From positions 83,285-147,284 of the forward strand of contig JAHFLD010000001.1 in assembly GCA_023245035.1 (NCBI GenBank): a stretch of 64,000 bases of DNA, read 5' to 3'. The notes beneath the pieces are model-generated. The model saw only the letters and a program-made list of their open reading frames with translations. It had not been told where the DNA came from and made no database searches. The stretch comes from Candidatus Harrisonbacteria bacterium. Its GTDB lineage: Bacteria; Patescibacteriota; Minisyncoccia; UBA6257; 1-14-0-10-40-38. This document shows positions 1 to 64,000 of the stretch, piece by piece. How positions within the stretch are numbered: the first letter of the stretch is position 1; every line of letters begins with the position of its first letter. The translations under genes and the position numbers were made by a program.

Positions 1-224
1 TAAGACCGTGAGCCGATGTCTCTATGGCCAATCAATTATGACACCAACAAACACCCACCGCTTTCCCCTAAAAACACCGTAAAACCAGCCATTTTTTAGA
101 TTTTCCATTTACTTGGTGGTCAAAATCTGCTAGCATGTAGCTTCGGTACTTTGGAAGCCAAAACAGGAATCCCACTCAGGGAAGACTGATCTGGGTAACC
201 AAAGACCGCTCGGATCGTTTTCCT

Positions 225-761
225 ATGTTAGAAGGCGAAGAGAACTTAATACAACAAGCAAAAAAAGGAGACGCGACTTGTTTTGGCCGGCTTTACGACC
301 ACTACATGAGCAGAATCTATCGGTTTATCGCGCTGAAGGTTGCTACCAAAGCCGAGGCCGAGGATCTTGCCCATGAAGTATTCACCAAGGCCTGGCGTAA
401 CATGCCGCGCTATATTCTTCAGGGCTTTCCTTTTTCCAGCTGGTTATATCAAATTGCCCGTCGCCAGGTGATTGATCATTATCGGGTCAAAAAAGAGCAC
501 CAAAGTCTGGATGCTACCAGCGAAGAAGCGCTAAGCGTCGCGGCGACTTTAGATCAGGATGCGGATTTATCTTTAAGCGTGGGACGGGTCAAGTTGGCCA
601 TCAAAAAGCTCAACTCCGATCAACAAGATGTTATATTGATGCGCTTTGTTGACGATCTCTCTCATCGCGAAATCGCTAAAGCCATGAAAAAAAGCGAAGG
701 CGCCGTCCGATTGATTCAACACCGCGCCATTCATGAGTTAAGAAAAATTCTACAAGCCTAA
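225..761 (+). CDS. ECF-type RNA polymerase sigma factor (sigma-70 family, region 2 and region 4)
   Basis: Region 2 motifs (YDHYMSRIYRFIALKV, DLAHEVFTKAW) and region 4 HTH (LSHREIAKAMKKSEGAVRLIQHRAIHELR); 178 aa, typical ECF size. Confidence 0.85.
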   Translation: MLEGEENLIQQAKKGDATCFGRLYDHYMSRIYRFIALKVATKAEAEDLAHEVFTKAWRNMPRYILQGFPFSSWLYQIARRQVIDHYRVKKEHQSLDATSEEALSVAATLDQDADLSLSVGRVKLAIKKLNSDQQDVILMRFVDDLSHREIAKAMKKSEGAVRLIQHRAIHELRKILQA

Positions 762-770
762 ATCATAATT

Positions 771-1199
771 ATGGATATGGAAGAAAAAATCATTAAATCG
801 CTTAACTCCTATCGGGAAAGCATTAATCCCGATCCGGCTTTTTTGGAGCGTTCCAAGCCCCAAGTTTTGTCCACTTCTCAAGTCAAGTCTGGTTTTCTTG
901 GCGAATGGCGTAGGGCCATGTGGGAAAATTTTAAGTTCACCGGCGCTCTGACTGCCGCCGGCTTCGTGGTGATTGCGATCGCCATAACCGCCGTCAGCTT
1001 CCGCGGAACCGACAGCGCCCAAGGCACAACCGCCGTTGCCAAAAACCTCTTTCTTGAATCACAATCGGTTGATTTTCAAATTCGCTTGGACGAGGCCAGC
1101 TACTTCAGCGAATCCGCCGAAAAAGTAGCCGCCGTCTTAGATCACGTCTCTCAAGATCCAGCTTTAAAAAGCGGTGATCAATCAGAGGGCAACAACTAA
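771..1199 (+). CDS. putative anti-sigma factor (single-pass membrane protein) encoded immediately after the ECF sigma gene
   Basis: Starts 10 nt after the sigma stop. One hydrophobic TM segment (ALTAAGFVVIAIAITAVSF) about 60 aa in. Position and topology are typical of an ECF anti-sigma; no sequence family recognised. Confidence 0.45.
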   Translation: MDMEEKIIKSLNSYRESINPDPAFLERSKPQVLSTSQVKSGFLGEWRRAMWENFKFTGALTAAGFVVIAIAITAVSFRGTDSAQGTTAVAKNLFLESQSVDFQIRLDEASYFSESAEKVAAVLDHVSQDPALKSGDQSEGNN

Positions 1200-1205
1200 A
1201 CACCT

Positions 1206-2087
1206 ATGAAAACCAAACCGTTTCAAAAAACCGTAATTCTCTTTGTCGCTCTCGGACTAATTAGTCCCTTGCTTGTTGGCGCCCAATCGGAGGCGGTTCG
1301 TTCCGCGCGCGAAGAATTGGTAAAAAGTAGCGAGAAATTAGATGAGCTAAGCGCTAGCGAAAATGTTCTGACGCCCGAAGAGGCCACGGAACAGGAGTTT
1401 CGCACCAGCCAAGCGGCCGTTGCCGGCGCCATCAGCCTGACTCGCGCGGAAATCAGTGATCTTCGCGACGGCTTGAGCGATCTTAAAAACGTGGAAGCCG
1501 ACTTCGCCTTACTGCGAATCGCTTTTTTGCAGACCCTCAATGACTATGACGACTATCTGACAAAAGTTGAGCAAGATTTGGAAAGCACCCTGACTTTAGA
1601 CGAAGTTCGCTCCATTGCCAAGACTTTCAAGGGGTGGCGCGCCGGAAGCTATGACCAGGAGATCATTAAGATGATTAACTTCCGAGTGGTTTTTCAGATG
1701 AAATCTATTCTCAAAAAAGTTGACGAACGAATCAGCAAGATTTCCGGCGAGATCAAGCGTCTCAAAACCGTAAAAATGAAAACCGCTGGACCAGAGAGTT
1801 TCTTCAACCAAGCCACCGCCAACATCAAGCTTGGCCGTGAGCTGACTTCCAGAGCCCAAGAAGCCCTCCGCGCCTATCTGCCCAAAACTCAAGAAGAGTT
1901 AGCCGCCGAAACGATTGCCGCCGCCGCGCTGGCGGAGCCGACAACTCTGACCCTTGAAGTCAAACCCAAGGATGAAGTTCGCAAACCGACCGTCGGTCAG
2001 ATTATCGAAAGCGCCTCAACGCGAGTTAAGGATGCCTATAAGAATCTTATCGACCTCAATCAATCTCTAAAACCTCTGCTTAAATAA
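1206..2087 (+). CDS. secreted alpha-helical/coiled-coil protein of unknown function (third gene of the ECF module)
   Basis: N-terminal signal peptide (VILFVALGLISPLLVGAQS), highly charged helical body, 293 aa. Starts 7 nt after the upstream ORF. Confidence 0.5.
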   Translation: MKTKPFQKTVILFVALGLISPLLVGAQSEAVRSAREELVKSSEKLDELSASENVLTPEEATEQEFRTSQAAVAGAISLTRAEISDLRDGLSDLKNVEADFALLRIAFLQTLNDYDDYLTKVEQDLESTLTLDEVRSIAKTFKGWRAGSYDQEIIKMINFRVVFQMKSILKKVDERISKISGEIKRLKTVKMKTAGPESFFNQATANIKLGRELTSRAQEALRAYLPKTQEELAAETIAAAALAEPTTLTLEVKPKDEVRKPTVGQIIESASTRVKDAYKNLIDLNQSLKPLLK

Positions 2088-2122
2088 ACTTTCTAGCGTT
2101 TATACAGTCCGCCCAAGTAAAC

Positions 2123-2146
2123 AAAAAACCCCTTTCGGGGTTTTTT
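2123..2146. terminator. bidirectional rho-independent terminator between convergent genes
   Basis: aaaaaaCCCCtttcGGGGtttttt: a perfect GC stem flanked by an A-run and a T-run, sitting between the + ORF ending 2087 and hup ending 2194. Confidence 0.6.
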
Positions 2147-2193
2147 GTTTAATCATAACCTCTCTCTGAGTCACGAAGCTCTAAATCAGAGCC

Positions 2194-2469
2194 TTACTTG
2201 ACCGCCTCTTTCAAAAGCTTGCCGGCGCGGAATTTTGGCTTGATTGAAGCCGCGATCTGAATCTTCTCGCCCGTCATTGGGTTGCGACCCTCTCGAGCTG
2301 CTCGGTTTGCCACCCGGAAGGTTCCAAAGCCGGAGATAGCTACCTCCTCGCCCTTGGCCATCGTCTTCACGATCGTGTCAAAAACCGCTTCAACGGCATC
2401 CTGCGCCATTTTCTTGGTCTCAATGTGAGCCGCGGCCATGACCGCCTCAACTAGTTCTGGTTTTTTCAT
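2194..2469 (-). CDS. hup: DNA-binding protein HU
   Basis: 91 aa. Conserved HU signature (GFGTFRVANRAAREGRNPMTGEKIQIAASIKPKFRAGKLLKEAV). Confidence 0.9.
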   Translation of the reverse strand: MKKPELVEAVMAAAHIETKKMAQDAVEAVFDTIVKTMAKGEEVAISGFGTFRVANRAAREGRNPMTGEKIQIAASIKPKFRAGKLLKEAVK

Positions 2470-2567
2470 ATCGTCCGTTCAAATTATTACGGCGTTTTGT
2501 CCCTCTATGACAACGCCATCGCCTCGACCTTTTCACCTACAGAAGGAACGCAAGCATTATATCATAG

Positions 2568-4091
2568 CTATTTTGCGTATTCTACTGCCCGGGTCTCCCG
2601 AATAACATTAACCTTGATCTCGCCCGGATAGCGCAGCTCCGATTGAATTTTTCCGGCAATATTTTTGGCGAGCTGTAGCGCCCCAAAATCGTCAATTTTT
2701 TCCGGAACAACGAAGACGCGAATTTCCCGTCCGGCCGACAAGGCATAGGCGCTTTTAACTCCATCAAACGAGGTGGTGATTTTTTCCAAATCTTCTAGCC
2801 GTTTGATGTAATTTTCCACCGTATCTCGCCTGGCCCCCGGACGAGCGGCCGACAAGGCATCGGCGGCCGCGACTATAAACGACTCCGGCGTGGAGAAGGG
2901 ATAATCCTCATGATGCGACTCCATCGCCCGAATAACCGATTCCTCAATGTCGTATTTCTTCAAGATCTTGCGCCCCAAATCAACATGCGTACCTTCCACC
3001 TCGTGGCTAATAGCCTTGCCAATGTCGTGCAGTAAGGCGCCTTTTTTGGCGACCTCCACGTTCGCCCCAAGCTCGGCCGCCATCATGGCCGAGATATAGG
3101 CCATCTCCACCGAATGTACCAGCACATTCTGCCCATAGCTAGTACGGAAGTTGAGTCGTCCCAAGAGTTGCAGGATTTCTTTGGGTAAATTGATAATTCC
3201 CAAATCAGTGGCCGCCTGTTCGCCGATACTCTGCATTCGCTTTTGCATCTCTTGTTTTGATTCTTCAACTTTCTCCTCAATCTTCGCCGGCTGAATTCGC
3301 CCGTCTTTAATCAACTTCTCCAAGGTCATCTTGGCAATCTCGCGCCGTAGGGGATCAAACGAAGACAAAATCACATTCTCCGGCGAGTCATCAACAATCA
3401 CCTCAACGCCGGTCAAGCGTTCCAGGGTCTTAATGTTGCGCCCCTCTCGGCCGATAATCTTGCCCTTTAGCTCCTCGTTAGGCAGTTGAAAGACGCTAGT
3501 CGTCACATCGCTCACATGCGAGCGGGCATACCGCTGAACCGCGGTTGTAATAATCTCCAAGCTCTTTTTTTCAACCTCTTCGCGTCGGTCGTTCTCCAGT
3601 TTTTGAATGACCACCGCCAAATCATCGCGATGATGTTCCTCAATTTCTTTAACAATCCGCGCGCGCGCCTCTTCGCGTGTCAGTCCGGCTATTTTTTCAA
3701 CCTGCTGAAGCGCCTGAGCGTGTTGCGCCCTCGCCTCCTCGCTAAGACGAGCCAGTTTTTGGGCTTCATCTTCCAGTCTCCGCTCGCGCTCGGTCATGGA
3801 TCGCTGGTGAGCTTCCAGCGATTCATCTTTTTTAAGCAATCGCTCCTCAAGCTTTTCCAGTTGTGTCTTGCGCTCCCTCTCCTCGCGCTTAAATTCTTCC
3901 AATAGCAAAGCCGCCTTTTCTTTGGCTTCAATTAAAATCTCTTTGGACTGGTTCTTGGACTCCTCAACTTTAAGCTTTAGCGTCTGTTCTACCGAGTTCG
4001 CCTTTTGAGCGGCAAAAAACTGTCGAAAGGCATAGCCGATTGCAAAACCGATAACGGCAACGACCCCCGACACCAGCAGGGTTTGTGACAT
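2568..4091 (-). CDS. rny: ribonuclease Y (N-terminal membrane anchor, KH domain, HD domain)
   Basis: N-terminal TM helix, a long coiled-coil region, KH motif (GKIIGREGRNIKTLERLTGVEVIV) and HD domain (HSVEMAYISAMMAAELGANVEVAKKGALLHDIGKA). 507 aa. Confidence 0.9.
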   Translation of the reverse strand: MSQTLLVSGVVAVIGFAIGYAFRQFFAAQKANSVEQTLKLKVEESKNQSKEILIEAKEKAALLLEEFKREERERKTQLEKLEERLLKKDESLEAHQRSMTERERRLEDEAQKLARLSEEARAQHAQALQQVEKIAGLTREEARARIVKEIEEHHRDDLAVVIQKLENDRREEVEKKSLEIITTAVQRYARSHVSDVTTSVFQLPNEELKGKIIGREGRNIKTLERLTGVEVIVDDSPENVILSSFDPLRREIAKMTLEKLIKDGRIQPAKIEEKVEESKQEMQKRMQSIGEQAATDLGIINLPKEILQLLGRLNFRTSYGQNVLVHSVEMAYISAMMAAELGANVEVAKKGALLHDIGKAISHEVEGTHVDLGRKILKKYDIEESVIRAMESHHEDYPFSTPESFIVAAADALSAARPGARRDTVENYIKRLEDLEKITTSFDGVKSAYALSAGREIRVFVVPEKIDDFGALQLAKNIAGKIQSELRYPGEIKVNVIRETRAVEYAK

Positions 4092-4293
4092 ATAAAATTA
4101 TGTTCGCTAAATTCTTCATGATGAATTCTTTAGGAACCATGGAAGTATTTGGTAATCCCAACACCTTCACTATACCCCGTATGTCTCGAGTCCGCAAATA
4201 CGCCAAGCAACCGGCGATTCAGCTCAAACAGCTAGTCTCCACCAACCAGCGAGGACACATCTCTCCTCAAGAGGTTCTCGCAGGCGGAATGAG

Positions 4294-4590
4294 CTGGGTT
4301 TTTTGCACTTCCAACCGCGAGGACTCTTCTTTGTGCGGGGAGCTCTCGGAGCGCTTCGCAGCTTGGTATTCCGTCAGGAATTGCGAAGCGCGAGAGGAAG
4401 TGGTCGTTCTTCGCAGGAAAAGAACGAACCACAATCCCACTAACAGCGAGGACTCTTGGGTTTTGCAAAGCTCTCGCAACTCTAACTAGCTTGGCTTCCA
4501 GCTAATGCTGGAATAGTTAGAGTGAGAGGAAGTGGAGAAAATTCGCGGGAAATTTTCTACCACGGTTTGCAAAACCCAAGAGTCCGAGCC
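4294..4590. other. highly structured intergenic element (candidate ncRNA or cis-regulatory leader) between the recA stop and the rny start
   Basis: Nested inverted repeats: 4449-4465 pairs with 4568-4584, a 10-bp stem gcgcttcgca/tgcgaagcgc, and ctctaacta/tagttagag. A stem-loop motif is duplicated at 4391-4429 and 4523-4560, with compensatory stem changes (tcgttc/gaacga versus agaaaa/ttttct). Confidence 0.3.
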
Positions 4591-5651
4591 TACTTCGCTG
4601 CCGCCTCCGTCTTCTTCGCAATCTCGTGGAGCAACTTCTTATCTTCTTTTAGGGTGTTCTTGGCATTCTCCAATCCCACCCCCAACTTGTGCTCTTCAAA
4701 GTAATAAGTTAAACCGGTTTTGGAAACGACGTTATATTTCAAAGCGGTATTCACCACATCGGCCTCATAAGAAATTCCCTCGCCGTAGCTGATATCAAAT
4801 TCCGAAACTCTAAACGGCGCCGCCACCTTGTTTTTGACCACCTTGGCCTTGATTCTATTCCCAACAACCTCCTCGCCCTTCTTGATCTGGGCGATTCGCC
4901 GAATATCCACCCGCACCGATGAGTAAAATTTCAACGCCTGCCCGCCCGGAGTCGTTTCTGGATTGCCAAACATAACGCCAATTTTCATCCGGATTTGGTT
5001 AATAAAAATTATAAGCGTGTCGGTTTTAGCGGCGATTGCTGTCAGCTTGCGAAGTGCTTGCGACATCAGTCTGGCTTGCCGTCCAATGTGAAGATCGCCC
5101 ATATCACCCTCAATTTCTGCCTTGGGCGTCAGCGCCGCCACGGAATCCACCACGGCGATAGTTATCATTTCGGAGCGAACCAAACTTTCCAAAATGTTAA
5201 GCGCCTCCTCGCCATTGTCGGGTTGAGAAATAATCAGCTCCTTCACGTTGACTCCAAGTTTTTCGGCGTATTCTGGATCCAGCGCGTGTTCAGCGTCAAT
5301 AAAAGCCGCCTTGCCGCCTTTTTTCTGTGCCTGGGCGACGACATTCAGCGCCAAAGTTGTCTTGCCGGACGACTCTGGTCCATAAACCTCAACAATTCTT
5401 CCTCGCGGCAATCCACCAACCCCCAGCGCCAAATCGAGCGAAAAGGAGCCGGTAGAGATCGCGTCAACGTGAACCTTTTTCCAGTCACCGAGCTTCATCA
5501 CCGATCCCTCGCCAAACTTATCCTGCAAGCTCTCGAGTAGCTTATCTATATTCCTCGGGCCCGGCTGGTGAGCCTCTTTTTTCCCCAACGGCGCCCCGCC
5601 CTCATCAACCAACTCCTCCTCCTGTTCTCCACCAGAATTTTTCTTAGCCAT
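4590..5651 (-). CDS. recA: recombinase RecA
   Basis: Walker A ([12 protein letters not shown]), RecA core ([10 protein letters not shown] ... [38 protein letters not shown]); 353 aa. Confidence 0.95.
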
Positions 5652-5906
5652 AATATCTACAGTTTATTCCGCAAGCGCAATATCCGCCAGTACCCAGCTA
5701 GTTTACGAATTTTTTGCTCTTCCACCACCCAAGCGAGGAACATCTTCCCCTGAAACCATTACGGAGACGAGCGTGATTTTCTGCGAATGAATAGAACTTT
5801 TTGTCGGGGACACGCGAGCGGAGCGAGCAGGGTGACAAAAATTCGTAATAAATGAGCTAGAAAATAGCGAGTTGCAGTGGGTTGAAGGGAAGATGTTCTG
5901 AGCTCC

Positions 5907-6629
5907 CTATGGTTGTCCCCCAGACAACGGCAACGTCGTGGAAGCCCTGGTGTTTGGCCTTCTTGAACCGGACTGATCTTTTGGCTCCAAATTATCGGCC
6001 GGCTGATAAACCACCTGTCGAGTCATTCGCGTCTCCCGCCCCAAGATCTTAGTTGCCACAAACTCAATCGTATTCAAACCCGGCTCCAGCGTATAAGGAT
6101 AGGAAAATTCCCCTCGGGCATTAGTTGGCACCTCATCGCCCCCGATAATAATCTTGTCTCCGGCATTAATGGATCCCTGGATGACCAGCTCGCGCTCCGT
6201 AACCGTTGTTACCGGAAGCACCGGTACCGTAATCCGAAGCGTCGGCCGATTGAGAACTCTAAAAAGAAAAAAACCGAATACCAAAAGCGCCAAAGCTCCA
6301 CCGGCCGAAAAAAGTATCAGCCGTGGATTAGTGGAAGAAGTTAAGCGAAAACGATTGGAGGGTAAGACATCTTTGGCGCCGGAGGTGCGAAGCGACGTCT
6401 CCTGCCGGTAGGTCAGCATCACCTCATTGACGTCTAAATCAAGCGCCTGGGCGATTTTCATCAGGTAGCCGCGAATATAGGGAGCCGCCGGCAGCTTTTC
6501 CAAATCACCGCTTAAAATCGCCTCAATATGGCGTTCGGCGACACCGGTCTTTTGCGCCAGCCGCTCAAGATTAATCTCCCGCGACTGCAGGCGCTCCTCA
6601 AAAAACTTTTTAAGCGAATGATGTTCCAT
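5907..6629 (-). CDS. rodZ: RodZ-like cytoskeleton protein (N-terminal XRE-type HTH, one TM segment, C-terminal extracytoplasmic domain)
   Basis: The N-terminal HTH follows the RodZ pattern (LAQKTGVAERHIEAILSGDLEKLPAAPYIRGYLMKIAQALDLDVNEV). Single TM segment (LILFSAGGALALLVFGFFLF). Encoded next to ftsK. Confidence 0.6.
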   Translation of the reverse strand: MEHHSLKKFFEERLQSREINLERLAQKTGVAERHIEAILSGDLEKLPAAPYIRGYLMKIAQALDLDVNEVMLTYRQETSLRTSGAKDVLPSNRFRLTSSTNPRLILFSAGGALALLVFGFFLFRVLNRPTLRITVPVLPVTTVTERELVIQGSINAGDKIIIGGDEVPTNARGEFSYPYTLEPGLNTIEFVATKILGRETRMTRQVVYQPADNLEPKDQSGSRRPNTRASTTLPLSGGQP

Positions 6630-6632
6630 ACC

Positions 6633-8768
6633 TTATTCCAAGGCTTCTGGCGGGGCTTCGTAAACCTCGCGAGGCTTAGCTCCCTCTCCCGGGCCAACTA
6701 CGCCGCGCTCCTCCATGATGTCAATCAGCCTTGCCGCCCGAGCATAACCAACCTTGAGTCTTCTTTGCAATAGGGAGGCCGAAGCCTTCTTGGCTTCGCG
6801 GACCACCCCCACTGCCTCTTGATAGAGCTCATCGTCATCGTCGGCATCGCCACCAAACATGTCTTCCGGTTGCCTGATTAAGGCGTCTTGAAGGGGTTGG
6901 TTTTCCGTTTGCGTTCCCGCAGACGCGATCATGGCATCGGCCAACTCGTTGTTGTCGCGAATAAAATCAGTCACAGCGTGAATCTCTTCTTCCGAAACAT
7001 AGGATCCCTGAATGCGCTTCGGCTTGGAATAATCGGAAGAAATAAACAACAAATCTCCGCCGCCCAACAGTTTTTCCGCGCCGGCCAAATCAAGAATGGT
7101 GCGGGAATCAATTTGACTGGCGACCTGCAAGGCGATTCGCGCGGTAATGTTGGCTTTAATTAATCCGGTGATGACCTCCACCGACGGCCGCTGGGTAGAA
7201 AGAATCAAATGAATGCCGGTCGCCCGCGCCATCTGCGCCAGGCGCACAATTGAGCCTTCTATCTCCCTCCCATAGCTCGCCATCAAATCAGCCAGTTCAT
7301 CCACCACGATAACTATGTAAGGCAGCGGCTCATCGCTTTGCTTGTTAAAACTTTTTATATCGCGGACTCCGGCTCTAAGCAGAACCTCATACCGCCGCTC
7401 CATTTCTTTAATCGCCCAACGAAAGGCGCCGACAGTTTTCTTGGCCTCGGTAATGACCGGAGCCACCAAGTGCGGTATGTGCTCGTAAATCGAAAGCTCC
7501 ACGCGCTTCGGATCAATCAAGAGCAGACGCAAAGTATCCGGAGCGTTCTTGAAAAGCAGGGACAAGATCAGGGTATGGATCGCCACACTCTTACCACTGC
7601 CGGTGGATCCGGCGATAAGCAAATGAGGCATCTTTTCGATATTGCTAAAAATCGGCTCGCCGGTTACGTCGCGCCCCAAGGCAAAGGTCAGCGGCCCGGC
7701 AATGCCAAAATCCTTGTAGGCCATAATACTTCCCAAACGCACTATTGCCGCCGCCTTATTGGGCACCTCAATTCCCACCAGCGCTTTGCCTGGAATCGGC
7801 GCCTCAATGCGAATCGGATGCGCGGCGAGCGCCAACTCAAAGTCGCGCTGAAGAGCGATGATCTTGGTCAACTTAACCCCCTCGGCTGGTTTTAAAGTGT
7901 AGCGCGTTACCTTGGGGCCAATGTTGATCTCGCCCATTTCAACTGGAATCCCAAAACTTTCCAGGGTCCGCTTGATTATGTTGGCGTTGGCGCGCAGATC
8001 GCCGGAAGTTGGTTTTTCAATCTGCGAAGTTAAGAGTGATAGGGGAGGCGGCACGTAATTTTTGCTGGAAATCGGGCGGGGCAAGGTTCGAGCGATTTCC
8101 CCGGCTGTGTTCTCCTTAACCTCCATCTCATCCGGCTCCTCGTCTTTTTTGTTTTCCTTGATCTTGATCTTGGTTACTGGTTCAGGGTTTGGCTCTTCGG
8201 CCTCCGAGTCGTCGTCGCGGTCGCCATCTCCGGCCTCGTGGATAATCAGCGCTTTTTCTTTTGGTTTTCGTTCACTGCCAAAACGGAGCGGCGTATTGAA
8301 AGCGATGAGCAGAGATATCAACAGCAGAAGACTCAAAATAATAATTGAGGCCAAATAGCCAAAAAGCGCCTCAATGGATCCGATGGCTTGCCCCAAAATC
8401 CCCCCCTTGTCCGGAAAAAGCACATCGATCAGCCCCAGTCCGGCAATCACAAAAAATCCGGCCCCAAACAAACTCATGCCCAAGATTTTTCGCTCGTGGC
8501 TAAAGAGCAAAAAGAAGGCCACCAAAAAAGCTATGAAAGGAATCAGGTAATATCCCAAACCCAAGAGGGTCGAAAGAACGGTAAAGACAAAATTACCCGC
8601 CGGACCGGATCGGCCAACGCTTGCCAATACCAAAACGATGGAGACTCCAAAGAGCAAAACAGCCACGATACTCTTCTTGGTCTCGGGGCTCACGCGGTGC
8701 CGTGTTTCAACGCGCCCCCCCGGGCGCTCCTTTTTTTTCTTCTTGCCGCCAAAAGAAATTCCAAACAT
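6633..8768 (-). CDS. ftsK: DNA translocase FtsK/SpoIIIE
   Basis: N-terminal polytopic membrane domain, an acidic linker, the FtsK motor with Walker A (GSTGSGKSVAIHTLILSL) and Walker B (IVIVVDELADL), and a C-terminal gamma winged-helix domain. 711 aa. Confidence 0.9.
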   Translation of the reverse strand: MFGISFGGKKKKKERPGGRVETRHRVSPETKKSIVAVLLFGVSIVLVLASVGRSGPAGNFVFTVLSTLLGLGYYLIPFIAFLVAFFLLFSHERKILGMSLFGAGFFVIAGLGLIDVLFPDKGGILGQAIGSIEALFGYLASIIILSLLLLISLLIAFNTPLRFGSERKPKEKALIIHEAGDGDRDDDSEAEEPNPEPVTKIKIKENKKDEEPDEMEVKENTAGEIARTLPRPISSKNYVPPPLSLLTSQIEKPTSGDLRANANIIKRTLESFGIPVEMGEINIGPKVTRYTLKPAEGVKLTKIIALQRDFELALAAHPIRIEAPIPGKALVGIEVPNKAAAIVRLGSIMAYKDFGIAGPLTFALGRDVTGEPIFSNIEKMPHLLIAGSTGSGKSVAIHTLILSLLFKNAPDTLRLLLIDPKRVELSIYEHIPHLVAPVITEAKKTVGAFRWAIKEMERRYEVLLRAGVRDIKSFNKQSDEPLPYIVIVVDELADLMASYGREIEGSIVRLAQMARATGIHLILSTQRPSVEVITGLIKANITARIALQVASQIDSRTILDLAGAEKLLGGGDLLFISSDYSKPKRIQGSYVSEEEIHAVTDFIRDNNELADAMIASAGTQTENQPLQDALIRQPEDMFGGDADDDDELYQEAVGVVREAKKASASLLQRRLKVGYARAARLIDIMEERGVVGPGEGAKPREVYEAPPEALE

Positions 8769-8819
8769 ACGTGTTCATTATAATACCGCACTCCGGCGCA
8801 TTGTAGTACCATAAAAGCA

Positions 8820-9245
8820 ATGAGGAAAAAGAATCAGCCATCCATAAAGGCCCCAGCGGCAAAAATCTTTGGCGCCTACGACATCCGTGGCCGCTATCCA
8901 CGGGACATTAATTTGTCGGCGGTTGCGGTAATCGCGCGGGCCTTAAGCCGCGACTGGCGGGGCCAGACAGTCGTGCTGGGGCGCGACATCCGTCACGGCT
9001 CCGTAGAAATTTCTTCTGGTATTAAGTCCGAGCTTGAATCTGGCGGGGTCATGGTGATTGACGGCGGGTTAATGACCACTCCAATGCTCTATTTTCTCGT
9101 CTGCGAGACCAAGGCCTCTGGCGGGATCATGGTGACCGCCTCGCATAATCCAAAAAATTGGAACGGATTGAAGATGGTCGGATCAGGCGCTATTCCAATC
9201 CGCGGCGAGGAGGTTTATCAAAAAGTTAAAAAACTTGAGTCATGA
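8820..9245 (+). CDS. phosphomannomutase/phosphoglucomutase, N-terminal fragment (domain I with the catalytic Ser loop)
   Basis: Active-site loop TASHNPKNWNGLK. 141 aa, ends at a TGA that overlaps the ATG of the next ORF. See the fragment at 9242..10123. Confidence 0.7.
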   Translation: MRKKNQPSIKAPAAKIFGAYDIRGRYPRDINLSAVAVIARALSRDWRGQTVVLGRDIRHGSVEISSGIKSELESGGVMVIDGGLMTTPMLYFLVCETKASGGIMVTASHNPKNWNGLKMVGSGAIPIRGEEVYQKVKKLES

Positions 9246-10123
9246 ACCATCTCCAATCTTATCTAACATTTCTCAAACAGTTTCTTCGGCCAATGCGTCC
9301 GCTTAAAATCGTGATTGATTGTTCGGATGGTGTTGCGGGTGAAATCTTAAAAAAACTTTTTACGGAAGACGGGAATCCGGAAGTTATTTTAATTAACGCC
9401 GAACCCAATCCCGATTTTCCGGCGCACGGCCCCAATCCGCTTGTCCGTGGGGCGATGCGCGAAATTGCCGAAGCGGTAAAACAAGAGCAGGCCGACTTTG
9501 GCGCCATTTTTGACGCCGACGGCGATCGTGTTTTTTTTGTAGATAATCACGGCGGAGAAGTTCCCGCCGATGCCGTCTCTAGAATCATGTCCGGCGAAAT
9601 CAAAACGCCGATTCTCGTAACGCCCAACGCCGGCTACCTTATGCGAGATTGGCATGAAGTCCGCGAAGGCCGTATCGGCCACGCCTTTATGAAGCAAACA
9701 TTACGCGAGCAAAATCTGGACTTTGGTTACGAAAGTTCCGGCCACTACTACTTTAAAGATTTTTTCTCTTGCGACTCGGGCATTGTGGCCTTGTTAAAGT
9801 TTCTGAGCGCGATTTCAAGTACCACCTCTCCGCTTCGAAAAACCGTCAAAAGCTTTGGCGTCGTCTATCGCCTCCAAGAAAAAAACTTCCACCTCAAAAA
9901 TTCGGAGCTCGTCGCAAAAAAGCTCGTCCAAATAGAAGCCACCTATACCGGCAAGTCCAAGATTAGCCGTACCGAAGATCTGCGCGTGGCGGGGGACGAC
10001 TGGTGGTTTTCTCTGCATCCTTCGCATACCGAGCCACTCTTGCGCCTTAATCTTGAAGCCAAAGACAAAAAAGTCTTTCAGCAAAAAAAAGCGGAAATTT
10101 TGAGTCTAATCAAATCAGCTTAA
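9242..10123 (+). CDS. phosphomannomutase/phosphoglucomutase, C-terminal fragment (domains II-IV)
   Basis: Metal-binding loop FDADGDR and sugar-binding GYESSGHYYF. In a different frame from 8820..9245, with an ATGA overlap. Together the two ORFs make a normal ~435-aa PMM. Confidence 0.7.
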   Translation: MNHLQSYLTFLKQFLRPMRPLKIVIDCSDGVAGEILKKLFTEDGNPEVILINAEPNPDFPAHGPNPLVRGAMREIAEAVKQEQADFGAIFDADGDRVFFVDNHGGEVPADAVSRIMSGEIKTPILVTPNAGYLMRDWHEVREGRIGHAFMKQTLREQNLDFGYESSGHYYFKDFFSCDSGIVALLKFLSAISSTTSPLRKTVKSFGVVYRLQEKNFHLKNSELVAKKLVQIEATYTGKSKISRTEDLRVAGDDWWFSLHPSHTEPLLRLNLEAKDKKVFQQKKAEILSLIKSA

Positions 10124-10266
10124 ATCCCGCTGCCATCTTTTCCTTTCTGTACCACACCCGCCTCTGGAGATAAGGTCGGAATCCGGACTCTGACCTAGAT
10201 CCGGCGCAGCTGCTCATTATTGGCGCTTTCTGTAAAAACCCCTATTTTAAAGGGTTTTCGCAGCTA

Positions 10267-10296
10267 TTGACAAGTAAGCTTCATATATAGTACAAT
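10267..10296 (+). promoter_or_regulatory. near-consensus sigma-70-type promoter (TTGACA - 18 nt - TACAAT)
   Basis: ttgaca at 10267-10272 and tacaat at 10291-10296, in a long non-coding stretch upstream of the GC-rich orphan ORF. Confidence 0.4.
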
Positions 10297-10385
10297 AGCT
10301 AAGTTAGTTGAGCTCCTTAAAAATCACAAAAAACCGAGTTTCTTTACCGTGGCTCGCGCCACGGGAACTCTGACTTGTCGATTTA

Positions 10386-11192
10386 TTGGCTAGCTCAAAT
10401 CCGCTAGTACCGGATTTCACCGCGAAAGGACTCTCTACGGCCGCTGATACCGGCATCGAAACGAACGTCTGGAAGCGCTTCTTTGATCTGATTGCAATGA
10501 TCATGAAGCTCGTCCGCGACGGCAAGCGCGAACTGGAAGATGTTTGCGACGCGATCCAGCTCATCCGCGATCGCGCGGATTTTGCCACAGCCTTCAAGGC
10601 CTTCCTCGCCTCCCGCGCCCTTGGCGCGAAGCCCGAGGCAACTCCTTCTGCAGGTTTTACCTCCATCTGGAGGCAGGTCTACGCCAAGCTCGGTGTAACA
10701 GCCGACTTCTCGGGGCTCACGATCGAAGACCGCCCCGGATACTGGCCGATTGTGGTCCTTACTGGCATGACCCCGCAAAAGATCATGCAGGCCATTAGGG
10801 AGGCGAACCTCTTCCAAACACGGCAGTACGCTCCCGATCTTGATATTGCTGTCATGGAGAACGACCGCGACCCCAAGACTGGATCCTACGTCGTCTACGT
10901 CAAGGCAACTCAAGAAGCCGATCCCGAGCTCAAGAATCTCTCGGCAAACGAGCTGAAAGATCGAAAGATTCAAGGCATCACGATCCTAGAGCGCATCCTC
11001 CTTGAGGTCTTCTACTTCATCCTCTCAGGCGGGAAACATCTCGACCCCATAACCGTGACCTTTTGCACCGGTTCGCGGGACTCCGGCGGCCATGTACCGA
11101 GCACGGGCTGGCTCAATCACACGGTCCGCGTCTATTACTGCTTTTCCGGCCTTCGGTATGATGGTGTTCGTGCTCGTGCAGTAGTTTCGTAG
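10386..11192 (+). CDS. hypothetical protein encoded in a compositionally atypical (GC-rich, high GC3) segment
   Basis: ORF of up to 268 aa (TTG at 10386; first ATG at 10497). No family recognised. Has its own upstream promoter and a terminator directly after the stop. A 189-aa ORF overlaps it on the opposite strand, as expected for a GC-rich shadow. Confidence 0.45.
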   Translation: MASSNPLVPDFTAKGLSTAADTGIETNVWKRFFDLIAMIMKLVRDGKRELEDVCDAIQLIRDRADFATAFKAFLASRALGAKPEATPSAGFTSIWRQVYAKLGVTADFSGLTIEDRPGYWPIVVLTGMTPQKIMQAIREANLFQTRQYAPDLDIAVMENDRDPKTGSYVVYVKATQEADPELKNLSANELKDRKIQGITILERILLEVFYFILSGGKHLDPITVTFCTGSRDSGGHVPSTGWLNHTVRVYYCFSGLRYDGVRARAVVS

Positions 11193-11214
11193 CCCTTCGT
11201 TCTTTTTCACTTAC

Positions 11215-11243
11215 GCCCCACACAAATGTGTGGGGCGTTTATA
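11215..11243 (+). terminator. rho-independent terminator
   Basis: gccccacac aaat gtgtggggc (9-bp GC-rich stem, 4-nt loop) followed by tttatatt, 23 nt after the stop of the 10386..11192 ORF. Confidence 0.6.
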
Positions 11244-11253
11244 TTCGTCACCA

Positions 11254-11433
11254 TTTCGCATCATTTGCGTGTGTCTTTCCGCGCTTATTCGCATCGCCAA
11301 ACCCTAAACCCTGAATCTTATTCGTGCTTATATTACGCTTTCGCATCATTAGCGTGCACTCTTCTGTATTTTTTCGCATCGCCATTGTATTCCAGTACTT
11401 ATTCGTATTTTCGTAATAATTCGTAATTTCGTA
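11254..11433. repeat. degenerate ~85-bp tandem duplication carrying TTCGCATC and TTCGTA iteron-like motifs
   Basis: Motif tttcgcatcattNgcgtg at 11254 and 11339. Motif ttcgcatcgcca at 11288 and 11373. Motif attcgt at 11320 and 11401. TTCGTA occurs four times between 11402 and 11433 with 8/10/8-nt spacing. AT-rich, between convergent genes. Confidence 0.5.
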
Positions 11434-11437
11434 GTTT

Positions 11438-12001
11438 CTAGAATAACGTCGCCGGGAAAATCACCTCCCTCCAAGTAACCGCCGCCTTTTCGTGAACCCC
11501 GGTAATCCGATTCGGCGCCTTCAAAAATCCCTGCTTCTTTCCCAAGTCATAGAGTTCTTTGGTGATTTTTACGTCGTTCAAGCAATAATTTTTCAACTCC
11601 TCCATATTCCCGTCGCGATACAACTCAATCGCTTCCAAGCTGTGGTGGGTTTTGCTCATACCCAGATTTACCTTGCCCAAATCATCCAGCCCGATCTTCC
11701 GCCCAACAGCCAGCTCCACGTCTTCGCAAATATCCAAAGCCGCGAGTGCCTTGGTATTAAAAGAAAAATGCTTCTGCAGTACCGGCAAATCAAATCGATT
11801 AATAGTGTGCCCGATTACCAGTCCCGCCCCCTTAAAAAGTTCCTCAACCTTGTCTAACTCGTGCTCGGTAAAGCACCAGTACTTATCCTGATTGTAGGAA
11901 TAAACGCCGACCACCGAAACTTGGAGCGCCGCGATGTTCCGTTCGCCGCCAACCTCGCGAAAGCTGTTTTTAGTTTCAATATCAAAGACGAGCTTATCCA
12001 T
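11438..12001 (-). CDS. DEDDy-type 3'-5' exonuclease-like protein (RNase H fold)
   Basis: Exo I motif (LVFDIETKN), Exo II-like (GHTINRFDLPVL) and Exo III-like (YCLNDVKITKELY). Start placed at the internal Met (MDKLVFDIE). The longer ORF to 12103 adds an Arg/Pro-rich extension of unlikely reality. Confidence 0.6.
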   Translation of the reverse strand: MDKLVFDIETKNSFREVGGERNIAALQVSVVGVYSYNQDKYWCFTEHELDKVEELFKGAGLVIGHTINRFDLPVLQKHFSFNTKALAALDICEDVELAVGRKIGLDDLGKVNLGMSKTHHSLEAIELYRDGNMEELKNYCLNDVKITKELYDLGKKQGFLKAPNRITGVHEKAAVTWREVIFPATLF

Positions 12002-12032
12002 AATAGATATAACTTTCGCGGCGGAACTTATT

Positions 12033-12530
12033 CTATCTCTTGTTGATGTGCTTGTCGGCGACACTGGACGCCGCGTAACTCTCCGGCTTGGTCTTGGCCT
12101 CAAAGTTATTGGCCCGAATCATGTTAACCACCTCTTGAATCATGGCCTTGGTCTTGCCAGTTTCGCCAACATCCACGTGAATCTCAAAATCAAATTTAGG
12201 CAGAATGCCAAAATCTTTCGCCACCGCCAAAAAATCGCGCGCCACTTCAAGCGAACTCAAAACCTCATTTACGATTCGCTCGCGAATGGTATGGAAGCCC
12301 TGTCGCGGCTTAAATCTCCGCCAAAAATATCGCCCGCCGTTGCCTACGCGGTGAATCACGATCGCGGTCACAAAATCACTCACTCGCCCCTGAACCGCCT
12401 GCGAATCGGTGCCAATAGTCACCTTGTAAGTCCGCTTATCGTCGGCGCGGATAAAATCAAGCATCGCCTGGACGACGTCTCGTGTTTTTAACTGCCCGCC
12501 TTTGGAATCGTTAAAAATAAAGCCAGTCAT
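12033..12530 (-). CDS. DUF458/YkuK-family RNase H-like protein
   Basis: KVTIGTDSQ motif and the length (165 aa) are typical of the YkuK/COG1978 family. Encoded 30 nt upstream of the exonuclease gene on the same strand. Confidence 0.55.
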   Translation of the reverse strand: MTGFIFNDSKGGQLKTRDVVQAMLDFIRADDKRTYKVTIGTDSQAVQGRVSDFVTAIVIHRVGNGGRYFWRRFKPRQGFHTIRERIVNEVLSSLEVARDFLAVAKDFGILPKFDFEIHVDVGETGKTKAMIQEVVNMIRANNFEAKTKPESYAASSVADKHINKR

Positions 12531-12759
12531 GTTCGTTTAGCCTAGTGTCTTCATCGGACTTTGTCAAAAAATTAGACCTATCGCATAATAATTTTCGAGG
12601 TATCTTTCCTAAATTTCGAGCGAGACGAAGCGGAAATTTTTCAGCATATATGGAATATCTGTTGAAAAAAATCGGCAAAGTCGGAGCCGAAATTGAGGAC
12701 AAAGAGCCGAAGGGTTGTTGTGCGGGAGGTCTATTCTCAGTTATATATTGAAGCGACAA

Positions 12760-13956
12760 ATGCATTATAAAATCAAAAATTCAATCTATCTAGATTACGC
12801 CGCCTCAACCCCTCTCGCCCTAGAGGTGGCTAAGGCCATGGATGGTTGTCGGTCCAACTTTGGCAATCCCGGGTCTTTGCATCTCCTGGGTCAACGTGCC
12901 ATCTCCTTGCTCGATGAGGCGCGTCAAACCATCGCCCAAAACCTCGGCGCCAATTTTAACGAAATTATTTTCACCGGATCGGCAACCGAGGCCAACAATC
13001 TGGCGCTCCGCGGCGCGGTCAAGCTTTTCCGCCAGAAATTTCCCAAAGTCAAACCGCATCTTATAGTTTCTTCTCTTGAACACGAATCAGTCCTCGCAAC
13101 CGCTAAAGATTTGGCGACTGAAGGAGTGGGTCTCACAATTTTGGGCGTCTCGCGAGAGGGAGTTGTTAATCTCGAGGAGCTTTTACTCGCGCTCCGGCCA
13201 AATACGGTCCTGGTTTCCATTATGCACGCCAACAACGAAACCGGCGTCATCCAGCCATTGTCTAAAATCGCGGAGATTATTGAGCAATTTCGCCAAGACC
13301 ACAAAAAAACAAAACACGGCGAAAATCGTTATCCCTTATTGCACACCGACGCCGCGCAAAGCCTGCAATTTATCAAGTACGATCTAAAAAATCTTGGCGT
13401 TGATTTGCTGACCATCTCGGCCCAAAAAATCTACGGCCCCAAGGGCGTCGGCGCGCTCTATGTAAAAAGAAAGAAGTTAAACCCAGATATTTTAAGTCCG
13501 GTTATAACCGGCGGGGGACAAGAATATGGCCTCCGTTCCGGCACCGAAAATATTTCCGGCATTGTCGGCTTTGCCCGCGCCATAAATCTCGCGGCCAAAT
13601 TGCGAGCAACCGCGACCAAGCGCCTGACCAAACTCCGTCTTGAATTTGAGTCGGGGCTTAAATCTTTACCGCGCGAAGTGACGATTCATTCGGAGCAAGC
13701 CCCGCGCTTGCCACACATCGTGAGTTTTCGTCTGCCGGGTGTCAGCAACGAAAAAGCGCTCATTAAACTTGATCAAGCTGGCATCTGCTTGGCCACCGGA
13801 CCGGCCTGCTCCAGCCGATCGCACGCCCCATCGCATGTCTTGCTGGCCATGGGCCTTACCGAGCAGGCGGCTAAAGAAAGTTTACGCGCAAGTTTCGGAC
13901 GCGACACCGACATCCAGGCAGTCCAAGCAACCCTCCAAGTCATCGGTCGGTTATAA
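12760..13956 (+). CDS. cysteine desulfurase (class V aminotransferase, NifS/IscS family)
   Basis: IYLDYAASTP, the PLP-lysine region (TISAQKIYGPKGVGALYV) and the catalytic Cys loop (ATGPACSSRSHAPSHVL). Start at the internal ATG of the 12715 ORF. Confidence 0.85.
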   Translation: MHYKIKNSIYLDYAASTPLALEVAKAMDGCRSNFGNPGSLHLLGQRAISLLDEARQTIAQNLGANFNEIIFTGSATEANNLALRGAVKLFRQKFPKVKPHLIVSSLEHESVLATAKDLATEGVGLTILGVSREGVVNLEELLLALRPNTVLVSIMHANNETGVIQPLSKIAEIIEQFRQDHKKTKHGENRYPLLHTDAAQSLQFIKYDLKNLGVDLLTISAQKIYGPKGVGALYVKRKKLNPDILSPVITGGGQEYGLRSGTENISGIVGFARAINLAAKLRATATKRLTKLRLEFESGLKSLPREVTIHSEQAPRLPHIVSFRLPGVSNEKALIKLDQAGICLATGPACSSRSHAPSHVLLAMGLTEQAAKESLRASFGRDTDIQAVQATLQVIGRL

Positions 13957-13979
13957 AAAAGAATGAACAAATCAAAAAC

Positions 13980-15230
13980 ATGCTAAAAATTAATCAAAAT
14001 TTCAAAAAAAACCTCTACTTCACGACAAGTGTGCTCTTGATGGGTTTTCTGCTTGGCATTCTAAGCCATGGCCCCGCGGCACAAGCAAGTTTTCTGGATC
14101 GCATTTTTGGGCGCTCGCCAAATACTGGCCAAATATTGACGCCATCGCCAATTATCAAATACGAGTCCCGGATCGACTATGAAACGGCGATTGTAAAAGC
14201 AGTCGAGGAGAGCGCGCCGGCTGTTATCTCCATAATCATCAGCAAGGATCTTCCGGTTATCGAGAATTGTCCATACGATCCGTTTTCCAATATCCCGCCA
14301 GAATTTCGCGATTTTTTTGGCGGCGGTTTTTCTTTTAATCGTCCATGTCAGAAGGGGACTAAGCGTCAGGAAATTGGCGGCGGCTCGGGCTTTATAGTTT
14401 CGCCTGATGGGCTGATTTTGACCAATAAGCACGTTGTCTCTGATAAAGAAGCTGAATACACCATTCTGGCCAATGATGGTAAAAAATACGCCGCCAAAGT
14501 TCTCGCCCGCGATCCGGTCCAAGATTTGGCCCTGGTCAAATTCGTCAATCCACCTGCTAATCTTAAAAGTGTCAGACTAGGCAATTCAGAAAGTCTCAAA
14601 CTCGGCCAAACCGTCATTGCCATCGGTAATGCTCTCGGTGAATTTAGGAATACGGTCTCCCAAGGAATAGTCTCCGGCCTTTCCCGCAATATCACGGCCA
14701 ACGGCGGTGGGTCTAGTGAAAGAATCGAGGGTTTGATTCAAACCGACGCGGCTATCAACCCGGGCAATTCTGGCGGTCCGCTTCTTAATTTGCACGGAGA
14801 GGTGATTGGTATCAACACTGCCGTCGCCGAGGGGGCGCAAAATATCGGATTCGCGATTCCCATTAATAAGGCCAAGCACGATATTGACTCAGTTAAATCA
14901 ACTGGAAGCATTTCAGCGCCTTATCTCGGCGTCCGCTATATCGAAATCACTCCAGAGTTGGCTGAAAAGGAAAAACTTCCCGCATCCACGGGCGTCATAG
15001 TTCGCGGGAATTCCGATGGTCCTGGCGTAATTCCAGATTCTCCAGCCGGAAAAGCCGGCATTTTGGCGGAAGATATAATTTTGGAAGTTAACGGCGAAAA
15101 AATATCCGCCGAAACCTCGCTCTCAAATCTGGTCCAAAAATATCAACCCGGGCAAACAATCGTCATTAAATTAAACCGGCAAAAGCAAAACCTGCAAATC
15201 AGAGTTGTCTTAGGCGCCCACCCGGAATAA
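13980..15230 (+). CDS. htrA: HtrA/DegP-family serine protease (trypsin-like domain plus PDZ)
   Basis: N-terminal membrane anchor. Catalytic His region (GSGFIVSPDGLILTNKHVV), Ser region (GNSGGPLLN) and a C-terminal PDZ domain. Confidence 0.85.
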   Translation: MLKINQNFKKNLYFTTSVLLMGFLLGILSHGPAAQASFLDRIFGRSPNTGQILTPSPIIKYESRIDYETAIVKAVEESAPAVISIIISKDLPVIENCPYDPFSNIPPEFRDFFGGGFSFNRPCQKGTKRQEIGGGSGFIVSPDGLILTNKHVVSDKEAEYTILANDGKKYAAKVLARDPVQDLALVKFVNPPANLKSVRLGNSESLKLGQTVIAIGNALGEFRNTVSQGIVSGLSRNITANGGGSSERIEGLIQTDAAINPGNSGGPLLNLHGEVIGINTAVAEGAQNIGFAIPINKAKHDIDSVKSTGSISAPYLGVRYIEITPELAEKEKLPASTGVIVRGNSDGPGVIPDSPAGKAGILAEDIILEVNGEKISAETSLSNLVQKYQPGQTIVIKLNRQKQNLQIRVVLGAHPE

Positions 15231-15300
15231 TCTTCGCCATGCCGGCGGGTGGGGATAACCATACGATTGAGCTCTTGGCAATAGAGAGTACAATCAGATA

Positions 15301-15594
15301 ATGGAACTAAATCGCAAAAGTTTTTGGATCGCCATGGTCGTGGTTTTTTTGTTATGCGTAGCTCTCCTCTATGTGTTCGTGGTTAAACAACGAGAAGCGG
15401 CTAAAGTTGCCGGATTACAAAAAGAAGTCGGAAAGCAGGCTGAACAATTTAAAGCGGCGCTCCAAAAAGCGCAACAGCAAACCGAAGTCAGCTTACCCTC
15501 CACCAATCCTCTGGGCAACGTCGTCCCCAAGGTCAGTCCGCTAGATAAGGTTAATCCCTTTAAAAACAATGCTTACCAAAATCCCTTTGAGTAA
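15301..15594 (+). CDS. small membrane-anchored coiled-coil protein, unknown function
   Basis: One TM segment (FWIAMVVVFLLCVALLYVFVV) followed by a charged helix. 97 aa. Overlaps the next gene by 26 nt. Confidence 0.4.
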   Translation: MELNRKSFWIAMVVVFLLCVALLYVFVVKQREAAKVAGLQKEVGKQAEQFKAALQKAQQQTEVSLPSTNPLGNVVPKVSPLDKVNPFKNNAYQNPFE

Positions 15595-17554
15595 ACGCTG
15601 GCTAATCGCCGCGCCGGCGATTATCGCCGCCTTGCTGATTGCCGGAAGCGCCTCGGCCCTTTCGGTTTTTGATATTGAGTTTCCCATCGCTGAACTCGGC
15701 AATTGTGCCGATAAAACCGCCTGCAAAGCCTATTGCGCCGATCCGGAAAACCAAACTGCTTGCCTTGAATTCGCCAATAAATTTGGCATCAACCAGTCGT
15801 CAGCGGGACCAAAAACAACCGTTCGCGACGAGGGTAATCAGGGCGGTGGCATTAATGTCGCGAAAGCCAAAGCGGCGATTGCCGAAGACGGCGGCCCCGG
15901 GCAATGCGGCTCTTTTGAGAAGTGCGGCGAATTTTGCGGGCAGGCCGTGAACGCGCAAACTTGCGCGGAATATGGCACGAAGCACGATTTATTTAATGGT
16001 CAGCAAAAGGAAGAAGCTAGGAAGGTCGGAGAGGCTCTTAGGGGTGGCGCCAAACTTCCCGGCGGCTGTCGTGACCGCGAGTCTTGCGAAAAAACCTGTT
16101 CGGATCCGTCAACACTCGCCATCGCCAAAGAATGTATTCAATTTGCTCGTGCCGCCAATTTGGAGAATGCCGGCGATTTAGATAAAGCTGAAAAATCCTT
16201 AAACTCTCTGGATAGCCGGGACAATTCTATCGGCAATGACTTCCGCAAGTGTCAAAAACCCAAAGACGAGGCCACCTTAAAAAAATGTATTGATTTTGCG
16301 GAAAAAAACGGCTTTATATCCCCGGAAGAAGCTGCTTTGGTCAGAAAAACCGGTGGCAAAGGTCCGGGTGGTTGTTTTGGTGAAGAATGCCGAACCTATT
16401 GCAACGGCGAAGATCACGCCGAGGAATGTCAGCGTTTTGCCGAAGAAAATGGCCTGGTGACTGCGGAGCAGAAACAACAACGCGAAGAAGGCAAGCAAGC
16501 CATCCGGAATAGCTTGCAGAATGCGCCCGCCGACGTTAAAGAATGCCTAACCGGCACCGTTGGAGCCGAAAAAATACAAGGACTCTTATCAGGCAACGGC
16601 CAACCAACCCAAAGTCTGGGTAGCGCCATCCGTCAGTGTTTTGAATCCAGCGCTAAGGCCATGAGAGAGCGGAACGATGAATTTAATCAGCCAGACAACG
16701 AGGATCAAAAACCAGCCAATTTTGAAAACAACAACCAGGGCCAGTCTGCCGGCGACCAAAAAAGTCGCGGCTTCGGAAATTCCGGCCCGGGGCGAAACTT
16801 TCCGCCATGCGCCTCCGAAGATGAGTGTCAGGCAATGAGAAAAAAAATGGAATCAGAAAATGGGGGCGAGGGGAGTCAGTTTCCAACCCGGAATCCCGGA
16901 AATTTTTTAAGGCCAGGCAATGAAAACAGTGATCAGAGTCAAGGCGACGCCATGATGAAGGGTAATGGCTCGGTGCCAAAAATGAGGCCGCGATTTATGG
17001 GTCAGCCTGGTAAGTTGGATGATTTAAATCCGGAGGGTCAGTTTAACCAAGGATCAAATCGCTTTCCGGGAATGGAACGAGAGGAGATGATGAAAAAAGA
17101 AGAATCAATGCCAAGAGTGGAAATGATGAAGGGTCAAAATCAAAATTTTCCCGGACAATCGCAATTTGGACCAGACCAGCAAGGTCAGATGCCGAGGCCA
17201 ATGTCCGGACCGGGACAATCCTTTGGGCCGAACCAGCCATTTCCTACAAACCCCGATCGACAATTTTCGGGGCAATCATCCGGTATGGGTAACTTTAATG
17301 GTCAGCCAATGATGGGGCCACCAGGTGGAGAAGGTAATTTTTCTTCGGGTAATTCTGGCGGAATGATGTCTCCGCCAATGGGTGGCTCCTTTCCTATGAG
17401 CGGACCTTCCGGCGGGTCAATGCCAAGCGCGCCTTCCGGAGGAATGCCTCCGCCACCTGGCTCCGGCAGTATGCCGCCACCGCCCTCCGGCGCCCTTCCT
17501 ACCAAGAATTTTTTCGGCTTTCTTCTCGAGCCATTTCTTCAATTATTTCAGTAA
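15569..17554 (+). CDS. secreted protein with about 6 tandem four-cysteine modules followed by a ~300-aa Met/Gly/Pro/Gln/Asn-rich low-complexity region
   Basis: Signal peptide. Repeated C-x5-C-x3-C-x8-11-C-x2-FA modules (for example CADKTACKAYCADPENQTACLEFANKFG and CFGEECRTYCNGEDHAEECQRFAEENG). The C-terminus is full of MxxM-like and PPPP runs, with no recognisable fold. Confidence 0.6.
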   Translation: MLTKIPLSKRWLIAAPAIIAALLIAGSASALSVFDIEFPIAELGNCADKTACKAYCADPENQTACLEFANKFGINQSSAGPKTTVRDEGNQGGGINVAKAKAAIAEDGGPGQCGSFEKCGEFCGQAVNAQTCAEYGTKHDLFNGQQKEEARKVGEALRGGAKLPGGCRDRESCEKTCSDPSTLAIAKECIQFARAANLENAGDLDKAEKSLNSLDSRDNSIGNDFRKCQKPKDEATLKKCIDFAEKNGFISPEEAALVRKTGGKGPGGCFGEECRTYCNGEDHAEECQRFAEENGLVTAEQKQQREEGKQAIRNSLQNAPADVKECLTGTVGAEKIQGLLSGNGQPTQSLGSAIRQCFESSAKAMRERNDEFNQPDNEDQKPANFENNNQGQSAGDQKSRGFGNSGPGRNFPPCASEDECQAMRKKMESENGGEGSQFPTRNPGNFLRPGNENSDQSQGDAMMKGNGSVPKMRPRFMGQPGKLDDLNPEGQFNQGSNRFPGMEREEMMKKEESMPRVEMMKGQNQNFPGQSQFGPDQQGQMPRPMSGPGQSFGPNQPFPTNPDRQFSGQSSGMGNFNGQPMMGPPGGEGNFSSGNSGGMMSPPMGGSFPMSGPSGGSMPSAPSGGMPPPPGSGSMPPPPSGALPTKNFFGFLLEPFLQLFQ

Positions 17555-17578
17555 ATCAGGGCTTGTAATCCCTCTATC

Positions 17579-17610
17579 AAAACCCCTCCAACGAGGGGTT
17601 TTGAATTTTG
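17579..17610 (+). terminator. rho-independent terminator
   Basis: aaaacccctc caac gaggggtttt followed by gaattttg, just after the 15569..17554 stop. Confidence 0.6.
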
Positions 17611-17685
17611 CCGAGTTGACAGGAAGAGATAAATGCTTAAATTTGAAATTTCAGTTAAGCCGTGCTATTATCATAAAAAATCACC

Positions 17686-20328
17686 ATGAAATCATTCAAT
17701 CGCTTCACTATTAAAGCCCAAGAGGCCCTGCAAAACGCCCAAGAGCTGGCCGCGCAAAGAAATCACGGCGAGTTCAAAGCCGTTCACTTGCTTTCTAGTC
17801 TTCTTGGCGACGAACAATCCCTGGTTCGCCCCATCTTGATTAAAAGCGGAGTCAATTTGGAGACCTTGTACGCCGCCATCGAAGAGGAACTGCAAAAATT
17901 GCCGAAAATTTTTGCCACCGGCAATGTCGGCCAACTCTATTTGTCCCAGGAATTGATGCAGGTGCTGGAAAAGGCCGGCAAAATCGCCCTCAATCAAAAA
18001 GATGAGTTTGTCTCTTGCGAACACCTTCTGTTGGGAATCTTGGAATTGCCTTCAACCGCCCAAAAACTTTTGGAAAAATTCGGCATCCGGCGCGACAATG
18101 CCTTGCGGATCCTCGCCCAACTTCGCGGTTCGATGCGCATTACCGACGAAACGCCGGAGAGCAAGTTCCAAGTTTTGGAAAAATACGCCATCAATCTCAC
18201 CGATCGCGCCCGTGAAGGCAAGTTGGATCCGGTCATTGGCCGAAACGAAGAATTGCGCCGGCTGATTCAGGTTTTGTCTCGCCGCACGAAAAACAACCCG
18301 GTACTAATCGGCGAACCGGGCGTCGGCAAAACCGCCATTGTTGAAGGACTGGCTCAACGTATCGTCTCCGGAGACGTTCCCGATAGTCTCAAAGACAAGG
18401 AGGTTATTATGCTGGATTTGGGATCGCTCATTGCGGGAACCAAATTTCGCGGTGAATTTGAGGATCGGCTCAAAGCTTTTATTAAAGAAGTTCAAAACTC
18501 CGCCGGCCGGATGATTTTATTTGTTGATGAAATCCACATGATTGTCGGCGCCGGCGCCGCCGAAGGCGCGATTGACGCCTCCAATCTTTTGAAACCGCCG
18601 CTTGCGAGGGGCGAACTCCACGCCATCGGCGCTACTACGATTCGTGAATACCAACGCTATATCGAAAAAGACCCAGCGCTCGAGCGGAGATTCCAGCCGA
18701 TTATCGTTGAAGAGCCGGAGCCCGAAGACGCTCTCGCTATTTTGCGCGGCTTAAAAGAAAAATACGAAATTCACCATGGCCTCCGCATTAGCGACGAAGC
18801 GCTCGTTGCCGCCGTACAACTCTCGGCGCGCTATATTACCGACCGCTTTTTGCCGGACAAGGCCGTTGATTTGATTGATGAAGCGGCCGCTGCCAGGCGC
18901 TTGGAATCCGAAAGCGTGCCGGTGGAAATAGACAAATTGCGCCGCGATATTACCCGGATGGAGATCGAAAAATCAGCTCTGCTCAAAGAAACCTCTGCCA
19001 AAAATAAAGAGCGGCTTAAGATAATTGAAAAGGAATTATCGGCGCTCAAGGAGAACAACGACGAACTCTCCGGAGGTTGGCACGCCGAAAAAATCGCCTT
19101 TGAGAATCTCCACAATCTGCGTCGGCGCATTGAAGATTTACGACGCCAGGCGGAACTAGCCGAACGCGCCGGCGATTTGGAAAAAGTCGCCCAAATACTC
19201 TACGGTGAACTGCCAAAAACCGAAAAAGAATACGAAGCTCTGGAGAAAAAACGCCTCAAAACGGTCAAGGGCAAAAACGCCGACAAAACCGAAAAATTCA
19301 TTAAAGAAATGGTGGACGAGGAAGATATCGCCGGCGTTGTCTCGCGCTGGACCGGCATTCCCATAACTCGGATGCTGGAATCCGAAACCGAAAAACTGGC
19401 CCGCATTGAAGATGTCTTGACCAAGCGGGTTATCGGTCAAGAATCAGCGATAGCCGCCGTTTCTAACGCCCTGCGCCGCGCGCGCGCCGGTCTCGCCGAC
19501 GAAACCCGACCCTTGGGATCCTTTATGTTTCTTGGCCCAACTGGTGTTGGAAAAACCGAACTCGCGCGGGCTCTCTCCGAGTTTATGTTCAATGACGAAA
19601 AAGCCATGGTGCGAATTGATATGTCCGAATATATGGAGCGCCACGCCACCGCGCGTCTTATCGGTTCCCCTCCGGGTTATGTTGGTTTTGAAGAAGGCGG
19701 CCAGCTAACCGAAGTAATTCGCCATCGCCCATATAGCCTGATCTTATTTGATGAGGTGGAAAAGGCCCATCCGGAAGTGTTTAATATCCTTCTGCAAATT
19801 CTCGACGAGGGCCGTCTGACCGATGGCAAAGGCAAGACCGTCAACTTCAAAAACAGCATCATTATCATGACCTCCAATGTTGGCAGTCATTACTTCAAAG
19901 AGATGTCCAACATCGGTTTTGCGACCGTCAGCAAAAATGAGGCCAACGACAAGGAAGACTCCTTCAAACGCAAGGTTAATGATTCTCTCCGCCAGACCTT
20001 CAAGCCCGAGTTCTTAAACCGCATCGACGAGATTATTATTTTCAACGCCTTGCGGGAGTCGCAGATTGAGCAGATTGTTGAAGTGCAATTAGTCGCGCTC
20101 AAGGAAAAGCTTGGAGAGCGAGGCATTAAAATATTGATTGATAACGGGGTCAAAAAATATATCGCCGAACACGGATTTGACGCCGATTTCGGCGCGCGCC
20201 CCATTCGGCGCCTGATCCAAAAAGTGATTCTGGACAAACTTGCCGACAGAATTATCAAGGGCGAACTTAAAGATGGCGACAAAATTAAAATCTCTTCTTC
20301 GGGGGCTGCGATTACCATTACTCCTTAA
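17686..20328 (+). CDS. clpB: ATP-dependent chaperone ClpB (two AAA+ modules with a coiled-coil middle domain)
   Basis: Clp N-domain; Walker A ([15 protein letters not shown]) in NBD1; the long coiled-coil M domain, which distinguishes ClpB from ClpA/ClpC; NBD2 Walker A ([14 protein letters not shown]) and sensor region. 880 aa. Confidence 0.95.
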
Positions 20329-20350
20329 CGCCGCTCTATTTGCCGGTGGT

Positions 20351-21019
20351 TTGTTCATTGTCTATCTGGTGGGGCTTGATTGGCTGGCTGCCGCCTTGTT
20401 TTTGTTGCTTGCGATTTATCTCTACAGCCATCCCAAGGGCAACTTGGCAACCACCTCCATAATTGGAATTGCCGCCGTTGTCATCAATCTGGCACTGATG
20501 AGTTATGTCACCTCGCCTCTAGCCGCCCTAAGTCTTGCCGCAATGGGCGGCGTTCTTTGGTGTCTTATTATCGGCATAAAAAATGTTGAATTTTTGGAGC
20601 GGCGCGAGTGGCATCTATTTGCCACGGACACGGTTATCTATGGAGTGCTGGTTTTATTTTTTCTTGCTAATCAAACAGTTTTTTCGGTAATTAATATCCT
20701 GGCATTGGCCGGGTTTGCCTATCTCGTTCACCGAGAATTGCTTAAAGATTATTTTGCTGAATCGGTTAAAAAACCGGATCTTGCTTTAGCCTCGGGAATT
20801 TTAAGTTTGATCGCCGTCAAAATTGCCTGGGTGGCTAGCCTCTTGCCCCTAGGATTTATCAGTGACGTTAACGCGGTTATGATTACCTTGCTTTGCGCCC
20901 AAAACTTGATTATCCGCAAATTAGAAAATCGACTGACTGCTCGTTTTACTCTCTTGCAGATCTCATTTTTTGGCTTGGCGATGCTCTTAATCGCCGGTAC
21001 CACAAGCTGGTCCTTGTAA
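20351..21019 (+). CDS. polytopic membrane protein of unknown function
   Basis: At least 6 predicted TM helices. The ORF track opens at 20240 inside clpB. The start is placed at the first in-frame TTG after the clpB stop and is uncertain. Confidence 0.45.
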   Translation: MFIVYLVGLDWLAAALFLLLAIYLYSHPKGNLATTSIIGIAAVVINLALMSYVTSPLAALSLAAMGGVLWCLIIGIKNVEFLERREWHLFATDTVIYGVLVLFFLANQTVFSVINILALAGFAYLVHRELLKDYFAESVKKPDLALASGILSLIAVKIAWVASLLPLGFISDVNAVMITLLCAQNLIIRKLENRLTARFTLLQISFFGLAMLLIAGTTSWSL

Positions 21020-21139
21020 TCCAAAACCGGAACGGCTAAAAGATTTTTAAGCGATAATTTCCACCCAAGAAGGTCTTGGCGAAAAACCAAGCCGGGTTGA
21101 CTCGCGCCCCTAAAGAAAATAGACTGTGCTCAAAAAACA

Positions 21140-21784
21140 ATGACCATTGAGCAAAAAATCCAAGCCTTGGGAGTCGCCCTTATTAAAATCTCGGTCAACG
21201 CCAAACGTCTGGAGCTTCGACACCGACTGGAGCGCCAAGCATTCAATCTTTTGGAGTGCCTTGTTGATGAAAACCAAGTCAACCTCAAAAATCAGTTAAG
21301 GGCTGTGGATAACCTGGTAAAATTTGGCGGCCTGCTCTATGAGATCGAAACTATGCACGTCCGGGGGATTCGCGAGTGGATTGATGAAATAAGTCTGGAA
21401 ATTGAGTCCAGGCGTGAAGAAGGAGAAGAGCTTCCAGATCTGGATGAGATATTCGGTAAGAAAATGGATGAAATACCCAAAGAAGTCAAAAAAAAGGAAC
21501 CCGGCAATGAAATACGGCAAAACACGGCAATTGCCGAATTAAATAAAGAAAAAGAGTTAAACAACGAGCTAAATAATGCGGCAATCCGGCAATCGGCAAT
21601 CATTGATAGAATTCGGCAATCCGGAAATCAAACACAGATTCAGTTAAGAGATATTACCCAAGAACTCCCCGATGTTAGCGAGAGGACTATTCGCTACGAT
21701 CTCCAAAAACTTTGTAGCGACGGAGTTTTGGAAAGAATCGGCCAGGGCGGCCCCGGAACCTACTATCGTATCCGGGTTATTTAA
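21140..21784 (+). CDS. putative transcriptional regulator with a C-terminal winged-helix DNA-binding domain
   Basis: C-terminal HTH-like segment (SERTIRYDLQKLCSDGVLERIGQGGPGTYYRI). N-terminal helical domain and a charged linker. Confidence 0.5.
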   Translation: MTIEQKIQALGVALIKISVNAKRLELRHRLERQAFNLLECLVDENQVNLKNQLRAVDNLVKFGGLLYEIETMHVRGIREWIDEISLEIESRREEGEELPDLDEIFGKKMDEIPKEVKKKEPGNEIRQNTAIAELNKEKELNNELNNAAIRQSAIIDRIRQSGNQTQIQLRDITQELPDVSERTIRYDLQKLCSDGVLERIGQGGPGTYYRIRVI

Positions 21785-22331
21785 GTGTTATTGGAAACAA
21801 ACCAGCAAAAAGGTCAATGTTTCTTGCTTTATTTGGGTATCTGTAATAAAGTTACCTAGGTTATCGTTCTAACCTACGAGTCAGAAAAACACGGTATTCT
21901 TTCGTGGTTTTTATCTGCTCGTAAACCACAATGGCCTTCCTATCAATGGGACTGCTTGAGTGGCGATGAAAACTTAATAATTAGACCTAAGGCTTTTTAG
22001 GCAGTGGGTCTATGAGAATTTCAAGTTGACTTGGAGTGAGGCCAAGCCGACCGAAAGTCTGGTTTTTCTTATTTAGATTCTTTCGGATCGTCTTTTGTCT
22101 CGCTTTAAGCGAGATTTTTTGTTGTGTTACTAGGGGTTTGTCTTTGTTGCTGAGGTCGATTTCGCCTCGCGGAAAAGCCCGCTGGCGGAAGGACAAGGAT
22201 TAATCCTTCCGAAATTGAGCAATTAGAATTGATTAAAAACGAATTTCATAGAAATCGAAAAACTTGTTTACGATATAGCTTCCGGTCGGTGAAGGCGTCG
22301 TGAATAAGGAAAAAGTCAGAAAATAATTACA

Positions 22332-25300
22332 ATGAGTAAAACACTAACAAGCAAAATTACCTCCGTCGTCCTTTCTGTGGCGACGTTGGCCCTTTTTGCC
22401 GGCTCGATGCTTCCTAAAGCTGAAGCCGCTATGTCAGTGGCCGATCTCCAAGCGCAAATCGCCGCATTGCAGGCTCAGTTGTCTGCGCTCGCCGGTGGTT
22501 CTTCCACGCCAGCAACGTCATGCACCTTTTCCAGCACCCTCACTGTTGGAGCCAAGGGAAGTGCCGTTACTTGTTTGCAGAACTACTTAACGAGCACTGG
22601 TGACTATACCCACAGCGGTGGCGCGACGGGATACTTTGGTAACATTACCAAAGCCGCGGTCGCTTCATGGCAGTCTAAGCACGGAGTGTCTCCGGCAGCG
22701 GGCGTTTTTGGCCCAATCTCTCGAGCAAAATACAGTGAGTTACAGGCGGTTGCGGTAACCCCGACACCGACCCCAACTCCAGGCCCGGTAGCCGCTGGAA
22801 CGGGTTTAACCGTTTCTTTGGCCTCCGATCAACCGGCCCAAGGGCTGTTTGGCGAGAGCTTTGCCAGCCGTCCGTTTACCAAGCTCAACCTCACCGCCTC
22901 TTCGGATGGCGATGTGACGGTTAAGAAAATCGTTGTTGAGCGCGTTGGTCAGTCAGCCGATGCCGTTTTCTCCGGCGTTATCGCCTTGGATGAAAATTAC
23001 ATCCGCTATGACCGATCCAAGACGTTTGGCTCCGACCACACCTTGAGCTTGACCCCAAGCATCTTGGTGAAAGCCGGTCAAACCAAAACAGTCTATATCG
23101 CCGGTGATTCCGACAACAACCAAGATGCCTACAACGGCCAATTGGCCGCTTTGCAGGTTAAATCAGTTGATGCCGGTACTGCTACGGTTAATGGCTCCTT
23201 CCCAATGGTTGGAACCACGATGACTGTTAACAGCACGCTAGCGATCGGATCCGCGACTCTTACCCGAGGAACTCTGGATCCAGGTGTCAGCCAGACTAAA
23301 GAAGTCGGTACCACCGGATACACCTTCTCCGGTATTCGTATTAGCGCCGGTTCCAACGAAGACATTACCGTGAAAGCGGTAAAGTTCCTTCAGAGTGGTT
23401 CGGCTAGTGCGAGCGATCTAAGCAATGTCCAGGTCGTTTTGGATGGAACCTCTTACCCGGCCCAACTTTCTTCGGACGGCAAGTATTACACCGCGAACTT
23501 CGGTTCCGGCCTCTTCATCCAGAAGGGTCTGCAGAAAGAAATGTCAATCAAGGGTGATGTCATCGGCGGATCAAACCGCACGGTTGACATGAACCTTGAC
23601 TACTACGAAGATCTCCGAATCGTGGGCGCGACCTATGGCTATGCCATTACGCCGTCTGCCACCGATTCCGGTGACTCCGCGACGGACAACGATGGAACCT
23701 TCCAAGCATCCAACCCGAACTACGATGGCTATCTAGCCACCATTGGAACAGGAACGATGAACGTTACCAAGGCTAACTCGGTAACAGCTCAAAACATCGC
23801 GATTAACCTCGCTGATCAGGTTTTGGGAGGCTTTGATTTTGACGTCAAAGGTGAACCAATCACGATTGCGACCCTGCGCTTTAGCTTGGCCCCAAACAGC
23901 GGTAGCTCTGCCGACACAGCTGACATCACCAATGTCAAGCTCGTCCGTGCTGATGGTACTGTTGTTGCCGGTCCGGTTGATGCCGTAGCTGGTGGCACCA
24001 ACGCGGTTGTCTTTACCGATACCGTCACCTTCAATCCGGGCATTACCACCTACAAGCTCATCGGTAAACTGGGAACCGATTTCACCAACAACAACACGGT
24101 GACGGCTTCCACAACTCCTGGCAGTAACTGGTCCACGATTCGTGGCACGGTGAGCAACATCTCACTGACCCCGACTCCGTCCGGAGCGGTTATCGCCAAC
24201 ACGATGACCGTTAAGGCGGCTGCTCTCTCGGTCTCGGTCTCCCCGATTCCGTCAGCGCAGACAATCGTTGCTGGCTTGAACGGATTCAATTTCGGCAACT
24301 TCGTCTTTGACGCGAGTGGTTCCGGTGAAGATGTCCGCACGACCTCTTTCCAGCCACAAATATCCTTTGGTCAGTTAAACACCGCGGACGACCTCCGCGC
24401 CTGTCAGTTGTTTGATGGCGCAACTGCCTTGAACACCGGCACGAACATCGTGAACCCAGGCAATAGCGTCGCGAACCAAGATAACGTGACTTTCACGCTT
24501 GATTCCGGGGTCATTATTCCCAAGGGTTCGGTCAAGACTTTGGCCTTGAAGTGTAACGTTTCCGCTACAACTACGTCGGTCTCGACGGTTGCCGGAACGA
24601 TTAACTACACCTTTGCTTGGGGTCTTGGTTCTGGAGCTTCTGCCGCCAACACGGCAGTCACAACTGGCTTGACCTCTGGTCAGACCGTAACTCCAACCAT
24701 CAACACCAACAATGGTCAGAACATCAGTGTTGTGGCGAGCGGCACGCTCTCCATCGCGCTTGATTCCTCGAGTCCCGGCGCCCGATGGGCGGCTGGCGGC
24801 ACGACCGACAATGTCTTGAACGTCCTCCGCATCACAACTGGCGCGGAAGATGTGAACTTGACTCAAATCGGCTTGATCTTGGGTGGTGGTGCTTCCAACA
24901 CTCCGCAGGATTTGACGAAAGTCACCCTGTGGGATGGCGATGCCGCTACTCCGACCAAAGTTGGTGAAGTAGTCTTCTCTACGGCTGATATCGCGACCGC
25001 CACAATCTCCGGAATGATTATTCCGAAGAACAGCGACCGCAAATTGGTCATCAAGGGAGATATTGGCGCCTTCGGCGTCGGTGCGCCGGCTAAACCCGGT
25101 CACTTGGTACGAGTTGAGTATTGGTACGCCTCTGGTGACACTTCCGGTAATGGTACACGTGGCACCGGTTTGAGCTCTGGTAACTTCATTTACTCGGGCA
25201 CAACCGCGAGCACGACTGCTTCCGGTGGTGTGTATATCGCCAAGTCGTATCCGATCCTGACTCCGATCGCCTTACCGACCAACAAGCTGATTGCCGGAAC

Positions 25301-25997
25301 ACCGGCCATCTATCGCTTCTCGGTCACTGCTCCGTCAACGGGTGGAGTTGGACTTTATAAGTTCAGCTTCCGCACGGCGACCGCAGGTGGTACTACGGCT
25401 GTTTCTTACCAAGTCACCAACTTCCAGACCTGGGGCTACTCCGATTCGGCGTTCTCCATTCCGGCATATGGTTCGACTGGTCTCTTGAACAGCTCTGATC
25501 TAGTAACTGCGTCAAGCACGGCAACGGGCTACGCCATCGACGATTCGGCTAACCAGGCAGGAAGATTTACCATCTTCTTCAACCCGGTTGCCGGCAGCGG
25601 CACGACCAATGAGGCGATTCAGGTCCCAGCCGGACAGACTCGCTACTTTGAGGTCAAAGCCAACGTTGCTGGTGTCAGCGCTTCAACGACATTGAGCACC
25701 CAGCTTGAGGGCGACATTCAAACCCTTTATGCGAAGGATGCCGCGGATACATTTACCTCCGGCAACTACTCCTTCGCCACTACGGCCGCTTATGTTGCTT
25801 CTAGCACCATATTCGGTACCGAAGGCGCGGGCGGTGATGGCGTACTCTTGAGTGGATCAGGGGATGTCAGAAACGACTTCATTTGGTCCGACAACGCGAC
25901 GACCACTTCCGGTGTTGCGAACTACGACTGGATGAACGGCTACTTGGTTCCTGGCTTGCCGGGCACCAACATGTCATCTCAGACGCTCACCCCCTAA
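22332..25997 (+). CDS. giant secreted Thr/Ser/Gly/Ala-rich surface protein with an N-terminal peptidoglycan-binding (PG_binding_1-like) domain; S-layer/adhesin-like
   Basis: Signal peptide, a coiled-coil heptad (LQAQIAALQAQLSAL), a PG-binding-like domain (TCLQNYLTSTGDYTHSGGATGYFGNITKAAVASWQSKHGV), a TPTPTPTP linker, then ~1000 aa of Cys-free beta-rich low-complexity sequence. 1221 aa. Confidence 0.8.
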   Translation: MSKTLTSKITSVVLSVATLALFAGSMLPKAEAAMSVADLQAQIAALQAQLSALAGGSSTPATSCTFSSTLTVGAKGSAVTCLQNYLTSTGDYTHSGGATGYFGNITKAAVASWQSKHGVSPAAGVFGPISRAKYSELQAVAVTPTPTPTPGPVAAGTGLTVSLASDQPAQGLFGESFASRPFTKLNLTASSDGDVTVKKIVVERVGQSADAVFSGVIALDENYIRYDRSKTFGSDHTLSLTPSILVKAGQTKTVYIAGDSDNNQDAYNGQLAALQVKSVDAGTATVNGSFPMVGTTMTVNSTLAIGSATLTRGTLDPGVSQTKEVGTTGYTFSGIRISAGSNEDITVKAVKFLQSGSASASDLSNVQVVLDGTSYPAQLSSDGKYYTANFGSGLFIQKGLQKEMSIKGDVIGGSNRTVDMNLDYYEDLRIVGATYGYAITPSATDSGDSATDNDGTFQASNPNYDGYLATIGTGTMNVTKANSVTAQNIAINLADQVLGGFDFDVKGEPITIATLRFSLAPNSGSSADTADITNVKLVRADGTVVAGPVDAVAGGTNAVVFTDTVTFNPGITTYKLIGKLGTDFTNNNTVTASTTPGSNWSTIRGTVSNISLTPTPSGAVIANTMTVKAAALSVSVSPIPSAQTIVAGLNGFNFGNFVFDASGSGEDVRTTSFQPQISFGQLNTADDLRACQLFDGATALNTGTNIVNPGNSVANQDNVTFTLDSGVIIPKGSVKTLALKCNVSATTTSVSTVAGTINYTFAWGLGSGASAANTAVTTGLTSGQTVTPTINTNNGQNISVVASGTLSIALDSSSPGARWAAGGTTDNVLNVLRITTGAEDVNLTQIGLILGGGASNTPQDLTKVTLWDGDAATPTKVGEVVFSTADIATATISGMIIPKNSDRKLVIKGDIGAFGVGAPAKPGHLVRVEYWYASGDTSGNGTRGTGLSSGNFIYSGTTASTTASGGVYIAKSYPILTPIALPTNKLIAGTPAIYRFSVTAPSTGGVGLYKFSFRTATAGGTTAVSYQVTNFQTWGYSDSAFSIPAYGSTGLLNSSDLVTASSTATGYAIDDSANQAGRFTIFFNPVAGSGTTNEAIQVPAGQTRYFEVKANVAGVSASTTLSTQLEGDIQTLYAKDAADTFTSGNYSFATTAAYVASSTIFGTEGAGGDGVLLSGSGDVRNDFIWSDNATTTSGVANYDWMNGYLVPGLPGTNMSSQTLTP

Positions 25998-26029
25998 GGA
26001 ATACTTGAGGTTCCTTAAGGAAAACAAAG

Positions 26030-26062
26030 CCGCTCCGGTTAAACCCGGGGCGGTTTTTGTTT
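26030..26062 (+). terminator. rho-independent terminator after the giant surface-protein gene
   Basis: ccgctccgg ttaaac ccggggcgg (one G-U pair) followed by tttttgtttt. Confidence 0.5.
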
Positions 26063-26150
26063 TCCTGGTGTTTTTATGAACTCAAGTCGGCGCCTCGTGT
26101 TGGATTGCCGAAATTTGACCCGCGGGCGCGAAGTATTATAATAGCGGAAC

Positions 26151-26879
26151 ATGAAACCCGATTATAAAAAAATATTCCTTGTTATCGTTGGCATCGCCGT
26201 CACGGCATTAATTTCGGCGTACGCCGTAACTCAAATCAGGCTCAAACTTATTTTTGGCGATCTGCCACCCTATCGCGGTGAGCGCCTTGAATACATTGGT
26301 CCTGGGGACGAGTTTACAAAAACCCTGCCTAAAGCGGCCGTAGAAAAAAGAACCCAAGAACTCGCCGGTCTTAAAAAGCAAATCTACGCCAATCCAAAAG
26401 ACTACAATCTCTGGATCCAGGCCGGCATTCTCAAAAAGTTCTTTAATAACTACGAAGGTGCCCGCGACGTCTGGGAGTATGCCATTGTCGTTGATCCCAA
26501 AATATCACTGGCCTATTTTAATCTTGGAAATCTCTACGAATACTATCTCAAAGATTTTGCCAAAGCGGAAGCAAATTACCTGAAAGCTGTGGAAATTGAA
26601 GGTCGCGTCGCCGCGCAATATCACATTGCCCTCGCCGATTTTTATGATATTTCCTATGTTGAGAAAAAAAACGAAGTTGAAAAAGTGTTGTTAAATGGAA
26701 TCAACCTAATACCCCACGATGCCAGCCTCAAAGTTCGCCTGTCTGCTTATTACGAAAAGCAAGGCGATGTGCCAAAAGCAATTCAATATTTGAAAGTGGC
26801 TATAATCGACGACCCATCGCTAATTGAGGTTCAGAAAAAACTTCAGAATTTAGAATCTTCTGCTAGCAGGCGAAAATAA
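26151..26879 (+). CDS. membrane-anchored TPR-repeat protein
   Basis: N-terminal TM helix. TPR-like repeats (AYFNLGNLYEYYLKDFAKAEANYLKAVEI). Confidence 0.55.
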   Translation: MKPDYKKIFLVIVGIAVTALISAYAVTQIRLKLIFGDLPPYRGERLEYIGPGDEFTKTLPKAAVEKRTQELAGLKKQIYANPKDYNLWIQAGILKKFFNNYEGARDVWEYAIVVDPKISLAYFNLGNLYEYYLKDFAKAEANYLKAVEIEGRVAAQYHIALADFYDISYVEKKNEVEKVLLNGINLIPHDASLKVRLSAYYEKQGDVPKAIQYLKVAIIDDPSLIEVQKKLQNLESSASRRK

Positions 26880-28045
26880 AGTGTCTGCGTCCTCTGGTAC
26901 ATCTCTTTGAGTGAAAAAGATTGTTCGATCCTCTGCCACAAGGCGTGACCAAGATCTTGCCGCGTCGTAGTATTGTTAGTGAGTTTTATAATTTCCAACG
27001 CGAGCGCCGCTGGATTTTTTGGAGGAACTAAAAGACCGTTCTCGTGGTTGCTGATGATTTCCGGTATGCCGCCGACTCGACTTGCGACAACCGCTCGCCC
27101 AGCTATGCCGGCCTCCAAAAGAAAATAAGGCAATCCTTCCTTTAAAGACGGCATCGCGATTATGTCAAAAGCTCGGAGATGTTTTGAGGCTTCGCTAACA
27201 TAAGGCCTAATAAAAAAACGATCCGCGAGTCTGGCTTCGGTAATTAAGCGAGTTAATAGTTTTTCCTCTGGGCCTCCGCCGAAAATTGCAAAATAAAGAT
27301 TAAATCCAGGGTTCTGCTTAAATACCAAAGCCGCCGCCCCCACTAAATAACGCAGTCCCTTGTTGGCGTAGAAATGAGAAATAGTCCCGACAAGTATCGC
27401 GTTGGGTGGTAAATCTAGTCCCAGTTTTCTGCGAGCCTCTGCCTTGTCTAAAAGAGTCTTTGAATCGGAATCAATGCCGTTGTGAATAGTTTTTAATGCG
27501 CCCCTGTTCGCGATGTGGTATTTTAAAGCCGAAGCTCGATCAAAATCCGAAACGCAAATAATCGCGTCCCTAAAAAATCGAGCCGCGAACTCCAATGGTA
27601 TATAAATCAGTTTTTTCCAAATTCCCGGCTCGTTGAAGGGGAATCCATGCGCGGTGTAAACGCATCTTGCTCGCGAAAAAGCTCGGCGGTTATAAAGATA
27701 GACGCCGTATGGTCCAAAAATTCCGGCATTGGTGCTGTTGAAATGAACCAGGTTTGGGGCTAACTTTTGTAAAAGCTTCTTAAGTTCCAATGAGAAGAGC
27801 AGGTTCTCAAACGGGTTTAAAGAACGGCGCAAATGATTTAAGGTGAAAACCGGAATGCCGTACTCCATAAGCCGGTGAACTAATTCACCCCGATGACGCG
27901 CTCCGCAGACCACGCTTACGCGATAACCCGGCTGGCTAGAAAAATAAACCGCCAAATCAAAGACATAGCGTTGAGCGCCGCCCCAACTCCCCTGGGTAAT
28001 GACATAAACTATGTGGCGAGACTTCTCATTTTTGTCCAAAGGCAT
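26843..28045 (-). CDS. glycosyltransferase family 4 (GT-B)
   Basis: N-terminal donor/acceptor-domain motif (ITQGSWGGAQRYVFDLA) and C-terminal EX7E-type motif (EGLPYFLLEAGIAGRAVVASRVGGIPEII). Confidence 0.85.
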   Translation of the reverse strand: MPLDKNEKSRHIVYVITQGSWGGAQRYVFDLAVYFSSQPGYRVSVVCGARHRGELVHRLMEYGIPVFTLNHLRRSLNPFENLLFSLELKKLLQKLAPNLVHFNSTNAGIFGPYGVYLYNRRAFSRARCVYTAHGFPFNEPGIWKKLIYIPLEFAARFFRDAIICVSDFDRASALKYHIANRGALKTIHNGIDSDSKTLLDKAEARRKLGLDLPPNAILVGTISHFYANKGLRYLVGAAALVFKQNPGFNLYFAIFGGGPEEKLLTRLITEARLADRFFIRPYVSEASKHLRAFDIIAMPSLKEGLPYFLLEAGIAGRAVVASRVGGIPEIISNHENGLLVPPKNPAALALEIIKLTNNTTTRQDLGHALWQRIEQSFSLKEMYQRTQTLYFRLLAEDSKF

Positions 28046-28065
28046 TTAAATAGATAAACCCTATT

Positions 28066-29235
28066 ATGGATCATAAAGTTGCGCGTATCGCGGTTTTTTC
28101 TTTGGCCTATCACCCTTTTGAAGGCGGTGCCGAAATTGCCGCGCGCGAGATCATGACCCGAAATCCAAGCTATGATTTTTGCCTCTTTACTCATCGCTTT
28201 GAATCCTCCTGGGCAACCGAGGAAACCACGGCGGGAATTCAAATCACTCGCCTTGGCCGTGGTCAAAGTCATAAAAGCTACTATGGGCGAACCTTGGAGA
28301 AATGGGGTTATATTTTCCGCGCTTGGCGAAAAGCCGAGCGAGAACATCGCCGTTCGCCCTTTTCTTTAGTTTGGGCGATTATGGCCTCCTATGGCGGTGC
28401 CGCCGCCTGGCTTTTTAAAATTCGCCATCCCAGTATTCCCTTTCTGCTTACCTTGCAAGAAGGAGATGCCGAATCCCATATTTTGCGCCGAGTTGGAATC
28501 TGGCACCCAATCTGGCGGTATATCTTTAAAACCGCCAACCAAATCCAGGCGATTAGTAAATTTCTGGCAGATTTTGCTCGCCGTGAGGGAGCGACTTGTC
28601 CCATTGAGATTATTCCCAACGGCGTGGCTCCCGAAGAGATTAAAATCAATCCGATTCAGGGAAAAAAAGAAAAAATCATTATTACCACCTCGCGCTTGGT
28701 TCACAAGAACGGCATTGATATCGCTCTGCGCGCGCTTGGTTTTCTAGAGAGAAGGGGAATTACCAAGTGGATTTTTTGGATTTTAGGACAAGGACCCGAA
28801 GAGAACGTCCTTATGAAACTGGCTCAGTCCGAGGGGGTAGGAGACAAGGCGATTTTCATGGGCACCGTGCCCCGCGAGACCATCCCCGGATACTTAAGCA
28901 AGGCCGATATTTTTATCCGCCCGTCGCGCTCCGAAGGATTGGGTAACTCATTTCTGGAGGCCATGGCCTCGGGCGTGCCGATTATTGGAACCCCAGTCGG
29001 AGGCATCGTTGATTTTTTGAAAGATGGCATCACCGGCTTGTGCGCCCAAACCGAAAATCCGGAAAGCGTCGCCGAAAAAATCCAGCTTCTCCTCGGGGAT
29101 CAGGCCTTAAGAAAACGCCTGGCCGAAAACGCGGCCAAATTGGTCGCCGAAAAATACACCTGGGATATTATCGCGGCCAGTATGAATGAACTCTTCAAAA
29201 AGTGTTTGGTGTTGTCGAAACAGAAACCAAGATGA
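28066..29235 (+). CDS. glycosyltransferase family 4 (GT-B)
   Basis: C-terminal motif SEGLGNSFLEAMASGVPIIGTPVGGIVDFLKDGITG. Diverges from the previous GT4 gene with only about 20 bp between the start codons. Confidence 0.85.
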   Translation: MDHKVARIAVFSLAYHPFEGGAEIAAREIMTRNPSYDFCLFTHRFESSWATEETTAGIQITRLGRGQSHKSYYGRTLEKWGYIFRAWRKAEREHRRSPFSLVWAIMASYGGAAAWLFKIRHPSIPFLLTLQEGDAESHILRRVGIWHPIWRYIFKTANQIQAISKFLADFARREGATCPIEIIPNGVAPEEIKINPIQGKKEKIIITTSRLVHKNGIDIALRALGFLERRGITKWIFWILGQGPEENVLMKLAQSEGVGDKAIFMGTVPRETIPGYLSKADIFIRPSRSEGLGNSFLEAMASGVPIIGTPVGGIVDFLKDGITGLCAQTENPESVAEKIQLLLGDQALRKRLAENAAKLVAEKYTWDIIAASMNELFKKCLVLSKQKPR

Positions 29236-29241
29236 AATTTG

Positions 29242-29853
29242 CTACTTTCGCGCCAAAACATAGAATCCGGCAGTTGTTGTTCTCTGTTTAGTTTTCAACA
29301 AAAGATCCAGACTTTGAGCGATAAAATTCAATAATGGTCGCATTCGGTGTTGGAACGGAACAAAAAAAGACAGGGCCAAAAAATATCCTCCGCGTTTCCG
29401 GACTTCGACCGAAGAAAAATCACGACATAACTCATTAATGGTATCATTGAAAAAACGCCAATAATCACCATAATGCCCGAGACGCGCGTGGTATGGATAT
29501 AGTGAAGGAACATAAAAGAAAAGAATCCCACCGGGTCGGAGAATTCGCTTGATTTCCGAAAAAGCCCGCAGTGGGTCGGGAATGTGCTCTAAAACCGAAC
29601 TGCACAAAATAGCGTCAGCCGAAGCATCTTCAAGCGGGATGTCGCTGACACTCCCTAGAATATCGGGGTGCGTTGTTGGGTCAGAGTCAAGTGTCCGATA
29701 AGTTTTTCCCTTAAAAAGAGCTTCATATGGCGCGAGCCACTTGGTAAATCTTTCGCCGCCGCCGACATCGATTATGTTTTTTTCTTGGGCCACTTGGCGG
29801 ACGGCATGTTCAATGAAGTTTTTTGAAGATTCTTGAGTGAGTGATAGTCTCAT
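29242..29853 (-). CDS. class I SAM-dependent methyltransferase
   Basis: Motif I (IIDVGGGE) and post-I/II features (ILCSSVLEHIPDPLRAFSEIKRILRPGGILFFYVPS). Confidence 0.8.
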   Translation of the reverse strand: MRLSLTQESSKNFIEHAVRQVAQEKNIIDVGGGERFTKWLAPYEALFKGKTYRTLDSDPTTHPDILGSVSDIPLEDASADAILCSSVLEHIPDPLRAFSEIKRILRPGGILFFYVPSLYPYHARLGHYGDYWRFFNDTINELCRDFSSVEVRKRGGYFLALSFFVPFQHRMRPLLNFIAQSLDLLLKTKQRTTTAGFYVLARK

Positions 29854-30026
29854 AAAATAGATTATGCTATTAAATTCTGACTTTAGTCAAAAATAGCGTG
29901 AGATATGATCTCAATAGGACTCGTAAAAACAAAAGCTAGTCTTTTGGTGACTTTTCTATAAATGTCCATAGTTCAACAGAATATCCATGGGTATCATCAA
30001 AGCCAAAATTTAGAATTAGAAAAGGC

Positions 30027-31217
30027 ATGAATAATTCACAACAAGAATCAGCAATGAGAATCTGCATGGTAACGACAATTTTCCCTCCGGCGCTCGGTGG
30101 GCCGGCCACGCAGTGTTTCAATCTCTGTACTGCCTTGCGTGATCGAGGGCTTGTCCCCGTCGTTGTTACTTATGGTGAACGCTTTACTCACATCAAGCCA
30201 AATGGCTATTCGGTTTACTCCTTTCGGGAAAGTTACGGATTTGGGCCAATAGATAGGTTATTGCGCTGGCTTATTTTCCCTTGGTATATCGGCGCCATTT
30301 TCCGTCGGGAAAAAATTGATATTCTCCACTGTCACAGCGTTAACATGCTATCGTTCATTGCGGCGATGGTGGGCAAAGCGATGGGCATTCCCCGAATAGT
30401 GAAATTCGCCGGCGATTGGGTTTGGGAAACTCTTTCAACGCGCAGAGTACGTGGCAAAAATTTCGCGGAAGTCTATAGATCATCTTGGTATAGTCGTTTC
30501 TTGGCGGTTTTAGAGAGAAGGGGAATTCGCCTTTTTGATTTAATCTGGGCGCCCTCAAAATCCCGGCGGAGAGAAGTCGAATTTTTAGTCGGTCAAGATC
30601 CGCCAAGTATAATTATTCCCAACTGCTTGCTTTTCCAAGATTCGCCCGGTACTAATCTGCGCGACCCAGAAAAAATTATTATTGTTTCAGCTAATCGCTT
30701 CATCCCTCACAAGCGGATACCTTGGATCGTGGAGCTATATGCCAAAATCAAAAGCCCCAAAACATGCTTAGTATTGATCGGTGACGGCACAGAAACTGCG
30801 GTGGTCAAAGAAACAATAGAGCGATACCGACTTGAAGATTCGGTAATCTGTACCGGCAGATTATCTTCAGAGGCAGTCTATGAACAATTCAAGAAAGCCT
30901 CCATATACATATCGGCCTCACTCGACGAAGGCTTGCCAAATGTTTTCATTGAAGCCATGCATTACGGCTTGCCGATCGTCACCACCAATGTCGGTGGCTC
31001 CGGGGAAATGGTCAAAAACGGGGAAAATGGCTTCGTTCTGCCGCCGGACAATCAAGAAGCATTCGTCAGCGCCGTGAGAAAACTAATTAACGACCCCGAT
31101 CTGCGTCTTGAAATGAGCATGGCCTCCACGGAGATCTCAAAAAACTACGATCTCCAAACACGAGTCGAAGAATTCATAGCTATGTACAAAAATCTGTCAG
31201 TGAAAAAAAGTGGATAA
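30027..31217 (+). CDS. glycosyltransferase family 4 (GT-B)
   Basis: LDEGLPNVFIEAMHYGLPIVTTNVGGSGEMVKNGENGFVL. An alternative start at the internal Met (MRICMVTT) is possible. Confidence 0.85.
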   Translation: MNNSQQESAMRICMVTTIFPPALGGPATQCFNLCTALRDRGLVPVVVTYGERFTHIKPNGYSVYSFRESYGFGPIDRLLRWLIFPWYIGAIFRREKIDILHCHSVNMLSFIAAMVGKAMGIPRIVKFAGDWVWETLSTRRVRGKNFAEVYRSSWYSRFLAVLERRGIRLFDLIWAPSKSRRREVEFLVGQDPPSIIIPNCLLFQDSPGTNLRDPEKIIIVSANRFIPHKRIPWIVELYAKIKSPKTCLVLIGDGTETAVVKETIERYRLEDSVICTGRLSSEAVYEQFKKASIYISASLDEGLPNVFIEAMHYGLPIVTTNVGGSGEMVKNGENGFVLPPDNQEAFVSAVRKLINDPDLRLEMSMASTEISKNYDLQTRVEEFIAMYKNLSVKKSG

Positions 31218-31248
31218 CGTCTCGGAATATATTTGCTACAATTAAGGT

Positions 31249-32583
31249 ATGTGGCTCAAGATCGTTTTTAAGATTTTGCTACTCCCGATAGTTTTGGGTA
31301 GTATGTTATCCACCTCTGCCGAAGCGGCCGTGCCCCTGATTGATCGTGGAATGGTTCCCGGCAACGGCGATCAGGAAACCGCCGGCGAGGTTAGTGTTTG
31401 GCAAGAATATTTGATCCAAGGCGGTTATCTTAAAATCAACCAGCCAACCGGAATTTTTGGCGGACTAACGGGCCTAGCAACCGAACTCTGGCAAAAAGAT
31501 CACGACATCACGCCAACTTCTCCGTCTGTCGGACCGCGCGTGCGGGCCAAATTAAAAGAACTCGCGGAAACCGCGGTTAAGTCGCCGACACCGATCCAAC
31601 CAACATCACAGGTCTCCTCCGTTATCGGGTCTCCGACGCTGACAGATGGTCAAATTGTCCCGCTGACGCCATGTTTTGAGCGCCGGGTTCCTGAAATCTA
31701 CGCCACTATTGGCGAGGCGATTCGCGCCGCCTGTGCCAATGATCTAGTCTTAATCGGACCCGGCACCTACGAAGAAAGTATTATTAACATCACCCAGCCA
31801 GTTGTCATTCTGGGAGTTCAAGGGCGGGACAAGACGATTATTCGCGCCACCCGCGGACCGGCCTTATTGATTTCAGCTCCGATTTCCGGGGTCGTAATTG
31901 ATGGTCTCACTCTAATTGGTGCCACCAATCAACCCGCTGCTCTCGTTAATGTATCGCCTCGTCTCCTTACGCCAACCATTGCCTTAACGATCAAAAATTC
32001 TTCCCTAAAGAATTCCGAAATCGGATTGAGTGTTAGCGCGCCTGCCGGCGAAGTTGATGTTGAACGGACCATCATCGCCGAGAATCGGACTGATGGCGTT
32101 TCCGACAACTTCGGCGGAATAATTACCTTGGTCAACAACACCATCGCGCAAAACGATACCGGATATTCTTTGCAGAACCTCGGTGGTCATCACGTTCTTA
32201 CCAATAACATCATTGTCCAAAACAAAACCGACGGAGTCGCGGTGAGTTATCTGGGCAAAGAAACCACTCTGGATATGAATTACAACAACGTCGCCAATAA
32301 CGATAAGAACAATTACTACACCTATCGCGACGCGGCGGTTTTTGTTCCGCGGGGTTTGGTCAATCTAAGTTATAACCCGGGGTTTGTGTCTCAAAATGAC
32401 TATCGCTTAATTTCAACTTCAAAACTTATTGATGCCGGCGATCCCAAAACTCCGCTCGACGAGGATGGGACTCGAGCGGATATTGGGGCCTTGGCTTTTG
32501 ATCAGCGCCAGCTAAAAAGTGGCGCCAGTCTCTTGGTGAGTGTCGGAAAACTTCTCTCGCCGATAATTAGTTGGATGTGGTAG
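31249..32583 (+). CDS. secreted protein with an N-terminal peptidoglycan-binding-like domain and a right-handed parallel beta-helix (PbH1) repeat region
   Basis: Signal peptide. A PG_binding_1-like segment (VSVWQEYLIQGGYLKINQPTGIFGGLTGLATELWQ). Repeated beta-helix rungs (TNNIIVQNKTDGVAV / NNTIAQNDTGYSL / ERTIIAENRTDGVS). Confidence 0.65.
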   Translation: MWLKIVFKILLLPIVLGSMLSTSAEAAVPLIDRGMVPGNGDQETAGEVSVWQEYLIQGGYLKINQPTGIFGGLTGLATELWQKDHDITPTSPSVGPRVRAKLKELAETAVKSPTPIQPTSQVSSVIGSPTLTDGQIVPLTPCFERRVPEIYATIGEAIRAACANDLVLIGPGTYEESIINITQPVVILGVQGRDKTIIRATRGPALLISAPISGVVIDGLTLIGATNQPAALVNVSPRLLTPTIALTIKNSSLKNSEIGLSVSAPAGEVDVERTIIAENRTDGVSDNFGGIITLVNNTIAQNDTGYSLQNLGGHHVLTNNIIVQNKTDGVAVSYLGKETTLDMNYNNVANNDKNNYYTYRDAAVFVPRGLVNLSYNPGFVSQNDYRLISTSKLIDAGDPKTPLDEDGTRADIGALAFDQRQLKSGASLLVSVGKLLSPIISWMW

Positions 32584-32603
32584 GAAGTTGATGTGATAAA
32601 AAC

Positions 32604-33731
32604 ATGAAAATTTTGATGCTGGGCACGGACAGCCGTGCCTTTGTTGCTGATTCGGAAACTTACCGGCGGTTTGCCGAATATTCCGAGTTGGGTCAGGAAT
32701 TGCACGGCCTAATATATGTCGGCCCAAAAAAAGATTTTGGCCTGGTTAAACCCGCCCCGAATGTCGTCTTGCATTCAATCGCTTGCGGCCGTCTAAACTA
32801 TTTTTTACGAGCCTATCGCGAAGCTGCAAAAATACTCTCCACTGACGCTTCTTCGGAGTGGGTCATTACCGCGCAGGATGTCTTTGAAACCGGGCTCGTG
32901 GCTACGGCGCTCGCCTGGCGCTTCAAGATCCCGCTCCAACTTCAGATTCATACTGACTTTTTAAGCCCATATTTCCGCCGTGAATCAATCAAAAACCGGA
33001 TCCGTGCCGGCTATGGAATTTTTTTGGCTCGTCGCGCGCGCGGTCTGCGCGTGGTAAGTTCTCGAATCAAAGATTCGCTGGTTAATCGCGGCATCGCCCC
33101 CGACAAAATCCATATTCTGCCGATTATGAGTCGGCGAACGGAATCCAAAACCAAAACATCTCCAGCGAATATTGCCGAATTACGCGGTAATCACGATTAC
33201 GTTTTTTTAATCGCCTCCCGTCTCTCGCGCGAAAAAAACATCAGTCTTGCCATTCGGGCTTTAAGTGCCGCGGTTTTTGAAAAAAATCCAGCAAAACGCA
33301 ACCCGCTTCTGTTGATAGTTGGCTCCGGTCCCGAAGAAGAAAATCTACGTGCTACCGCCTCTCATTACGGTCTTCAAAAACATTGCCGCTTTGCACCCTG
33401 GGTTGATGATTTAAGTCTCTACTACTCCGCCGCCGATGTTATGCTTTTGACCTCTAACTACGAAGGCTACGGCCGAACCATTATCGAAGCTCTGGAAGCC
33501 AATCGTCCGGTCATCGCAACCGACGTTGGCATCGCGCGTGAAAATATCGTAACTGGCGAGAATGGATATATTATCCCAGTGGGAGACGCTAAAGCGCTAA
33601 CCGAGGCCATGTTGCTCGCCTTTCATCGCAAAGCCCAATGGAAGATAGGGCGTGGCAAGCGCTATGAACCATTTGCCAGTCGCGCCGACTATCTGCTTCA
33701 ATATAAAAACAGCTTAAACGCGCTGTTCTGA
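32604..33731 (+). CDS. glycosyltransferase family 4 (GT-B)
   Basis: YEGYGRTIIEALEANRPVIATDVGIARENIVTGENGYII. Confidence 0.8.
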   Translation: MKILMLGTDSRAFVADSETYRRFAEYSELGQELHGLIYVGPKKDFGLVKPAPNVVLHSIACGRLNYFLRAYREAAKILSTDASSEWVITAQDVFETGLVATALAWRFKIPLQLQIHTDFLSPYFRRESIKNRIRAGYGIFLARRARGLRVVSSRIKDSLVNRGIAPDKIHILPIMSRRTESKTKTSPANIAELRGNHDYVFLIASRLSREKNISLAIRALSAAVFEKNPAKRNPLLLIVGSGPEEENLRATASHYGLQKHCRFAPWVDDLSLYYSAADVMLLTSNYEGYGRTIIEALEANRPVIATDVGIARENIVTGENGYIIPVGDAKALTEAMLLAFHRKAQWKIGRGKRYEPFASRADYLLQYKNSLNALF

Positions 33732-33738
33732 AAAAAAT

Positions 33739-34446
33739 ATGTCATTCAAAAAACTCTCTATCGTCATACCGGCCTATAACGAATCGGCTACCCTGCGCGA
33801 GATTATCGCCAAAGTTAAGGCGGTCCAACTTCCCGGCGGCTTAACCAAAGAGATAATTGTCGCCGACAATGGTTCGAGCGACGCCACGGAAGAACTGCTA
33901 AAAACCATACCCGACATCACGGTTCTGATTTTGCGCCCCAACCGTGGCAAAGGGGGAGCGGTCAAAGCCGGATTCGCGGCCGCGACCGGCGACTTGGTGA
34001 TTATCCAGGATGCTGACTTGGAATACGACCCCGAAGATTTTCCGGCTATGGTGCGCCCGATTCTTGATGGCAAGACCGAAGTCACGATCGGAGTTCGGAT
34101 TGAACCCGAACATGACGCGCGCAAGCACAAATCGCTCTACTGGGCGAGTTGGTTCGGCAATCACCTCATAACCTGGACGACCAATATTTTGTATCTCAAC
34201 AACGGCGGGGAATACGAAGGTTGCTACAAAGCCTTCACCAAAAAATTACTGGACCAGATTACCGTCAAAACTAACAATTTTGATTTTGATAACGAACTCG
34301 TCTGCAAAATCCTCAAGCAAGGATACAAAACCATAGACGTTCCCATCCGCTATTATCCCCGCAACTACGACGAAGGCAAAAAAATCAATTGGAAGCACGG
34401 CGTAAAAATCCTCTGGACGATTATCAAGTATCGCTTCGTGCGCTAA
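33739..34446 (+). CDS. glycosyltransferase family 2 (small soluble GT-A, DPM1/GtrB-like catalytic domain)
   Basis: LSIVIPAYNE, VADNGSSDAT and the DAD/DxD region (VIIQDADLEYDPEDF). 235 aa with no C-terminal TM segments. Confidence 0.8.
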   Translation: MSFKKLSIVIPAYNESATLREIIAKVKAVQLPGGLTKEIIVADNGSSDATEELLKTIPDITVLILRPNRGKGGAVKAGFAAATGDLVIIQDADLEYDPEDFPAMVRPILDGKTEVTIGVRIEPEHDARKHKSLYWASWFGNHLITWTTNILYLNNGGEYEGCYKAFTKKLLDQITVKTNNFDFDNELVCKILKQGYKTIDVPIRYYPRNYDEGKKINWKHGVKILWTIIKYRFVR

Positions 34447-34450
34447 ACTC

Positions 34451-35194
34451 ATGATTGTAAAAATTCTCGGCAGTGGCGGTTATCACCCGACCGAAACCCG
34501 GCACACGACCTGCGTTATGATTCCCGAATACGGCATCGTGCTTGATGCCGGCACCGCCTTCTTTAGGGTTGGAGAAAATCTGGCGACCGACCATCTGGCG
34601 GTGCTCTTATCTCACGCCCACCTGGACCACGTTACCGGATTGACTTACGTCTTTGATATTTTCCAAAATAATCTCCAGCAAAACAACATCAACGTCTATG
34701 GCCGCGCCGATCACCTTCAAGCCGTGGAGAAAACGCTCTTTTCCCAGCCATTTTTTTCGGCTAAGCCAAGCATGCTTTTCAATCCAGTTGTCGCTCAAAG
34801 GGAATTTTCTCTCAAAAATGGAATTCGCGTCTTGGCCAAAGAAAACAATCACCCCGGCGGCTCGCTGGGTTATCGTTTGACCTTTCCTAACGGCAAAATC
34901 GTCGTCTACCTGACCGATACCATTGCCTCGGAAGCCGATGTTGATTTCGCGCGCGATGCCGATCTTCTGCTCCACGAGTGTTATGCTAAAGAAAAGGAGC
35001 GGGATTTTGCGCTGGCGACTGGCCACAGTTGGCCAAGTTCGGTTTATGATCTTGCGGCAAAGGCTGGAGTAAAACAACTAGCCTTAATTCATCTAAACCC
35101 AAGCCACAATTTGCCCGATCCTTTCGGTGAAAAAGATTTGTCGGTTACAAAAAAACGAATCATCGCCAACGATAATTTAACTCTGTCAGTTTGA
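34451..35194 (+). CDS. MBL-fold metallo-hydrolase
   Basis: HxHxDH motif (LLSHAHLDHVTGL). Downstream His/Asp ligands. Confidence 0.75.
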   Translation: MIVKILGSGGYHPTETRHTTCVMIPEYGIVLDAGTAFFRVGENLATDHLAVLLSHAHLDHVTGLTYVFDIFQNNLQQNNINVYGRADHLQAVEKTLFSQPFFSAKPSMLFNPVVAQREFSLKNGIRVLAKENNHPGGSLGYRLTFPNGKIVVYLTDTIASEADVDFARDADLLLHECYAKEKERDFALATGHSWPSSVYDLAAKAGVKQLALIHLNPSHNLPDPFGEKDLSVTKKRIIANDNLTLSV

Positions 35195-35273
35195 CAAAAG
35201 AAGCCAGACAAATTAATATACAAGACGCGTTCGCACCTTAAAAACTAACTGATTTTTTAAGAAAGGAGAGGCA

Positions 35274-35912
35274 ATGAGTTTGAAGGCAATACTCATCGAC
35301 CTCGGCAATGTGCTTGTTTTCTTTGACCGACATAGGGTCGTCGAGCATTTCGCGTCCATCACCGGAATGTCGGCAGATGTGATAAATTTCCATCTAAACA
35401 AAAGCGCCGACGGTCAGGCAAGGCTAGCGGCCTTTGAAGAGGGCAGAATAGGACAAGACGAGTTTCAAACTTTGACGCAACGAGTGTTGGGGCAATCTTT
35501 TCCAATTAAACTTTTCTGGGCCATGCACGCCGATCTGTTTAGTGCCAACTATCCGGTTATCAACCTCTTGCATCGCGTTAGTTCTCTGTATCCGGATGTA
35601 AGACTTCTGGCAGTAACAAATACCGACGAAGTTCGCCTGGAGCGAATGCTCCTGCTCGCCGGAATACGTTTTCATGAAGTAATCGCCAGTTGCCATGTCG
35701 GCAGTAAAAAACCCGATCCAAGGATTTACCAAGCGGCGATCAAACGCGCCGGTGTCCCAGAACAAGACTGCCTCTTCGTTGATGATGTTCCGGAAAATTG
35801 CGTCGCCGCCGAAAAAAATTGCATTCCAAGTCACCATTACCAGACTCTCGCGGGTCTGGAGGGCGCCCTTGGCGAACGAGGACTAAATCTCAAAAAAGGA
35901 GAAAATTCGTGA
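35274..35912 (+). CDS. HAD-superfamily hydrolase (phosphatase-like)
   Basis: Motif I (ILIDLGNVL), motif III/IV (GSKKPDPRIY ... LFVDDVPEN). Confidence 0.7.
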   Translation: MSLKAILIDLGNVLVFFDRHRVVEHFASITGMSADVINFHLNKSADGQARLAAFEEGRIGQDEFQTLTQRVLGQSFPIKLFWAMHADLFSANYPVINLLHRVSSLYPDVRLLAVTNTDEVRLERMLLLAGIRFHEVIASCHVGSKKPDPRIYQAAIKRAGVPEQDCLFVDDVPENCVAAEKNCIPSHHYQTLAGLEGALGERGLNLKKGENS

Positions 35913-36304
35913 TTCGCTCTAAACGCTTTGAAAAAGGCAGCGCCATCGATCCTCTGGAGGGCGGTTGGGTCGCCGGTCACATGATTCCGGAGAGGTGTCT
36001 CACTGGAACTTCCGCTCTTGAAATTAAGCTGTGGAATTATCCCGAAGCGATAAACTACGGCAAAAAGGCCTTCGGTGGTACCGAGTTTGTCGTCATCTAT
36101 GGCGGCAAGATTCGCTTCTGGCTAGGGAAAGATGGCCAAAGAGAATTTGTGGATCTCGACGGCGAAAAACACGAATACATCGCTATCGCCCCCGGGGTCA
36201 TCAAGGAAGTTGAGGTGCTTGAATTTCCCGCCTTCGGCGTTACCATTCGTTGGCCATCGGCCCCGGGAATCAATCAAGTTATCTCACCACCCAAAGAAGT
36301 CTGA
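35909..36304 (+). CDS. small cupin-like protein (possibly a sugar isomerase/epimerase of the WxcM/FdtA type)
   Basis: GTG start overlaps the HAD gene stop (GTGA). AAGGAG lies 7 nt upstream. Beta-rich ~130 aa; the family assignment is tentative. Confidence 0.4.
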   Translation: MIRSKRFEKGSAIDPLEGGWVAGHMIPERCLTGTSALEIKLWNYPEAINYGKKAFGGTEFVVIYGGKIRFWLGKDGQREFVDLDGEKHEYIAIAPGVIKEVEVLEFPAFGVTIRWPSAPGINQVISPPKEV

Positions 36305-36309
36305 AGTTT

Positions 36310-36338
36310 AGGGATGCGCCAAGCATCCCTTTTTTATT
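36310..36338 (+). terminator. rho-independent terminator
   Basis: agggatgc gccaa gcatccct followed by ttttttatt, directly after the cupin-like gene. Confidence 0.55.
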
Positions 36339-36390
36339 ACCCCGGAAAACCTTATACTGCGGAGCGAGGTTATATCCAAAACGGCGCCAT

Positions 36391-37293
36391 ATGCAGAAAA
36401 TCAAGCCAAAACAAGTAACTAAGCTCATTATTCCGCTGGCCGGTTTCGGCACGCGCTTTCTGCCTGTTTCCAAAAATTATCCCAAGGAGATGATTAATTT
36501 GGTTGACCGGCCGGTGATTCAATATCTCGTGGAAGAGGCCCACGAATCCGGCATCAAAGAAATCATCTTTGTTCTCAACTACAGCAAAGACATTATCCCG
36601 CAATATTTTTCCAAGCACCAACATCCCCACCAAAAAAAAGCCTACCAAAATTCCTCTGCCGCCAAAGAAAATCTGGCGGAACTCGACGACCTGCTTTCTA
36701 AAATAAAATTTCATAAGATTAAAAAAACCACCACTCTCGGCGACGGACACTCTATTTTATTTGCCAAATCAAAAATCGGCGCGGGCGAACCATTCGCGGT
36801 AACCATGGGTGATCTGCTTTCGCCCCCCGGCAAACCCTTTCTTAAGCAATTGATTCAGGTTTACCAAAAAACCGGCGCGCCGGTTATTTCGGTGGAAAAG
36901 AAACCGAGACCAGAAGTCAACAAGTTTGGCGTCATCGCTCCCCAAAAAAGCGATGGCCGCCTGCATCTCGTCGGCGGTCTGGTGGAAAAACCCAAACCGG
37001 AAGAAGCTCCCAGCACCATGGTACTTACCGGTAAATATATTTTGACTCCCGCGATTTTTCGGGAAATTCAAAAAGTCATGAAAAATCCGGCAAGCGGCGA
37101 AGTGCGCCTGGCGGACGCCTTGGCATCTTACGCCAAAAACAACACGCTCTACGCCTATGAGTGCGAGGGCAAGATTCAGGATACCGGCAATAAGTTGGAT
37201 TTTTTGAAAGCTACCGTGGAATTTGCCGCCGCACATAAAGTTTTCGGCGCGGATTTCAAAAAATTCCTTCAGTCGTTTACGCGCGAAGTTTAG
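36391..37293 (+). CDS. galU: UTP--glucose-1-phosphate uridylyltransferase
   Basis: LIIPLAGFGTRFLPVSKNYPKEMINLVDRPVIQYLVEEA matches the GalU N-terminal signature. Start at the internal ATG of the 36250 ORF. Confidence 0.8.
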   Translation: MQKIKPKQVTKLIIPLAGFGTRFLPVSKNYPKEMINLVDRPVIQYLVEEAHESGIKEIIFVLNYSKDIIPQYFSKHQHPHQKKAYQNSSAAKENLAELDDLLSKIKFHKIKKTTTLGDGHSILFAKSKIGAGEPFAVTMGDLLSPPGKPFLKQLIQVYQKTGAPVISVEKKPRPEVNKFGVIAPQKSDGRLHLVGGLVEKPKPEEAPSTMVLTGKYILTPAIFREIQKVMKNPASGEVRLADALASYAKNNTLYAYECEGKIQDTGNKLDFLKATVEFAAAHKVFGADFKKFLQSFTREV

Positions 37294-37353
37294 CGGTTTA
37301 AAATAAGCGGCATCTTTGTTCGGTAATTTTATTTCCTTCAATCTTCAATCATT

Positions 37354-37962
37354 ATGCAGGGCCGAATCACCAAAATCCAAAAACTTTCGGGAAAGTTTCA
37401 CAACATCTTTCGTTTTACTCGGCGCACCGCCAAGGTAAAATTGCATAATGGCAAAGAGTATTCTCTAATCCGCCACGTTCTCGAAACCGGCCCGGCGGTC
37501 AGCGTCTTGCCCTACTTTTATGACGAGCAAAAAAAAATCTGGAACGTCGTTATGGTTCGCCAATATCGTCCGGCGGTAGACGCGGTTTGCCTGGAAGCTC
37601 CCGGCGGACTGACTCACGAAGGGAGCGATTTGAAGCGCGAAATGGCTCGTGAATTGCAAGAAGAGTCCGGCATCAAAATCACTCCGCGAGCGATTAAGGT
37701 TATCGGAAGCCAGCACCTAGCCAATTCTTTTTGCGATCAAGTGGTGCACCTTGGAATTGTTAAGCTCCCGCCAAAAATCATCGACCAGCTTCGGCGCAAA
37801 GAAAAAATCCACAATGGAGTCATCAGCGAGCGCGAATTTACCGAAGTCATCGTCTTACCTCTTGCCAAGGTTTTGAATAACCAAAAGTTAGTCACCTACA
37901 CCCTCGCCAAATATCAAGCGCTGGATCTCAAGCATCGTTTAGGTGATCTTCTTGAAGGCTAG
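37354..37962 (+). CDS. NUDIX hydrolase
   Basis: Nudix box (APGGLTHEGSDLKREMARELQEESGI). Confidence 0.75.
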   Translation: MQGRITKIQKLSGKFHNIFRFTRRTAKVKLHNGKEYSLIRHVLETGPAVSVLPYFYDEQKKIWNVVMVRQYRPAVDAVCLEAPGGLTHEGSDLKREMARELQEESGIKITPRAIKVIGSQHLANSFCDQVVHLGIVKLPPKIIDQLRRKEKIHNGVISEREFTEVIVLPLAKVLNNQKLVTYTLAKYQALDLKHRLGDLLEG

Positions 37963-38115
37963 GAATAAAGCTTCGCATTAGAAAACTTTTAAATACGAGG
38001 CGCGAGAGAGTACCGAGGGAGGCGTACATTAGTAGATGTACTCTGACCGAGGAACGGAGCTCGCAACAAAGTAGTTAAAGTTTTTAATGCGAAGAAGAGT
38101 ATAAAAAACCCCGAC

Positions 38116-39603
38116 CTAAGTCGGGGCTGTACTACTGCGCAAAATGAAGTCCGGGAGTCCCTGTCCCATGCTGTGTCCAAACTGAAGTTCGGGCACATCG
38201 GTCTGGTAGGGTTGTCCCAGTTTTTCTCGAAGCTCTCTTTCGGTCTCTCGGCACAGACGCGCCAAATCCTCGGCGGAAAGTTCATCGGTAAAGGCGAAGA
38301 AGCTGTCCAGCCCCATTCGCGCCCCGCGATCACCCTTGTAGTAGATGAAGTCCTTAAAGTAATCAACTTGTCTGGAATACAAGTGATCGCCATTTACCGT
38401 GTAAACCCAAACTCCATCCAAATGCGGAACCGCGTGGTCAAAGTAGGGCGTTCCCGGATAGACGGTAATCCGCGTCAGATCAAACGATTCCGGCCTCATC
38501 GCCAAAATCCAATCCTTTGTCTCTAAAATTGTCTCTTCGGTCTCGCCCGGATGCCCAACGGACATCAAGGCCTTAACTCTTAAGCCGTGTCGACGCGCTA
38601 TCTCCACGCACCGCGTATTATCTTCTCGAGTGGCGCCCTTCTTGATGTTGCGCAAGATACGGGGCGATCCCGATTCAAAGCCGGTCAAAATTTCGCGGAA
38701 TCCGGCCTCGTACATCGCCTCCGCCTGTTCGTCGGTAAAAAGTTCGGACTTGATGAACCCGCGCAGAGCCCATTCAATTCCCAACTCCTTGCCGAGTGTG
38801 GCAATGGCCCGCATGAGCGCTACCATTTGCGGATTAACATTTAGCTCATCGTCGTAAAACATTATCCCGCGGTAACCGTAGGTCTGGTAGATGTGGCGCA
38901 TCTCGGCAATCACGCTTTCCGTTGTTCGCACGCGAACCTTGCGCAAAAATGGCGATTCGCGCCCGCCGCAAAAACCGCATTGGAAGGGGCATCCCAACTG
39001 GGCGATCATGCTTGTGGCCGGCGCGCCGTTGATTCGGTAGTGATAGCTTTCCATCGCGACCAGATCACGGGCAGGAAAGGGTAGAGCCGTTAATTCTTCG
39101 GAAGTCAGAAATAACGGGCTGCGCCGATCATCGGCATCAATCAACTGTGGTCCGTTCGGATTAAGCGCCTCAAAGATCGCCTTCTCGCCGTCGCCGGCGA
39201 CCAGACAATCAAACATCTGGGCTAATCTTTGTAAATCATGATCCGCTCGGCCTAAAACGTTGCGTTCAACTTCTTGCCGTCTTGCCGCATTCACGAGTGT
39301 AACGTGTGGGCCGCCCAAGACTAACTTGATGTCCGGATTAAAATTCCGGATTATCTCCGCGATTCGCGCCGTTGCCGGCATCTGCGGGCTGGTCGCTGTA
39401 ATGCCAATGAACCAGGGTTTGTTTTTGCCGGCAATGTAGGCGCAAACCGCCTCGGGGTAGTTGGCCACTCCGGACAAGTCCAAGACATCAACCTCGATTT
39501 TTTTTTCCCGCAACACCGCCGCTACCCGTAAAACTCCGATGTGAGTGAAGAATCTTTCATCGCTCAAAATGAGCGACGGGGGAATGATTAAACCGACAGG
39601 CAT
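38116..39603 (-). CDS. B12-binding radical SAM enzyme (class B radical SAM; cobalamin-binding domain plus radical SAM core)
   Basis: N-terminal B12-binding-like Rossmann segment. CxxxCxxC cluster motif (GCPFQCGFCGG). Start at the internal Met, preceded by AAGGAG 5 nt upstream. The terminator hairpin overlaps its stop (38108-38125). Confidence 0.8.
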   Translation of the reverse strand: MPVGLIIPPSLILSDERFFTHIGVLRVAAVLREKKIEVDVLDLSGVANYPEAVCAYIAGKNKPWFIGITATSPQMPATARIAEIIRNFNPDIKLVLGGPHVTLVNAARRQEVERNVLGRADHDLQRLAQMFDCLVAGDGEKAIFEALNPNGPQLIDADDRRSPLFLTSEELTALPFPARDLVAMESYHYRINGAPATSMIAQLGCPFQCGFCGGRESPFLRKVRVRTTESVIAEMRHIYQTYGYRGIMFYDDELNVNPQMVALMRAIATLGKELGIEWALRGFIKSELFTDEQAEAMYEAGFREILTGFESGSPRILRNIKKGATREDNTRCVEIARRHGLRVKALMSVGHPGETEETILETKDWILAMRPESFDLTRITVYPGTPYFDHAVPHLDGVWVYTVNGDHLYSRQVDYFKDFIYYKGDRGARMGLDSFFAFTDELSAEDLARLCRETERELREKLGQPYQTDVPELQFGHSMGQGLPDFILRSSTAPT

Positions 39604-39720
39604 GAGAACTCCTTGTGTTGTTTCAAAGAACCATTCCAATTAAGCCAAAAAAACCGGTATTTAGCAAGTGTTCGGTAACCGGAATTGAAGCTCGGGCGAT
39701 TCCATGATACGGTGGCCAAA

Positions 39721-41415
39721 ATGCGACTCCTATCGGCAAAAAAGCACGTTATCATCCTAAGCGCTATTTTTTTGCTCGCGCTCGCGGTTCGTTTAGTTGG
39801 GGTTCAATATGGCTTGCCCCAGGAATACGTTGGCGACGAGTATGTTCAAGTTGCCGTCGCGCTCAAAATGCTGGACACGAGGTCGCTCACGCCAAATTTT
39901 CCCACGATTTTTTATCATCAACCGCTTAGCGCCTACATTTCCACCGCGGGTATCGCGACTTATCTTGGCTCGCAAATGCTCACCGGACGGTTTGCGGACC
40001 TTGCCGCCATGCGCGACTACTATGCCGTTCACGCGAGCGATCTTTTAATTGTTATCCGCTCGCTCGCGGCTCTGCTCGGAGCGTTCTCTGTTTTTTTTAT
40101 CTATGCCGCGGGGCGCGACTTATGGAGTAAAAAAGTCGGCTACCTAGCCGCGCTCTTTTTTGCCTTGGAGAGTGTGGCGGTCTACGTCGGGCATAGCGGG
40201 CGGGTCTGGGGCTATATGGTTTTTTTTATCTCACTCTCCCTCTCTGCGTCGGTTAAGCTTTTCCAAAATCCCACGGCGAAAAATTACGCGCGTCTGACTT
40301 GGACGACGATTCTCGCCGCCGCCAACGCCCTGCCCGGGATTTTTACCCTGGCGCCGACCCTCCTCACCCAATCCTGGCGTCATAATAAAAACCTTGGGAA
40401 ATCCCTTCTGATAATTATACTTGGCGTAATTTTGATCGTCCTCATGAGTCCGCGAGGCTTGGGCGCCCTGATTTTTAGATTCCAAAGTTTAAGTGGCGGC
40501 AATCTGACGCAACTCGTCTCCGGCAATCCGATTACTTATGAAGTCGCGCCGGTTCCACTAGTTAAGCGCTTTAGCGATCCCTTAAAAACACTTCTAACCT
40601 ATTCGCCGGGAATAACGCTCCTCGCGTTTTTGGGGATTATCATACTCTGGCGAAAAGAACGGAAAACCGCCTTGATGCTCCTAACCTTTCCGGTTGCTTA
40701 TTATCTCTTCATCGGTCCGTTTTTTACCTTCGGCTGGGTAGTGAGAACTCTTATTGTTTTTTCTCCTTACTTAAGCCTCTTCGCGGCTTATGCCATATTT
40801 CGTCTCGCTAAATCTACTTCGCGATATGGCAAGCTCTTCGCTGGCTCGCTTGCGGTGCTCGGCCTTCTTCCCGGAATTGTCTTTGCCTACTTGATCGATG
40901 TCAAACTCTCCCTCGCCGACACGCGCACGGAGGCCATCGAATGGGTCTACCAAAACCTTCCCGAACACTCCAAGATTATCGCCTTTTCACTCACTAACGA
41001 CGTCATCAACCAGGATCGCGACGTTTTGAAAGTCATGCAAAACTTCGTGCCGCAGAAGTTGAATAGCCGGCAAAGAACCTTGCTTTCCGCTCAGGATGGC
41101 AAGTTTCCGCGTCCTTATTATTTTGCCTGGGACGCGCGGGACAGCGGCGTGGACGCTCTGCCGAAAAATTTTTTCAAAGATCAAGGTTTTACCTATTATT
41201 TGCGGACCGATTGGGGCGGTCGTCCGCAGTCATTTTATGACGAAGCCGTGGAAAGAGTTTTTAAAACCAAAGAACTGATTGTCACCTTTGATCCATATTC
41301 CAAGCTGCCGACTGGCGAGTTCGGCAGTCTGCACAACATGATAAATCCGTGGGACGCGCTCTTTAAAGCAACGCGCTTCGGCCCTCGGGTAGAAATTTAT
41401 CGGGTTGAGTATTAA
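39721..41415 (+). CDS. GT-C family polyprenyl-phosphate-sugar-dependent glycosyltransferase (ArnT/PMT-like)
   Basis: About 12 TM helices. A DE-containing first extracytoplasmic loop (EYVGDEYVQVAVALKM). A large C-terminal soluble domain. 564 aa from the first ATG. Confidence 0.6.
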   Translation: MRLLSAKKHVIILSAIFLLALAVRLVGVQYGLPQEYVGDEYVQVAVALKMLDTRSLTPNFPTIFYHQPLSAYISTAGIATYLGSQMLTGRFADLAAMRDYYAVHASDLLIVIRSLAALLGAFSVFFIYAAGRDLWSKKVGYLAALFFALESVAVYVGHSGRVWGYMVFFISLSLSASVKLFQNPTAKNYARLTWTTILAAANALPGIFTLAPTLLTQSWRHNKNLGKSLLIIILGVILIVLMSPRGLGALIFRFQSLSGGNLTQLVSGNPITYEVAPVPLVKRFSDPLKTLLTYSPGITLLAFLGIIILWRKERKTALMLLTFPVAYYLFIGPFFTFGWVVRTLIVFSPYLSLFAAYAIFRLAKSTSRYGKLFAGSLAVLGLLPGIVFAYLIDVKLSLADTRTEAIEWVYQNLPEHSKIIAFSLTNDVINQDRDVLKVMQNFVPQKLNSRQRTLLSAQDGKFPRPYYFAWDARDSGVDALPKNFFKDQGFTYYLRTDWGGRPQSFYDEAVERVFKTKELIVTFDPYSKLPTGEFGSLHNMINPWDALFKATRFGPRVEIYRVEY

Positions 41416-41421
41416 CCAGGC

Positions 41422-42522
41422 ATGACCCAAAAAATTAAAGTAGTTGTAATTGTGGGCGCCCGTCCCAACTTCATGAAGGCGGCGCCACTCTTGCGCGCTA
41501 TGCGCGCCGGTAAAAAAATTGAACCGGTATTGATTCATACCGGCCAGCATTACGATCAAACCATGTCGGGATCTTTTTTTGAAGATCTCAAGCTTCCAAA
41601 GCCGGACTTGTTTTTGAACGTCGGCTCGGGAACTCACGCCGCGCAAACCGCTAAAATAATGCTGGCCTTGGAATCCGAGTTAATTCGCCTTAACCCCCGT
41701 CTGGTAATTGTAGTCGGCGACGTCAATTCAACCATTGCCGCGGCCTTGACCGCCAAAAAACTTGGCATCCAGGTCGCTCACGTTGAGTCCGGTCTCCGTA
41801 GTTTCGACGAAACCATGCCCGAAGAAATAAATCGAATACTCACCGATCACATCTCCGACTATCTTTTTGTAACCGAATCTAGCGGCATAAAAAATCTGCG
41901 CCGCGAAGGAATTGATTCTGGCAAAATATTTTTCGTGGGCAACGTCATGATTGATTCGCTGTATCAGAACCTGCCCCAAATCAACCGTTCAGAAATTATA
42001 GGAAAAATCGGAGTTACCAAAAAAAATTATGCTGTCCTTACCCTGCATCGGCCGGTGAATGTCGATGCCAAAGAATCGCTGGCGAAGATCCTTAAAATAA
42101 TTACCGAGGCAGTCGTCGACACCGAAGTTGTCTTTCCGGTGCATCCTCGCACTCGGAAGAATTTTGAAGCCATCTTGGCCGATGAAAGCATTGACCCGCG
42201 TCGCATCAAGGTTGTGGAACCATTGGGATATCTGGATTTTAATGCCCTCGTCAAAGACTCGCTTTTTGTCTTGACTGATTCCGGCGGCATCCAGGAGGAG
42301 ACCACCGCCTTGGGAATTCCCTGTATAACCCTGCGAGAAACCACGGAGCGCCCGATAACGGTTATACTGGGTACTAATCACATTGCCGGAACCGATCCGA
42401 AAAAAATCACGGCGATTATAAAAAAAATTAAACAGGGGAAGAATAAGAAAAATCACCAGGTTCCCAAATGGGATGGCCGCGCGGCCGAACGCGTTGTCAA
42501 AATTCTCCAAAAAAAATTATGA
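41422..42522 (+). CDS. wecB: UDP-N-acetylglucosamine 2-epimerase (non-hydrolysing)
   Basis: VVIVGARPNFMKAAPL, HTGQHYD and DSGGIQEETTALGIPCITLRETTERP. Confidence 0.9.
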   Translation: MTQKIKVVVIVGARPNFMKAAPLLRAMRAGKKIEPVLIHTGQHYDQTMSGSFFEDLKLPKPDLFLNVGSGTHAAQTAKIMLALESELIRLNPRLVIVVGDVNSTIAAALTAKKLGIQVAHVESGLRSFDETMPEEINRILTDHISDYLFVTESSGIKNLRREGIDSGKIFFVGNVMIDSLYQNLPQINRSEIIGKIGVTKKNYAVLTLHRPVNVDAKESLAKILKIITEAVVDTEVVFPVHPRTRKNFEAILADESIDPRRIKVVEPLGYLDFNALVKDSLFVLTDSGGIQEETTALGIPCITLRETTERPITVILGTNHIAGTDPKKITAIIKKIKQGKNKKNHQVPKWDGRAAERVVKILQKKL

Positions 42523-43475
42523 ATGTCTCGGTAGTCATTCCAACCTACAACGAAGAGTTGGCCATCGCGGAAAACGTCAAAAAAGTCATAGCGGCTCTTG
42601 AATCGAGCGGCAAGACCTGGGAATTAATTCTGGTCAACGATGGCAGCAAAGATCAGACGCTTTCCATTATTCAAGCCCTGGCCGCTAAAGAAAGGCGTCT
42701 CTGCGTTGTTTCTTATCCAGTCAATCGGGGGCGGGGCTACGCCTTGCGGCGTGGTTTTGCAGCCGCTCAAGGAGACTACATCATCGCCACCGAATCGGAC
42801 TTAAACTGGGGCAGTGAAATCATCGGCGCCTTTATTAGGAAATTGGATGAAGGCGATGCCGATCTGGTTATCGCCTCCCCGCACATGCCGGGCGGCCGCA
42901 TGGAAAACGTTCCCTTTCTTCGCTGGCTCTTGAGTTATCTGGGCAACAAGGTTTTTGCTCTCGCCTTTCCGGGGCGCATGACCATGTCGACCGGCATGAC
43001 GCGGGCCTATCGGCGCGAAGTGCTTGAATCTATGGATTTGGAAGCCGACGACAAAGAACTCCACATTGAAATTTTGTCTAAGGCTTTTGATTTGGGTTAT
43101 CGGATCGTGGAAATACCGGCCACTCTTCGCTGGAAGCTCGCCAAGCCCGGAGCGCCGGTGCGAAAATCAAGCTTCAAAATGGGCTCCATTATCAAGCATC
43201 TCGTGGTTAGTGTTGATGTCCAGCCCTATCTTTTTTTTGGCGGCCTCGGCTTTTTATTTATCCTCGTCGGCGCCTTGTTGGGGCTCTATCTCTTATGGCT
43301 TTCACTTTCGGGAGTCGGCGTCGCCGGCCGTCCGGCTCTTTTCGCCTCGGTGCTTTTTATCGTGGTTGGAATTCAAATTTTAATCTTTGGCTTTTTGGCA
43401 AGCCAAAATCGCGAACTCAAGCGCCAATTTATTCGGACTCAAAAGCTCATCAAGGAAACAACTAAACAAAAATAA
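42519..43475 (+). CDS. GT2 polyprenyl-phosphate glycosyltransferase (ArnC/GtrB/DPM1-like, with a C-terminal membrane anchor)
   Basis: VSVVIPTYNEE, LVNDGSKDQT and TESDLNW, plus two C-terminal TM helices. ATG overlaps the wecB stop (ATGA). Confidence 0.8.
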   Translation: MNVSVVIPTYNEELAIAENVKKVIAALESSGKTWELILVNDGSKDQTLSIIQALAAKERRLCVVSYPVNRGRGYALRRGFAAAQGDYIIATESDLNWGSEIIGAFIRKLDEGDADLVIASPHMPGGRMENVPFLRWLLSYLGNKVFALAFPGRMTMSTGMTRAYRREVLESMDLEADDKELHIEILSKAFDLGYRIVEIPATLRWKLAKPGAPVRKSSFKMGSIIKHLVVSVDVQPYLFFGGLGFLFILVGALLGLYLLWLSLSGVGVAGRPALFASVLFIVVGIQILIFGFLASQNRELKRQFIRTQKLIKETTKQK

Positions 43476-43478
43476 TCC

Positions 43479-44474
43479 GTGAAAGCCAAACTAATCTATT
43501 TTTCAAAAATTGGGGTTACGCTTGGGCTACTCGCTTATTTTTTGACCAAGGTTAACCTCCGTGATTCCTATGTGGCCATTAAAGCTGCCGACCCCAAGCT
43601 TTTTTTATTCGCCATAGTTATCACTGTTATCTCTTGGTACCTCGCCGCAATTCGTTGGAGCGCCGTTCTAGGCTTGATGCAGACTCAAGCTTCCGCTAGT
43701 CAGCTCTTTCGGATCAACCTCATCGGCACCTTTTATTCCATGGTCTTGCCAGGTGGCAAGTTGGCTGGTGATGCCATGTCAGCCCATCGTTTCACTAAAT
43801 ATCAAAGTCAAGGAGGCTACAGCAAGAAATATTTTTTGTCAGTCGTTATGGATCGTTTTTTTGGAATGCTCGGCATTTTTATTTTTCTCGGCTTTTATCT
43901 TCTTGCGCGCCGATCTGGCGTCTCGGCGCTTGGCAGACAAGAGTGGCTAGTAGGTCTTATCACTGTCACACTTGCCGGTCTGGGCTTGTTGGCCATTTTT
44001 TCAAACACATTGGATTTATTGATGCTTTGGGTGACCAAATTGCCGATTCGGGCACTCCAAAAATTGCGGGAACCGATTCGTGATGGTTTGCAAAAAATTC
44101 GACAAAAAAAATCCAAACTTTGGGGATTGTTGGGTATTACTGGAGTTTCTATGTTTTTTTCTATTCTTTCGGTCTATATCGTAAACCTTGCCGTTGGACT
44201 CAACGCCTCTTTCGAAATCATCGCCTTTGCTTATTCACTCTCCACTATCTTTATCGTCATTCCCATCACGCTCGCCGGCATTGGATTACGCGAGGGGACT
44301 ATCGTTTATATTTTGACTAAGGTCGGATTTGAAACGCCAAAATCAGTGGCCCTTGCTTTTTTGGGCATCGGCTTACTTTTTATTTTCGCCGCCACCGGCG
44401 GGCTTTTGGAATTAATGGGAATTATTCGCTTGGGTGGAAAAAATCATGACTCTCATAACCAGATTCAAGCATAG
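43479..44474 (+). CDS. flippase-like membrane protein (lysylphosphatidylglycerol-synthase TM-region / TIGR00374-like)
   Basis: 8 predicted TM helices. Family motif (RINLIGTFYSMVLPGGKLAGDAMSAHRF). The usual genomic partner of GtrB/ArnC-like GT2 enzymes. Confidence 0.6.
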   Translation: MKAKLIYFSKIGVTLGLLAYFLTKVNLRDSYVAIKAADPKLFLFAIVITVISWYLAAIRWSAVLGLMQTQASASQLFRINLIGTFYSMVLPGGKLAGDAMSAHRFTKYQSQGGYSKKYFLSVVMDRFFGMLGIFIFLGFYLLARRSGVSALGRQEWLVGLITVTLAGLGLLAIFSNTLDLLMLWVTKLPIRALQKLREPIRDGLQKIRQKKSKLWGLLGITGVSMFFSILSVYIVNLAVGLNASFEIIAFAYSLSTIFIVIPITLAGIGLREGTIVYILTKVGFETPKSVALAFLGIGLLFIFAATGGLLELMGIIRLGGKNHDSHNQIQA

Positions 44475-45795
44475 TCTCGAAAATAAAACCGGTGAGTGGC
44501 TGGGAATTATTCTTCTCATTGGCTTAGCCAGCGCATTGTTCTATGCGTTTTATTTTAAAATTCAGCCTAGCGTTGATGCTCGGGCCTATGATTCTATTGC
44601 CTGGGATATCGCCCAAGGCAAGGGCTACGATACCGATAGCGCTATTGGCCGCCCCGGTCCGGGATATGAATATTTTTTGGCTGGTATTTTTTCTATCTTT
44701 GGACATCGGTATCCAGCAATTTGGATTTTTCAAGCCATCTTAATTGCCGGATCAGCCTATCTGACCTTCCAGACGACGCGCCGTGTTTTCGGCCAAGTCT
44801 GGCATCCAATAATTGGACTTGCGGCTGCCGCGCTTGTATCTTGGTCGCCGGATTTGATTACCTCGGCAAGCATGTTGATGACCGAGGTGCTCACGGTCTT
44901 TCTGACCACTGCCACAATCTGGGGTTTCTTAAAATATCTTTCAACGGAACGCCGGCAAGGCATTGTGCTTACCGCGGTCGTCCTGGGATTGGCAGTTCTG
45001 ACTCGATCCAATACCATCCTTTTAATTCTGCCACTCGGTGGCGCCTTGATCTATCGACGTGAGTGGAAGCGGGGATTACTTTTGGTACTGGTTTTCATGG
45101 CGGTACTTGCCCCATGGGCTCTGCGAAATTATAGGGTCTATGGTGAACCACTGCCCTTCAACGGTGCCGCCGGACTCCTCTATGTGGGCAATCACTCCGG
45201 ATCTTCCGGGGAATTGGATTTGCATTATGACCTGCCGGTTGGCTACGGTGATTTTACTACCATGACTCAATTTGAAAACGACCAAGCGCTTCGTCGGGCA
45301 GGTCTAGATTATATCAAAAGTCATCCGCTGGATTTTATTCGCCTCTCGCTACAAAGGATTTCGGTTTATTTTAGCTTTGCCCGCCCCTTCGCTTTTTGGC
45401 CGCATCTCGTTGGCAATGCTCGCAAGGTTAGCATTGGACTCTCTAGTTTTTACGCGGCGGTTATATTCATAGGTGGTGGTTTGGGGACGCTTCTTGGCCT
45501 TCTCAAAGGAATCTTACCCAATCGCCAGCATATGGCCGTGCTTGGAGCGGCTATTCTTTCGTTGCCGCTTGCGATCGCGCCGCTTATCGTAGAAACACGC
45601 TATCGTTTTCCCAATTATCCCTTATTGGCCATTGGAGCCGGCTTTATGATTCATGCACTTTTCACTCACCGGGATTGGCTCGGAAAATTAGCGAAACAAT
45701 TGTGGATCGGTTTGGTGTTGATAGGAGGAAATACCATCTACGACGTCGCGCGTAACTTTGGTCGTATAGTGATTCGCCTTAAGAATCCGAGCTAA
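44446..45795 (+). CDS. GT-C family glycosyltransferase (PMT_2/ArnT-like)
   Basis: N-terminal loop with an acidic motif (YDSIAWDIAQGKGYDTD), followed by about 11 TM helices. The ORF track opens at a GTG at 44434. The start is placed at the ATG. Confidence 0.65.
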   Translation: MTLITRFKHSLENKTGEWLGIILLIGLASALFYAFYFKIQPSVDARAYDSIAWDIAQGKGYDTDSAIGRPGPGYEYFLAGIFSIFGHRYPAIWIFQAILIAGSAYLTFQTTRRVFGQVWHPIIGLAAAALVSWSPDLITSASMLMTEVLTVFLTTATIWGFLKYLSTERRQGIVLTAVVLGLAVLTRSNTILLILPLGGALIYRREWKRGLLLVLVFMAVLAPWALRNYRVYGEPLPFNGAAGLLYVGNHSGSSGELDLHYDLPVGYGDFTTMTQFENDQALRRAGLDYIKSHPLDFIRLSLQRISVYFSFARPFAFWPHLVGNARKVSIGLSSFYAAVIFIGGGLGTLLGLLKGILPNRQHMAVLGAAILSLPLAIAPLIVETRYRFPNYPLLAIGAGFMIHALFTHRDWLGKLAKQLWIGLVLIGGNTIYDVARNFGRIVIRLKNPS

Positions 45796-45799
45796 ATTT

Positions 45800-46966
45800 A
45801 TGGAATTCAAAAAAGTAGAAAAAAAACTCCGGCTTTCTCTGGTTGGCCCGTTGCATCCTTTCAAGGGAGGGATCGCCCATCACAACACACTCCTGGCAAA
45901 CGAGTTTTTAAAACATTCCGATATTGATCTGCAAGTCATCTCTTTCAAGAGAATTTTTCCAGCGTGGGTCTATTGGCGGACTCAGCGAAAAAATGCCAAA
46001 GATATCGAGAGTAAGAATTTTTTTCAGGGTCAGGCCGAATTCATACTGGACATGCTAAATCCTATAACCTGGTGGCGCACCGTCAAAAAAATTAAAGCCC
46101 ATCATCCGGAAGTTGTTATATTTCACTGGTATACCCCGCTTCTCGCGCCGCCATTTTGGATTCTGACTGCGCTTATTAAGCGCTATACCACAGCGCGGAT
46201 TGTCGCTATGTGTCACAACGTGTTACCGCACGAAAAACTTCCCCTGGATAAATTCTTAACCGGTTTGGTTTTTAAAAACGTTGATGCGTGTATCGTACAA
46301 TCAGAAGCTGATCGAATGGTGCTCCACGCCTGGCTTCCAAATAAAGCCACTATCAACGCCTTTCACCCCTTTTATGATTTTTTTTATCAGCCGATTCCGC
46401 GGGAAACAGCTCAAAAAAAACTCGGGATCAGTGGTCGAGCACTCTTATTTTTCGGTGGCATTCGAAAATATAAAGGATTGCCGTATTTGTTAGAAGCTCT
46501 AGCGATAGTGGTGCGAGAAATGCCGGTTACGCTTGTTATCGCCGGCGAATTTTTCCATGACAAAAAGCCCTACCTTGATCAAATCAAAAATCTGGGCATC
46601 GAAAAATATGTCAAAATCGTGGATCGATATATTTCCAACGAAGAAGTTCCAACTTTTTTTCTTGCTACCGACGCGCTGGTAACGCCCTATATTTACGGGC
46701 CCCAATCCGGCGCCGCCGCCGTGGCCTATTCCTTCGAGAAGCCGGTCATTGGTAGCGAAAACCTTAAAGAAGTCATTCGGGAAGGCCAGACTGGTTTTTT
46801 AGCCCGAGCCAAAGACAGCGCTGATTTGGCAATGGTCATTCTAAAATTTTATCGTGAAAGTGGTCGGATAAATTTTGCGATGAATATTCAAAACATAAAA
46901 CGAGAATTTTCCTGGGAAGCGCTATGTCAACGAATAATCTCCGGCCTTTGGAATTCCAAGGCTTAA
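45800..46966 (+). CDS. glycosyltransferase family 4-like (GT-B)
   Basis: GT-B architecture. C-terminal nucleotide-sugar-binding-like segment (GEFFHDKKPYLDQI ... YSFEKPVIGSENLKEVIREGQTGFL). Confidence 0.7.
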   Translation: MEFKKVEKKLRLSLVGPLHPFKGGIAHHNTLLANEFLKHSDIDLQVISFKRIFPAWVYWRTQRKNAKDIESKNFFQGQAEFILDMLNPITWWRTVKKIKAHHPEVVIFHWYTPLLAPPFWILTALIKRYTTARIVAMCHNVLPHEKLPLDKFLTGLVFKNVDACIVQSEADRMVLHAWLPNKATINAFHPFYDFFYQPIPRETAQKKLGISGRALLFFGGIRKYKGLPYLLEALAIVVREMPVTLVIAGEFFHDKKPYLDQIKNLGIEKYVKIVDRYISNEEVPTFFLATDALVTPYIYGPQSGAAAVAYSFEKPVIGSENLKEVIREGQTGFLARAKDSADLAMVILKFYRESGRINFAMNIQNIKREFSWEALCQRIISGLWNSKA

Positions 46967-46992
46967 ACTTAAAACCGAAATTATGCTACGTG

Positions 46993-48063
46993 ATGCCGGA
47001 ATATCAAGCGAAGAGTCACACGCACTTCGCTTATCTTCGTGACTTTATTCAGGAGCTGGCAAAATCGTACAACATTCAACTTCTGATTGAAAAGGGGGAA
47101 TTGCCAAAAGCAGACTTGGGTGTTTATCGAACCCTGTTAATAAATAAACTAGGCTTAAACCAAATTATAAGTTTGGCCGTTGCTTTAATAAAAATTCGGC
47201 AAGCCGGATGCAAAGTCGTCTATATTCATTACTCTTTTCGCGCGGCGTTTCTCGCGAGCTTTATATTTCGCTTGACCGGCGGTCGGGTATATTACTGGAA
47301 TTGTGGCCTCCCCTGGCAATATAAAAAAAATTTACCTCGGCTAATATTTGAATTTATTACCTATCATCTGATCAATAAACTAATAACGGGCACCGAGGGA
47401 CTCAAGAGGCGATATGCCCATCACTACCGTCTTAATTTGAGTAAAATCGAAGTAATGCCGAATTGGATAAATCTTCAAGACCAGCCAGCCAGCGGACCAT
47501 CCACGATAAAAAAAGATCTTGGCCTAACGTCAAAAACGCGTTTAGTGCTTTTTGTGCATCGGCTTTCCGAAAGAAAAGGTGCCAATTACCTAAGGGCCAT
47601 AGCCCAGGAATTGAAAACCGAAAGCGATGTTGCGCTAGTTGTAATCGGTGACGGCCCAACAATGATTGAACTGAAAAAAGAAATCAAAGATCAAAACCTT
47701 GAAGCTAATATAAAATTACTTGGCTGGCTCCCCCAAGAAATCATCCATCGTTACTATCAAGCCGCCGCCGTCATGATCATTCCCTCGGAAGAAGAAGGAT
47801 TTCCCCATGTGCTTCTAGAATCGTTTTTCGCCGGAGTTCCAGTAGTCGCCTTTGATGTCGGCGGCATTGCCGAGATTATACCGCCTGAGCTCACTCCGTA
47901 CCTGGTCGAACCTGGAAATATTAAAAAGTTTATCCAGGCCATCAAAACATTGCTACATACTTCACCGATTGAAATTAAAAATCTGGAAACCGCCGAAAAG
48001 AAATGGGTTGAACAATTTAGTCTGAAAAAAGTAGTCGCTCGCTTTAAGTCGCTAATACAATGA
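46993..48063 (+). CDS. glycosyltransferase family 4 (GT-B)
   Basis: SEEEGFPHVLLESFFAGVPVVAFDVGGIAEII. Start at the internal ATG after the upstream gene's stop. Confidence 0.8.
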   Translation: MPEYQAKSHTHFAYLRDFIQELAKSYNIQLLIEKGELPKADLGVYRTLLINKLGLNQIISLAVALIKIRQAGCKVVYIHYSFRAAFLASFIFRLTGGRVYYWNCGLPWQYKKNLPRLIFEFITYHLINKLITGTEGLKRRYAHHYRLNLSKIEVMPNWINLQDQPASGPSTIKKDLGLTSKTRLVLFVHRLSERKGANYLRAIAQELKTESDVALVVIGDGPTMIELKKEIKDQNLEANIKLLGWLPQEIIHRYYQAAAVMIIPSEEEGFPHVLLESFFAGVPVVAFDVGGIAEIIPPELTPYLVEPGNIKKFIQAIKTLLHTSPIEIKNLETAEKKWVEQFSLKKVVARFKSLIQ

Positions 48064-48139
48064 AATTACTGAATTGGAAAGATTGTAAAATATTAGGCAC
48101 GCGTTAATATGGTTACTATTGCAACAAAATTAATCTAAC

Positions 48140-49114
48140 ATGAAAACCGCCTTAATTACCGGCATCACCGGTCAGGACGGCTCCTATCTGGCCGAATTCC
48201 TGCTTAAGAAAAAATACCATGTTTTTGGTTTGGAGCGGCGCACTAGCAAGCGTAACCGCGAAAGCATTGAGCATCTTATAGACAAAGTTGAACTGCTTTC
48301 CGGCGATTTATTGGACGCGGAATCAATTACTCGTGCTCTCAAGCAATCAAAACCCGACGAAGTTTATAACTTAGCTTCGCAGTCATTCATTCCAGATTCC
48401 TGGCGGCAACCGGTATACACCGGTGAAGCCACCGGCCTCGGTGTCACTCGAATGCTTGAAGCAGTTCGGGAATTTGATCCAAATATAAAGTTCTATCAGG
48501 CCTCCACTTCGGAAATGTTCGGCAAAGTTCGGGCAACTCCGCAAAACGAAGGTACTCCCTTTCATCCGCGCAGCCCTTACGGCGTGGCTAAACTCTATGG
48601 TCATTGGATAACGATTAATTATCGGGAATCCTATGGTATGTTCGCGGTATCGGGAATTTTATTCAATCACGAATCTCCCCGCCGCGGCTTGGAATTCGTA
48701 ACTCGAAAAATTACCCACACAGCAGCCAAAATTAAGCTGGGATTAGCCAAGGAATTGCGCCTGGGCAACACTAGCGCTGAACGTGATTGGGGCTTTGCCG
48801 GCGACTATGTTGAAGCAATGTGGCTCATGTTGCAACAGGAAAAACCGCAAGATTATGTTATCGCGAGCGGGGAGACGCATTCGGTAGAAGATTTTGTACA
48901 GGCAACATTCAAGTATCTTAAACTCGATCCAAAAAAGTACGTAAAAATTGATAAGAAGTTTTTCCGACCAGCGGAAACGGATTATCTCCGAGGTGATGCC
49001 GGTAAAGCCCGGCGTGAACTCGGCTGGAAACCGAAAGTCGGTTTTGAAAAATTGGTGCAAATGATGGTTGATGCCGATCTCGCGGCTCTCTCTTCTTCAA
49101 AGATATCCAAATAA
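48140..49114 (+). CDS. gmd: GDP-mannose 4,6-dehydratase
   Basis: [19 protein letters not shown] with the SDR YxxxK ([10 protein letters not shown]); a full-length match to the GMD family pattern. Confidence 0.9.
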
Positions 49115-49119
49115 TAAAT

Positions 49120-50454
49120 ATGAAAAAAGCAATGGTCTCAAAAAATAATCCTGAATTGTGTCGAGCGGTTAATAATTGTCGTTCCTGTGGCTTTGCTCCA
49201 CTTGTCGATATTTTGTCGTTGGGGGATCAATACGTGTCTAATTTTATTGAGAGCCATGACAAGCTAAAAGACGAAAAAAAATATCCTTTAGAACTGGTGC
49301 TTTGCGATGTTAGTGTCGGAGGGTGTGGACTCTTGCAACTTCGCCACACAGTTTCCCCGGAGAAAATGTATAGAACTTACTGGTATTTTTCGGGGATGAA
49401 CAAAACCATGACCGATGAACTCGCTAACATCGCGCAAACCGCGGAAAAAATCACTAATCCAAAAAAGGGGGATATTGTTGTTGATATTGGCTGCAACGAC
49501 GGAACGCTACTCAAATCATATCAAACGCCGGGCTTGGTGCGCGTTGGTTTTGAACCGGCAAAAAATCTGGTACCTCTCGCTAAAAAAATCGCCACCAAAG
49601 TTTTCAATGAATTCTTCGGATCAACGCCTTTCACTAAGGCTTATGGTCGCAAAAAAGCCAAAGTAGTCACCGCTATTGCTATGTTTTACGACTTAGACGA
49701 CCCCAATGCTTTCGTGTCGAGCGTCAAAAAAATTCTGGACCAAAAAGGTATCTTCATAATCCAGATGAACTATCTCGCTTCTATGTTGACTTTGAATGCT
49801 TTTGACAATATCGGTCACGAACACTTGGAATATTATTCCTTGCTCTCATTGGAATATTTGCTGAAACGGCACGCTTTGGAAGTGTTCGATGTAGAACTAA
49901 ATCCGATTAACGGCGGTAGCTTCCGTGTTTATATTCGTCATCAAGGAAGTATGGTCGGCAACGAGCGACAAGGGCGCCAGAAGCGGCGAGCCGAACTTCT
50001 CGCTACAGAAAAAAAGATGGGATTAAACAAGCGCCCAGTTTACGATAAGTTTGTAAAACGAGTTCATGACATTCGCCAAAAAGTTACCTCTTTCATAAAT
50101 TCCGAAACCAAACAGGGTCGGAAAGTTTACATCTATGGCGCCTCCAACCGCGGCAACACCTTACTCCAGTTTTTTGGGTTGGATTCAAAAGTTATCACCG
50201 CCGCCGCCGAACGCAATCCGGTCAAATGGGGAATGAAGACCATTGGTACAAATATTCCCATTATCTCGGAGGCGCAGGCTCGTGAAGAGAAACCTGACCA
50301 CTTTTTGGTTCTCCCCTGGGCTTTTCTCAAAGAATTTATAAATCGGGAAAAAGAATATCTGGCTTCCGGTGGGCGCTTCATTGTTCCCTTGCCGACAATG
50401 AAAATAATCTCGAGCGATGATCTGAAACCGGAATCCAAGACTACTGGCGTTTAG
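49120..50454 (+). CDS. sugar C-methyltransferase-family protein (N-terminal zinc ribbon, SAM MTase domain, C-methyltransferase C-terminal domain)
   Basis: CxxC...CxxC zinc-binding N-terminus (CRAVNNCRSCGF). SAM motif (VVDIGCNDG). Architecture of TylCIII/NovU-type NDP-hexose C-methyltransferases. Confidence 0.75.
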   Translation: MKKAMVSKNNPELCRAVNNCRSCGFAPLVDILSLGDQYVSNFIESHDKLKDEKKYPLELVLCDVSVGGCGLLQLRHTVSPEKMYRTYWYFSGMNKTMTDELANIAQTAEKITNPKKGDIVVDIGCNDGTLLKSYQTPGLVRVGFEPAKNLVPLAKKIATKVFNEFFGSTPFTKAYGRKKAKVVTAIAMFYDLDDPNAFVSSVKKILDQKGIFIIQMNYLASMLTLNAFDNIGHEHLEYYSLLSLEYLLKRHALEVFDVELNPINGGSFRVYIRHQGSMVGNERQGRQKRRAELLATEKKMGLNKRPVYDKFVKRVHDIRQKVTSFINSETKQGRKVYIYGASNRGNTLLQFFGLDSKVITAAAERNPVKWGMKTIGTNIPIISEAQAREEKPDHFLVLPWAFLKEFINREKEYLASGGRFIVPLPTMKIISSDDLKPESKTTGV

Positions 50455-51002
50455 AAAAAATCCGCCTGGAGAAAAATAGTATCGTACAAATCCAATATCG
50501 CCCGGTGCACGCCGGCGCTGATAAGTTCTTGTCGGTCAAAGGCGATCAGTCCTTTGGATGCTTCATATTCTTCCGGATCCAGATGAGAACCCGCTTCCCG
50601 AATCTCTGTCGGTGTAAGCTTGATCGTAAAATTATAAGCCAAGTGATCCGTGGCGTGATTTTGTGGCGCCTCCTTCCGATCGCGAAAAAAATATCGATGC
50701 ATCGAAACAAAGCCAAATCGCTCGTCGGGAATCTTGAGAGAAGTTTCTCGGGCAAAACATCGCGCCGCCGCCGCCTTTTCGTTTTCCCCAACAAACATCC
50801 GGCCGCCAATCAGCCATAAGCCACTACAGGGTTTAACCTTGCGCGTCGCGAGATAAACAATTTTTCGCTCTCGGTCAATCGGGATTATATCTGCGGAAAC
50901 TATAATCAAAGAATCCAGCACACTTGCGTAGGTTTTCTCCGGTAAAAAGATCGGAGTCGAGGGTCTAGCGTCGTCGTCTTTATAAAAACTGGGTTGAAGC
51001 AT
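50451..51002 (-). CDS. NUDIX hydrolase (possibly a GDP-sugar hydrolase of the Gmm/NudD type)
   Basis: Nudix box (GGRMFVGENEKAAAARCFARETSL). About 180 aa, next to gmd. Confidence 0.6.
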   Translation of the reverse strand: MLQPSFYKDDDARPSTPIFLPEKTYASVLDSLIIVSADIIPIDRERKIVYLATRKVKPCSGLWLIGGRMFVGENEKAAAARCFARETSLKIPDERFGFVSMHRYFFRDRKEAPQNHATDHLAYNFTIKLTPTEIREAGSHLDPEEYEASKGLIAFDRQELISAGVHRAILDLYDTIFLQADFF

Positions 51003-51049
51003 AAAAATTATGTTACTTTATCTCCCGAGCAGATGTTTATCATAATAAC

Positions 51050-51574
51050 ATGGCTCATTTATCAGCCTACAAATTCTGCTCCGTCTGCGCTGGAAATCTC
51101 CGCGAAAAAAACGGCCACCTCGCCTGCGCCAAGTGTCCTTTCGTGAATTATCAAAACCCGCGACCCACCGTCAGTGGCCTCATTATGCATGGGGATAAAA
51201 TTCTCTTCACCCGCCGCGGCCGAGACCCCTACAAGGGTTGGTGGGACTTTCCCGGCGGCTTTATGGATTGGGGGGAGCACCCGGAAGAAACCCTGCGCCG
51301 CGAAATTAAAGAAGAAACCGGTTTAGATATTGCCGTTAAGCGCATCGTCGGAATCTATCCCGGATACTATCCGGCCAAGTTCGATCCGGTACACATTTTA
51401 AGCATCGCCTACTACGCCGTTGCCAAGACCGACAAGGTTGTTCCCGCCGACGACGCCGAAGAGGGGAGGTGGTTCCCGCTCACGAAGCTCCCTAAAAAAA
51501 TCGCCTTCAACAACCACGCTCGCATCCTCTCCGATTTCAAAAAGGTCTTGTGGTCGGCACCCGACATAGCTTGA
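51050..51574 (+). CDS. NUDIX hydrolase with an N-terminal zinc ribbon
   Basis: CxxC...CxxC (CSVCAGNL...CAKCPF). Nudix box (PGGFMDWGEHPEETLRREIKEETGL). Confidence 0.75.
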   Translation: MAHLSAYKFCSVCAGNLREKNGHLACAKCPFVNYQNPRPTVSGLIMHGDKILFTRRGRDPYKGWWDFPGGFMDWGEHPEETLRREIKEETGLDIAVKRIVGIYPGYYPAKFDPVHILSIAYYAVAKTDKVVPADDAEEGRWFPLTKLPKKIAFNNHARILSDFKKVLWSAPDIA

Positions 51575-51825
51575 CGTAAAAACAAATTTGCGGCAAACTA
51601 AGGCCGTTCTTTGAAATCGTGAAAAATCAACTCTTCCAGAAAGGAGTCTGGTATGCGCGCCATAAAAATCACAGTCTGTATCTTGGTAACGCCTTGTCTT
51701 GTCCTGTTGGATTTTGTGAATGTGATGAAAGAAACCACAAGTGGGGCATTTGTTGGGCCTGCCGGCCTAATTCTTCCGCGTTTTTGGTTGTGGGCCATAA
51801 CCAAAAAAAGGAGTAACATCAAACC

Positions 51826-52626
51826 ATGTCCCAACTCATAAAAGAACTGCCCTGGGATTCCAACCACTTCAAGGTGAAAATTGGTCGGTACCTGCCGACC
51901 ACCATCGCCGACCCCGATCAAGAAAAGAGCTTTCGCCAAGAGTTCTTTGCAGGAAAGTTTGACTGCGTCTATGCGATGCTCGACGCAAGCGATGTACACT
52001 CGCGCGAAGCAGCCGCTCGAAATCAGTTTTTCTTGGGCGACATCCGAATGAGCTACGCACTCACGAAGAAAGATTGGTTCCCGAAAGAACCGCAAAGGCG
52101 GCAAGGAACGATTCCCGCGGAAATTCGCTTCTTGAATCCGGATAACGCGGAGCAGGTGGCGCAAGTCAAGGTATTGTCCCGCGATCTTTCGGTTGTCAGT
52201 CGTTTTCATTTCGATGAGCGCTTTCGCCCCTATGTCGCCGATATGTACGAGATTTGGGCGGGCAACTTCATTAAGCCCAAGACCCCAACCGATCTTCCGG
52301 TCAAAACCGTCATCGCCCTTAAAAATGGCTGGGTGGCTGGTTTTATCGGCAACAAGATTGTTGAAGAAGAAAAAGACGGGCAAAAAGTTCGTCACGGCGA
52401 GGTAGTGCTCGTGGCCACCCATTCCGATTTTCGTGGCCAAGGCTTCGGTCGCGCGATGAGTGAAAAGAGTATTGACTGGTGCTTTGAACAGGGTGCCGAG
52501 TTCGTCACCGTTGATACGCAGGGCAACAACTACCAAGCCTCACGCCTCTACGAGAGTGTTGGCTTTCGTCTGCAGGACATGAAGCTGATCTACCACGTCT
52601 GGAAGCAATACGGCTTCAACAAGTAG
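51826..52626 (+). CDS. two-domain GNAT-family N-acyltransferase (WecD-like architecture)
   Basis: C-terminal acetyl-CoA-binding GNAT motif (HSDFRGQGFGRAMSE ... NYQASRLYESVGFR). AAGGAG upstream. A strong terminator follows. The 312-aa minus-strand ORF overlapping it is rejected. Confidence 0.7.
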   Translation: MSQLIKELPWDSNHFKVKIGRYLPTTIADPDQEKSFRQEFFAGKFDCVYAMLDASDVHSREAAARNQFFLGDIRMSYALTKKDWFPKEPQRRQGTIPAEIRFLNPDNAEQVAQVKVLSRDLSVVSRFHFDERFRPYVADMYEIWAGNFIKPKTPTDLPVKTVIALKNGWVAGFIGNKIVEEEKDGQKVRHGEVVLVATHSDFRGQGFGRAMSEKSIDWCFEQGAEFVTVDTQGNNYQASRLYESVGFRLQDMKLIYHVWKQYGFNK

Positions 52627-52633
52627 GCACGCA

Positions 52634-52662
52634 AGACCACCCAAAAAGGTGGTCTTTTTTTT
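52634..52662 (+). terminator. rho-independent terminator
   Basis: agaccacc caaaaa ggtggtct followed by ttttttt, immediately after the GNAT gene stop. Confidence 0.7.
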
Positions 52663-52700
52663 GCTTTCGGCATAGAATTGCCAGTATTCAAAACCAAGTT

Positions 52701-53843
52701 ATGGCAAACCCAAACCAGCGTCTCAAACTGCTCCTCTTGACCAACGACCTTGGCGTCGGCGGCGTTCAGCGCTTGGTGATTGATTTTGCCGCCATGCTTG
52801 ACCATCAGGTTTTTGACATTCATGTTGCCACCCTCCTCGACACCAAAGACGGCGATTTTTATCGGAGCGAACTTAGACCAGAGACTCCCTATCGCGCCTT
52901 CAAAATGAAAAGTCCCTGGCAGATAGCCCAGTGGTTCAAGGTCTATCGTTATCTCAAACGCGAAAAATTCGACATAGTTTTTAGCCAGCTCTTTGTTGCG
53001 GACACCATCGGTCGTATTGCTTCCAAGCTCGCCGGTGTTCCGCTTATCGTTACCGAAATTCAAAACATTATTCCGACTCTGCCCAAGTGGTACACCTGGA
53101 TTGATCACCAGCTTTCCAAAATTACCGATGTCTGTATTTCCACCACTCAAGCCGTAACCGATTACGGCGTTAATGTTGTCGGCTTTCCGCGAGAAAAAAT
53201 CGTCCTCGTGCCGACTAACGCCGTTGATCATCGCCGCTTTCTAAACCCGCCCGATCCGCAAAAATTTCGGCATGAGTTTGGTCTGCCAAGCGACGCCAAA
53301 ATCATCGTCAACATCGGTCGGATGGTGGAGCAAAAAGGCCAGATCTTTCTGATTCGCGCCATGAAAGAAGTTATTGAACGCGAACCCAAGGCCTACGCGC
53401 TCGTTGTCGGCTCCGGTGGTTTGGAAGAGAACTTGAAGGCCGAAGCCGAAAAACTAAATCTCGGCGATCACCTAAAATTCCTCGGCACGCGCAAAGACAC
53501 CCCGCATCTTTTGATGGGTAGCGATGTCTTCGCTTTTCCTTCTATCTACGAGGGTCAGGGATTAATTCTCTTTGAATCTTTTTTTTCCAAAATTCCCATC
53601 GTGGCCTCGGACACCGGCGGCATTCCCGATGTCATCAAGCACGAAGAAACCGGCTTGCTCTCGCCCCCCGGAGACGAGCACGCTCTAGCAAAAAACATTT
53701 TGCGGGTGCTAAATGATCCCACGCTCGGCAAAAAAATGGCAGCAGAGGCCTATCGGAGATATCAAGACAGAACTCTGGAGCAATCAATGAAAAAACTTGG
53801 TCAGGTGCTAATTGAAGCCTTTCGGCAAAAAACTCGCGTTTAA
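52701..53843 (+). CDS. glycosyltransferase family 4 (GT-B)
   Basis: LLLLTNDLGVGGVQRLVIDFA and YEGQGLILFESFFSKIPIVASDTGGIPDVIKHEETGLL. Confidence 0.8.
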   Translation: MANPNQRLKLLLLTNDLGVGGVQRLVIDFAAMLDHQVFDIHVATLLDTKDGDFYRSELRPETPYRAFKMKSPWQIAQWFKVYRYLKREKFDIVFSQLFVADTIGRIASKLAGVPLIVTEIQNIIPTLPKWYTWIDHQLSKITDVCISTTQAVTDYGVNVVGFPREKIVLVPTNAVDHRRFLNPPDPQKFRHEFGLPSDAKIIVNIGRMVEQKGQIFLIRAMKEVIEREPKAYALVVGSGGLEENLKAEAEKLNLGDHLKFLGTRKDTPHLLMGSDVFAFPSIYEGQGLILFESFFSKIPIVASDTGGIPDVIKHEETGLLSPPGDEHALAKNILRVLNDPTLGKKMAAEAYRRYQDRTLEQSMKKLGQVLIEAFRQKTRV

Positions 53844-53896
53844 GAACTCTTTGGAGGCGGAAACCAGCCACCACCGCCCCTGGTTGTAAGTAGGTC

Positions 53897-55093
53897 ATGA
53901 AAAAAGATATCGGCCTAAAACCAGCCAAAAAGTTCATCGTCTTCGGCAAACCGTCTATCGGCCAAGATGAGATTCGCGCCGTAACCGAAGTCTTGAAATC
54001 CGGCTGGATCGGCACCGGCCCCAAAGTTAAAGAGTTTGAAGTGGAATTCGCGAAATATGTTGGTGCCAAACACGCGGTCGCGGTCAGTCATTGCACCGGC
54101 GGACTCCACATCGCGCTCGAAGCGGTTGGCGTCGGCCCGGGCGACGAAGTCATCGCGCCCTCGCTAACTTTTGCCGCCACTATCAATGCCATTGAATACG
54201 CCGGAGCTACGCCGGTCTTGGTTGATGTTGATCCAAAAACGCACAACCTTGACCCGAAAGCGATTGAGCGCGCCATTACCAAAAAGACCAAGGCCATTAT
54301 GCCGGTCCACTTTGGCGGCTTGGCCTGCGACCTAAAGGCGATTTTTGCGCTCGCCAAGAAACACAACTTATTCGTGATTGAAGACGCGGCTCACGCCATG
54401 GGTACCGTTTACCAGGGCACGCGCATCGGCGGCTTCAAAAACTCCCTCGCCGTTTTTAGTTTTTATCCCAACAAAAATCTGACCTCAATCGAAGGGGGAA
54501 TGATTACGACTAATTCCAAAAAACTCGCCCGCAAGCTGGAGGTTTTGAGTTTGCATGGCATGGATAACGAGGCCTGGAAACGCTACAAGAGCGGCACCAA
54601 GTTGATTCTCTACGAAGTCGTAAGCCGCGGTTACAAATACAACATGACCGATATTCAGGCGGCGGTTGGCTTGGTTCAGCTCAAAAAATTTGACGCCATG
54701 CAAAAGAAGCGGGAAGAATACGCCAAAGTTTACGAGAAGTATTTTGGCAACCTCCAAGGCATCTCACTTCAGGAAAAACCCAACGACCAGAAAAACAAGC
54801 ACGCGCTTCACCTCTATACATTGGTTATGGATTTGCCCAAATTCAAAATAGACCGCAATGAGATGGTCTCACTCATCAAATCGCACAACATCGGCGCCGC
54901 GATTCACTACAAGGGCATTCATCTTCATTCCCACTTTAAGCGAACCCTAAAGCATGATCCGGCGACACTCCCGCATACCACTCGCATTTCCGAAAGTATC
55001 TTTTCTTTGCCGCTCACGCCCGTCATGTCGCTCTCCGATGCGCACTATATTGGCAAAACCGTCCGCGCCCTCGTTGAAGCCAATTATGTCTAA
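53897..55093 (+). CDS. DegT/DnrJ/EryC1/StrS-family PLP-dependent sugar aminotransferase (ArnB/perosamine-synthase-like)
   Basis: Family N-terminus (FGKPSIGQDEIRAVTEVLKSGWIG) and the PLP-lysine region (SFYPNKNLTSIEGGMITT). Confidence 0.9.
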   Translation: MKKDIGLKPAKKFIVFGKPSIGQDEIRAVTEVLKSGWIGTGPKVKEFEVEFAKYVGAKHAVAVSHCTGGLHIALEAVGVGPGDEVIAPSLTFAATINAIEYAGATPVLVDVDPKTHNLDPKAIERAITKKTKAIMPVHFGGLACDLKAIFALAKKHNLFVIEDAAHAMGTVYQGTRIGGFKNSLAVFSFYPNKNLTSIEGGMITTNSKKLARKLEVLSLHGMDNEAWKRYKSGTKLILYEVVSRGYKYNMTDIQAAVGLVQLKKFDAMQKKREEYAKVYEKYFGNLQGISLQEKPNDQKNKHALHLYTLVMDLPKFKIDRNEMVSLIKSHNIGAAIHYKGIHLHSHFKRTLKHDPATLPHTTRISESIFSLPLTPVMSLSDAHYIGKTVRALVEANYV

Positions 55094-56261
55094 AATCAGA
55101 GTAGGAATTTTTGCTGATGACCTGGCTCGTTCCGCCATGGGCACCGCGCTTGTCTTGCGACGCTTACTCGGTGAATTTCAGAAAAGCCATACGCCCGAAA
55201 TCGATGTTGTCTTGATTCATAAATCCGAAACCGAGTTTCCTGTGGAATTTAAAAAGTTTCTCAAAGTCGTAGTCCCCAAAATACACACGGCAAAATTCTC
55301 CGGCTTTTTTTCTTACCTTAGATTCTTTGTCACTACCCGAGAACGCTTCGACATTATCCACATTCCCCGTCCCGCGCTCCATCCATTTTTTTGGCTGTTA
55401 AAATTATTGGGAAAGACTAAAAAAATTATCGTTACTTTTCATGGCGCGCCAGACGACGATTCGATTCCCATCTTCGAAACTGCCTTCACTAAATTTAATC
55501 GCGGATTAATAAAACATTGGGGAAAGTACTGGATTGATTCGGCCATTGCCGACTCCAAAACCGGTCGAGAGCAAATTGTCCGTTACTATAAATTAAGGAG
55601 AGAAAAAACCGAAGTTATCTATCCGGGCGTTGATTCGGTGTATCATTCGCTTAGCGATCAAGAAAGAATTGAAGCGCAAAAAAAACTCCATCATAAGTAC
55701 GGCGTTGCCTCGCCATATGTGCTCTGCGTCAGTCGCCTTGATCCGCATAAAAATGTCCATCGCACGATTGAGGCTTTTGTAAAAGCTAAGGGTGAAGCAA
55801 ATTTTCCGCACGAACTAATAATCGTTGGCTCTAAACATGAGCCAGTTTATTCTCATCTCGTTGAAGAAACCGTTAAACGCCTCCAAGCCGAAAAATTCAT
55901 CAAAATAATTCCCTTCGTCGAAGAAATCGATTTACCGTGCCTGTATGCGGCCTCTGATTTCTTTATTTTTGCTTCGCTCTCCGAAGGCTTCGGCCTCCCT
56001 CTGGTTGAGGCAATGGCTTCGGGAATTCCGGCCATAACTTCAGATCGCTCTTGTTTACCCGAAATCGCCGGGGGTGCGGCCTTGCTCGTTGATCCCTATA
56101 ACATCATAAAGATCGCCGAAACAATCAGGACGCTAGCATCGGTTAGAACAGAAGTCCGCCATGCAATCGCTGAACGTGGCCAGAAGCGTGCTAGCGAATT
56201 CAAATGGGAAACAACCGCCCAAAAAACAGCCAATCTTTACAGGTCAGTCGCGAATACCTAA
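55086..56261 (+). CDS. glycosyltransferase family 4 (GT-B)
   Basis: SEGFGLPLVEAMASGIPAITSDRSCLPEIAGGAALLVDP. Start at the internal ATG; it overlaps the DegT stop by 8 nt. Confidence 0.8.
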   Translation: MSKIRVGIFADDLARSAMGTALVLRRLLGEFQKSHTPEIDVVLIHKSETEFPVEFKKFLKVVVPKIHTAKFSGFFSYLRFFVTTRERFDIIHIPRPALHPFFWLLKLLGKTKKIIVTFHGAPDDDSIPIFETAFTKFNRGLIKHWGKYWIDSAIADSKTGREQIVRYYKLRREKTEVIYPGVDSVYHSLSDQERIEAQKKLHHKYGVASPYVLCVSRLDPHKNVHRTIEAFVKAKGEANFPHELIIVGSKHEPVYSHLVEETVKRLQAEKFIKIIPFVEEIDLPCLYAASDFFIFASLSEGFGLPLVEAMASGIPAITSDRSCLPEIAGGAALLVDPYNIIKIAETIRTLASVRTEVRHAIAERGQKRASEFKWETTAQKTANLYRSVANT

Positions 56262-56279
56262 ACTACCCCTACCAAATCC

Positions 56280-57350
56280 ATGATTAACCCCGCGAAAAAA
56301 CTAAAAGGCAAGACCGTTCTAGTTACCGGTGGCGCCGGTTTTATCGGCTCTCACTTAATAGATCGCCTCTTAAGCTATGGCGCGCGAGTCATTTGCTTTG
56401 ACGATCTATCAACTGGCCGCCAAGAATACATTGACTCAAAAAAAGATGACCGAAATTTTATCTTTATCAAAGGCGATGCCAATGAAATGAAGGATATTAA
56501 AAAAGCCTTTAGCCATGGTCCGGTTGATTATGTTTTTCACTACGCCGCTCTGGTGGGGGTTCAGCGGACCATTGAAGAACCACTAAAAGTTTTGAAAGAT
56601 ATTGACGGCATCAAGCACATCTTGGAACTCGCGCTTCAGCACAAGATTAAAAAAATCGCCTACGCCTCTTCTTCCGAAATATATGGCAACCAAGAAAAGA
56701 TGCCTCTGCACGAGGAAAATTCCTATTACGACATCAAAATGCCCTACGCGCTGGTTAAGTCAGCCGGGGAGAATTTTTTCCGGAGCCACTGGGAATTATC
56801 TGGGGTGCCGGTTGTTATCTACCGCTTCTTCAACGCTTATGGTCCGCGACAAGCAAGCTCAATGTATGGCTTTGTGACCGGGGTATTTATTTCCCAGGTT
56901 TTGCAGAATATACCACCGACCATTTTTTACGACGGCAAACAAACCAGGGATTTCATGTATATCGATGACAACATCGAGGCCTCGATTCAAGGACTTTTAA
57001 ATGACAAGACCACCGGAGAAACAATCAATCTTGGCACCGGCCGGGAAACTACCATTCTTGAGCTAGCCAACAAAATCATCAAAATCTCCGGAAAGAAGCT
57101 TAAGCCATCCTTGTTAAACAAAAGAAATTTAATAGAAATCAAACGGCGAGTAGCAGACACCGCGAAAATGAAAAAAATAATTGGTTACAGACCGCGCGTT
57201 TCCTTGGAAGACGGCCTCCGACGAACTTATGATTGGTACGCCAACAATCCACAATTCATCGCGCAAGGGGAGCGGACGACTTACGCCTGGCGAAAGAAAA
57301 ATGTCTGGGCACCGATTAAAAAATCAAGCAAAACCAAGAAGAAGTCCTAA
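56280..57350 (+). CDS. NAD-dependent epimerase/dehydratase (extended SDR; UDP-glucuronate decarboxylase / UDP-sugar 4-epimerase-like)
   Basis: VLVTGGAGFIGSHLIDRLL, YxxxK (YALVK). Length 356 aa. Confidence 0.85.
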   Translation: MINPAKKLKGKTVLVTGGAGFIGSHLIDRLLSYGARVICFDDLSTGRQEYIDSKKDDRNFIFIKGDANEMKDIKKAFSHGPVDYVFHYAALVGVQRTIEEPLKVLKDIDGIKHILELALQHKIKKIAYASSSEIYGNQEKMPLHEENSYYDIKMPYALVKSAGENFFRSHWELSGVPVVIYRFFNAYGPRQASSMYGFVTGVFISQVLQNIPPTIFYDGKQTRDFMYIDDNIEASIQGLLNDKTTGETINLGTGRETTILELANKIIKISGKKLKPSLLNKRNLIEIKRRVADTAKMKKIIGYRPRVSLEDGLRRTYDWYANNPQFIAQGERTTYAWRKKNVWAPIKKSSKTKKKS

Positions 57351-57351
57351 A

Positions 57352-58620
57352 CTAACGCCAAACGAGAGGTAATTTTCTGATCAATCCATTTTCCACGAAC
57401 TTATCCAGATAGTCTTTGACCACGGAAAATTCCATTCCTAATTCCTCGGCAATCTCAAAAACACTCTGCCGGCCCTCAAGTCGCAACATAATTTGCTCCA
57501 GAAATTGGTTGAGTTTTTTATTATTCCGCCAGTCTACCCAAAGACCATATCGCGAAAGGAAAACCGGTCCTTTAAAAAGACGCTGCGGAACATAGTCTTC
57601 TTCAATCACGCGCAGCACGGCCAAAACCAAATCGCGTGAAGCCACAAGACGTTCCTCGGTGATAATCGCCGGAGTATCGTCGCTAGTGTGATATTCGGGG
57701 TAATGAGGAAATCCGGGCTTGGCCCGGCTAAGTGAGATCATCGGTACATCCACGCCCGGTCCATTGAAAGCCATTTCATCGTTGCCGACTATGGAGCGAA
57801 ATGGTCCGATAATATGATTCGGCGCTTGGGTTGCAAGAACTGCTTGTGCCACTCGATCAAGATAAGTCTTTCCCTGAAGAGTGTGTTGCAAAGCGAAGGG
57901 CTGGTTATTGCCGAGCATCTCCAAAAAGATTCCCGCCTTAAAACCCGGAACCAATTTTTCGTTTTGACTCAAGTAAGCAATGGAACCGATAGTCTCTGGA
58001 ACGAACAGAAGGCGATAAGTAAAATGCGGTTTTTTAACGGCGAGCTCCTTCGCTAGATCAACCAAAACCGCCACGCCCGAAAGATCGTCATTGGCTTGTC
58101 CCGGGTGGCAAAGGTGGGCCACTAGAGCAATCGTCTCCTCTGTTTTGCCCTTAATCAGACATTCGCCAACGCTTAAGTTGCTTGGCTCAAAAGATGAGTC
58201 AATTAGCACGCGATATTCCGATTCAGTGAATTGAGGCAACTTTTCATGTTGTAAGCAAAATCCCCAATCGCGCTCATAATATTTAAACTCATAAGGTATG
58301 GCGTTCGGGCGATCCGGTCGAGTATGGATATGTGTCAAAAGTTCTTCACGAGACACAACGCGGTTGATCGGCAAGGAATATGAAATCACGTGCAGTGGAT
58401 GATCTTTCAAATCAAGCAACTTCTGACCGGATGTGGTTGCGATATAAGCCTCGCGCACACTCCAGCGTTCCGGAACTTTCCAAGTCCAGCATTCGGTTCC
58501 GCTGGAGTAGCGCAGAATCTTAAGCGGAATTTGCCGGCCGATGTATTCCAAAGCTTCATCAAAACCAGCTGAAACCAAGTCGCGCCGCTTTAGATATAAG
58601 TCCTCAATTAGTTGTTTCAT
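57352..58620 (-). CDS. M28-peptidase-like (DUF2172/DUF4910-type aminopeptidase-like domain) protein with a C-terminal winged-helix domain
   Basis: Zn-ligand-like motifs of the M28 fold (HLCHPG, NDDLSG, VPETIG, YHTSDD). C-terminal wHTH-like segment (VFEIAEELGMEFSVVKDYLDKFVENGLIRK). Start uncertain, placed at the internal Met so as not to overlap the divergent formyltransferase. Confidence 0.6.
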   Translation of the reverse strand: MKQLIEDLYLKRRDLVSAGFDEALEYIGRQIPLKILRYSSGTECWTWKVPERWSVREAYIATTSGQKLLDLKDHPLHVISYSLPINRVVSREELLTHIHTRPDRPNAIPYEFKYYERDWGFCLQHEKLPQFTESEYRVLIDSSFEPSNLSVGECLIKGKTEETIALVAHLCHPGQANDDLSGVAVLVDLAKELAVKKPHFTYRLLFVPETIGSIAYLSQNEKLVPGFKAGIFLEMLGNNQPFALQHTLQGKTYLDRVAQAVLATQAPNHIIGPFRSIVGNDEMAFNGPGVDVPMISLSRAKPGFPHYPEYHTSDDTPAIITEERLVASRDLVLAVLRVIEEDYVPQRLFKGPVFLSRYGLWVDWRNNKKLNQFLEQIMLRLEGRQSVFEIAEELGMEFSVVKDYLDKFVENGLIRKLPLVWR

Positions 58621-58714
58621 TTCCTTGATGTAACTATACGCATCTGACCAAGCGTTAACAATAGAACCCGCGATTGGGTCTATGAAGTTTGTACCTTTAC
58701 AATCGGAGATCTCC

Positions 58715-59428
58715 ATGAAAATTGCCCTCCTCATGACCGAAGAAAACATTGTCGGTCGAGAGATTCTACTGCACGCTTTGAAAGCCGAACCAGCCGTGAA
58801 AATAGGTCTAGTGATCGTTGAAATAGGTGAACGAGCCAACAAAGAAAAGGTCTACCTCAGAAATGACTTTCACAATCCGCCAACTTTTGCAGAAGCGCTC
58901 AACTTGCTCCGAAAGAAAAACGCAGCGGCAGATCATACGACGATAGTGGTTCAAACCGGAAATCTGAACAACGACGCCGTCGCTCGTTGCTTGCTGGAAT
59001 ATAGCCCAGATTTGATCTTGTTGGACGGATCCACGATCATCAAGAAAAAAATTTTTGAAACGGCGAGGATTGGCGCGGTTAACTCTCACCCGGGTCTTCT
59101 GCCAAAGTATCGTGGTGTTGATTCAGTTCGCTGGGCGATATATCACGGCGATCCAGTCGGAACCACCTGCCATCTGGTAAATGATGGCATTGATACTGGC
59201 CCCATTCTTCTAATGGAAGAAGTGCCCTACGAAAAAGGAATGTCGCTGCTAGAGATTCGTGTCAGCGCAATGATCGCCGGTGTTCGTCTGATGATTGATG
59301 CCGTACAAAGACTGGCAGATGGAGTGTTGTCTCCTAAATCGCAATCCAACGAAGGTGCCAACTACTTTTCCTGGGCTCCAGTAGAAGTTCAAAATGCTGT
59401 TGAAGCCAAGCTATCAGTGAACACCTAA
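58715..59428 (+). CDS. formyltransferase-family protein (Fmt/PurN/ArnA-N-like; candidate sugar N-formyltransferase)
   Basis: Formyl_trans_N signature (VNSHPGLLPKYRGVDSVRWAIYHGDPVGTTCHLVNDGIDTGPIL). Start placed at the internal Met (MKIALLMTE). Confidence 0.8.
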   Translation: MKIALLMTEENIVGREILLHALKAEPAVKIGLVIVEIGERANKEKVYLRNDFHNPPTFAEALNLLRKKNAAADHTTIVVQTGNLNNDAVARCLLEYSPDLILLDGSTIIKKKIFETARIGAVNSHPGLLPKYRGVDSVRWAIYHGDPVGTTCHLVNDGIDTGPILLMEEVPYEKGMSLLEIRVSAMIAGVRLMIDAVQRLADGVLSPKSQSNEGANYFSWAPVEVQNAVEAKLSVNT

Positions 59429-59450
59429 GCCCCTTACCGGGGCTTTTTTA
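59428..59450 (+). terminator. rho-independent terminator
   Basis: aagcccc ttacc ggggctt followed by ttttat, immediately after the formyltransferase stop. Confidence 0.6.
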
Positions 59451-59534
59451 TAGTCAGCTCTGGTAGTTCATGTTATCGTGAAGTTAACCTCGATTTTTTT
59501 TATGGGTAAATCAGTGTCTAATCACCGTCGTCTT

Positions 59535-60614
59535 ATGAAACTAACCAAAAAAATCATTATCGCCGCCCATGATGCCGGCGGCATGGACTCACTCATACCG
59601 GTTATCGGTAAATTATTTCAAGATTCGTCCTACGAAGTCACTTGTCTGGTACACGGCCCGGCCAAAAAATTATTGGATCAGCGCCAGTATCGCTATGCTG
59701 ATGCCGACACCTTAAGCGACGCCGAACTTGAAATGTTGGTTGTGGATGTCGCACCCGATGTAATTCTAACCGGAACAAGTAGCGGCCTGACCATTGAAAA
59801 GAAGCTTCTCAAAATCGCTCAAGCCAAAAAAATTCCCACCGTCGCCATTATTGATTTTTGGATTAACTACAATCTCCAATTTAGTTTTGCCGCGAAAGGC
59901 AAAGCCAAAGCAGTCGACCTACCCGATTTAATTTTGGTCATGGATGATCTAGCTAAGCGCGAAATGATTGCCGAAGGATTTCCGGAAGAGAAAATTGTCA
60001 TCACCGGCAACCCTCATTTTGAAAGTTTCAAAATATTCCCCCCGCCGCCGGTGGAAAATCAGAACATCGTTTTTATTGATCAGGGTTTTTCCGGTCTCTA
60101 TCACGAGGGGTTCCACGAAAATATGGGTTTTGACGAAATCGAAGTCATGCGTGATTTAATCCGCGCGCTTTCGGAAATGGGCTTCGCTGGAAAAGTTATA
60201 GTCAAATTTCATCCCGCCACTCAAAACCGCGCCAAATATGATGCCCTAGTAAAACCGACTTCAATTAAAATTGAACTGGACAGCAAAGACACCCTCGAAA
60301 AATCTTTAGCCGAAAGCCGACTGGTAGTTGGTATGACCTCCATGGCGCTTTTCGAAGCGGCGCTTGGCGGTAAGATTGTTATCAGTTATCAACCCCATCC
60401 CGCCCGACTGCCTGATCCGCTTATCAGCAATCGACTTGGCCTTTCTCATTTCGCCTACAATTACGGCGACTTCAAAAAAATATTAACCAAAACATTATTG
60501 GGCAAAGCCAAACAAGAAATTAATCAATCACTCATTGACCAATACACCAAAAACCACGCCACCCTAAAAGTGATTGAAGAAATCGAAAAACTTATCGCCG
60601 TAAAGAAAGATTAG
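59535..60614 (+). CDS. GT-B-fold enzyme (PseG/MurG-like UDP-sugar hydrolase or glycosyltransferase)
   Basis: N-terminal Rossmann strand (KKIIIAAHDAGGMDSLI). C-terminal GT-B nucleotide-binding-like segment (MTSMALFEAALGGKIVISYQP). Position between the formyltransferase and a cytidylyltransferase. Start uncertain (GTG 59478, ATG 59502 or ATG 59535). Confidence 0.45.
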   Translation: MKLTKKIIIAAHDAGGMDSLIPVIGKLFQDSSYEVTCLVHGPAKKLLDQRQYRYADADTLSDAELEMLVVDVAPDVILTGTSSGLTIEKKLLKIAQAKKIPTVAIIDFWINYNLQFSFAAKGKAKAVDLPDLILVMDDLAKREMIAEGFPEEKIVITGNPHFESFKIFPPPPVENQNIVFIDQGFSGLYHEGFHENMGFDEIEVMRDLIRALSEMGFAGKVIVKFHPATQNRAKYDALVKPTSIKIELDSKDTLEKSLAESRLVVGMTSMALFEAALGGKIVISYQPHPARLPDPLISNRLGLSHFAYNYGDFKKILTKTLLGKAKQEINQSLIDQYTKNHATLKVIEEIEKLIAVKKD

Positions 60615-60652
60615 TTAGGAAACTACAACGGCATTTATTAAGTTAGACTGGT

Positions 60653-61399
60653 ATGCCAAATATCGTCTGCATTATCCAAGCTCGCAGTGGTTCTACCCGC
60701 TTGCCGAATAAGGTATTCTTACAGCTCCAAGGTAAAGCCATTCTGCTTCGCGTGATTGATCGTGTGCTGGAGTCAAAACGAATCAATCAAATTGTTGTGG
60801 CAACAACCGTAAAACCAAACGATGAAAAAATCGTTGACCTCGTCAAAAATTATAATCCCAAAGTAAGTGTGACCCGTGGTTCCGAAGAAGACGTTCTTGA
60901 TCGCTATTACCAGGCGGCCAAGGGAGTAAGCGCCGACATCGTCGTTCGCGTTACCTCCGACAACCCCTGTCTTGATCCCGAGGTAATGGATCAGGCGATC
61001 GAACTTTTTTTGAGCGATCCAAAAATGGATTATGTCTCCAACAACATCGGCGAACACACCTATCCCCGCGGACTTGATATCGAAGTCATCCGCTTTTCAA
61101 CTCTCGAGAGTCTTTGGAAAACGACAACCGAACCAATTGACCGCGAGCACGTGACCATTCACCTTAAGCGCTTTCCGGATCACTACGTTTGGAAAACACT
61201 CAAAAACAGCGAAGACCTCTCTGTCTATCGTTTCACCGTAGACGAAGATGTTGACTACAAACTAGTCGAACAAGTCTACAATGAACTCTTTCCTCAAAAT
61301 CCCAACTTTCGCCTCAAGGATATTATTGCCTTGATGCGGAACCGTCCCGAACTCGCAAAAATCAATCAACAAGTTGAGCAACAAAACAAAAAATACTAA
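60653..61399 (+). CDS. acylneuraminate/nonulosonate cytidylyltransferase family (SpsF/PseF-like)
   Basis: IVCIIQARSGSTRLPNKVFLQLQGKAIL matches the CTP_transf_3 N-terminus. Confidence 0.75.
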   Translation: MPNIVCIIQARSGSTRLPNKVFLQLQGKAILLRVIDRVLESKRINQIVVATTVKPNDEKIVDLVKNYNPKVSVTRGSEEDVLDRYYQAAKGVSADIVVRVTSDNPCLDPEVMDQAIELFLSDPKMDYVSNNIGEHTYPRGLDIEVIRFSTLESLWKTTTEPIDREHVTIHLKRFPDHYVWKTLKNSEDLSVYRFTVDEDVDYKLVEQVYNELFPQNPNFRLKDIIALMRNRPELAKINQQVEQQNKKY

Positions 61400-61450
61400 G
61401 GTAGCAAGGCAGATAACCTCATAAGCCCTTTCAGAGGTTGTATTAAAACA

Positions 61451-62785
61451 ATGACTAAACGAGATAAGCTAGCTCTTCTAGGCGGCAATCCGACTCTAAA
61501 GAAATCGGTTTCTGCCTACAATACCATCGGTTCAGAGGAAAAAGCCGCCGCGTTGCGGGTCATGAACAGCAAAAACCTCTCAGGTTTTTTGGGCCGCGCC
61601 GGCGATCGCTTTCGCGGCGGTCCGGAGGTTCGCGCCTTTGAAGAAAATTTTGAAAAAAAATTTGGCGTTAAGCACGCCATAAGCTTTAACTCCGCCACTA
61701 CCGCCCTCCAGGCCGCCGTTGGCGCGCTCGGTATCGGTCCCGGTGACGAAGTTATTACCACGCCGATGACGATGCCGGCCACAGCCACAGCTGTTCTGTT
61801 TAACGGCGCCGTTCCGGTTTTTGCGGATATAAATGAAAAAAATTATTGCCTTGACCCGCAGTCGGTGGCCAAAAAAATAAACTCTCGCACCAAGGCGATT
61901 TTTGTTGTTAATCTCTTTGGCACTCCGGCTGATTACGATGCCTTGCGCCTCATCGCCAAGCGCCACAATCTCAAAATTATTGAAGACAACGCCCAAGCGG
62001 CCGGCGCCAAATACAAAGGGCGGTTTGCGGGAACGATCGGGGATATTGGCGTTTGGAGTTTTAACGTCCACAAGATTATCCAATCTGGCGAAGGCGGTAT
62101 GCTCACTACGAACGATGATGGCTATGCCTACCGAGCCGAACTGATTCGTAATCATGGCGAAGCAGTCGTAGATGATATCTGGGAGACTAAGCCGGAGGAG
62201 CGGGAACTTGTCGCGGGAAGTAATTTTCGGCTAAGCGAACTTCACGCGGCGATTATGGGCGCCCAGCTGGCCAAGTTAGATGATCTAATTGCGAGTAGAA
62301 TTCATCTCGCGGCCTATCTGACAAAAAAAATAAAAGCGTCTGGCATAAAATGGTTGATTCCATTTGAATTAGTCAAAGGCGCTGTCAGTGCTCATTATCT
62401 TTATCCATTGCGCCTGCAAACTAAAATTATCGGTCTCCAGCGCGCAACTATCGCCAAGGCGCTGGCCGCTGAAGGTTTTACTTTGCAAGAAGGCTATCAA
62501 AAGCCGCTCTATCTGATGCCGATTTTCCAAGCCAAGAGAATCTTCCCCCGAACTCAATTTCCTTTTATCTCTCGCGAATTTCCTCACCCGAATCTAGATT
62601 ACAAACCCGGGTTGTGTCCGGTAGCTGAGCGTCTTTATGGGGAAGAGCTGGTAATGTCGAAATTGTGCCAACCGCCTCACACCACCCAACACATTGATGC
62701 TTTTATGGAAGCTATCAAGAAAATATCCGCTAACGCCGGCGAACTGAAGAAGTGGGAAACGGCGCAAAAGATCGCCAACCCTTAA
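61451..62785 (+). CDS. DegT/DnrJ/EryC1/StrS-family PLP-dependent sugar aminotransferase (PseC/LegC-like)
   Basis: PLP-lysine region (SFNVHKIIQSGEGGMLTT) and overall family conservation. 444 aa. Confidence 0.85.
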   Translation: MTKRDKLALLGGNPTLKKSVSAYNTIGSEEKAAALRVMNSKNLSGFLGRAGDRFRGGPEVRAFEENFEKKFGVKHAISFNSATTALQAAVGALGIGPGDEVITTPMTMPATATAVLFNGAVPVFADINEKNYCLDPQSVAKKINSRTKAIFVVNLFGTPADYDALRLIAKRHNLKIIEDNAQAAGAKYKGRFAGTIGDIGVWSFNVHKIIQSGEGGMLTTNDDGYAYRAELIRNHGEAVVDDIWETKPEERELVAGSNFRLSELHAAIMGAQLAKLDDLIASRIHLAAYLTKKIKASGIKWLIPFELVKGAVSAHYLYPLRLQTKIIGLQRATIAKALAAEGFTLQEGYQKPLYLMPIFQAKRIFPRTQFPFISREFPHPNLDYKPGLCPVAERLYGEELVMSKLCQPPHTTQHIDAFMEAIKKISANAGELKKWETAQKIANP

Positions 62786-62806
62786 ATTTTTTTGAGTAAA
62801 ATATCT

Positions 62807-64000
62807 ATGCTAGAAATTAATCTTGGCCCAATCAAAATCGGCAAAAATCATCCCTGTTTTATCGTGGCCGAAGCCGGAGCTAATCACGATGGGGATTTTA
62901 ATAAGGCCAAACAGCTTGTTGATGCCGCCGCCGAGACCAAGGCCAGCGCCATAAAATTTCAGCATTACACCGCCGGCAAACTCGCCTCCAAAGAAGCCAA
63001 GCGTTATTGGTTTGTTCACGGCGACGCCCAAGGCTATCAATTCGACCCCAATACCTACAAAGAATCTCAAATTGAAACCTTTAACAAAATTGACGGCATC
63101 CCGCGCGACAAAGACGCCGAACTCATCGCCTACGCCACAAAAAAAGGAATCGCTACCTTCTCCACGCCTTTTGATTTTGAATCGGTTGATCATTTGGACT
63201 CCCTTGGTACCCCGATGTTCAAAATCGCCTCCGGCGATCTGACCTATCACGATTTCTTGCGTTATGTATCCAGCAAGGGTAAGCCGGTCATTTTATCAAC
63301 CGGCGCCGCTACCATGGAAGAAATTCACGCCGCGGTGCGCGTTATCAAATCCACCGGCAATAATCAAATCATTCTTTTGCACTGCACCTTGGCCTATCCG
63401 ACCCCGTTGGAACACGCCAATCTCCGCATGATGAAAAACCTGGAGCAGGAATTTCCCGACTGTCTAATTGGCCTTTCCGATCACACGCCGGGAGTTGAAG
63501 CCGACGTAGCCGCCGCCATGCTGGGCGCGGTCATGATTGAAAAACATTTCACGCATACCCCGGGTCATGCGGCGGGGGACGATAAGGTCGGCGACAGCCC
63601 CGATCACGATATTGGCATCGGTAAAAAAGAATTTACCGAACTTGTCCGGCGCGTCCGGGAGAACGAGTCCAAAAAAATCGGCGTCGCCTTTGGCTTGAGC
63701 TACCAAGCAGCGGTAGCCAAAATTGAGCAAGGAAAATTTCCTCAAGTTCTAGGTTCGTCTGCGTCTAAAGATATTGATTCCAAAGTTGAACTCAAAGCCC
63801 GAGCCCAAGCTCGTCGTAGTGTCGTCGCGGGGCGAATGATTAAAGGCGGTACCGTTATTACTCAAGTCATGCTCGGCGACGGTACCTTTGTAGTTAAGCG
63901 TCCGGGTACAGGCATCCCTCCTTACGCGATATCCACCCTTATTGGCAAGGTAATTAAAAACGATGTAACCGCCGACACGGTTCTAATCAGCGACCACTTC
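62807..64000 (+). CDS. NeuB-family nonulosonic acid synthase (sialic/pseudaminic/legionaminic acid synthase-like), 3' end beyond the window
   Basis: NeuB signature (IGKNHPCFIVAEAGANHDGD, FSTPFDFESVDHLDSLG, LLHCTLAYPTP, GLSDHTPG) and the start of a C-terminal SAF domain. No stop codon within the window. Confidence 0.85.
   Translation, partial: MLEINLGPIKIGKNHPCFIVAEAGANHDGDFNKAKQLVDAAAETKASAIKFQHYTAGKLASKEAKRYWFVHGDAQGYQFDPNTYKESQIETFNKIDGIPRDKDAELIAYATKKGIATFSTPFDFESVDHLDSLGTPMFKIASGDLTYHDFLRYVSSKGKPVILSTGAATMEEIHAAVRVIKSTGNNQIILLHCTLAYPTPLEHANLRMMKNLEQEFPDCLIGLSDHTPGVEADVAAAMLGAVMIEKHFTHTPGHAAGDDKVGDSPDHDIGIGKKEFTELVRRVRENESKKIGVAFGLSYQAAVAKIEQGKFPQVLGSSASKDIDSKVELKARAQARRSVVAGRMIKGGTVITQVMLGDGTFVVKRPGTGIPPYAISTLIGKVIKNDVTADTVLISDHF

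Follow-up and report, generated by a model that had tools for sequence, protein, structure and literature searches.

The bacterial MITEs, among them Correia/CREE, ERIC, BOX, RUP, and SPRITE, are small, non-autonomous, intergenic, and clustered, with some inserted in tandem or nested within one another, and BOX displays a modular A-B(n)-C arrangement (PMC10969869). Their terminal inverted repeats give rise to long duplexes, and some of them affect the processing or the stability of mRNA (PMC10969869). The Rickettsia palindromic elements (RPEs) are non-coding palindromic repeats of ∼100-150 bp in a reduced genome, where they occupy the spaces between genes, the RNA genes, and, in frame, open reading frames (PMC10969869). 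Those inserted into housekeeping ORFs are read through, and no transposase is known for them (PMC10969869). With regard to the CPR, PMC11270868 and PMC13011429, which treat insertions in rRNA genes and introns in tRNA genes, are concerned with group I introns and homing endonucleases.

Described here is the spacer between recA and rny in Candidatus Harrisonbacteria bacterium, which is contained within a 64,000-nt stretch of DNA hereafter referred to as the window. According to the original prediction this gap of ∼500 nt was not an ordinary spacer. Indeed, it measures 498 nt, and the region folds far better than shuffled controls (z = -9.0 and -8.3 on the two strands). On balance we favor the interpretation that 4245-4589 is a decaying tandem array of a ∼135-150-nt structured repeat, widespread in Patescibacteria (CPR bacteria of the Paceibacteria type), of the non-autonomous, selfish kind represented by MITEs and RPEs. 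A search of full-text literature revealed no description of such an element in CPR. Rfam 15 likewise gave no match.

Architecture of the array

The genes encoding FtsK, an HTH_25 protein, RecA, RNase Y, and HU all lie on the minus strand of the window (Pfam). The closest relatives of its RecA and RNase Y are found in metagenome-assembled genomes of Patescibacteria/Paceibacterota, and a tRNA/tmRNA scan of the whole 64 kb revealed no tRNA or tmRNA genes. When read on the recA strand, 4245-4589 contains three units: one is complete (B), one is without its 5' arm (A), and one is a remnant (C). Each complete unit is a three-way junction, with arms P2 and P3, inside a closing helix, P1. The features are as follows, where R1 is the covariance model described below.

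5727-5893, minus strand: second element with similar termini and a different interior, between the stop of the HTH_25 gene (5907-5909) and recA
4590-5651, minus strand: recA coding sequence, 353 aa (PF00154, 3e-132)
4590-4592, minus strand: recA stop codon TAG, separated by 4 nt from the closing stem of unit B, the first unit
4446-4589, minus strand: unit B, complete element, from the fold and from R1
4589-4586, minus strand: unit B, 5' end GCUC
4585-4566, minus strand: unit B, 5' arm of P1
4563-4532, minus strand: unit B, P2 hairpin, loop UCCCGCG at 4550-4544, followed by junction UUC
4528-4524 and 4475-4471, minus strand: unit B, outer pairs of P3, CUCUC with GAGAG
4523-4514 and 4488-4479, minus strand: unit B, 10-bp stem of P3
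4513-4496 and 4495-4489, minus strand: unit B, inner hairpin of P3 and bulge GCCAAGC
4469-4450, minus strand: unit B, 3' arm of P1
4449-4446, minus strand: unit B, UCGC, the start of tail UCGCUGUUAGUGG
4308-4445, minus strand: unit A, 5' arm of P1 missing (R1 92 bits, model positions 34-137 only)
4445-4433, minus strand: rest of the unit B tail, at the start of unit A
4432-4400, minus strand: unit A, P2, loop UUCCUGCG at 4419-4412
4396-4392 and 4347-4343, minus strand: unit A, CUCUC and GAGAG
4391-4382 and 4360-4351, minus strand: unit A, 10-bp stem of P3
4381-4361, minus strand: unit A, inner hairpin and bulge ACCAAGC
4340-4321, minus strand: unit A, orphan 3' arm of P1
4320-4308, minus strand: unit A, tail UCGCGGUUGGAAG
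4245-4312, minus strand: unit C, remnant with 3'-end features alone (UGCAAAAAACCCAG; CCUGCGAGAAC; GAGGAGAG; AUGUGUCCUCGCUGGUUGGUGG)
4092-4215, minus strand: region upstream of rny, kept in the sister genome L081 (∼88% identity), containing GGGGTATAGT and a palindrome at 4110-4136
2568-4091, minus strand: rny (RNase Y) coding sequence (Pfam)

All of the features listed in the original prediction were located, offset by 1-4 nt. The long-range inverted repeat, which had been placed at 4449-4465/4568-4584, is real and forms the closing stem, with 20 of 20 bp paired between 4450-4469 and 4566-4585; its sequence has no second occurrence in the 64 kb. It does adjoin the recA stop codon, albeit at a distance of 4 nt rather than 6 nt. 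The two shorter stems that had been noted, gcgcttcgca...tgcgaagcgc and ctctaacta...tagttagag, are both perfect over 10 bp, the first at 4351-4360/4382-4391 and the second, as actctaacta/tagttagagt, at 4479-4488/4514-4523. The ∼38-nt motif, GAGAGGAAGTGG-(stem)-TTCGCRGGAAA-(stem')-ACCAC, is indeed present twice, at 4392-4432 and 4524-4563. Its inner stems are different but complementary in the two copies, as had been claimed, with TCGTTCTT/AAGAACGA in one and AGAAAATT/AATTTTCT in the other, and GAGAGGAAGTGG occurs in the window at these two sites only, versus 0.13 expected. The duplication is larger than the motif, however, and encompasses the whole unit of ∼130 nt, as indicated by direct-repeat families D1-D4 with a spacing of 128-132 nt. 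A third, degenerate unit carries the feature beyond the predicted 4294-4590, to 4245.

Unit B folds with an energy of -73.6 kcal/mol on the recA strand (z = -11.7) and -78.0 kcal/mol on the plus strand (z = -10.2). Its match to R1 scores 118 bits with an E-value of 2e-31, unit B being among the 92 training sequences. The corresponding energies for unit A are -51.9 and -55.5 kcal/mol, respectively. The fold of unit C is no better than those of shuffled sequences (z = -1.6 / -0.6).

The region upstream of rny at 4092-4215 is not part of the repeat element. An overlapping palindrome within it, AATTCTTCATGATGAATTC..., at 4110-4136, lies ∼20-45 nt 5' of the rny start codon, is common to L081, and may serve rny as an operator or as a hairpin in its 5' UTR. 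Public gene calling of the window's own contig (L088) places a 123-aa antisense ORF, without a Pfam match, across the array (4163-4534 in L088 coordinates). This is most likely a spurious call from a stop-poor repeat. The second element, at 5727-5893, begins with GAGCUCA-GAACAUCUUCCC and ends with GGGGAAGAUGUUC-CUCGC-UUGGGUGGUGG (the 3' end is also given as UUGGGUGG). It is not detected by R1, and it is absent from L081, where the spacer is 66 nt. A fragment of its interior, ∼80% similar by eye, is found in contig L116 at ∼4375-4450.

The repeat family

A search pattern, TCCNGCG-N12-20-CCTCTC-N20-40-CCAANC-N13-GAGAG, was derived from three units in two genomes, namely the window and its sister L081. 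It matched at least 120 loci in metagenome contigs, mostly from groundwater and sediment, with ∼10 chance matches estimated; ∼12 of the 120 loci listed look like chance matches. The Hainich groundwater wells (H41/H43/H51) are the source of many copies. The core pattern had no matches in viral contigs. Regular expressions for shorter motifs were too noisy for use.

The consensus of the remaining loci is aCCGCGGUUc-(stem)-UCCAGCG-(stem')-CCCGCUG-CCUCUC-GGC(stem)-(hairpin)-ACCAAGC-(stem')GCC-UCC-GAGAG-CUUC, and the unit size in the family is ∼135-150 nt. P1 comprises ∼17-20 bp of free sequence, and its arms vary between copies. P2, which has GUGG/CCAC on either side, is a hairpin whose loop, UCCNGCG, is conserved, and it is followed by the short junction UUC. 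P3 is formed by the conserved CUCUC/GAGAG pairs, a 10-bp stem of free sequence, a variable terminal hairpin, and the conserved 3' bulge RCCAAKC. Many copies, including the units of the window, have short conserved ends, with GCUC(C/G) at the 5' end and YC(C/U)CGC at the 3' end, followed 0-4 nt later by UUGG. The tail after the 3' arm of P1 reads ...GUCCUCGC-N-GUUGG. Pairing of the P2 loop (CCNGCG) with the tail (CGUUGG) to form a pseudoknot was considered and rejected. Although many copies show the required complementarity, only ∼35-40% of copies possess the tail, with which the variable base of the loop shows no covariation.

Ninety-two distinct copies were aligned with MAFFT, and the structure obtained from this alignment with RNAalifold is the three-way junction. 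Double compensatory changes occur in 42 of the 48 base pairs, and all P1 pairs covary. Paired cells amount to 90.9% in the alignment versus 61.4% in shuffles. The covariation score, 0.741 versus 0.190, was reached by none of 500 shuffles, and shifted-pairing controls were 47% paired at most. Single changes from G-C to G-U are rare, at 0-4 per pair, beside dozens of double changes.

Within the window, R1 detects units A and B only, both of which belong to its training set. It gave 110 matches in 100 of the metagenome loci listed, on both strands and with up to five per contig. Four further matches were found in 713 kb of unselected recA neighborhoods; L004, L005, and L044 are of Patescibacteria type by phylum-level label or RecA grouping, and L006 is labeled only "bacterium." The Proteobacteria, Bacillota, and Actinomycetota loci in those 713 kb gave no R1 match. 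In unselected Patescibacteria loci the density is ∼1 copy per 100-150 kb.

The original prediction could not match the element by eye to RNase P, tmRNA, SRP, or 6S, and Rfam 15 likewise produced no match at the gathering threshold in the whole window. For the region 3900-4800 at E ≤ 10 it returned noise alone, at 15-19 bits. In 18 loci with consensus-like copies it recognized rRNA, tRNA, 5S, and one group I intron, none of which overlaps the element, and in L133 the best match at E ≤ 10 was U4 at 18 bits.

Location of the copies

In many copies the element starts at the stop of a co-directional gene or overlaps it (TAG followed by CTCCAGTTTTC...). Considering only ORFs of at least 150 aa, a co-directional stop is located within 15 nt of P1 in 15 copies, with 5 nt the commonest distance, and the stop of a convergent gene lies 21-35 nt past the 3' end of the element in five. 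Other copies follow tRNA genes (L101, L159) or lie in the 23S-5S spacer, for example in L113 and L130 (Rfam) and, with 23S-like 5' flanks, in L138, L144, and L186. Still others are positioned inside the 16S rRNA immediately behind GGAUUAGA, a site that in L105 is closely followed by a group I intron; the 16S copies would be removed together with the intron. Orientation is biased toward the sense of the neighboring genes, as in eight of eight copies in rRNA operons and as in the 15 copies that adjoin a stop at their 5' end versus 5 at their 3' end. DnaA-box-like sequences, TGTGGATAAG, occur directly 5' of the copies in L179 (∼1530-1545) and L193 (∼925-935), which suggests that some copies reside in origin-proximal intergenic regions.

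Three copies (L208, L098, L119) are inserted in mnmA between the segments encoding ATGHY and KDQSYFL, all of them in frame and free of stops, and one mnmA insertion amounts to 118 codons, with a second element nested in it. This argues for read-through into protein rather than splicing. Selection for translatability in all copies was rejected, as open frames are common on both strands (84% versus 76%; 53% when shuffled). Given this, and given that copy lengths are evenly spread modulo 3, read-through is special to the intragenic copies.

The 150 ORFs nearest to the copies are housekeeping genes (SecY, MnmA, tRNA synthetases, MurB, and others). Among the commonest 25 of the 169 families that they matched there is no transposase, integrase, or reverse transcriptase (RT), nor is there a Y1/RAYT domain.

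Relationships among the copies

Copies sharing a contig are typically 50-60% identical, the median for the family being 51%; one exception is an inverted pair in L156 that is 99% identical. There are a few near-identical copies with unrelated flanks, namely those of L097 and L125 (100%) and that of L133 versus those of L115 and L192 (94%). Many copies sit at contig ends, as is usual for repeats.

The P3 hairpins form discrete classes that recur in otherwise different copies. The copies behind secY in L134 and L118 have P1 and P2 in common and wholly different P3 hairpins. In L116, an array behind an unrelated 479-aa gene contains one unit with the P3 of unit A of the window and another with the P2 of unit B. 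These observations indicate that much of the "covariation" reflects the exchange of whole hairpin modules among copies, in agreement with the scarcity of single changes from G-C to G-U. The covariation noted between the two motif copies of the window has the same explanation, because paralogous units of a repeat family exchange hairpins as blocks. It had been taken as the mark of a selected structure, and to the extent that the fold is conserved in a single-stranded nucleic acid this is upheld; it is not, however, a case of stepwise compensation at this locus.

Arrays often open with a complete unit, after which come partial ones that retain the 3' end, as in the window, L116, L133, L176, L180, and L184. 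This trend toward 5' truncation was seen in arrays inspected individually, a motif count of orphan half-units being too noisy. A direct TC or CTC(G) repeat flanks P1 in approximately half of 89 copies, and CTCG flanks unit B. Since it recurs at independent sites, this repeat may be part of the element. Neither a clear target-site duplication nor a conserved terminal inverted-repeat sequence was found in the copies compared.

In L156 (148-1089), L183, L166, L120, and L205, four to five copies are packed into ∼1 kb with no long ORFs and are flanked by purine-rich low-complexity sequence, gaagaagaagaaaagg.... Another structured element of ∼150 nt, UCCCGCAACU...GAUCCCG..UAUCUCCGA...UCGGAGAU.UGCGGGA, lies inside the 3' arm of P1 in some copies and probably represents a repeat family of its own. 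The one in L098 is read through, together with the main element, as part of the mnmA frame. Its locations are as follows.

L098, ∼4540-4700: nested ∼150-nt element
L204, ∼2620-2800, minus strand: nested ∼150-nt element
L134: nested ∼150-nt element

The locus in related genomes

The sister genome L081 shares the gene order of the window, its RNase Y and RecA being 94% and 92% identical, respectively, and 1080 nt separate its recA and rny. Directly behind the recA stop is one unit with the same architecture and very different stem sequences, and this unit is nested between the two ends of another; the window has ∼2.5 units at this place. Upstream of rny, the final ∼125 nt can be aligned with the window, but the element region cannot. 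In relatives whose RecA is 76-80% identical, the spacers before and after recA measure 33-39 nt and 56-86 nt, respectively, and contain no element; none is present behind recA in L090 or L092. At 80 recA loci of GTDB species, nhmmer and blastn revealed nothing similar by sequence. Homologues of rny at 71-72% identity have different upstream genes and no element. This pattern of presence and absence indicates that the feature is not tied to rny and that turnover at recA is rapid. A dedicated stabilizer of recA, as had been suggested, is not in keeping with relatives that lack the element behind that gene.

Between the element and rny, L081 contains an antisense 180-aa ORF (3220-3762) without a Pfam match and a perfect 13-bp hairpin (3188-3215) that is followed by a T-run on its strand. 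Together these constitute an indel between two genomes with a RecA identity of 92%. L081 also encodes a 303-aa RT (8100-9011; RVT_1, 2e-15) beside a sigma-70 gene. By synteny its position is just past the left end of the window, ∼5 kb from the element. Neither the window nor any of the 120 listed loci with the element yielded a homologue of this RT.

Strand asymmetry

On the gene-sense strand, A.C and C.A oppositions outnumber G.U and U.G pairs by 166 to 79, and the excess is observed in all three helices. In the P3 stem as defined by its anchors, the counts are 27 A.C versus 15 G.U. With RNA parameters, 67 of 80 non-redundant copies have the lower minimum free energy on the antisense strand, by a mean of 5.3 kcal/mol (p = 2e-10), and with DNA parameters the antisense strand folds better in 68 of 80. 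Units A and B of the window also fold better on the plus strand. GNA triloops are found in 15 of 51 cases on the antisense strand and in 1 of 48 on the sense strand. In hairpins of DNA, triloops of the form C-GNA-G are particularly stable. The sense strand of the element is C-rich (GC skew -0.14), and its flanks are G-rich (+0.05 to +0.07). Taken with the impossibility of a conserved upstream promoter, the strand bias points to single-stranded antisense DNA and not to a 3' UTR of recA. The species that is recognized would thus be single-stranded DNA antisense to the neighboring genes, which is the plus strand in the window. The caveat in the original prediction that the structure could be "RNA or DNA cruciform" was apt.

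Discussion

The element seems to behave like the MITEs and, above all, like the RPEs. The parallel with the latter is functional only, in that in-frame, stop-free insertions are met in mnmA. The element is not known to resemble the RPEs in sequence. The host phylum is another one, and a three-way junction, its loops conserved, takes the place of a simple hairpin. In addition, identity within a genome is ∼50%, the stems are exchangeable, and most copies abut stop codons instead of lying inside ORFs. With the MITEs the element shares arrays and nesting, small size (under ∼500 bp), absence of coding capacity, and multiple copies, with two to five on some contigs. It differs from them in that the P1 arms are not conserved in sequence among copies, no parental IS is present among the neighbor families listed, copy number is low (∼1 per 100-150 kb), and divergence is high; the direct repeat beside P1 is not a clear target-site duplication.

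A conserved fold with free sequence is also a property of single-stranded DNA sites recognized by structure, such as integron attC sites, the ends of IS200/IS605, and REP/RAYT. The bottom strand of attC, which is antisense to the gene, folds best, and the antisense strand of the element offers a parallel. Like attC, the element follows or overlaps the stop of a co-directional gene, and GTTGG in its tail resembles GTTRRRY. In attC, which belongs to cassette arrays beside intI, the core sites R'' (RYYYAAC) and R' (GTTRRRY) pair at the foot of a bulged hairpin. The element was nonetheless rejected as an attC site: its 5' end is GCUCC/GCUCG rather than RYYYAAC, no more than ∼35-40% of copies have GTTGG, and in place of the bulged hairpin there is a three-way junction. 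Copies are also located in rRNA and inside ORFs, and the families listed for the 150 neighbors include no integrase, Y1 transposase, or RAYT. REP/BIME sequences themselves were rejected: they are imperfect palindromes of 20-40 nt with 5' GTAG, hundreds of copies, and a RAYT, whereas the element is ∼140 nt, branched, and present in few copies. In a retron msr-msd, the inverted repeats a1/a2 surround a short conserved and a long variable hairpin much as P1 does, and the folded product would be a DNA copy antisense to the transcript. Retrons are single-copy beside an RT, however, and the element is flanked by recA and rny, with no RT in the window or the 120 loci listed and no match to an Rfam retron family; this candidate was likewise rejected.

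On the mobile-repeat interpretation that we favor, the element would persist at sites of low harm, namely behind stop codons, behind tRNA and 23S genes, beside the 16S intron, and in frame in mnmA. Hairpins would be swapped between copies as whole modules, and the conserved junction and loops would presumably be recognized on a single strand by a putative trans-acting enzyme. Both the mobility and the selfishness of the repeat are inferred. At recA the element would merely be carried in the 3' region, with at most a side effect on the stability of the 3' end of the recA mRNA. Several observations temper this interpretation. Copies on one contig are 50-60% identical, as is the family at its median, so that recent transposition must be rare, which counts against a mobile element. 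Copies at orthologous sites (behind secY, in mnmA, 16S, and the 23S-5S spacer) keep their fold in hosts whose proteins are roughly two-thirds identical. This looks like purifying selection per site, unlike what a purely selfish, immobile relic would display. Finally, the sense-biased orientation fits a role at the RNA level as well as one at the DNA level.

The main rival, which we nevertheless regard as unlikely, is a cis-acting RNA module that serves the host and is transcribed as the 3'-terminal part of an upstream gene, tRNA, or rRNA. Such a module could act as a barrier to 3'-exonucleases, as a site for processing by RNase III or another enzyme, or as a terminator of an unconventional type, effects of which REP, ERIC, and Correia elements are capable. 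The 5' end of the element abuts stop codons at a fixed distance, its orientation matches that of tRNA and rRNA genes, the fold is kept at orthologous sites in diverged genomes, and P1 is a long perfect duplex of the kind that RNase III cuts (for comparison, see PMC10969869). It is at odds, however, with an antisense strand that is G-rich and folds better and with a sense strand on which A.C outnumbers G.U. An intrinsic terminator was rejected: a scan of 3900-6000 called none behind recA, and P1 is followed by UCGC... and not by a U-tract. Furthermore, the copies in the mnmA frame and by the 16S intron could not terminate or cleave harmlessly, and relatives do without the element behind recA.

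Less likely still is a SINE-like, non-autonomous CPR retroelement or, in a weaker form, any structure-guided mobile element of single-stranded DNA with a new enzyme. Having no promoter, the element would depend for its transcription on read-through out of the gene before it, and this would account for its sense orientation; a trans-encoded RT would copy the transcript. The antisense single-stranded cDNA would then fold into the three-way junction and be the integrating species. Such a scheme would explain the antisense G.T pairs and GNA triloops, the arrays that keep the 3' end, and the nested insertions.

Independent small RNA genes, expressed from the better-folding strand (plus in the window, antisense to recA and rny) with a functional three-way junction, are improbable. 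They would account for the greater stability of the antisense strand in 67 of 80 copies, for its G-richness, which is typical of structured RNAs, and for the window units, whose plus strands are the more stable (unit B, -78.0 versus -73.6 kcal/mol; unit A, -55.5 versus -51.9 kcal/mol). A conserved upstream promoter is impossible, however, because the flanks are unrelated and P1 reaches the ends of the conserved part, and no promoter-like site faces the element in the window. Moreover, antisense genes within 16S rRNA and mnmA are implausible, and G.U intermediates are rare for an RNA. A small RNA gene specific to this spacer, as the original prediction entertained, finds no support, given the occurrence of the same fold in more than 100 unrelated contexts.

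The remaining proposal, a structured 5' leader, riboregulator, or riboswitch of rny or a tandem riboswitch pair, takes its appeal from two tandem structured domains upstream of rny on the same strand but is refuted by the comparative data, as the position is not conserved in the 5' UTR across relatives, L081 (Rny 94% identical) has the antisense 180-aa ORF and terminator-like hairpin between element and gene, the rny-proximal 125 nt are conserved where the element region cannot be aligned, the 71-72% identical homologues lack the element and are preceded by different genes, the motif recurs in >100 unrelated contexts, and no Rfam riboswitch matches.

The genomes of CPR/Patescibacteria are among the most reduced known, yet they contain many introns and insertions in essential genes. 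For annotation, the repeat accounts for long "empty" intergenic gaps, contig breaks, and spurious ORFs in CPR assemblies, such as the 123-aa ORF, and it should be masked in screens for riboswitches and small RNAs. The question that it poses is which enzyme reads a junction with free stems and fixed loops, UCCNGCG and RCCAAKC, and whether it does so on RNA or on single-stranded DNA. To the picture of CPR genomes it adds a non-coding repeat defined by structure, with well over 100 members and unusually strong covariation, that enters rRNA operons, the flanks of tRNA genes, the ends of genes, and even a reading frame.

Follow-up and report, generated by a model that had tools for sequence, protein, structure and literature searches.

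Direct repeats beside a gene of unusual composition raise the question of whether they mark a replicon that once integrated there, a recognition site that is still in use, or ordinary spacer DNA enlarged by duplication. The question arises here for a 245-bp spacer between two convergent genes, in which the first-pass annotation had seen a helically phased binding array and, together with the adjacent GC-rich “orphan” gene, what may be left of a mobile element or replicon that had integrated there. The array is neither an origin nor a centromere, and no integrated replicon left it behind. At about even confidence, we regard it as species-specific non-coding DNA that arose by nested local duplication in the convergent 3' spacer, probably forms the untranslated tail of the exonuclease mRNA, and has no replicon function; no function has been demonstrated for it, and possibly it has none.

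Setting and anatomy of the array

The window (the whole 64-kb stretch of DNA analyzed) carries the kinds of gene found on a chromosome of Patescibacteria (candidate phyla radiation, CPR), including a sigma factor, RNase Y, RecA, FtsK, phosphomannomutase, HtrA, and ClpB. Within the 12.5 kb around the array are RecA, FtsK, phosphomannomutase, a DEDD exonuclease, an RNase-H-like protein, cysteine desulfurase, HtrA, and ClpB. The genome is compact, with about 7.6% intergenic DNA as estimated with a crude ORF mask. The features of the locus are collected in Table 1.

Table 1. Features of the convergent spacer and its flanking genes (window coordinates), with the arrays of a distant CPR genome (coordinates of locus L006)
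Feature	Position	Strand	Description
Sigma-70-type promoter of variable-protein gene	10267..10296	+	TTGACA-18-TACAAT, 11/12 consensus matches; not part of the array
Variable-protein gene (“orphan”)	10497..11192	+	231 aa; homolog of variable (target) proteins of diversity-generating retroelements (DGRs)
Intrinsic terminator hairpin of variable-protein gene	11213..11238	+	12-bp perfect stem, then TTTATATT
Repeat unit 1	11254..11338	+	TTATATT upstream (11239-11245)
Unit 1, box A	11254-11271	+	TTTCGCATCATTTGCGTG
Unit 1, box B	11288-11299	+	TTCGCATCGCCA
Unit 1, box C	11317-11325	+	CTTATTCGT
Repeat unit 2	11339..11406	+	TTATATT upstream (11328-11334)
Unit 2, box A	11339-11356	+	TTTCGCATCATTAGCGTG
Unit 2, box B	11373-11384	+	TTCGCATCGCCA
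Unit 2, box C	11398-11406	+	CTTATTCGT
Tail	11402..11433	+	four TTCGTA hexamers; nested 8-nt and 18-nt duplication; ends 4 nt before the exonuclease stop codon
DEDD-type 3'-5' exonuclease gene	11438..12001	-	PF01612, E = 1.7e-6; convergent with variable-protein gene
L006 arrays	4755-4828, 6339-6365, 7145-7282, 8348-8413, 9881-9932

Two homologous units of about 85 bp, followed by four TTCGTA hexamers, make up the array (window 11239-11437). The tandem duplication beyond the terminator that had been annotated earlier is present as a direct repeat of 46 nt at 76% identity and offset 85 (11254-11299 versus 11339-11384), and the homology runs the whole length of the units, with 23 mismatches in 72 aligned columns at that offset. 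Each unit has the same order, TTATATT, 4-8 nt, box A (TTTCGCATCATTnGCGTG), 16 nt, box B, 13-17 nt, and box C, with an A-to-B spacing of 33 nt in both; unit 2 continues into two 18-nt half-units, the source of the four hexamers. These start at 11402, 11410, 11420, and 11428, at the spacings of 8, 10, and 8 nt first described, and account for a Tandem Repeats Finder (TRF) call of period 8 with 4.4 copies and a score of 35. Repeats are nested at scales of 7, 8, 18, 33, and 85 nt.

Motif statistics underline the concentration and show the feature to be robust. Between the hairpin and the exonuclease stop codon (199 nt) lie ten TTCG cores on the + strand, with start spacings of 11, 33, 33, 19, 33, 29, 8, 10, and 8, and none on the - strand; TTCG[CT]A occurs eight times on the + strand against 0.075 expected (Poisson 2e-14). 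TTCGCATC starts at 11255, 11288, 11340, and 11373, its sole four copies on either strand of the window. For the motif count proposed in the first-pass annotation as a check, window-wide totals are at background only because the excess copies are all concentrated in the array. Box A and box B have no other copy in the window or in 32 loci from organisms other than this strain, and a dispersed repeat, MITE or regulon was rejected on that ground.

The array is unusual for a convergent 3' spacer, as was claimed, at least in this genome. Direct-repeat families of 35 nt or more number only three in the window, this one included, each with at most two copies, and the genome has no second tandem array to equal it in copy number and length. 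Two further descriptors fared less well. The stretch had been called AT-rich, and its GC content is lower than that of the window, but only mildly so (0.387 versus 0.486). Helical phasing is not borne out, since the Rayleigh statistic at 10.5 bp is R = 0.33 (p ~0.33) and 60% of random placements show a 9.5-11.5-bp periodicity at least as strong.

The differences between the two units are informative about their origin. Transitions account for 18 of the 23 mismatches, against 37% expected from composition (P = 7e-5), so that this is a true duplication and not independent placement of motifs. Perfect identity is confined to blocks of 12, 12, and 9 nt, with about 60% of linker positions changed, and this clustering of mismatches has a permutation P of about 0.0015, likewise when only G/C-containing columns are permuted, in a test that is post hoc, draws on two copies only and would be invalidated by clustered multi-nucleotide mutation events. 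Transitions that stand up to five in a row hint at such clustered events, which would undermine the assumed independence of mutations. Perfect blocks amid heavily changed linkers are unexpected under simple neutral divergence and suggest constraint on the boxes, for which no other feature argues.

Three further observations concern other parts of the window. Phosphomannomutase is encoded on the + strand by two ORFs with a 4-nt overlap (8820-9245 and 9242-10123), the first for domain I alone and the second for domains II-IV; the identical ENA and Logan contigs call the same split, so an error in the sequencing of a single assembly is not its cause. Upstream of recA, AAAAATTCGTAA occurs twice in the spacer, as inverted copies 138 bp apart (5700-5712 and 5838-5853) that have TTCGTAATAA in common with the array. 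At 37966-38130 (+), in the spacer 3' of gene 37354-37962, CTTCGCATTAGAAAACTTTTAA and TTAAAGTTTTTAATGCGAAG close a long imperfect hairpin with an intrinsic terminator (38098-38130) behind it; the element is a candidate structured non-coding RNA of about 125 nt, without a match in Rfam.

The variable-protein gene, its cassette and the sister species

The presumed foreign orphan proves to be a DGR-type variable protein. Its family is small (13 proteins) and matches no Pfam or PHROG model, and its C-terminal domain has a C-type-lectin-like fold. In two loci from other genomes, L007 and L027, the last ~40 codons of the variable gene recur, about 200 nt 3' of the terminator, in an Asn/AAC-rich form; adenines of this template repeat account for 28 of 38 mismatches in L007 (3758-6163) and for 16 of 17 in L027 (1540-2625), and a reverse transcriptase (RVT_1, E = 5e-24) lies just past the template copy in L007. 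These adenine-biased copies are the template-repeat/variable-repeat signature of DGRs, which are abundant in CPR genomes (PMC8144416). The 64-kb window yielded no template repeat and no reverse transcriptase, the latter sought also by its motif, so the gene would be either a remote target or inactive. Its high GC content, formerly taken as foreign, is a trait of the family, which is 4-14 points GC-richer than the host locus in 7/7 genomes examined, and gives no evidence of recent arrival here. The N-terminal alignment of homologs suggests that translation begins upstream of the ATG annotated at 10497, possibly from the TTG at 10386.

The gene belongs to a promoter-leader-gene-hairpin cassette. 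Homologs in L003, L006, L007, L025, and L027 are preceded by equivalent strong promoters, and the genes have leaders of 120-200 nt (window 10297-10496; L003 4884-5003; L025 325-446) with conserved stretches in common (GCTCyTTTAAAAmC...AAAACyG) and a possible closing stem, AGCTC/GAGCT; RNAalifold found no consensus structure for the 5' leader among six divergent homologs. The terminator hairpin is unidirectional, its T-run being absent on the - strand, and it is kept in L025 and L008. The demonstration that this cassette occupies different chromosomal contexts in different CPR genomes is a by-product of the analysis; at none of the cassette loci in other genomes does a TTCG array follow the hairpin, and no direct repeats or target-site duplications flank the cassette. 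In L006, the cassette is bracketed by two copies of a terminator-like hairpin element (AACCCGCAnAAAAGAAG...CTTCTTAAATGCGGG; 4846-4885 and 6024-6080), which may represent either a target duplication or a hairpin repeat of the dispersed kind.

The array can be compared with the only close relative, a sister species (L008, L012, and L013) in which the exonuclease has 95% and the RNase-H-like protein 90% amino-acid identity, at about 82% in DNA. It keeps the convergent gene pair, in which the variable-protein homolog has 55% identity, and a hairpin like that of the window. Only 72 nt separate its stop codon and hairpin, with 0 CGAA/TTCG motifs and no array (L008 4565-4700 versus window 11192-11437). 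The first-pass annotation had proposed comparing relatives for presence or absence of the whole 10.1-11.4 kb segment; the sister species has the gene at the same position without the array. Because the close relative has the spacer without it, the array, on this sequence comparison, originated, or at any rate grew, within the lineage of this species. Intermediate relatives that might document its history are absent from the databases: the next exonuclease homolog among 5.8 billion clustered proteins is at most 64% identical, and the exonuclease cluster has two members. The exonuclease itself is widespread in Patescibacteria (550 homologs at E <= 1e-30); its gene is preceded here by the RNase-H-like gene (PF04308), and in more distant relatives a co-directional gene lies directly 3' of it.

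The sister species (GCA_964367145.1; L003 and L008) has at least two variable-protein paralogs, one beside the exonuclease and one in L003. With flanking genes 90-95% identical between the species and variable-protein orthologs only ~55% identical, the sequences indicate very fast evolution or paralog replacement.

Within the strain, which occurs in four samples, the array is uniform: contigs read from three of them (L001; L002 and L028; L029) are 100% identical to the window, although these samples possibly represent one population. The Logan contigs L002 and L028, from one run, break inside the 26-nt terminator palindrome (window 11211-11237) with a 27-nt overlap; strain variation was rejected as the cause, the perfect overlap and 100% identity to the window pointing to an assembly effect.

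The distant CPR genome represented by L006 has short tandem arrays in nearly all of its intergenic spacers, each array different (Table 1). Two of these are TACGAA/TTCGTA clusters, with the same hexamer as the window array; an extended palindrome of TACGAA x3 / TTCGTA x3 lies between pilM and the next gene, and AATTCGTA repeats lie just upstream of pilM. This genome shows that short tandem arrays in intergenic spacers, including TACGAA/TTCGTA clusters, arise readily in CPR.

Duplication weighed against function

Our favored reading can be cast as a sequence of events. We infer that replication slippage or unequal recombination acted in the spacer between the 3' ends of the convergent genes, where an 8-nt TTCGTA unit would have been doubled into an 18-nt pair and the ~33-nt sub-unit and ~85-bp unit likewise duplicated, so that nested duplications would have taken the spacer from ~70 nt to ~200 nt. 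Lying downstream of the strong variable-gene terminator, the array probably reaches RNA only within the untranslated tail of the exonuclease mRNA; no terminator-like site was found on the - strand from 11437 to 11239, and the sequence predicts no other transcript across the array. In keeping with duplication, the surroundings are housekeeping genes, neither strand of the array holds promoter-like or terminator-like sites, and Rfam searches at gathering and permissive thresholds, like ARAGORN searches for tRNA or tmRNA, are empty; a known RNA family or tRNA remnant was rejected on these results. Folding z-scores with the hairpin excluded are -0.29 (- strand) and +0.24 (+ strand), and a structured RNA on either strand was rejected because z is about 0 once the terminator hairpin is set aside. 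Against duplication alone speak the perfect boxes between heavily changed linkers, the identity of the array across the strain's readable assemblies, with no visible instability, and the compactness of a genome that has no comparable tandem array, in which a functionless 200-nt insert is somewhat unexpected.

Two further candidates were tried and rejected. The gene caller annotates a 45-aa ORF on the - strand (11248-11385), but an offset of 85, which 3 does not divide, puts the two units out of frame with each other, and L008 lacks the ORF, so that a protein-coding repeat was discarded. A decayed DGR template repeat or variable-region copy would have to rest on a best local alignment of GTAGTTTCGTAG with GTAATTTCGTAG, whose score was reached by 41 of 300 shuffles; the differences between the array copies are transitions and not adenine-specific.

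Of all the readings weighed, the least probable, and to our minds extremely so, is that the repeats are iterons or a partition centromere left by an integrated plasmid, phage or mobile element that brought the GC-rich gene with it. Such a relic would account for direct repeats with a conserved core and for the TCGCCA within box B, which we take to be the box-B hexamer of P1 parS; the differing contexts of the cassette across genomes imply, moreover, that the gene does move or get rearranged. Against it speak the surroundings of the array. No rep, par, integrase, or transposase domain occurs in the 12.5 kb around it, nor any ParA, ParB, ParR, or ribbon-helix-helix domain among the genes called in that interval (L001), and the 64-kb window has no reverse-transcriptase motif. 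DnaA boxes form no cluster and total no more than chance in the window (the nearest DnaA-like 9-mer, with one mismatch, is at 11994, inside the exonuclease gene), an AT-rich unwinding element is lacking, and GC skew is negative on both sides of the array without a switch; an origin of replication was rejected on the DnaA-box and skew results. Each long box occurs only twice, and hexamer spacings of 8, 10, and 8 are not helical. Among 72,556 plasmid and 50,697 phage records there is no similarity to the array, and a scan of 2.9 million viral contigs with the box-A pattern returned six isolated, chance-like single matches, with box B in none. The cassette lacks flanking direct repeats, occurs elsewhere without any such array, and in the sister species stands at the same site with none. 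The proposal of an integrated remnant thus fails, and with it the iteron and centromere versions of the binding-array reading; the conserved boxes and diverged linkers would allow that reading in a wider sense, as a recognition-site function on DNA or RNA.

In its general form this wider reading, which we think possible but rather improbable, holds that TTTCGCATCATTnGCGTG, TTCGCATCGCCA, and CTTATTCGT together with the TTCGTA tail, set in transition-scrambled linkers, are recognition sites that purifying selection maintains for a trans-acting factor, making the array a recent cis-acting module of a Patescibacteria lineage at the level of the exonuclease 3'-UTR or of DNA; such a putative module might insulate the exonuclease gene from the convergent DGR-target gene or couple the two. 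Placed on RNA, which we consider unlikely, the element would be a functional exonuclease 3'-UTR, or a small RNA processed from the exonuclease mRNA, stabilized by the hairpin at 11213-11238, with ten purine-rich single-stranded motifs (UACGAA, GAUGCGAA, core RCGAA) that would serve as a decoy or be bound by an RNA-binding protein or nuclease. The array begins 4 nt after the exonuclease stop codon and, with no - strand terminator between that codon and the hairpin, should be on the exonuclease mRNA; all ten cores are on one strand, the RNA is predicted to be unstructured and its motifs accessible, and the boxes are constant between units while the linkers vary. On the other side, the array is missing in the sister species despite a 95% identical exonuclease, the hairpin has no U-tract on the - strand, Rfam holds no such family, no complementary or significantly similar target was found elsewhere in the window or in the loci from organisms other than this strain, and no partner protein was identified. 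Placed on DNA, a version that we consider quite unlikely, the boxes (core wTTCGyAT, with the longer A and B) would be bound, as direct repeats, by a sequence-specific DNA-binding protein encoded in trans; candidates are a regulator of the ribbon-helix-helix or winged-helix type, a nucleoid-associated protein and a polar roadblock between the convergent genes. Extreme motif enrichment, a single orientation of all the repeats, an A-to-B distance of exactly 33 bp in both units and the retention of boxes against transition-scrambled linkers would fit this version, but both flanking genes end here and leave no promoter to regulate, helical phasing is absent, dyad symmetry is not consistent, the 64 kb hold no further site, no candidate binding-protein gene is adjacent, and the sister species again lacks the array. 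Very improbable, finally, is a pair of tandem small-RNA genes on the + strand, each starting at box A, just 3' of a -10-like TTATATT, and running antisense into the exonuclease gene. TTATATT is kept 4-8 nt upstream of box A in both units, and tandem sRNA paralogs typically keep promoter and seed and diverge elsewhere; yet there is no -35, extended -10 or promoter call and no terminator 3' of either unit, so that neither an own promoter and terminator, nor structure (z = +0.24), nor a curated match marks the array as a small-RNA gene, and the sister species lacks it.

Known repeat systems and what the comparison means

Set beside the iterons of theta-plasmid and phage origins (pSC101, R6K, F, P1, and lambda ori), the array shares same-orientation direct repeats, a conserved core and some 33-bp start spacings. 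Such origins have at least three direct repeats of equal length (~17-22 bp) in a regular register, whereas the array has box A (18 nt) and box B (12 nt) twice each and no regular 22-bp register; they have an adjacent or overlapping rep gene, whereas the neighbors here are a DGR-type variable protein and a DEDD exonuclease in a chromosomal housekeeping context without an initiator gene; and they combine DnaA boxes, an AT-rich unwinding element and a compositional switch, which are missing. Partition centromeres (R1 parC, the pSM19035 omega heptads, TP228 parH, and P1 parS) resemble the array in their clustered direct repeats of 6-8 nt, and P1 parS combines two motif classes, box A and box B, in one site, as the array does. 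They are linked to genes for an ATPase or centromere-binding protein, which are lacking near the array, and the array is known from a single locus in one species. None of these four defining features of iteron origins and centromeres that could be tested in the sequence is present.

Two further systems resemble the locus in part. The RNA repeats of type III toxin-antitoxin systems (ToxI) are, like the array, tandem non-coding repeats beside a nuclease-family gene, but ToxI lies upstream of, and is co-transcribed with, a ToxN-like endoribonuclease, while the array lies downstream, has two long units and adjoins a conserved DEDD exonuclease, with no ToxN-like gene. The likeness to DGR targets (Bordetella phage BPP-1 mtd, Treponema tvpA, and Thermus TaqVP) belongs to the neighboring gene and not to the array: the gene has the C-type-lectin-like fold and a C-terminal region that varies, and after this region come a conserved pyrimidine-rich segment and a GC-rich hairpin. 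It differs in having no template repeat or reverse transcriptase within the window, and the array has no significant similarity to the variable region. The former orphan is thus identified as a DGR-type variable protein of a family without a Pfam or PHROG model, with no template repeat or reverse transcriptase nearby.

There is a likeness also to bacterial intergenic minisatellite or VNTR arrays, which share with it head-to-tail, diverged, nested homologous copies in a non-coding spacer, lineage specificity and the absence of associated genes. The array differs from them in showing no copy-number variation among readable assemblies and in confining divergence to the linkers while the boxes are perfect. 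It belongs to a known kind, the intergenic tandem or direct-repeat array. If it is a duplication-derived spacer only, it matters little except as a warning against reading a replicon into direct repeats next to a gene of odd composition; if the boxes are constrained, it would be a rare case of a cis-element that has only recently arisen in an ultra-small genome, and the sister species would supply a clear comparison with and without it.

Follow-up and report, generated by a model that had tools for sequence, protein, structure and literature searches.

What does a secreted, Cys-rich protein with a long low-complexity tail do, and which of the genes around it belong with it? These questions are raised by the 661-aa product of a gene in the window, the whole stretch of 64,000 nucleotides that was analysed. 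An original prediction, made from the DNA letters, had raised copper or silver binding as a possibility and had placed the gene in an envelope operon with HtrA.

The Cys-module protein and its family

The gene call of the original prediction was borne out: the 661-aa open reading frame is real, and its product is identical to database protein P0001. Across the region encoding the tail there is one stop in the annotated frame against 6–13 in the other five frames, and the tail is kept in the 66%-identical homologue P0002. The tail is therefore not a frame artefact, and the objection that the low-complexity half might be frame-ambiguous falls. The protein consists of a signal peptide, the modules, a tail of ~230 aa and an amphipathic C-terminus of 15 aa, a layout that recurs across 120 homologues. 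Its features are as follows.

15569..17554, + strand: large gene, encoding the 661-aa exported Cys-module protein
15569..15658, + strand: putative signal peptide, aa 1–30, read from the sequence
15704..15787, + strand: module 1, aa 46–73, C46-x5-C52-x3-C56-x8-C65-x2-FA, with a conserved D-I-x-F-P-x-x-E-L-G-N lead-in before it
15905..15976, + strand: module 2, aa 113–136, GPGQ-C113-x5-C119-x3-C123-x8-C132-x2-YG
16067..16159, + strand: module 3, aa 167–197, long-loop form C167-x5-C173-x3-C177-x11-C189-x2-FA
16250..16312, + strand: half-module, aa 228–248, C3-C4 pair only, C228-x11-C240-IDFAEKNG
16373..16453, + strand: module 4, aa 269–295, C269-x4-C274-x3-C278-x8-C287-x2-FA
16463..16684, + strand: non-module helical "cap", aa 299–372, with a C326/C357 pair; conserved, AP-x-[ED]-V-x-x-C-L ... 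R-x-C-F-E
16799..16861, + strand: short helix, aa 411–431, with a lone C-x5-C (C414/C420); predicted helix 417–430, pLDDT ~80
16862..17506, + strand: low-complexity P/G/S/Q/N/M-rich tail, aa 432–646; predicted disordered, pLDDT 30–53, no secondary structure
17507..17554, + strand: C-terminal amphipathic segment NFFGFLLEPFLQLFQ, aa 647–661, and stop codon

Secretion, as predicted, is supported by a signal peptide of the n/h/c type, with K4, K9 and R10 in the n-region, WLIAAPAIIAALLIAG as the h-region and SASA followed by LS in the c-region; cleavage would fall between ASA and LS. A hydrophobic N-terminal segment was found in 246 of 258 family members.

The protein had been described as carrying about six four-Cys repeats, with the string CADKTACKAYCADPENQTACLEFANKFG, which is aa 46–73, as the example. 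The repeat module stands but its number does not, since four complete modules (Cys spans aa 46–69, 113–136, 167–193, and 269–291) and two half-modules were identified. Likewise, the first spacing of C-x5-C holds in three modules and is x4 in the fourth. The x11 variant of module 3 occurs 47 times in the family, and a near-invariant KTGGKGPGG lies directly before module 4. The total number of Cys in the protein is 22.

The AF2 model, built with a 106-sequence alignment, had a pLDDT of 83.5 and was all-alpha, with a regular pattern of helices A, B, and C in each module. In the full-length model, aa 33–380 had a pLDDT of ~90 and aa 432–661 were below 50. The helices of module 1 (49–57 and 59–72) were above 90, and the cap region, in which P320 and C326 are nearly invariant, was at 91–97. 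The conserved non-Cys residues of the module (P, G, G, Y, F, A, and G) are turn or core residues. This, together with the variable number of modules, suggests a structural rather than a catalytic role.

Among the 120 homologues we found 689 modules, of which 481 are exactly C-x5-C-x3-C-x8-C and 493 are then followed by x2-FA; the pattern is far beyond chance. The number of modules varies from 3 to 13 across the family. At 50% identity the family forms 1,890 clusters, and 249 species genomes were retrieved with the motif TGG[KR]GPGGC (a sub-alignment around KTGGKGPGGC). Where a record names the lineage, the name points to Patescibacteria (Parcubacteria/Paceibacterota). The large protein had no match in Pfam, NCBIfam (E≤1) or PDB sequences, and the module fold had no significant match in PDB/BFVD fold searches, in agreement with the earlier impression that the module is not a recognised domain. 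The lectin domain Laminin_G_3 was found in six family members and Kazal in three, the Kazal domains being separate C-terminal inserts. The window protein itself matched neither Kazal nor the defensin-like family (AtDEF-like, PF25052); three homologues scored 25.6–28.1 bits in the latter, for which the cut-off is 25, with part of the match falling on the signal peptide.

Some known helical proteins resemble the module. Helicobacter Hcp proteins, with disulfide-bridged Sel1-like alpha/alpha repeats, are also secreted tandem helical repeats with intra-repeat disulfides, which for our family are putative. However, there was no Sel1/TPR-like HMM or fold match, and the unit here has four Cys, three helices, ~50 aa, and the pattern C-x5-C-x3-C-x8-C. 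CHCH, twin-CX3C and alpha-hairpinin hairpins share a short disulfide-held helix-turn-helix with C-x3-C on one helix. In contrast to these, the family Cys pattern is asymmetric rather than twin CXnC and has no Pfam match, the likely pairing is C1-C2 with C3-C4 instead of a pair of bridges that join the helices through matched motifs, and the context is bacterial, exported, and multi-repeat. Large extracellular Cys-rich proteins of Peregrinibacteria (~1,655 aa), with a signal peptide, a proposed attachment role and weak similarity to Myxococcus Cys-rich repeats (PMC4736985), are likewise CPR proteins, but they differ in size, and neither the module nor an NPF partner is mentioned for them. A description of the Cys-module family was looked for in the literature and none was found.

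The family is defined by at least two modules of the form GPGG-C-x5-C-x3-C-x8/11-C-x2-FA-x3-G after a signal peptide, and by an immediately preceding gene in the same orientation whose small, single-TM product ends in NPF-x(5-7)-NPF. Both are present at the window locus. The Cys-module protein and its NPF partner represent a large, previously undescribed family.

The NPF partner and a probable transcription unit

The region around the large gene contains the following features.

13980..15230, upstream, on the same strand as the partner gene: htrA-like gene (Trypsin_2 + PDZ)
15267..15302, + strand: two sigma-70-like promoter matches that overlap each other, located between htrA and the small gene; consensus matches only
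15301..15594, + strand: partner gene, encoding a 97-aa bitopic membrane protein without Cys; overlaps the large gene by 26 nt
15505..15591, + strand: C-terminal tail of the partner, aa 69–97, NPLGNVVPKVSPLDKVNPFKNNAYQNPFE, with the motif NP-x5-P...NPF-x6-NPF-x
17577..17612, + strand: intrinsic-terminator-like hairpin with a 12-bp stem and a CAAC loop, then GAAUUUUG; between the cassette and clpB

A small membrane protein upstream of the large gene had been noted before, and its existence was confirmed (97 aa, single-TM); its role as a conserved partner had gone unnoticed. The TM helix covers approximately aa 8–28 (nt 15322–15384) and is followed by a polar, probably helical segment to about aa 62. 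In a 4-sequence alignment, P70, P76, N85-P86-F87, and N94-P95-F96 of the tail are invariant. We found 124 homologues of the partner at E≤1e-3. The protein ends with NPF plus at most two residues in 118 out of 120 of them and contains exactly two NPF in 113 out of 120, and the last residue is polar (E/Q/K/R). The K/R counts are equal on either side of the TM helix, and net charge alone favours N-in. The tail is probably extracytoplasmic, a topology weakly indicated by the sequence.

In 80 out of 83 loci the partner gene precedes the large gene in the same orientation, being directly adjacent in 77, and the two genes commonly overlap or lie within ~60 nt of each other. One locus (L072) has two copies of the whole pair. 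Among 347 proteins, none was a natural fusion ("Rosetta stone") of the small and large proteins. Unbiased clustering of the neighbouring genes showed none to be conserved except the NPF gene, the largest other clusters being antisense shadow ORFs of the large gene. The partner is the sole conserved neighbour of the large gene.

The htrA-like gene lies upstream of the small gene as predicted, ending 70 nt before it. The promoter-like matches in this gap are TTGAGC-16-TACAAT (9/12) and TTGGCA-16-GATAAT (10/12), compared with the sigma-70 consensus. Since TACAAT ends 7 nt before the ATG, the mRNA of the small gene could be leaderless. The hairpin downstream of the large gene had a dG of −19.6 kcal/mol and a z of −6.7, and 0 of 200 shuffles folded as well; promoter-like sites for clpB lie at 17616–17671. 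The promoter-like site and the downstream hairpin suggest that the cassette (15301..17554) is a transcription unit of its own.

The proposal that the large gene belongs to an HtrA envelope operon, co-transcribed with htrA, did not hold. HtrA was found in 0 out of 87 related loci. The closest relative locus (L008) has the same flanking genes, with 77–95% identity, but no htrA, and there the cysteine desulfurase gene is directly followed by the small gene. An HtrA/ClpB operon was thus rejected, with a promoter-like site upstream of the cassette and a hairpin terminator before clpB. It could still be argued that the cassette is an HtrA-linked envelope-stress component, with the Y-x-N-P-F tail of the small protein, or the large protein, as a PDZ ligand, substrate or regulator. 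The proximity and shared strand of htrA agree with this, as does the lack of a detected terminator between htrA and the small gene, and DegS/DegP-type PDZ proteases are activated by aromatic C-terminal peptides. But the small protein ends in a polar and not an aromatic residue, and with the promoter-like site in the gap and the missing htrA in related loci we regard this explanation as extremely improbable.

Cysteines, tail and C-terminus

The four Cys of a module might form disulfides or bind a metal. In the family, 46 modules have a two-Cys form in which C1 and C2 are lost together and C3-C4 is kept, and the window protein contains both a lone C-x5-C and a lone C-x11-C pair. These half-modules and lone pairs favour two independent disulfides. 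Most of the 120 homologues have an even number of Cys. Judged by the sequence pattern, the most likely arrangement is one pair of disulfides per repeat, C1-C2 and C3-C4. A VKOR gene adjoins the cassette in one locus (L006), while none was found in the 64-kb window, which is part of the genome. The alternative is that the four invariant Cys of each module bind Zn or an Fe-S cluster, which would make this a metal-stabilised or metal-storing repeat protein. Four invariant Cys within a core of ~25 residues would suit such a role, as would one loop position in the module that is often H (45%) or N (43%). However, the half-modules keep exactly C3-C4, as independent disulfides would allow, and no Zn-ribbon or ferredoxin family match was found in Pfam or NCBIfam. 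The protein is also Sec-exported, and an MdbA-like thiol-disulfide oxidoreductase family, often adjoining VKOR (in 88 of 750 CPR genomes; PMC6744442), is enriched among CPR bacteria. Metal binding by the modules is quite improbable in our judgement, and the earlier suggestion of disulfide-knotted modules is the one favoured by half-modules, lone Cys pairs, and export.

The second half of the protein is of low complexity, as had been predicted, and is predicted to be disordered (pLDDT <50). Its composition (aa 421–661) is G 17.6%, P 15.3%, S 10.7%, M 9.2%, and Q 8%; it has two PPPP runs, and the hydrophobic end that had been noted is NFFGFLLEPFLQLFQ. The tail had also been said to have MxxM-like spacing and to be a candidate for Cu(I)/Ag(I) binding, and neither claim survived our analysis. 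MxM and MxxM were both absent, with 2.4 of each expected (5,000 shuffles), and MxxxM occurred 3 times against 2.4 expected. In the family, it is the P/G/Q/N/S-rich tail that recurs (median 50% of residues) and not its Met content.

An envelope or periplasmic Cu(I)/Ag(I) binder, with the Met-rich disordered tail as the main site and the Cys modules as accessory binding domains, would resemble CusF, PcoE/SilE, the Met-rich insert of CueO, and CopC-type proteins in being exported and having a Met-enriched disordered segment. The tail is 9–10% Met with five MM pairs, the closest homologue (P0002) is 8% Met, and a CopA-like ATPase gene lies within 6 kb in 6 out of 88 loci. But the excess of MM pairs (5 against 2.4 expected, P=0.076, 5,000 shuffles) is not significant, and the window protein differs from the known binders in lacking MxM, MxxM, and His (0 in the tail), conservation of Met across the family, and a consistent cop linkage. 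Family tails have a median of 4.4% Met, with ≤2.5% in 29% of them and ≥8% in 19% only. The loci with CopA vary in distance and orientation and have tails of 2–6% Met, and no CopA homologue was found in the window. We therefore consider copper or silver binding very improbable for this protein, and at the family level it is largely refuted. The other role that had been suggested for the tail, a wall-spanning spacer, is the one that the evidence favours.

The C-terminal motif of the family is P-x-S-[FL]-L-[GA]-x-h-h-x-x-h-x-x-h-h-G-R, usually with a single R or K at the very end. Stretches free of charged and polar residues are short here, the longest in each protein having a median length of 7 aa and never exceeding 15, so this segment is not a TM helix. 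In the model the C-terminal helix is short, of low confidence, and not docking. It was present in 54 out of 76 partner-positive loci and missing in 22, where the partner is nevertheless kept, and it therefore cannot be essential. When an HMM of the C-terminus was searched against 2,280 ORF segments (954 kb), we obtained 39 family matches and ~3 plausible others, two of which were family fragments or paralogues. A general C-terminal sorting signal was rejected, the motif being private to the family.

The overall layout recalls the sortase-anchored LPXTG proteins of Gram-positive bacteria, which also have a signal peptide, tandem repeats, a Pro/Gly-rich spacer, and a C-terminal hydrophobic segment, often with a basic end. 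However, the large protein has no LPXTG-type motif and no sorting-signal match in NCBIfam or Pfam (E≤1); the window protein carries LPTKN, which is not conserved in P0002. Its C-terminus is amphipathic, its own motif, P-x-S-[FL]-L-[GA], is not common to many substrates, and a dedicated small membrane partner is present instead. E. coli PBP5/DacA is an exported protein anchored by a short amphipathic C-terminal helix, and by analogy the helix found here could rest flat against the outer leaflet of the cytoplasmic membrane. The two are unrelated in sequence, and in our family the helix is missing from 22 out of 76 partner-positive loci.

A putative surface scaffold

Taken together, we give about an even chance to the explanation that the two genes form an envelope cassette specific to Patescibacteria lineages. 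Its product would be a surface scaffold of disulfide-stapled helical repeats, held in place by the partner and, in the majority of members, also by a spacer and amphipathic helix of its own. The first gene would yield the small bitopic membrane protein, whose short tail, ending in NPF-x6-NPF, would be outside. The second product would be exported via Sec and its signal peptide removed. Its N-terminal two-thirds would form a row of three-helix repeats of ~50 residues each, with C1 in the GPGG loop, C2 and C3 one turn apart on helix A, and C4 on helix B just before the F-A core. With two disulfides per repeat, the window protein would have 11 disulfides and be a rigid rod or scaffold that depends on oxidation. 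The tail, rich in P/G/S/Q/N, would serve as a flexible spacer of sufficient length to span the cell wall, and the C-terminal amphipathic helix may rest flat against the outer membrane face or a different surface. Anchored in the membrane, the NPF partner would offer the module region a conserved site for tethering or docking. That the NPF tail and the helix act as tethers is, like the surface role, what we infer from these features. With repeats, spacer, and anchors so assembled, a stiff helical-repeat stalk would therefore be shown at the cell surface. That some relatives carry Laminin_G_3 or Kazal suggests that the scaffold serves binding or adhesion and that the protein is neither an enzyme nor a metal binder.

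Two other explanations for the cassette were weighed against the tethered scaffold. It could be a housekeeping envelope-assembly factor, acting for example at the cell wall, S-layer or division site, and not an adhesin-like display scaffold. The family is broad across many Parcubacteria lineages, a class-wide conservation that fits equally well with such a factor; a few genomes have two family loci, two distant members adjoin the F-ATPase operon, and the window holds envelope genes. Yet a cell-wall or division gene is never a conserved neighbour, members differ widely in how many modules they have, and some contain inserted lectin or Kazal domains. The cassette also diverges much faster than its housekeeping neighbours: compared with L008, the large protein is 56% and the small protein 74% identical, whereas ClpB and two other neighbours are 90–95% identical, and such fast evolution would be typical of exposed proteins. 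We consider a housekeeping role unlikely. The same divergence would also suit a released effector, toxin or bacteriocin-like protein directed against hosts or competitors, with the small protein as an immunity factor or export helper and the amphipathic C-terminus and lectin/Kazal domains for targeting. In line with it are the two-gene layout, which pairs a small TM protein with a secreted Cys-rich one, the variable architecture, the accessory binding domains, and the amphipathic C-terminus. However, no toxin or enzymatic domain was found in Pfam or NCBIfam, and the conserved residues are structural. The wide distribution, stable gene order and invariant NPF tail are unlike those of polymorphic toxin-immunity pairs, and it is the small gene that precedes the large one, with the translation of the two coupled. 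This leaves the effector distinctly unlikely.

The tethered scaffold may be extended, tentatively and with considerable doubt on our part, to a so far unrecognised, non-covalent surface-display system specific to Parcubacteria-type CPR bacteria. The NPF-x6-NPF of a bitopic anchor would dock into the stapled stalk, as an alternative to sortase and LPXTG, and the fast-evolving stalk, sometimes with lectin or Kazal domains, would contact host cells or particles.

CPR/Patescibacteria make up a huge share of bacterial diversity, most of it uncultivated, and a life attached to other cells is presumed for them. To our knowledge, very few of their surface components are known. Our analysis removes the copper-binding and HtrA-stress-operon annotations, which could otherwise spread from the window locus. 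In their place stands a lineage-specific and abundant cassette (1,890 clusters, 249 species genomes) with a strictly conserved small partner. Its ~50-residue module, predicted to be disulfide-stapled, is a target for structure determination, the NPF-x6-NPF peptide is a target for binding assays, and the cassette offers a candidate surface marker with which these bacteria might be labelled or enriched.

Anatomy and family of the large protein

The cassette described here consists of a large gene encoding a Cys-module protein and a small gene encoding a protein with an NPF tail. The genes concerned, and the cysteine features of the large protein, are as follows.

13980–15230, HtrA-like protease gene (Trypsin_2 and PDZ), preceding the small and large genes
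15301–15594, + strand, small gene, 97-aa single-TM protein, 26-nt overlap with the large gene
15569–17554, + strand, large gene, ORF of 661 aa
17686–20328, ClpB gene, after the large gene
aa 46–69, 113–136, 167–193 and 269–291 of the large protein, complete Cys modules, C-x4/5-C-x3-C-x8/11-C-x2-[FY][AG]
C228-x11-C240-IDFAEKNG of the large protein, half-module with the last two Cys only
C326/C357 of the large protein, Cys pair
C414/C420 of the large protein, lone C-x5-C

The large protein has 22 cysteines in total. The original prediction had counted about six Cys repeats; the repeats are real, but only four units are complete and the rest are partial. The tail (aa 421–661) consists largely of G (17.6%), P (15.3%), S (10.7%), M (9.2%), Q (8%), F (7.7%) and N (7.7%), contains PPPP twice and ends in NFFGFLLEPFLQLFQ. 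It had been considered that this low-complexity half might be frame-ambiguous. However, the annotated frame is the only one open across the tail (1 stop, versus 6–13 in the other five frames), and the tail is retained in a homologue of 66% identity, so a frame artefact is excluded.

The large protein had no match in Pfam-A or NCBIfam, even at E≤1, and none among PDB sequences, which bears out the impression that its Cys module is unlike known domains. A homologue search with it returned 299 proteins at E≤1e-3, all labelled 'hypothetical', the few named ones being from Patescibacteria or Minisyncoccia. The best 120 of these 299 (all <1e-57) contained 689 modules, with exact C-x5-C-x3-C-x8-C spacing in 481 and x2-FA next in 493. 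The consensus is GPGG-C-x5-C-x2-Y-C-x8-C-x2-FA-x3-G-[LF]-x-[SP]-x-EE-x3-A-x-K, in which, apart from Cys, turn and core residues are conserved. We then searched a single 49-residue module profile against 1.84 billion representative proteins, a search proposed along with the prediction, and found 1,890 clusters at E≤1e-3, 1,639 at ≤1e-10 and 1,104 at ≤1e-30. The matched proteins were up to 1,555 aa long and had up to 13 matched stretches each; therefore the module is almost confined to multi-module proteins.

When one genome per species was scanned with the motif TGG[KR]GPGGC, relatives were confirmed in 249 species, including one complete genome (CP011209). Record titles that bear a lineage point to Parcubacteria/Paceibacterota, and the named groups were Lloyd-, Lipton-, Kaiser-, Sung-, Harrison-, Niyogi-, Jorgensen- and Wolfebacteria. 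Many cassette contigs (L008, L010, L016, L027, L056, L064, L066 and others among the related loci) are titled 'uncultured Candidatus Saccharibacteria' or 'Woesearchaeota / Nanoarchaeia / Pacearchaeota archaeon', which may be taxonomic mislabelling of MAGs. Long antisense 'shadow' ORFs opposite the large gene (L019 5235–6587 and L025 5350–7131, for example) recur in 33–47 loci and group by similarity; these arise as a side effect of the conserved repeat coding sequence and are not genes in their own right.

An AF2 model of aa 33–440, made with a 106-sequence alignment, was all-helical (mean pLDDT 83.5, pTM 0.59) with regular three-helix modules. In each module, C1–C4 being its four Cys in order, C2 and C3 sit on helix A (8–9 residues), separated by one turn; C4 and the F-A motif are on helix B (13–14 residues); helix C is a connecting helix; and C1 lies in the GPGG loop ahead. 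In a full-length model (80 sequences), aa 33–380 reached a pLDDT of about 90 and a short helix surrounded C414/C420, while aa 432–661 fell below 50, with no secondary structure except a low-confidence short helix at 654–660. Foldseek gave no significant fold match against PDB (best E 0.63, TM <0.2) or BFVD (best E 0.15).

The NPF partner and the putative transcription unit

The NPF-tail peptide of the 97-aa protein is KVNPFKNNAYQNPFE, and P70, P76, N85-P86-F87 and N94-P95-F96 are invariant in a 4-sequence alignment. We found 124 homologues of it at E≤1e-3. Members are 70–155 aa long with one TM helix; of 120 members, 115 lack Cys, 118 terminate in NPF with no more than two residues after it, and 113 contain exactly two NPF. 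Net charge (+2.3 versus +0.65) weakly favours an N-in/C-out topology, and the TM helix is preceded by a median of 6 residues.

The small gene lies upstream of the large gene on the same strand in 80 of 83 loci (77 directly adjacent, 3 about 600–700 nt off), and none was present in the other 3. Overlap of the two genes is frequent, and the 26-nt overlap of the window recurs in six cases. When every neighbouring ORF was clustered without bias, no conserved neighbour emerged besides the small gene, and no fusion of the two was found among 347 large proteins. One related locus, L072, has two tandem copies of the whole pair. At L072 912–5760, the first cassette holds an NPF gene and a 435-aa member; the second holds an NPF-like gene (end NPYKYVNPLR) and a 1,017-aa member that has additional N-terminal sequence and an inserted Laminin_G_3.

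The original prediction had regarded co-transcription with HtrA, in an envelope operon, as suggestive. Among 87 related loci, however, HtrA occurred in none and ClpB in 1. In L008, the closest relative, gene order is as in the window and flanking proteins are 77–95% identical, but the small gene comes directly after a cysteine desulfurase gene, 86 nt away, and htrA is absent. A sigma-70-like site also lies inside the 70-nt htrA–small gene gap of the window. We thus rejected the HtrA-operon reading: the true partner of the large gene is the small gene, not HtrA. The htrA gene at 13980–15230, missing from the matching position of L008 (2838–2924, the 86-nt gap), represents a recent insertion or deletion.

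A −10-like TACAAT (window 15289–15303) ends 7 nt 5′ of the small-gene ATG, which has no obvious Shine-Dalgarno; to judge from this arrangement, the cassette mRNA could be leaderless. A 12-bp hairpin (dG −19.6 kcal/mol, z −6.7) is located 23 nt past the large-gene stop, with a U-rich run after it, and two promoter-like sites lie between the hairpin and clpB.

Probable cysteine pairing and the composition of the tail

Of 708 C4 anchors, 657 had all four Cys, 46 retained C3-x11-C4 alone, having lost C1 along with C2, and a single module had an odd Cys pattern. The 46 half-modules are probably one orthologous module and hence not 46 independent events. In the large protein, a lone C-x5-C resembles the C1-C2 pair and a lone C-x11-C the C3-C4 pair. 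Such paired loss and lone pairs would be expected of two independent disulfides (C1-C2 and C3-C4), and not of an obligate four-ligand metal site. We therefore infer C1-C2 and C3-C4 as the likely pairing. The large protein is an exported one. CPR bacteria are reported to show enrichment of an MdbA-like thiol-disulfide oxidoreductase family, which adjoins VKOR in 88 of 750 CPR genomes (PMC6744442). A VKOR gene was found beside the cassette in one relative (L006).

The tail, described as Met-rich with MxxM-like spacing, had also been considered for possible Cu(I)/Ag(I) binding, with a cell-wall-spanning spacer as an equal alternative. It does contain 24 Met in 226 residues, and MM pairs numbered 5 versus 2.4 expected (P=0.076), but His was absent, MxM and MxxM were both 0 versus 2.4 each expected, and MxxxM was 3 versus 2.4. 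Nor is Met conserved in the family: in 100 family tails of at least 60 aa its median was 4.4%, with ≤2.5% in 29% of tails and ≥8% in only 19%. The conserved trait of these tails is their P/G/Q/N/S-rich character (median 50% of residues). A CopA-like ATPase lay within 6 kb in 6 of 88 loci, a frequency no higher than for other synteny blocks specific to a lineage (the S12-S7-EF-G operon, for example); the ATPase gene varied in orientation and distance, tails in those loci had 2–6% Met, and no CopA homologue was found in the window. The copper-binding reading was rejected on these counts, and the large protein does not belong with the Met-rich copper binders.

A candidate surface-display unit

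The family C-terminal motif is roughly P-x-S-[FL]-L-[GA]-x-h-h-x-x-h-x-x-h-h-G-R, with a terminal R or K in about half of the members; the peptide in the window is TKNFFGFLLEPFLQLFQ. The motif is amphipathic, and since its longest apolar run has a median of only 7 residues, it is not a TM helix. Against 2,280 ORF segments (~954 kb of Patescibacteria DNA, the whole window included), an HMM of the motif matched 39 family members and essentially nothing else, so that a general C-terminal sorting signal was rejected. The C-terminal helix is missing from the large protein in 22 of 76 partner-positive loci; therefore the conserved core is the modules and the NPF partner, and spacer and helix are frequent additions. 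A subgroup of the relatives (L011, L014, L032 and L040) lacks the amphipathic C-terminus and has a Cys-rich ending instead, such as ...SCSYVPPQFKDMCEKCKGE.

Six relatives carry Laminin_G_3 (ConA-like lectin) and three carry Kazal, two domains typical of extracellular binding. Between the window and L008, the large proteins share 56% identity and the small ones 74%, versus 94% for ClpB, 95% for an exonuclease-like neighbour and 90% for an RNase H-like neighbour. The cassette has thus diverged far more quickly than the housekeeping genes around it, and fast divergence is often seen in exposed proteins.

We propose that the cassette is a self-contained bicistronic envelope unit, and give this mechanism as a whole an even chance of being right. 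The large protein would be exported by Sec, with its signal peptide cut at ASA|LS. Extracytoplasmic oxidation would then form two disulfides stapling each three-helix repeat, giving a stiff helical-repeat rod. The disordered P/G/S/Q/N tail would serve as a wall-spanning spacer, with the amphipathic C-terminus on the membrane surface and the bitopic NPF protein as a conserved membrane tether. Rod and partner, once assembled, would show a binding scaffold at the cell surface.

Gram-positive LPXTG surface proteins similarly have a signal peptide, repeats, a Pro/Gly spacer and a hydrophobic C-terminal end, but the large protein lacks the motif, a TM-length segment and a shared signal, failing every defining test. 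Disulfide-stapled helices, a pairing putative here, are shared with Helicobacter Hcp/Sel1-like proteins and with CHCH or alpha-hairpinin hairpins, which nevertheless differ in Cys pattern and gave no sequence or fold match. The Cys-rich extracellular proteins reported from Peregrinibacteria are different from this family.

Other parts of the window also contained candidate envelope genes and ORFs without Pfam match.

10386–11192, 268-aa ORF without Pfam match
20240–21019, 259-aa multi-TM ORF without Pfam match
22332–25997, 1,221-aa ORF
26843–45795, envelope and glycosylation cluster: three GT4 glycosyltransferases, right-handed beta-helix protein, B12-binding radical SAM protein, PMT_2-type glycosyltransferase
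39685–41415, 576-aa ORF without Pfam match, in this cluster

The 1,221-aa ORF has a short PG_binding_1 near the N-terminus as its sole Pfam match; it is a large envelope protein with no other annotation. If its first start codon is used, the 259-aa ORF overlaps the clpB end by ~90 nt; it is conserved in L008 at 64% identity. Just upstream of the cassette in L006 (786–4277) are genes for an Ice_binding/CLIPPER_2 protein, a sortase and VKOR, and an F-type ATPase operon adjoins the cassette in L006 and in another relative, L002. The latter has an IS605 OrfB / Cas12f-like TnpB gene ~5 kb downstream (12831–13518). Near the cassette in two more loci (L003 9417–10115, L004 5568–6266), a 232-aa protein with a Kre9_KNH match and a weak Heavy_Cys_CGP match is a further exported protein rich in Cys.

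Searches of the literature turned up no account of the Cys-module family, which is real, well defined, equipped with a conserved partner and apparently undescribed. It falls within the general category of exported repeat surface proteins. The family does not upset current understanding, and is useful for the cell-surface biology of CPR bacteria.

Follow-up and report, generated by a model that had tools for sequence, protein, structure and literature searches.

Organization of the locus

Analysis of the window, a stretch of DNA of 64,000 nucleotides from a Candidatus Harrisonbacteria bacterium, located the gene of a candidate S-layer protein on the + strand at 22332..25997. The gene has an ATG start and consists of 1221 codons and a stop, as given in the preliminary description of this DNA.

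The gene is preceded by a long non-coding region (21785..22331, + strand), and the equivalent gap in 72 relatives has a median length of 578 bp (IQR 416-756). Compared with the closest relative, the whole 566-bp stretch was 86% identical: the last ~310 bp (about 22021-22331) were almost fully conserved, and positions 21930-22020 were poorly conserved. The RNA fold calculated for 22021-22335 had an energy of -95.3 kcal/mol (z = -3.16). The ~310 bp next to the gene form a leader that is both conserved and structured. When the final 300 bp upstream were aligned for seven loci with 40-55% protein identity, no conserved element emerged. A 540-bp leader had been claimed previously; a gap of 547 bp is present, but it contains two internal terminator-like hairpins with T-runs (21890-21906 and 22097-22115), and a promoter scan of the gap found no sigma-70 consensus promoter. 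For the whole window, no Rfam family was obtained at gathering score and the tRNA scan found none.

Directly 3' of the gene, at 26026-26057 (+ strand; 26026-26067 with its T-run), is a strong intrinsic-terminator-like hairpin of 13 pairs, 8 of them G-C, in agreement with the terminator noted earlier. The candidate S-layer gene is apparently transcribed on its own, as a unit lying between the structured leader and this hairpin.

Upstream from the gap, a gene at 21140..21784 (+ strand) encodes a protein of 214 aa whose C-terminal part is a DeoR-like HTH (Pfam HTH_DeoR, E 1.2e-6). This gene is syntenic in the closer relatives; in more distant ones an NTP_transferase gene is found there. The HTH_DeoR protein is a possible regulator, weakly linked to the candidate S-layer gene.

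The TPR partner and the glycan-synthesis region

The gene downstream from the hairpin (26151..26879, + strand) encodes a protein of 242 aa whose N-terminus forms a TM helix and which carries TPR repeats, identified by TPR family matches. It has a promoter-like site of its own at 26115-26142, TTGACC-16-TATAAT, which agrees with the sigma-70 consensus in 11 of 12 positions. Of 71 loci, 69 have a TPR homologue downstream in the same orientation, which is less than 1 kb away in 58, and the N-terminal hydrophobic helix is retained in nearly all next-gene candidates of the relatives. The candidate S-layer gene and that of the membrane-anchored TPR protein form a conserved module. NCBIfam holds no model for either of the two families.

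A glycan-synthesis region extends from 26843 to 62785 and includes ~9 GT4, 2 GT2, a PMT_2 GT-C and many nucleotide-sugar enzymes, as well as a CMP-sugar cytidylyltransferase; the more than 35 kb of glycan-synthesis genes announced in the preliminary description are present (26.8-62.8 kb). Within this region a weak GT-C is located at 39685-41415, and GT2, LPG_synthase_TM and PMT_2 (GT-C) genes stand together as a trio at 42468-45795.

Across 80 relatives, 75 GT4 ORFs were found downstream from the family gene and 0 upstream, and all six independent loci with 10-kb flanks carry GT4 downstream. The link of glycan genes to the candidate S-layer gene is real and directional. It had been proposed to check whether relatives keep the gene adjacent to PMT-like GT-C genes: the window has such a gene 18 kb downstream from the family gene, and among the six independent relatives with 10-kb flanks L002 alone showed one. 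The consistent downstream neighbours are the TPR protein and the GT4 genes.

A search for transferases that could act outside the cytoplasm detected no Wzy_C-type (PglL/WsaB) enzyme among the large ORFs between 26 and 63 kb and ten upstream ORFs, and no STT3-type transferase and no STT3-like WWDYG protein in the window. Neither a Wzx nor an ABC exporter was found within the window. The sole candidate extracytoplasmic transferases in the window are the PMT_2-type GT-C proteins.

N-terminal parts and composition of the protein

The N-terminus of the candidate S-layer protein, MSKTLTSKITSVVLSVATLALFAGSMLPKAEA/AMS, reads by inspection as a Sec-type signal peptide (aa 1-32; 22332..22427, + strand) with an AEA/A cleavage motif, as proposed before. 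It is followed by a conserved amphipathic helix at aa 36-53, VADLQAQIAALQAQLSAL (22437..22490, + strand), with the family consensus LLAQIAALQAQLxAL. A short coiled-coil had been described at this end of the protein: the AF2 model does contain a helix (crop residues 4-21), but its pLDDT is low and a coiled coil is only possible.

A PG_binding_1 peptidoglycan-binding domain occupies aa ~63-139 (22518..22748, + strand) and includes C64 and C81. The Pfam score of PF01471 exceeded the gathering threshold and the three-helix fold is present, confirming the domain suggested from the sequence. The Pro/Thr linker, VAVTPTPTPTPGPVA (aa 140-154; 22749..22793, + strand), contains TPTPTPTP from aa 143, and the surrounding segment is disordered in the AF2 model (pLDDT <50 at crop residues 108-119), which fits the TP-repeat hinge recognized earlier. 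The PxPxP pattern is retained in the linker region of the family consensus.

The protein consists of T 13.0, A 11.4, G 11.2, S 10.6 and V 8.0%; these five residues account for 46-61% of every full 100-aa block and for 43% of the last 21 residues, so the richness in Thr, Ser, Gly, Ala and Val reported before was found again. The mature protein has a mass of 121 kDa and a pI of 4.76 (range among relatives, 4.35-4.86), and Cys (0.3%), Met (1%) and also His are scarce. An acidic protein of 121 kDa with few Cys and Met has properties typical of S-layer proteins. The preliminary description had called the protein free of cysteine, including its last ~1000 aa, which proved incorrect: there are four Cys residues, at positions 64, 81, 691 and 741 (contexts SCTF, TCLQ, ACQL and KCNV), and C691 and C741 are invariant in an alignment of 70 family members. 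The CxEQ motif is absent from all four contexts, and an alpha-2-macroglobulin or thioester protein was rejected.

No SLH domain was detected by Pfam even at E<=1, and no LPXTG sortase anchor was found, the C-terminus ending in ...PGLPGTNMSSQTLTP without a hydrophobic tail. No enzyme domain was found and no adhesive, lectin or CBM domain was recognized. Matches in PDB sequence and profile searches were confined to the peptidoglycan-binding domain.

The beta-sandwich body

A structure prediction had been recommended to look for tandem Ig-like or beta-sandwich repeats; the AF2 monomer (mean pLDDT 85.5) showed six all-beta sandwich domains after the anchor and the linker. Domains D1 to D5 correspond to aa ~155-304, 305-466, 467-622, 623-794 and 795-937 (22794..25142, + strand); the two invariant cysteines both lie within D4. 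The C-terminal domain D6 covers aa 938-1221 (25143..25994, + strand) and comprises a variable, indel-rich region at aa ~1043-1177 (25458-25862, + strand) and a conserved tail, DFIWSDNATTT...DWMNGYLVPGLP, at aa 1178-1221 (25863-25994, + strand). Conservation in the family falls from 57% at the wall-proximal end to 28% in the distal loops and rises to 53% in the tail, and the extreme C-terminus is nearly invariant. The possibility that the body is a low-complexity Thr/Ser tract was rejected, since it is modelled as confidently folded beta-sandwich domains.

Distribution of the family

The first homologue search with the candidate S-layer protein returned more than 1000 matches, and the family comprises 2579 clusters (50% identity) at E<=1e-30. 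Its members are full-length, about 1150-1290 aa long and 37-55% identical. All named members belong to the Parcubacteria/Paceibacteria; the family is present in at least 205 species genomes, and its lineages include Harrison-, Sung-, Kaiser-, Yanofsky-, Lipton-, Niyogi-, Giovannoni-, Lloyd- and Vogelbacteria. The complete genomes with a family member measure 617-721 kb.

Relation to known surface proteins

In a 2024 preprint (10.1101/2024.05.28.596244), a protein with six Ig-like assembly domains is put forward as the S-layer protein of Patescibacteria. The proteins listed have 1131-1274 aa (examples: A0A1G2EN61, A0A1F5NRV7, A0A0G1WWP5, A0A1F4NSF7 and GMX59286.1, one of them from Kaiserbacteria), homologues are called 'particularly numerous', and hexagonal pyramid lattices are predicted, with C6 plus C3/C2 contacts that give p6 symmetry. 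The same preprint places homologues in the top five secreted proteins by expression in two species studied by Kuroda et al. 2024 (PMC10936435), who report peptidoglycan-binding domains in these strongly expressed proteins. The family found here is probably the same, being matched by description, size and taxonomy only; cluster comparisons and a further homologue search started from a Kaiserbacteria orthologue yielded no cross-reference to the preprint's accessions or to the locus tags of Kuroda et al. Both consist of secreted proteins of about 1130-1270 aa with six Ig-like or beta-sandwich domains (1221 aa in the window, by AF2), both are numerous across Patescibacteria, Kaiserbacteria included, and the two Kuroda proteins counted as homologues share the peptidoglycan-binding domain. 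Of the features found here, the preprint's account, in its available part, leaves out the TPR gene next door, the extended leader, the two invariant cysteines, the motif at the C-terminus and the synteny with glycosyltransferase genes. PMX_810_sub_00350 of Kuroda et al. (692 aa) does not belong to the family: its length and organism match the preprint's three-domain GMX57981.1, of 692 aa. The preprint also notes that the lattice constant measured for CPR bacteria, 13 nm, agrees less well with the six-domain protein (18.5 nm) than with the shorter relative of three domains.

The Gram-positive S-layer proteins Sap and EA1 of Bacillus anthracis and SbsB and SbsC of Geobacillus are built alike, from an N-terminal non-covalent wall anchor followed by 6-9 beta-sandwich domains, and are similar in size, in acidic pI and in having few Cys. 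In Geobacillus stearothermophilus NRS 2004/3a (sgsE and slg cluster) and in Paenibacillus alvei, a glycan-synthesis cluster directly follows the structural gene, an order of genes like that of the window; in contrast to these loci, the window yielded neither an O-oligosaccharyltransferase of the Wzy_C type nor a Wzx or ABC exporter. The S-layer glycoprotein (csg) of Haloferax volcanii is glycosylated. The Patescibacteria protein was described in the preprint as strikingly like csg, with six Ig-like domains, a left-handed spiral and hexagonal assemblies; the likeness is structural and by that description, and csg differs in being archaeal and in having a C-terminal lipid or membrane anchor. The domains of SbsC are described in an abstract as 'like beads on a string' (PMC13635256).

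Genomic papers still describe the envelope of CPR/Patescibacteria as unclear (Castelle 2017). Cryo-EM of a Nealsonbacteria cell showed an apparent S-layer, and S-layers were reported for some Minisyncoccota; the paper describing Minisyncoccus does not mention one.

An S-layer protein as the likely gene product

These findings make it likely that the gene product is the surface lattice (S-layer) protein of a CPR bacterium of the Parcubacteria/Paceibacteria, because it combines a peptidoglycan-binding head, a linker and six beta-sandwich domains, has an acidic pI and little Cys, Met or His, and is conserved over its full length across many Parcubacteria lineages; because the gene has a long upstream gap, a structured conserved leader and a strong terminator-like hairpin; and because the preprint independently proposes what is apparently the same family, with high expression of homologues. 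Two points count against this reading: an identity of 37-55% across lineages named as separate candidate phyla is above the usual conservation of S-layer proteins, and the measured CPR lattice constant agrees better with the three-domain relative. That preprint appears to have reached the central identification already, in silico, and the present result is confirmatory rather than surprising. The earlier suggestion that the composition is that of S-layer proteins or heavily O-glycosylated adhesins stands in its first half, the S-layer reading being the best explanation.

The sequence supports a protein that is secreted and wall-anchored. The precursor would be exported by the Sec route and its signal peptide then removed, and the PG_binding_1 domain, whose three-helix fold is present, would tether it non-covalently to peptidoglycan of the cell itself. 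The conserved helix may bundle adjacent subunits, and the flexible Pro/Thr linker may act as a spacer. The six beta-sandwich domains would self-assemble into a putative hexagonal lattice, and the proposed arrangement of the domains in it would account for the conserved last 44 residues beside variable preceding loops.

A host-attachment adhesin would have a similar outline: an Ig-like stalk rooted in the wall of the symbiont through the peptidoglycan-binding head, with a variable distal domain that binds the host, and no lattice. Episymbiosis is common among CPR bacteria, and both variability and indels peak in the distal region. Kuroda et al. 2024 (PMC10936435) read the highly expressed Paceibacteria proteins with peptidoglycan-binding domains as attachment factors. 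However, full length and 37-55% identity are kept across many lineages that probably have different hosts, the extreme C-terminus is nearly invariant rather than variable, no adhesive, lectin or CBM domain was recognized in the protein, and lattices are predicted in the preprint for the apparent homologues. The two roles are also not exclusive, as an S-layer can be a contact surface. We consider an adhesin without a lattice unlikely. Highly improbable, in our judgement, is a wall-anchored scaffold of cohesin-like modules on which secreted proteins or glycans dock in the manner of a cellulosome scaffoldin, again with no self-assembled lattice.

Possible glycosylation and a proposed coat locus

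The second half of the compositional claim did not hold: the composition of the candidate S-layer protein is not evidence for heavy O-glycosylation, since the protein is modelled as globular beta structure. N-glycosylation was rejected as well, because the N-x-T sequon of the conserved tail occurs in 56 of 70 sequences and hence is not invariant, the 19 sequons of the protein do not exceed the shuffled expectation of 15.4 +/- 3.1, and the window contains no STT3-like protein. The downstream cluster probably glycosylates the candidate S-layer protein or builds an associated wall glycan.

As regards glycosylation alone, there is a little less than an even chance that the cluster, rather than modifying this protein, makes a capsule or secondary wall polymer, with the gene order reflecting a shared cell-envelope neighbourhood. 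The lack of PglL/WsaB-type (Wzy_C) and STT3-type transferases in the window is in favour of this, as is the activity of PMT_2 GT-C enzymes (ArnT/PMT superfamily) also on lipids and wall polymers; a peptidoglycan-binding anchor, moreover, leaves the protein with no obvious need for a wall polymer. The one-sided position of the GT4 genes, downstream only and in every 10-kb locus, argues against it, together with two parallels: S-layer genes of Geobacillus and Paenibacillus are directly followed by their own glycosylation cluster, and the Pro/Thr linker resembles the O-mannosylated linkers of secreted actinobacterial proteins.

A more comprehensive reading, tentative and on balance doubtful, is that the S-layer gene heads a conserved Paceibacteria coat locus consisting of the long structured leader, the S-layer gene, a membrane-anchored extracytoplasmic TPR protein acting as an assembly or tethering factor, and the glycosyltransferase cluster. 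The lattice protein would then be glycosylated extracytoplasmically by a polyprenyl-phosphate-sugar route, formed by the GT2 / TM protein / PMT-like GT-C trio, with the Pro/Thr linker as an example of a target. If true, this would make it the first S-layer glycoprotein system to be defined in CPR, and would give the TPR protein a previously unrecognized role.

Besides a well-supported example of the family, the present analysis adds, at the level of the locus, the near-universal membrane-anchored TPR partner, the long conserved leader, the two invariant cysteines, the conserved motif at the C-terminus and the one-sided glycosyltransferase association. A large part of bacterial diversity falls within the CPR/Patescibacteria, and S-layers have been seen by cryo-EM on some of their cells; knowing the gene that builds the coat would provide a handle for cell labelling, host contact, phage recognition and structural work.

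Features of the gene and its product

The open reading frame at 22332-25997 (+ strand, ATG start) encodes a protein of 1221 aa, exactly as in the preliminary description, which proved largely right but contained a factual error: the protein, said to be free of cysteine, has four, at positions 64, 81, 691 and 741. C691 and C741 (C659 and C709 in cropped-query numbering) are invariant across a 70-sequence alignment of the family of full-length homologues, and the pair may form a conserved disulfide within the fourth of the beta domains.

The richness in five residues was confirmed (T 13.0, A 11.4, G 11.2, S 10.6 and V 8.0% of the protein): together they make up 46-61% of each full 100-aa block and 43% of the final 21 residues. 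The mature protein (aa 33 onward) has a pI of 4.76 and a mass of 121 kDa. The peptidoglycan-binding-like head corresponds to PG_binding_1 at aa 76-122 (Pfam, E 2.1e-8, 34.7 bits vs a cut-off of 23), the sole significant Pfam domain found, and the TP-repeat hinge to TPTPTPTP from aa 143. PDB sequence and profile searches gave matches to the head only, and no NCBIfam model covers the family.

The predicted fold

The protein is not a low-complexity Ser/Thr protein. AlphaFold2, run on the family alignment, gave a mean pLDDT of 85.5 and a pTM of 0.49, as a beads-on-a-string layout would lead one to expect. The model begins with a helix (aa 36-53), the three-helix peptidoglycan-binding domain and a disordered Pro/Thr linker, and all-beta domains begin near aa 155, 305, 467, 623 and 795 (full-length numbering). 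The final 284 aa, modelled alone, formed a single compact domain (pTM 0.80), bringing the total to six beta domains after the head. The sequence also repeats weakly within itself every 160-175 aa or so; aa 623-740, for example, match aa 797-908 at E 5e-8.

Distribution and conservation of the family

Public metagenomes contain an identical protein, on contigs that reach 262 kb in length. A database search yielded more than 1000 matches, the best 120 of which were nearly all full-length (1000-1297 aa, 40-90% identity), and 2579 clusters reached E<=1e-30 when a profile was searched against 1.84 billion cluster representatives. All named relatives belong to the Parcubacteria/Paceibacteria of the Candidate Phyla Radiation. 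A scan for the C-terminal motif, using one genome per species, was positive for 205 species genomes, two of them complete (617 and 721 kb), with Harrison-, Lipton-, Yanofsky-, Sung-, Kaiser-, Niyogi-, Giovannoni-, Lloyd- and Vogelbacteria among the named lineages. In the 80 loci retained, identity was 37-90% over nearly the whole length of the protein.

Identity to the query peaks in the head (57%) and domains 1-3 (50-54%), falls to 41-45% in domains 4-6 and then to 28% where indels are frequent (aa ~1043-1177), and returns to 53% in the last 44 residues, which hold the nearly invariant motif FIWSxN(S/A)TTT...DWxNG(F/Y)xVPGLP.

Some members depart from this architecture. In one branch (P0199, P0227, P0230, P0236, P0252, P0257, P0264) the six-domain body is kept and the PG_binding_1 head is replaced by a different N-terminal module of ~200 aa with repeated '...VY.V..G.KR...' motifs; a Pfam scan of P0199, P0227, P0230 and P0252 gave no match. 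The replacement looks like an anchor-domain swap. P0129 has, separating head from body, two Cys-rich inserts of the form 'CxDxIDNDxDGKxDYxxDPGC', and P0169 (1361 aa) has no peptidoglycan-binding head, a duplication of the first two body domains and an unrelated C-terminus.

Gene order around the S-layer gene candidate

The gene is directly preceded by that of a DeoR-like HTH protein (214 aa) across a gap of 547 bp; across 72 loci, the median distance to the first upstream ORF of 100 aa or longer was 578 bp (IQR 416-756). The last ~310 bp of the gap, the leader (about 22021-22331), are almost fully conserved in the closest relative (90% protein identity) and fold stably compared with shuffles (z = -3.16); the stretch just upstream is poorly conserved. 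A scan of the gap for consensus promoters found none. Two hairpin/T-run sites lie within it, at 21890-21906 and 22097-22115. The second is kept in the closest relative, with changes confined to the loop, and could be the terminator of the upstream gene or an attenuator in the leader. The terminator proposed after the gene was located as a strong terminator-like hairpin at 26026-26057 (13 pairs, 8 of them G-C, with a T-run).

The next gene downstream, at 26151-26879 (+), encodes a TPR protein of 242 aa bearing a membrane helix at its N-terminus. Of 71 loci whose flank spans 1.5 kb or more, 69 have a homologue downstream in the same orientation, no more than 1 kb away in 58 loci, and none has one upstream; the N-terminal hydrophobic helix is retained in almost all next-gene candidates. 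This partner may be an assembly or tethering factor. In loci L002-L087 the homologues have ~220-300 aa, with the membrane helix and TPR repeats, and in the window the gene has its own near-consensus promoter-like site (26115-26142).

In seven loci with 10-kb flanks, one being the window's own contig, the order was ClpB (5/7), a membrane protein, an HTH or NTP-transferase gene, the long gap, the S-layer gene candidate, the TPR gene and GT4 genes, and it was maintained down to 40-42% identity. Counts for TPR, gap and GT4 refer to species-level motif-scan loci plus non-duplicate earlier loci. GT4 ORFs numbered 75 downstream and 0 upstream in about 0.41 Mb of flank per side, and were seen in 28 of the 58 loci with only 6-kb flanks.

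The first 21 kb of the window are mostly housekeeping (sigma factor, RNase Y, RecA, FtsK, HtrA, ClpB). A phosphoglucomutase-like ORF (9242-10123, +, 293 aa) matches domains II-IV only; possible causes are a wrongly called start and a truncated or split gene. Two genes adjoining ClpB, for a 661-aa protein (15569-17554, +) and a multi-pass membrane protein of ~250 aa (20240-21019, +), had no Pfam/NCBIfam match; the latter is syntenic with ClpB and the S-layer gene candidate in closer relatives. In the Pfam list for a relative's contig, L088, the FtsK gene (1045-4548, -) contains an intein with a LAGLIDADG endonuclease.

The glycan region

The glycosylation supercluster described previously is real: glycan synthesis extends from 26.8 kb to at least 62.8 kb. 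It includes about nine GT4 genes, two GT2 genes, a B12-radical SAM enzyme and nucleotide-sugar enzymes (UDP-GlcNAc 2-epimerase, GDP-mannose dehydratase, C-methyltransferase, two DegT aminotransferases, formyltransferase, CMP-sugar cytidylyltransferase). Three consecutive genes at 42468-45795 (+) encode a GT2, a 331-aa LPG_synthase_TM membrane protein and a PMT_2 GT-C, a layout like that of three-component systems in which polyprenyl-phosphate donors supply sugars for transfer on the outer side of the membrane. Another GT-C, a weak one, is at 39685-41415.

The B12-binding radical SAM enzyme (38116-39639, -) recurs in equivalent clusters of the distant relatives L005 and L006. At 58682-62785 (+) a formyltransferase, an Epimerase_2-like protein, a CMP-sugar cytidylyltransferase (CTP_transf_3) and a DegT aminotransferase stand in a row, which hints at a nonulosonic or other CMP-activated sugar. 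A right-handed beta-helix comes after a weak PG_binding_1 match (E 0.008) in a 444-aa protein (31249-32583, +); this protein may be an enzyme that is anchored to the wall and acts on polysaccharides.

Function of the protein

The fold, the wall-binding head and the conservation of family and locus support the S-layer interpretation, and the gene probably encodes an S-layer protein; we infer its export, peptidoglycan binding, lattice formation and abundance, or take them from a preprint (10.1101/2024.05.28.596244). Kuroda et al. 2024 (PMC10936435) modelled, in three Paceibacteria, the products of the five unknown-function genes with the highest expression; some were secreted, carried peptidoglycan-binding domains and resembled one another in predicted structure, and the authors took these for host-attachment factors. 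A pure host adhesin is improbable here: the protein is conserved at full length across many lineages and no recognised adhesive domain was found in it. A role in host adhesion would nevertheless be compatible with an S-layer role.

That the S-layer candidate is a substrate of glycosylation is plausible from gene position. The GT4 association is strong and one-sided, and the window holds a trio of the polyprenyl-phosphate-sugar type whose last gene encodes a PMT-like GT-C. Neither a Wzy_C nor an STT3 transferase was found in the window. The chance that the cluster instead builds another envelope glycan, leaving this protein unmodified, is only slightly below even.

The Parcubacteria envelope has been called unclear, with a glycosylated S-layer speculated (Castelle 2017, PMC5220378), and cryo-EM showed an apparent S-layer on a Nealsonbacteria cell (10.1101/2022.04.20.488981). 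The preprint supplement describes a putative Patescibacteria S-layer protein, from a scan of a Nealsonbacteria genome, which resembles the Haloferax volcanii S-layer protein in its six Ig-like assembly domains arranged in a left-handed spiral (10.1101/2024.05.28.596244). According to the same source, its listed examples have 1131-1274 aa and include a Kaiserbacteria protein, homologues rank in the top five proteins by expression in two of the species studied by Kuroda, and the third has a 692-aa three-domain relative in place of the six-domain protein. Kuroda's PMX_810_sub_00350 (2079 nt) matches that relative in both length and organism.

The cited envelope and S-layer sources do not mention the TPR partner, the leader or the one-sided placement of the glycosyltransferases. 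The preprint's protein matches the family described here in size, number of domains, head domain and taxonomy, and the two families are very likely one and the same. The 1221-aa protein appears to be a new member of a family already proposed in silico as the S-layer protein of Patescibacteria.
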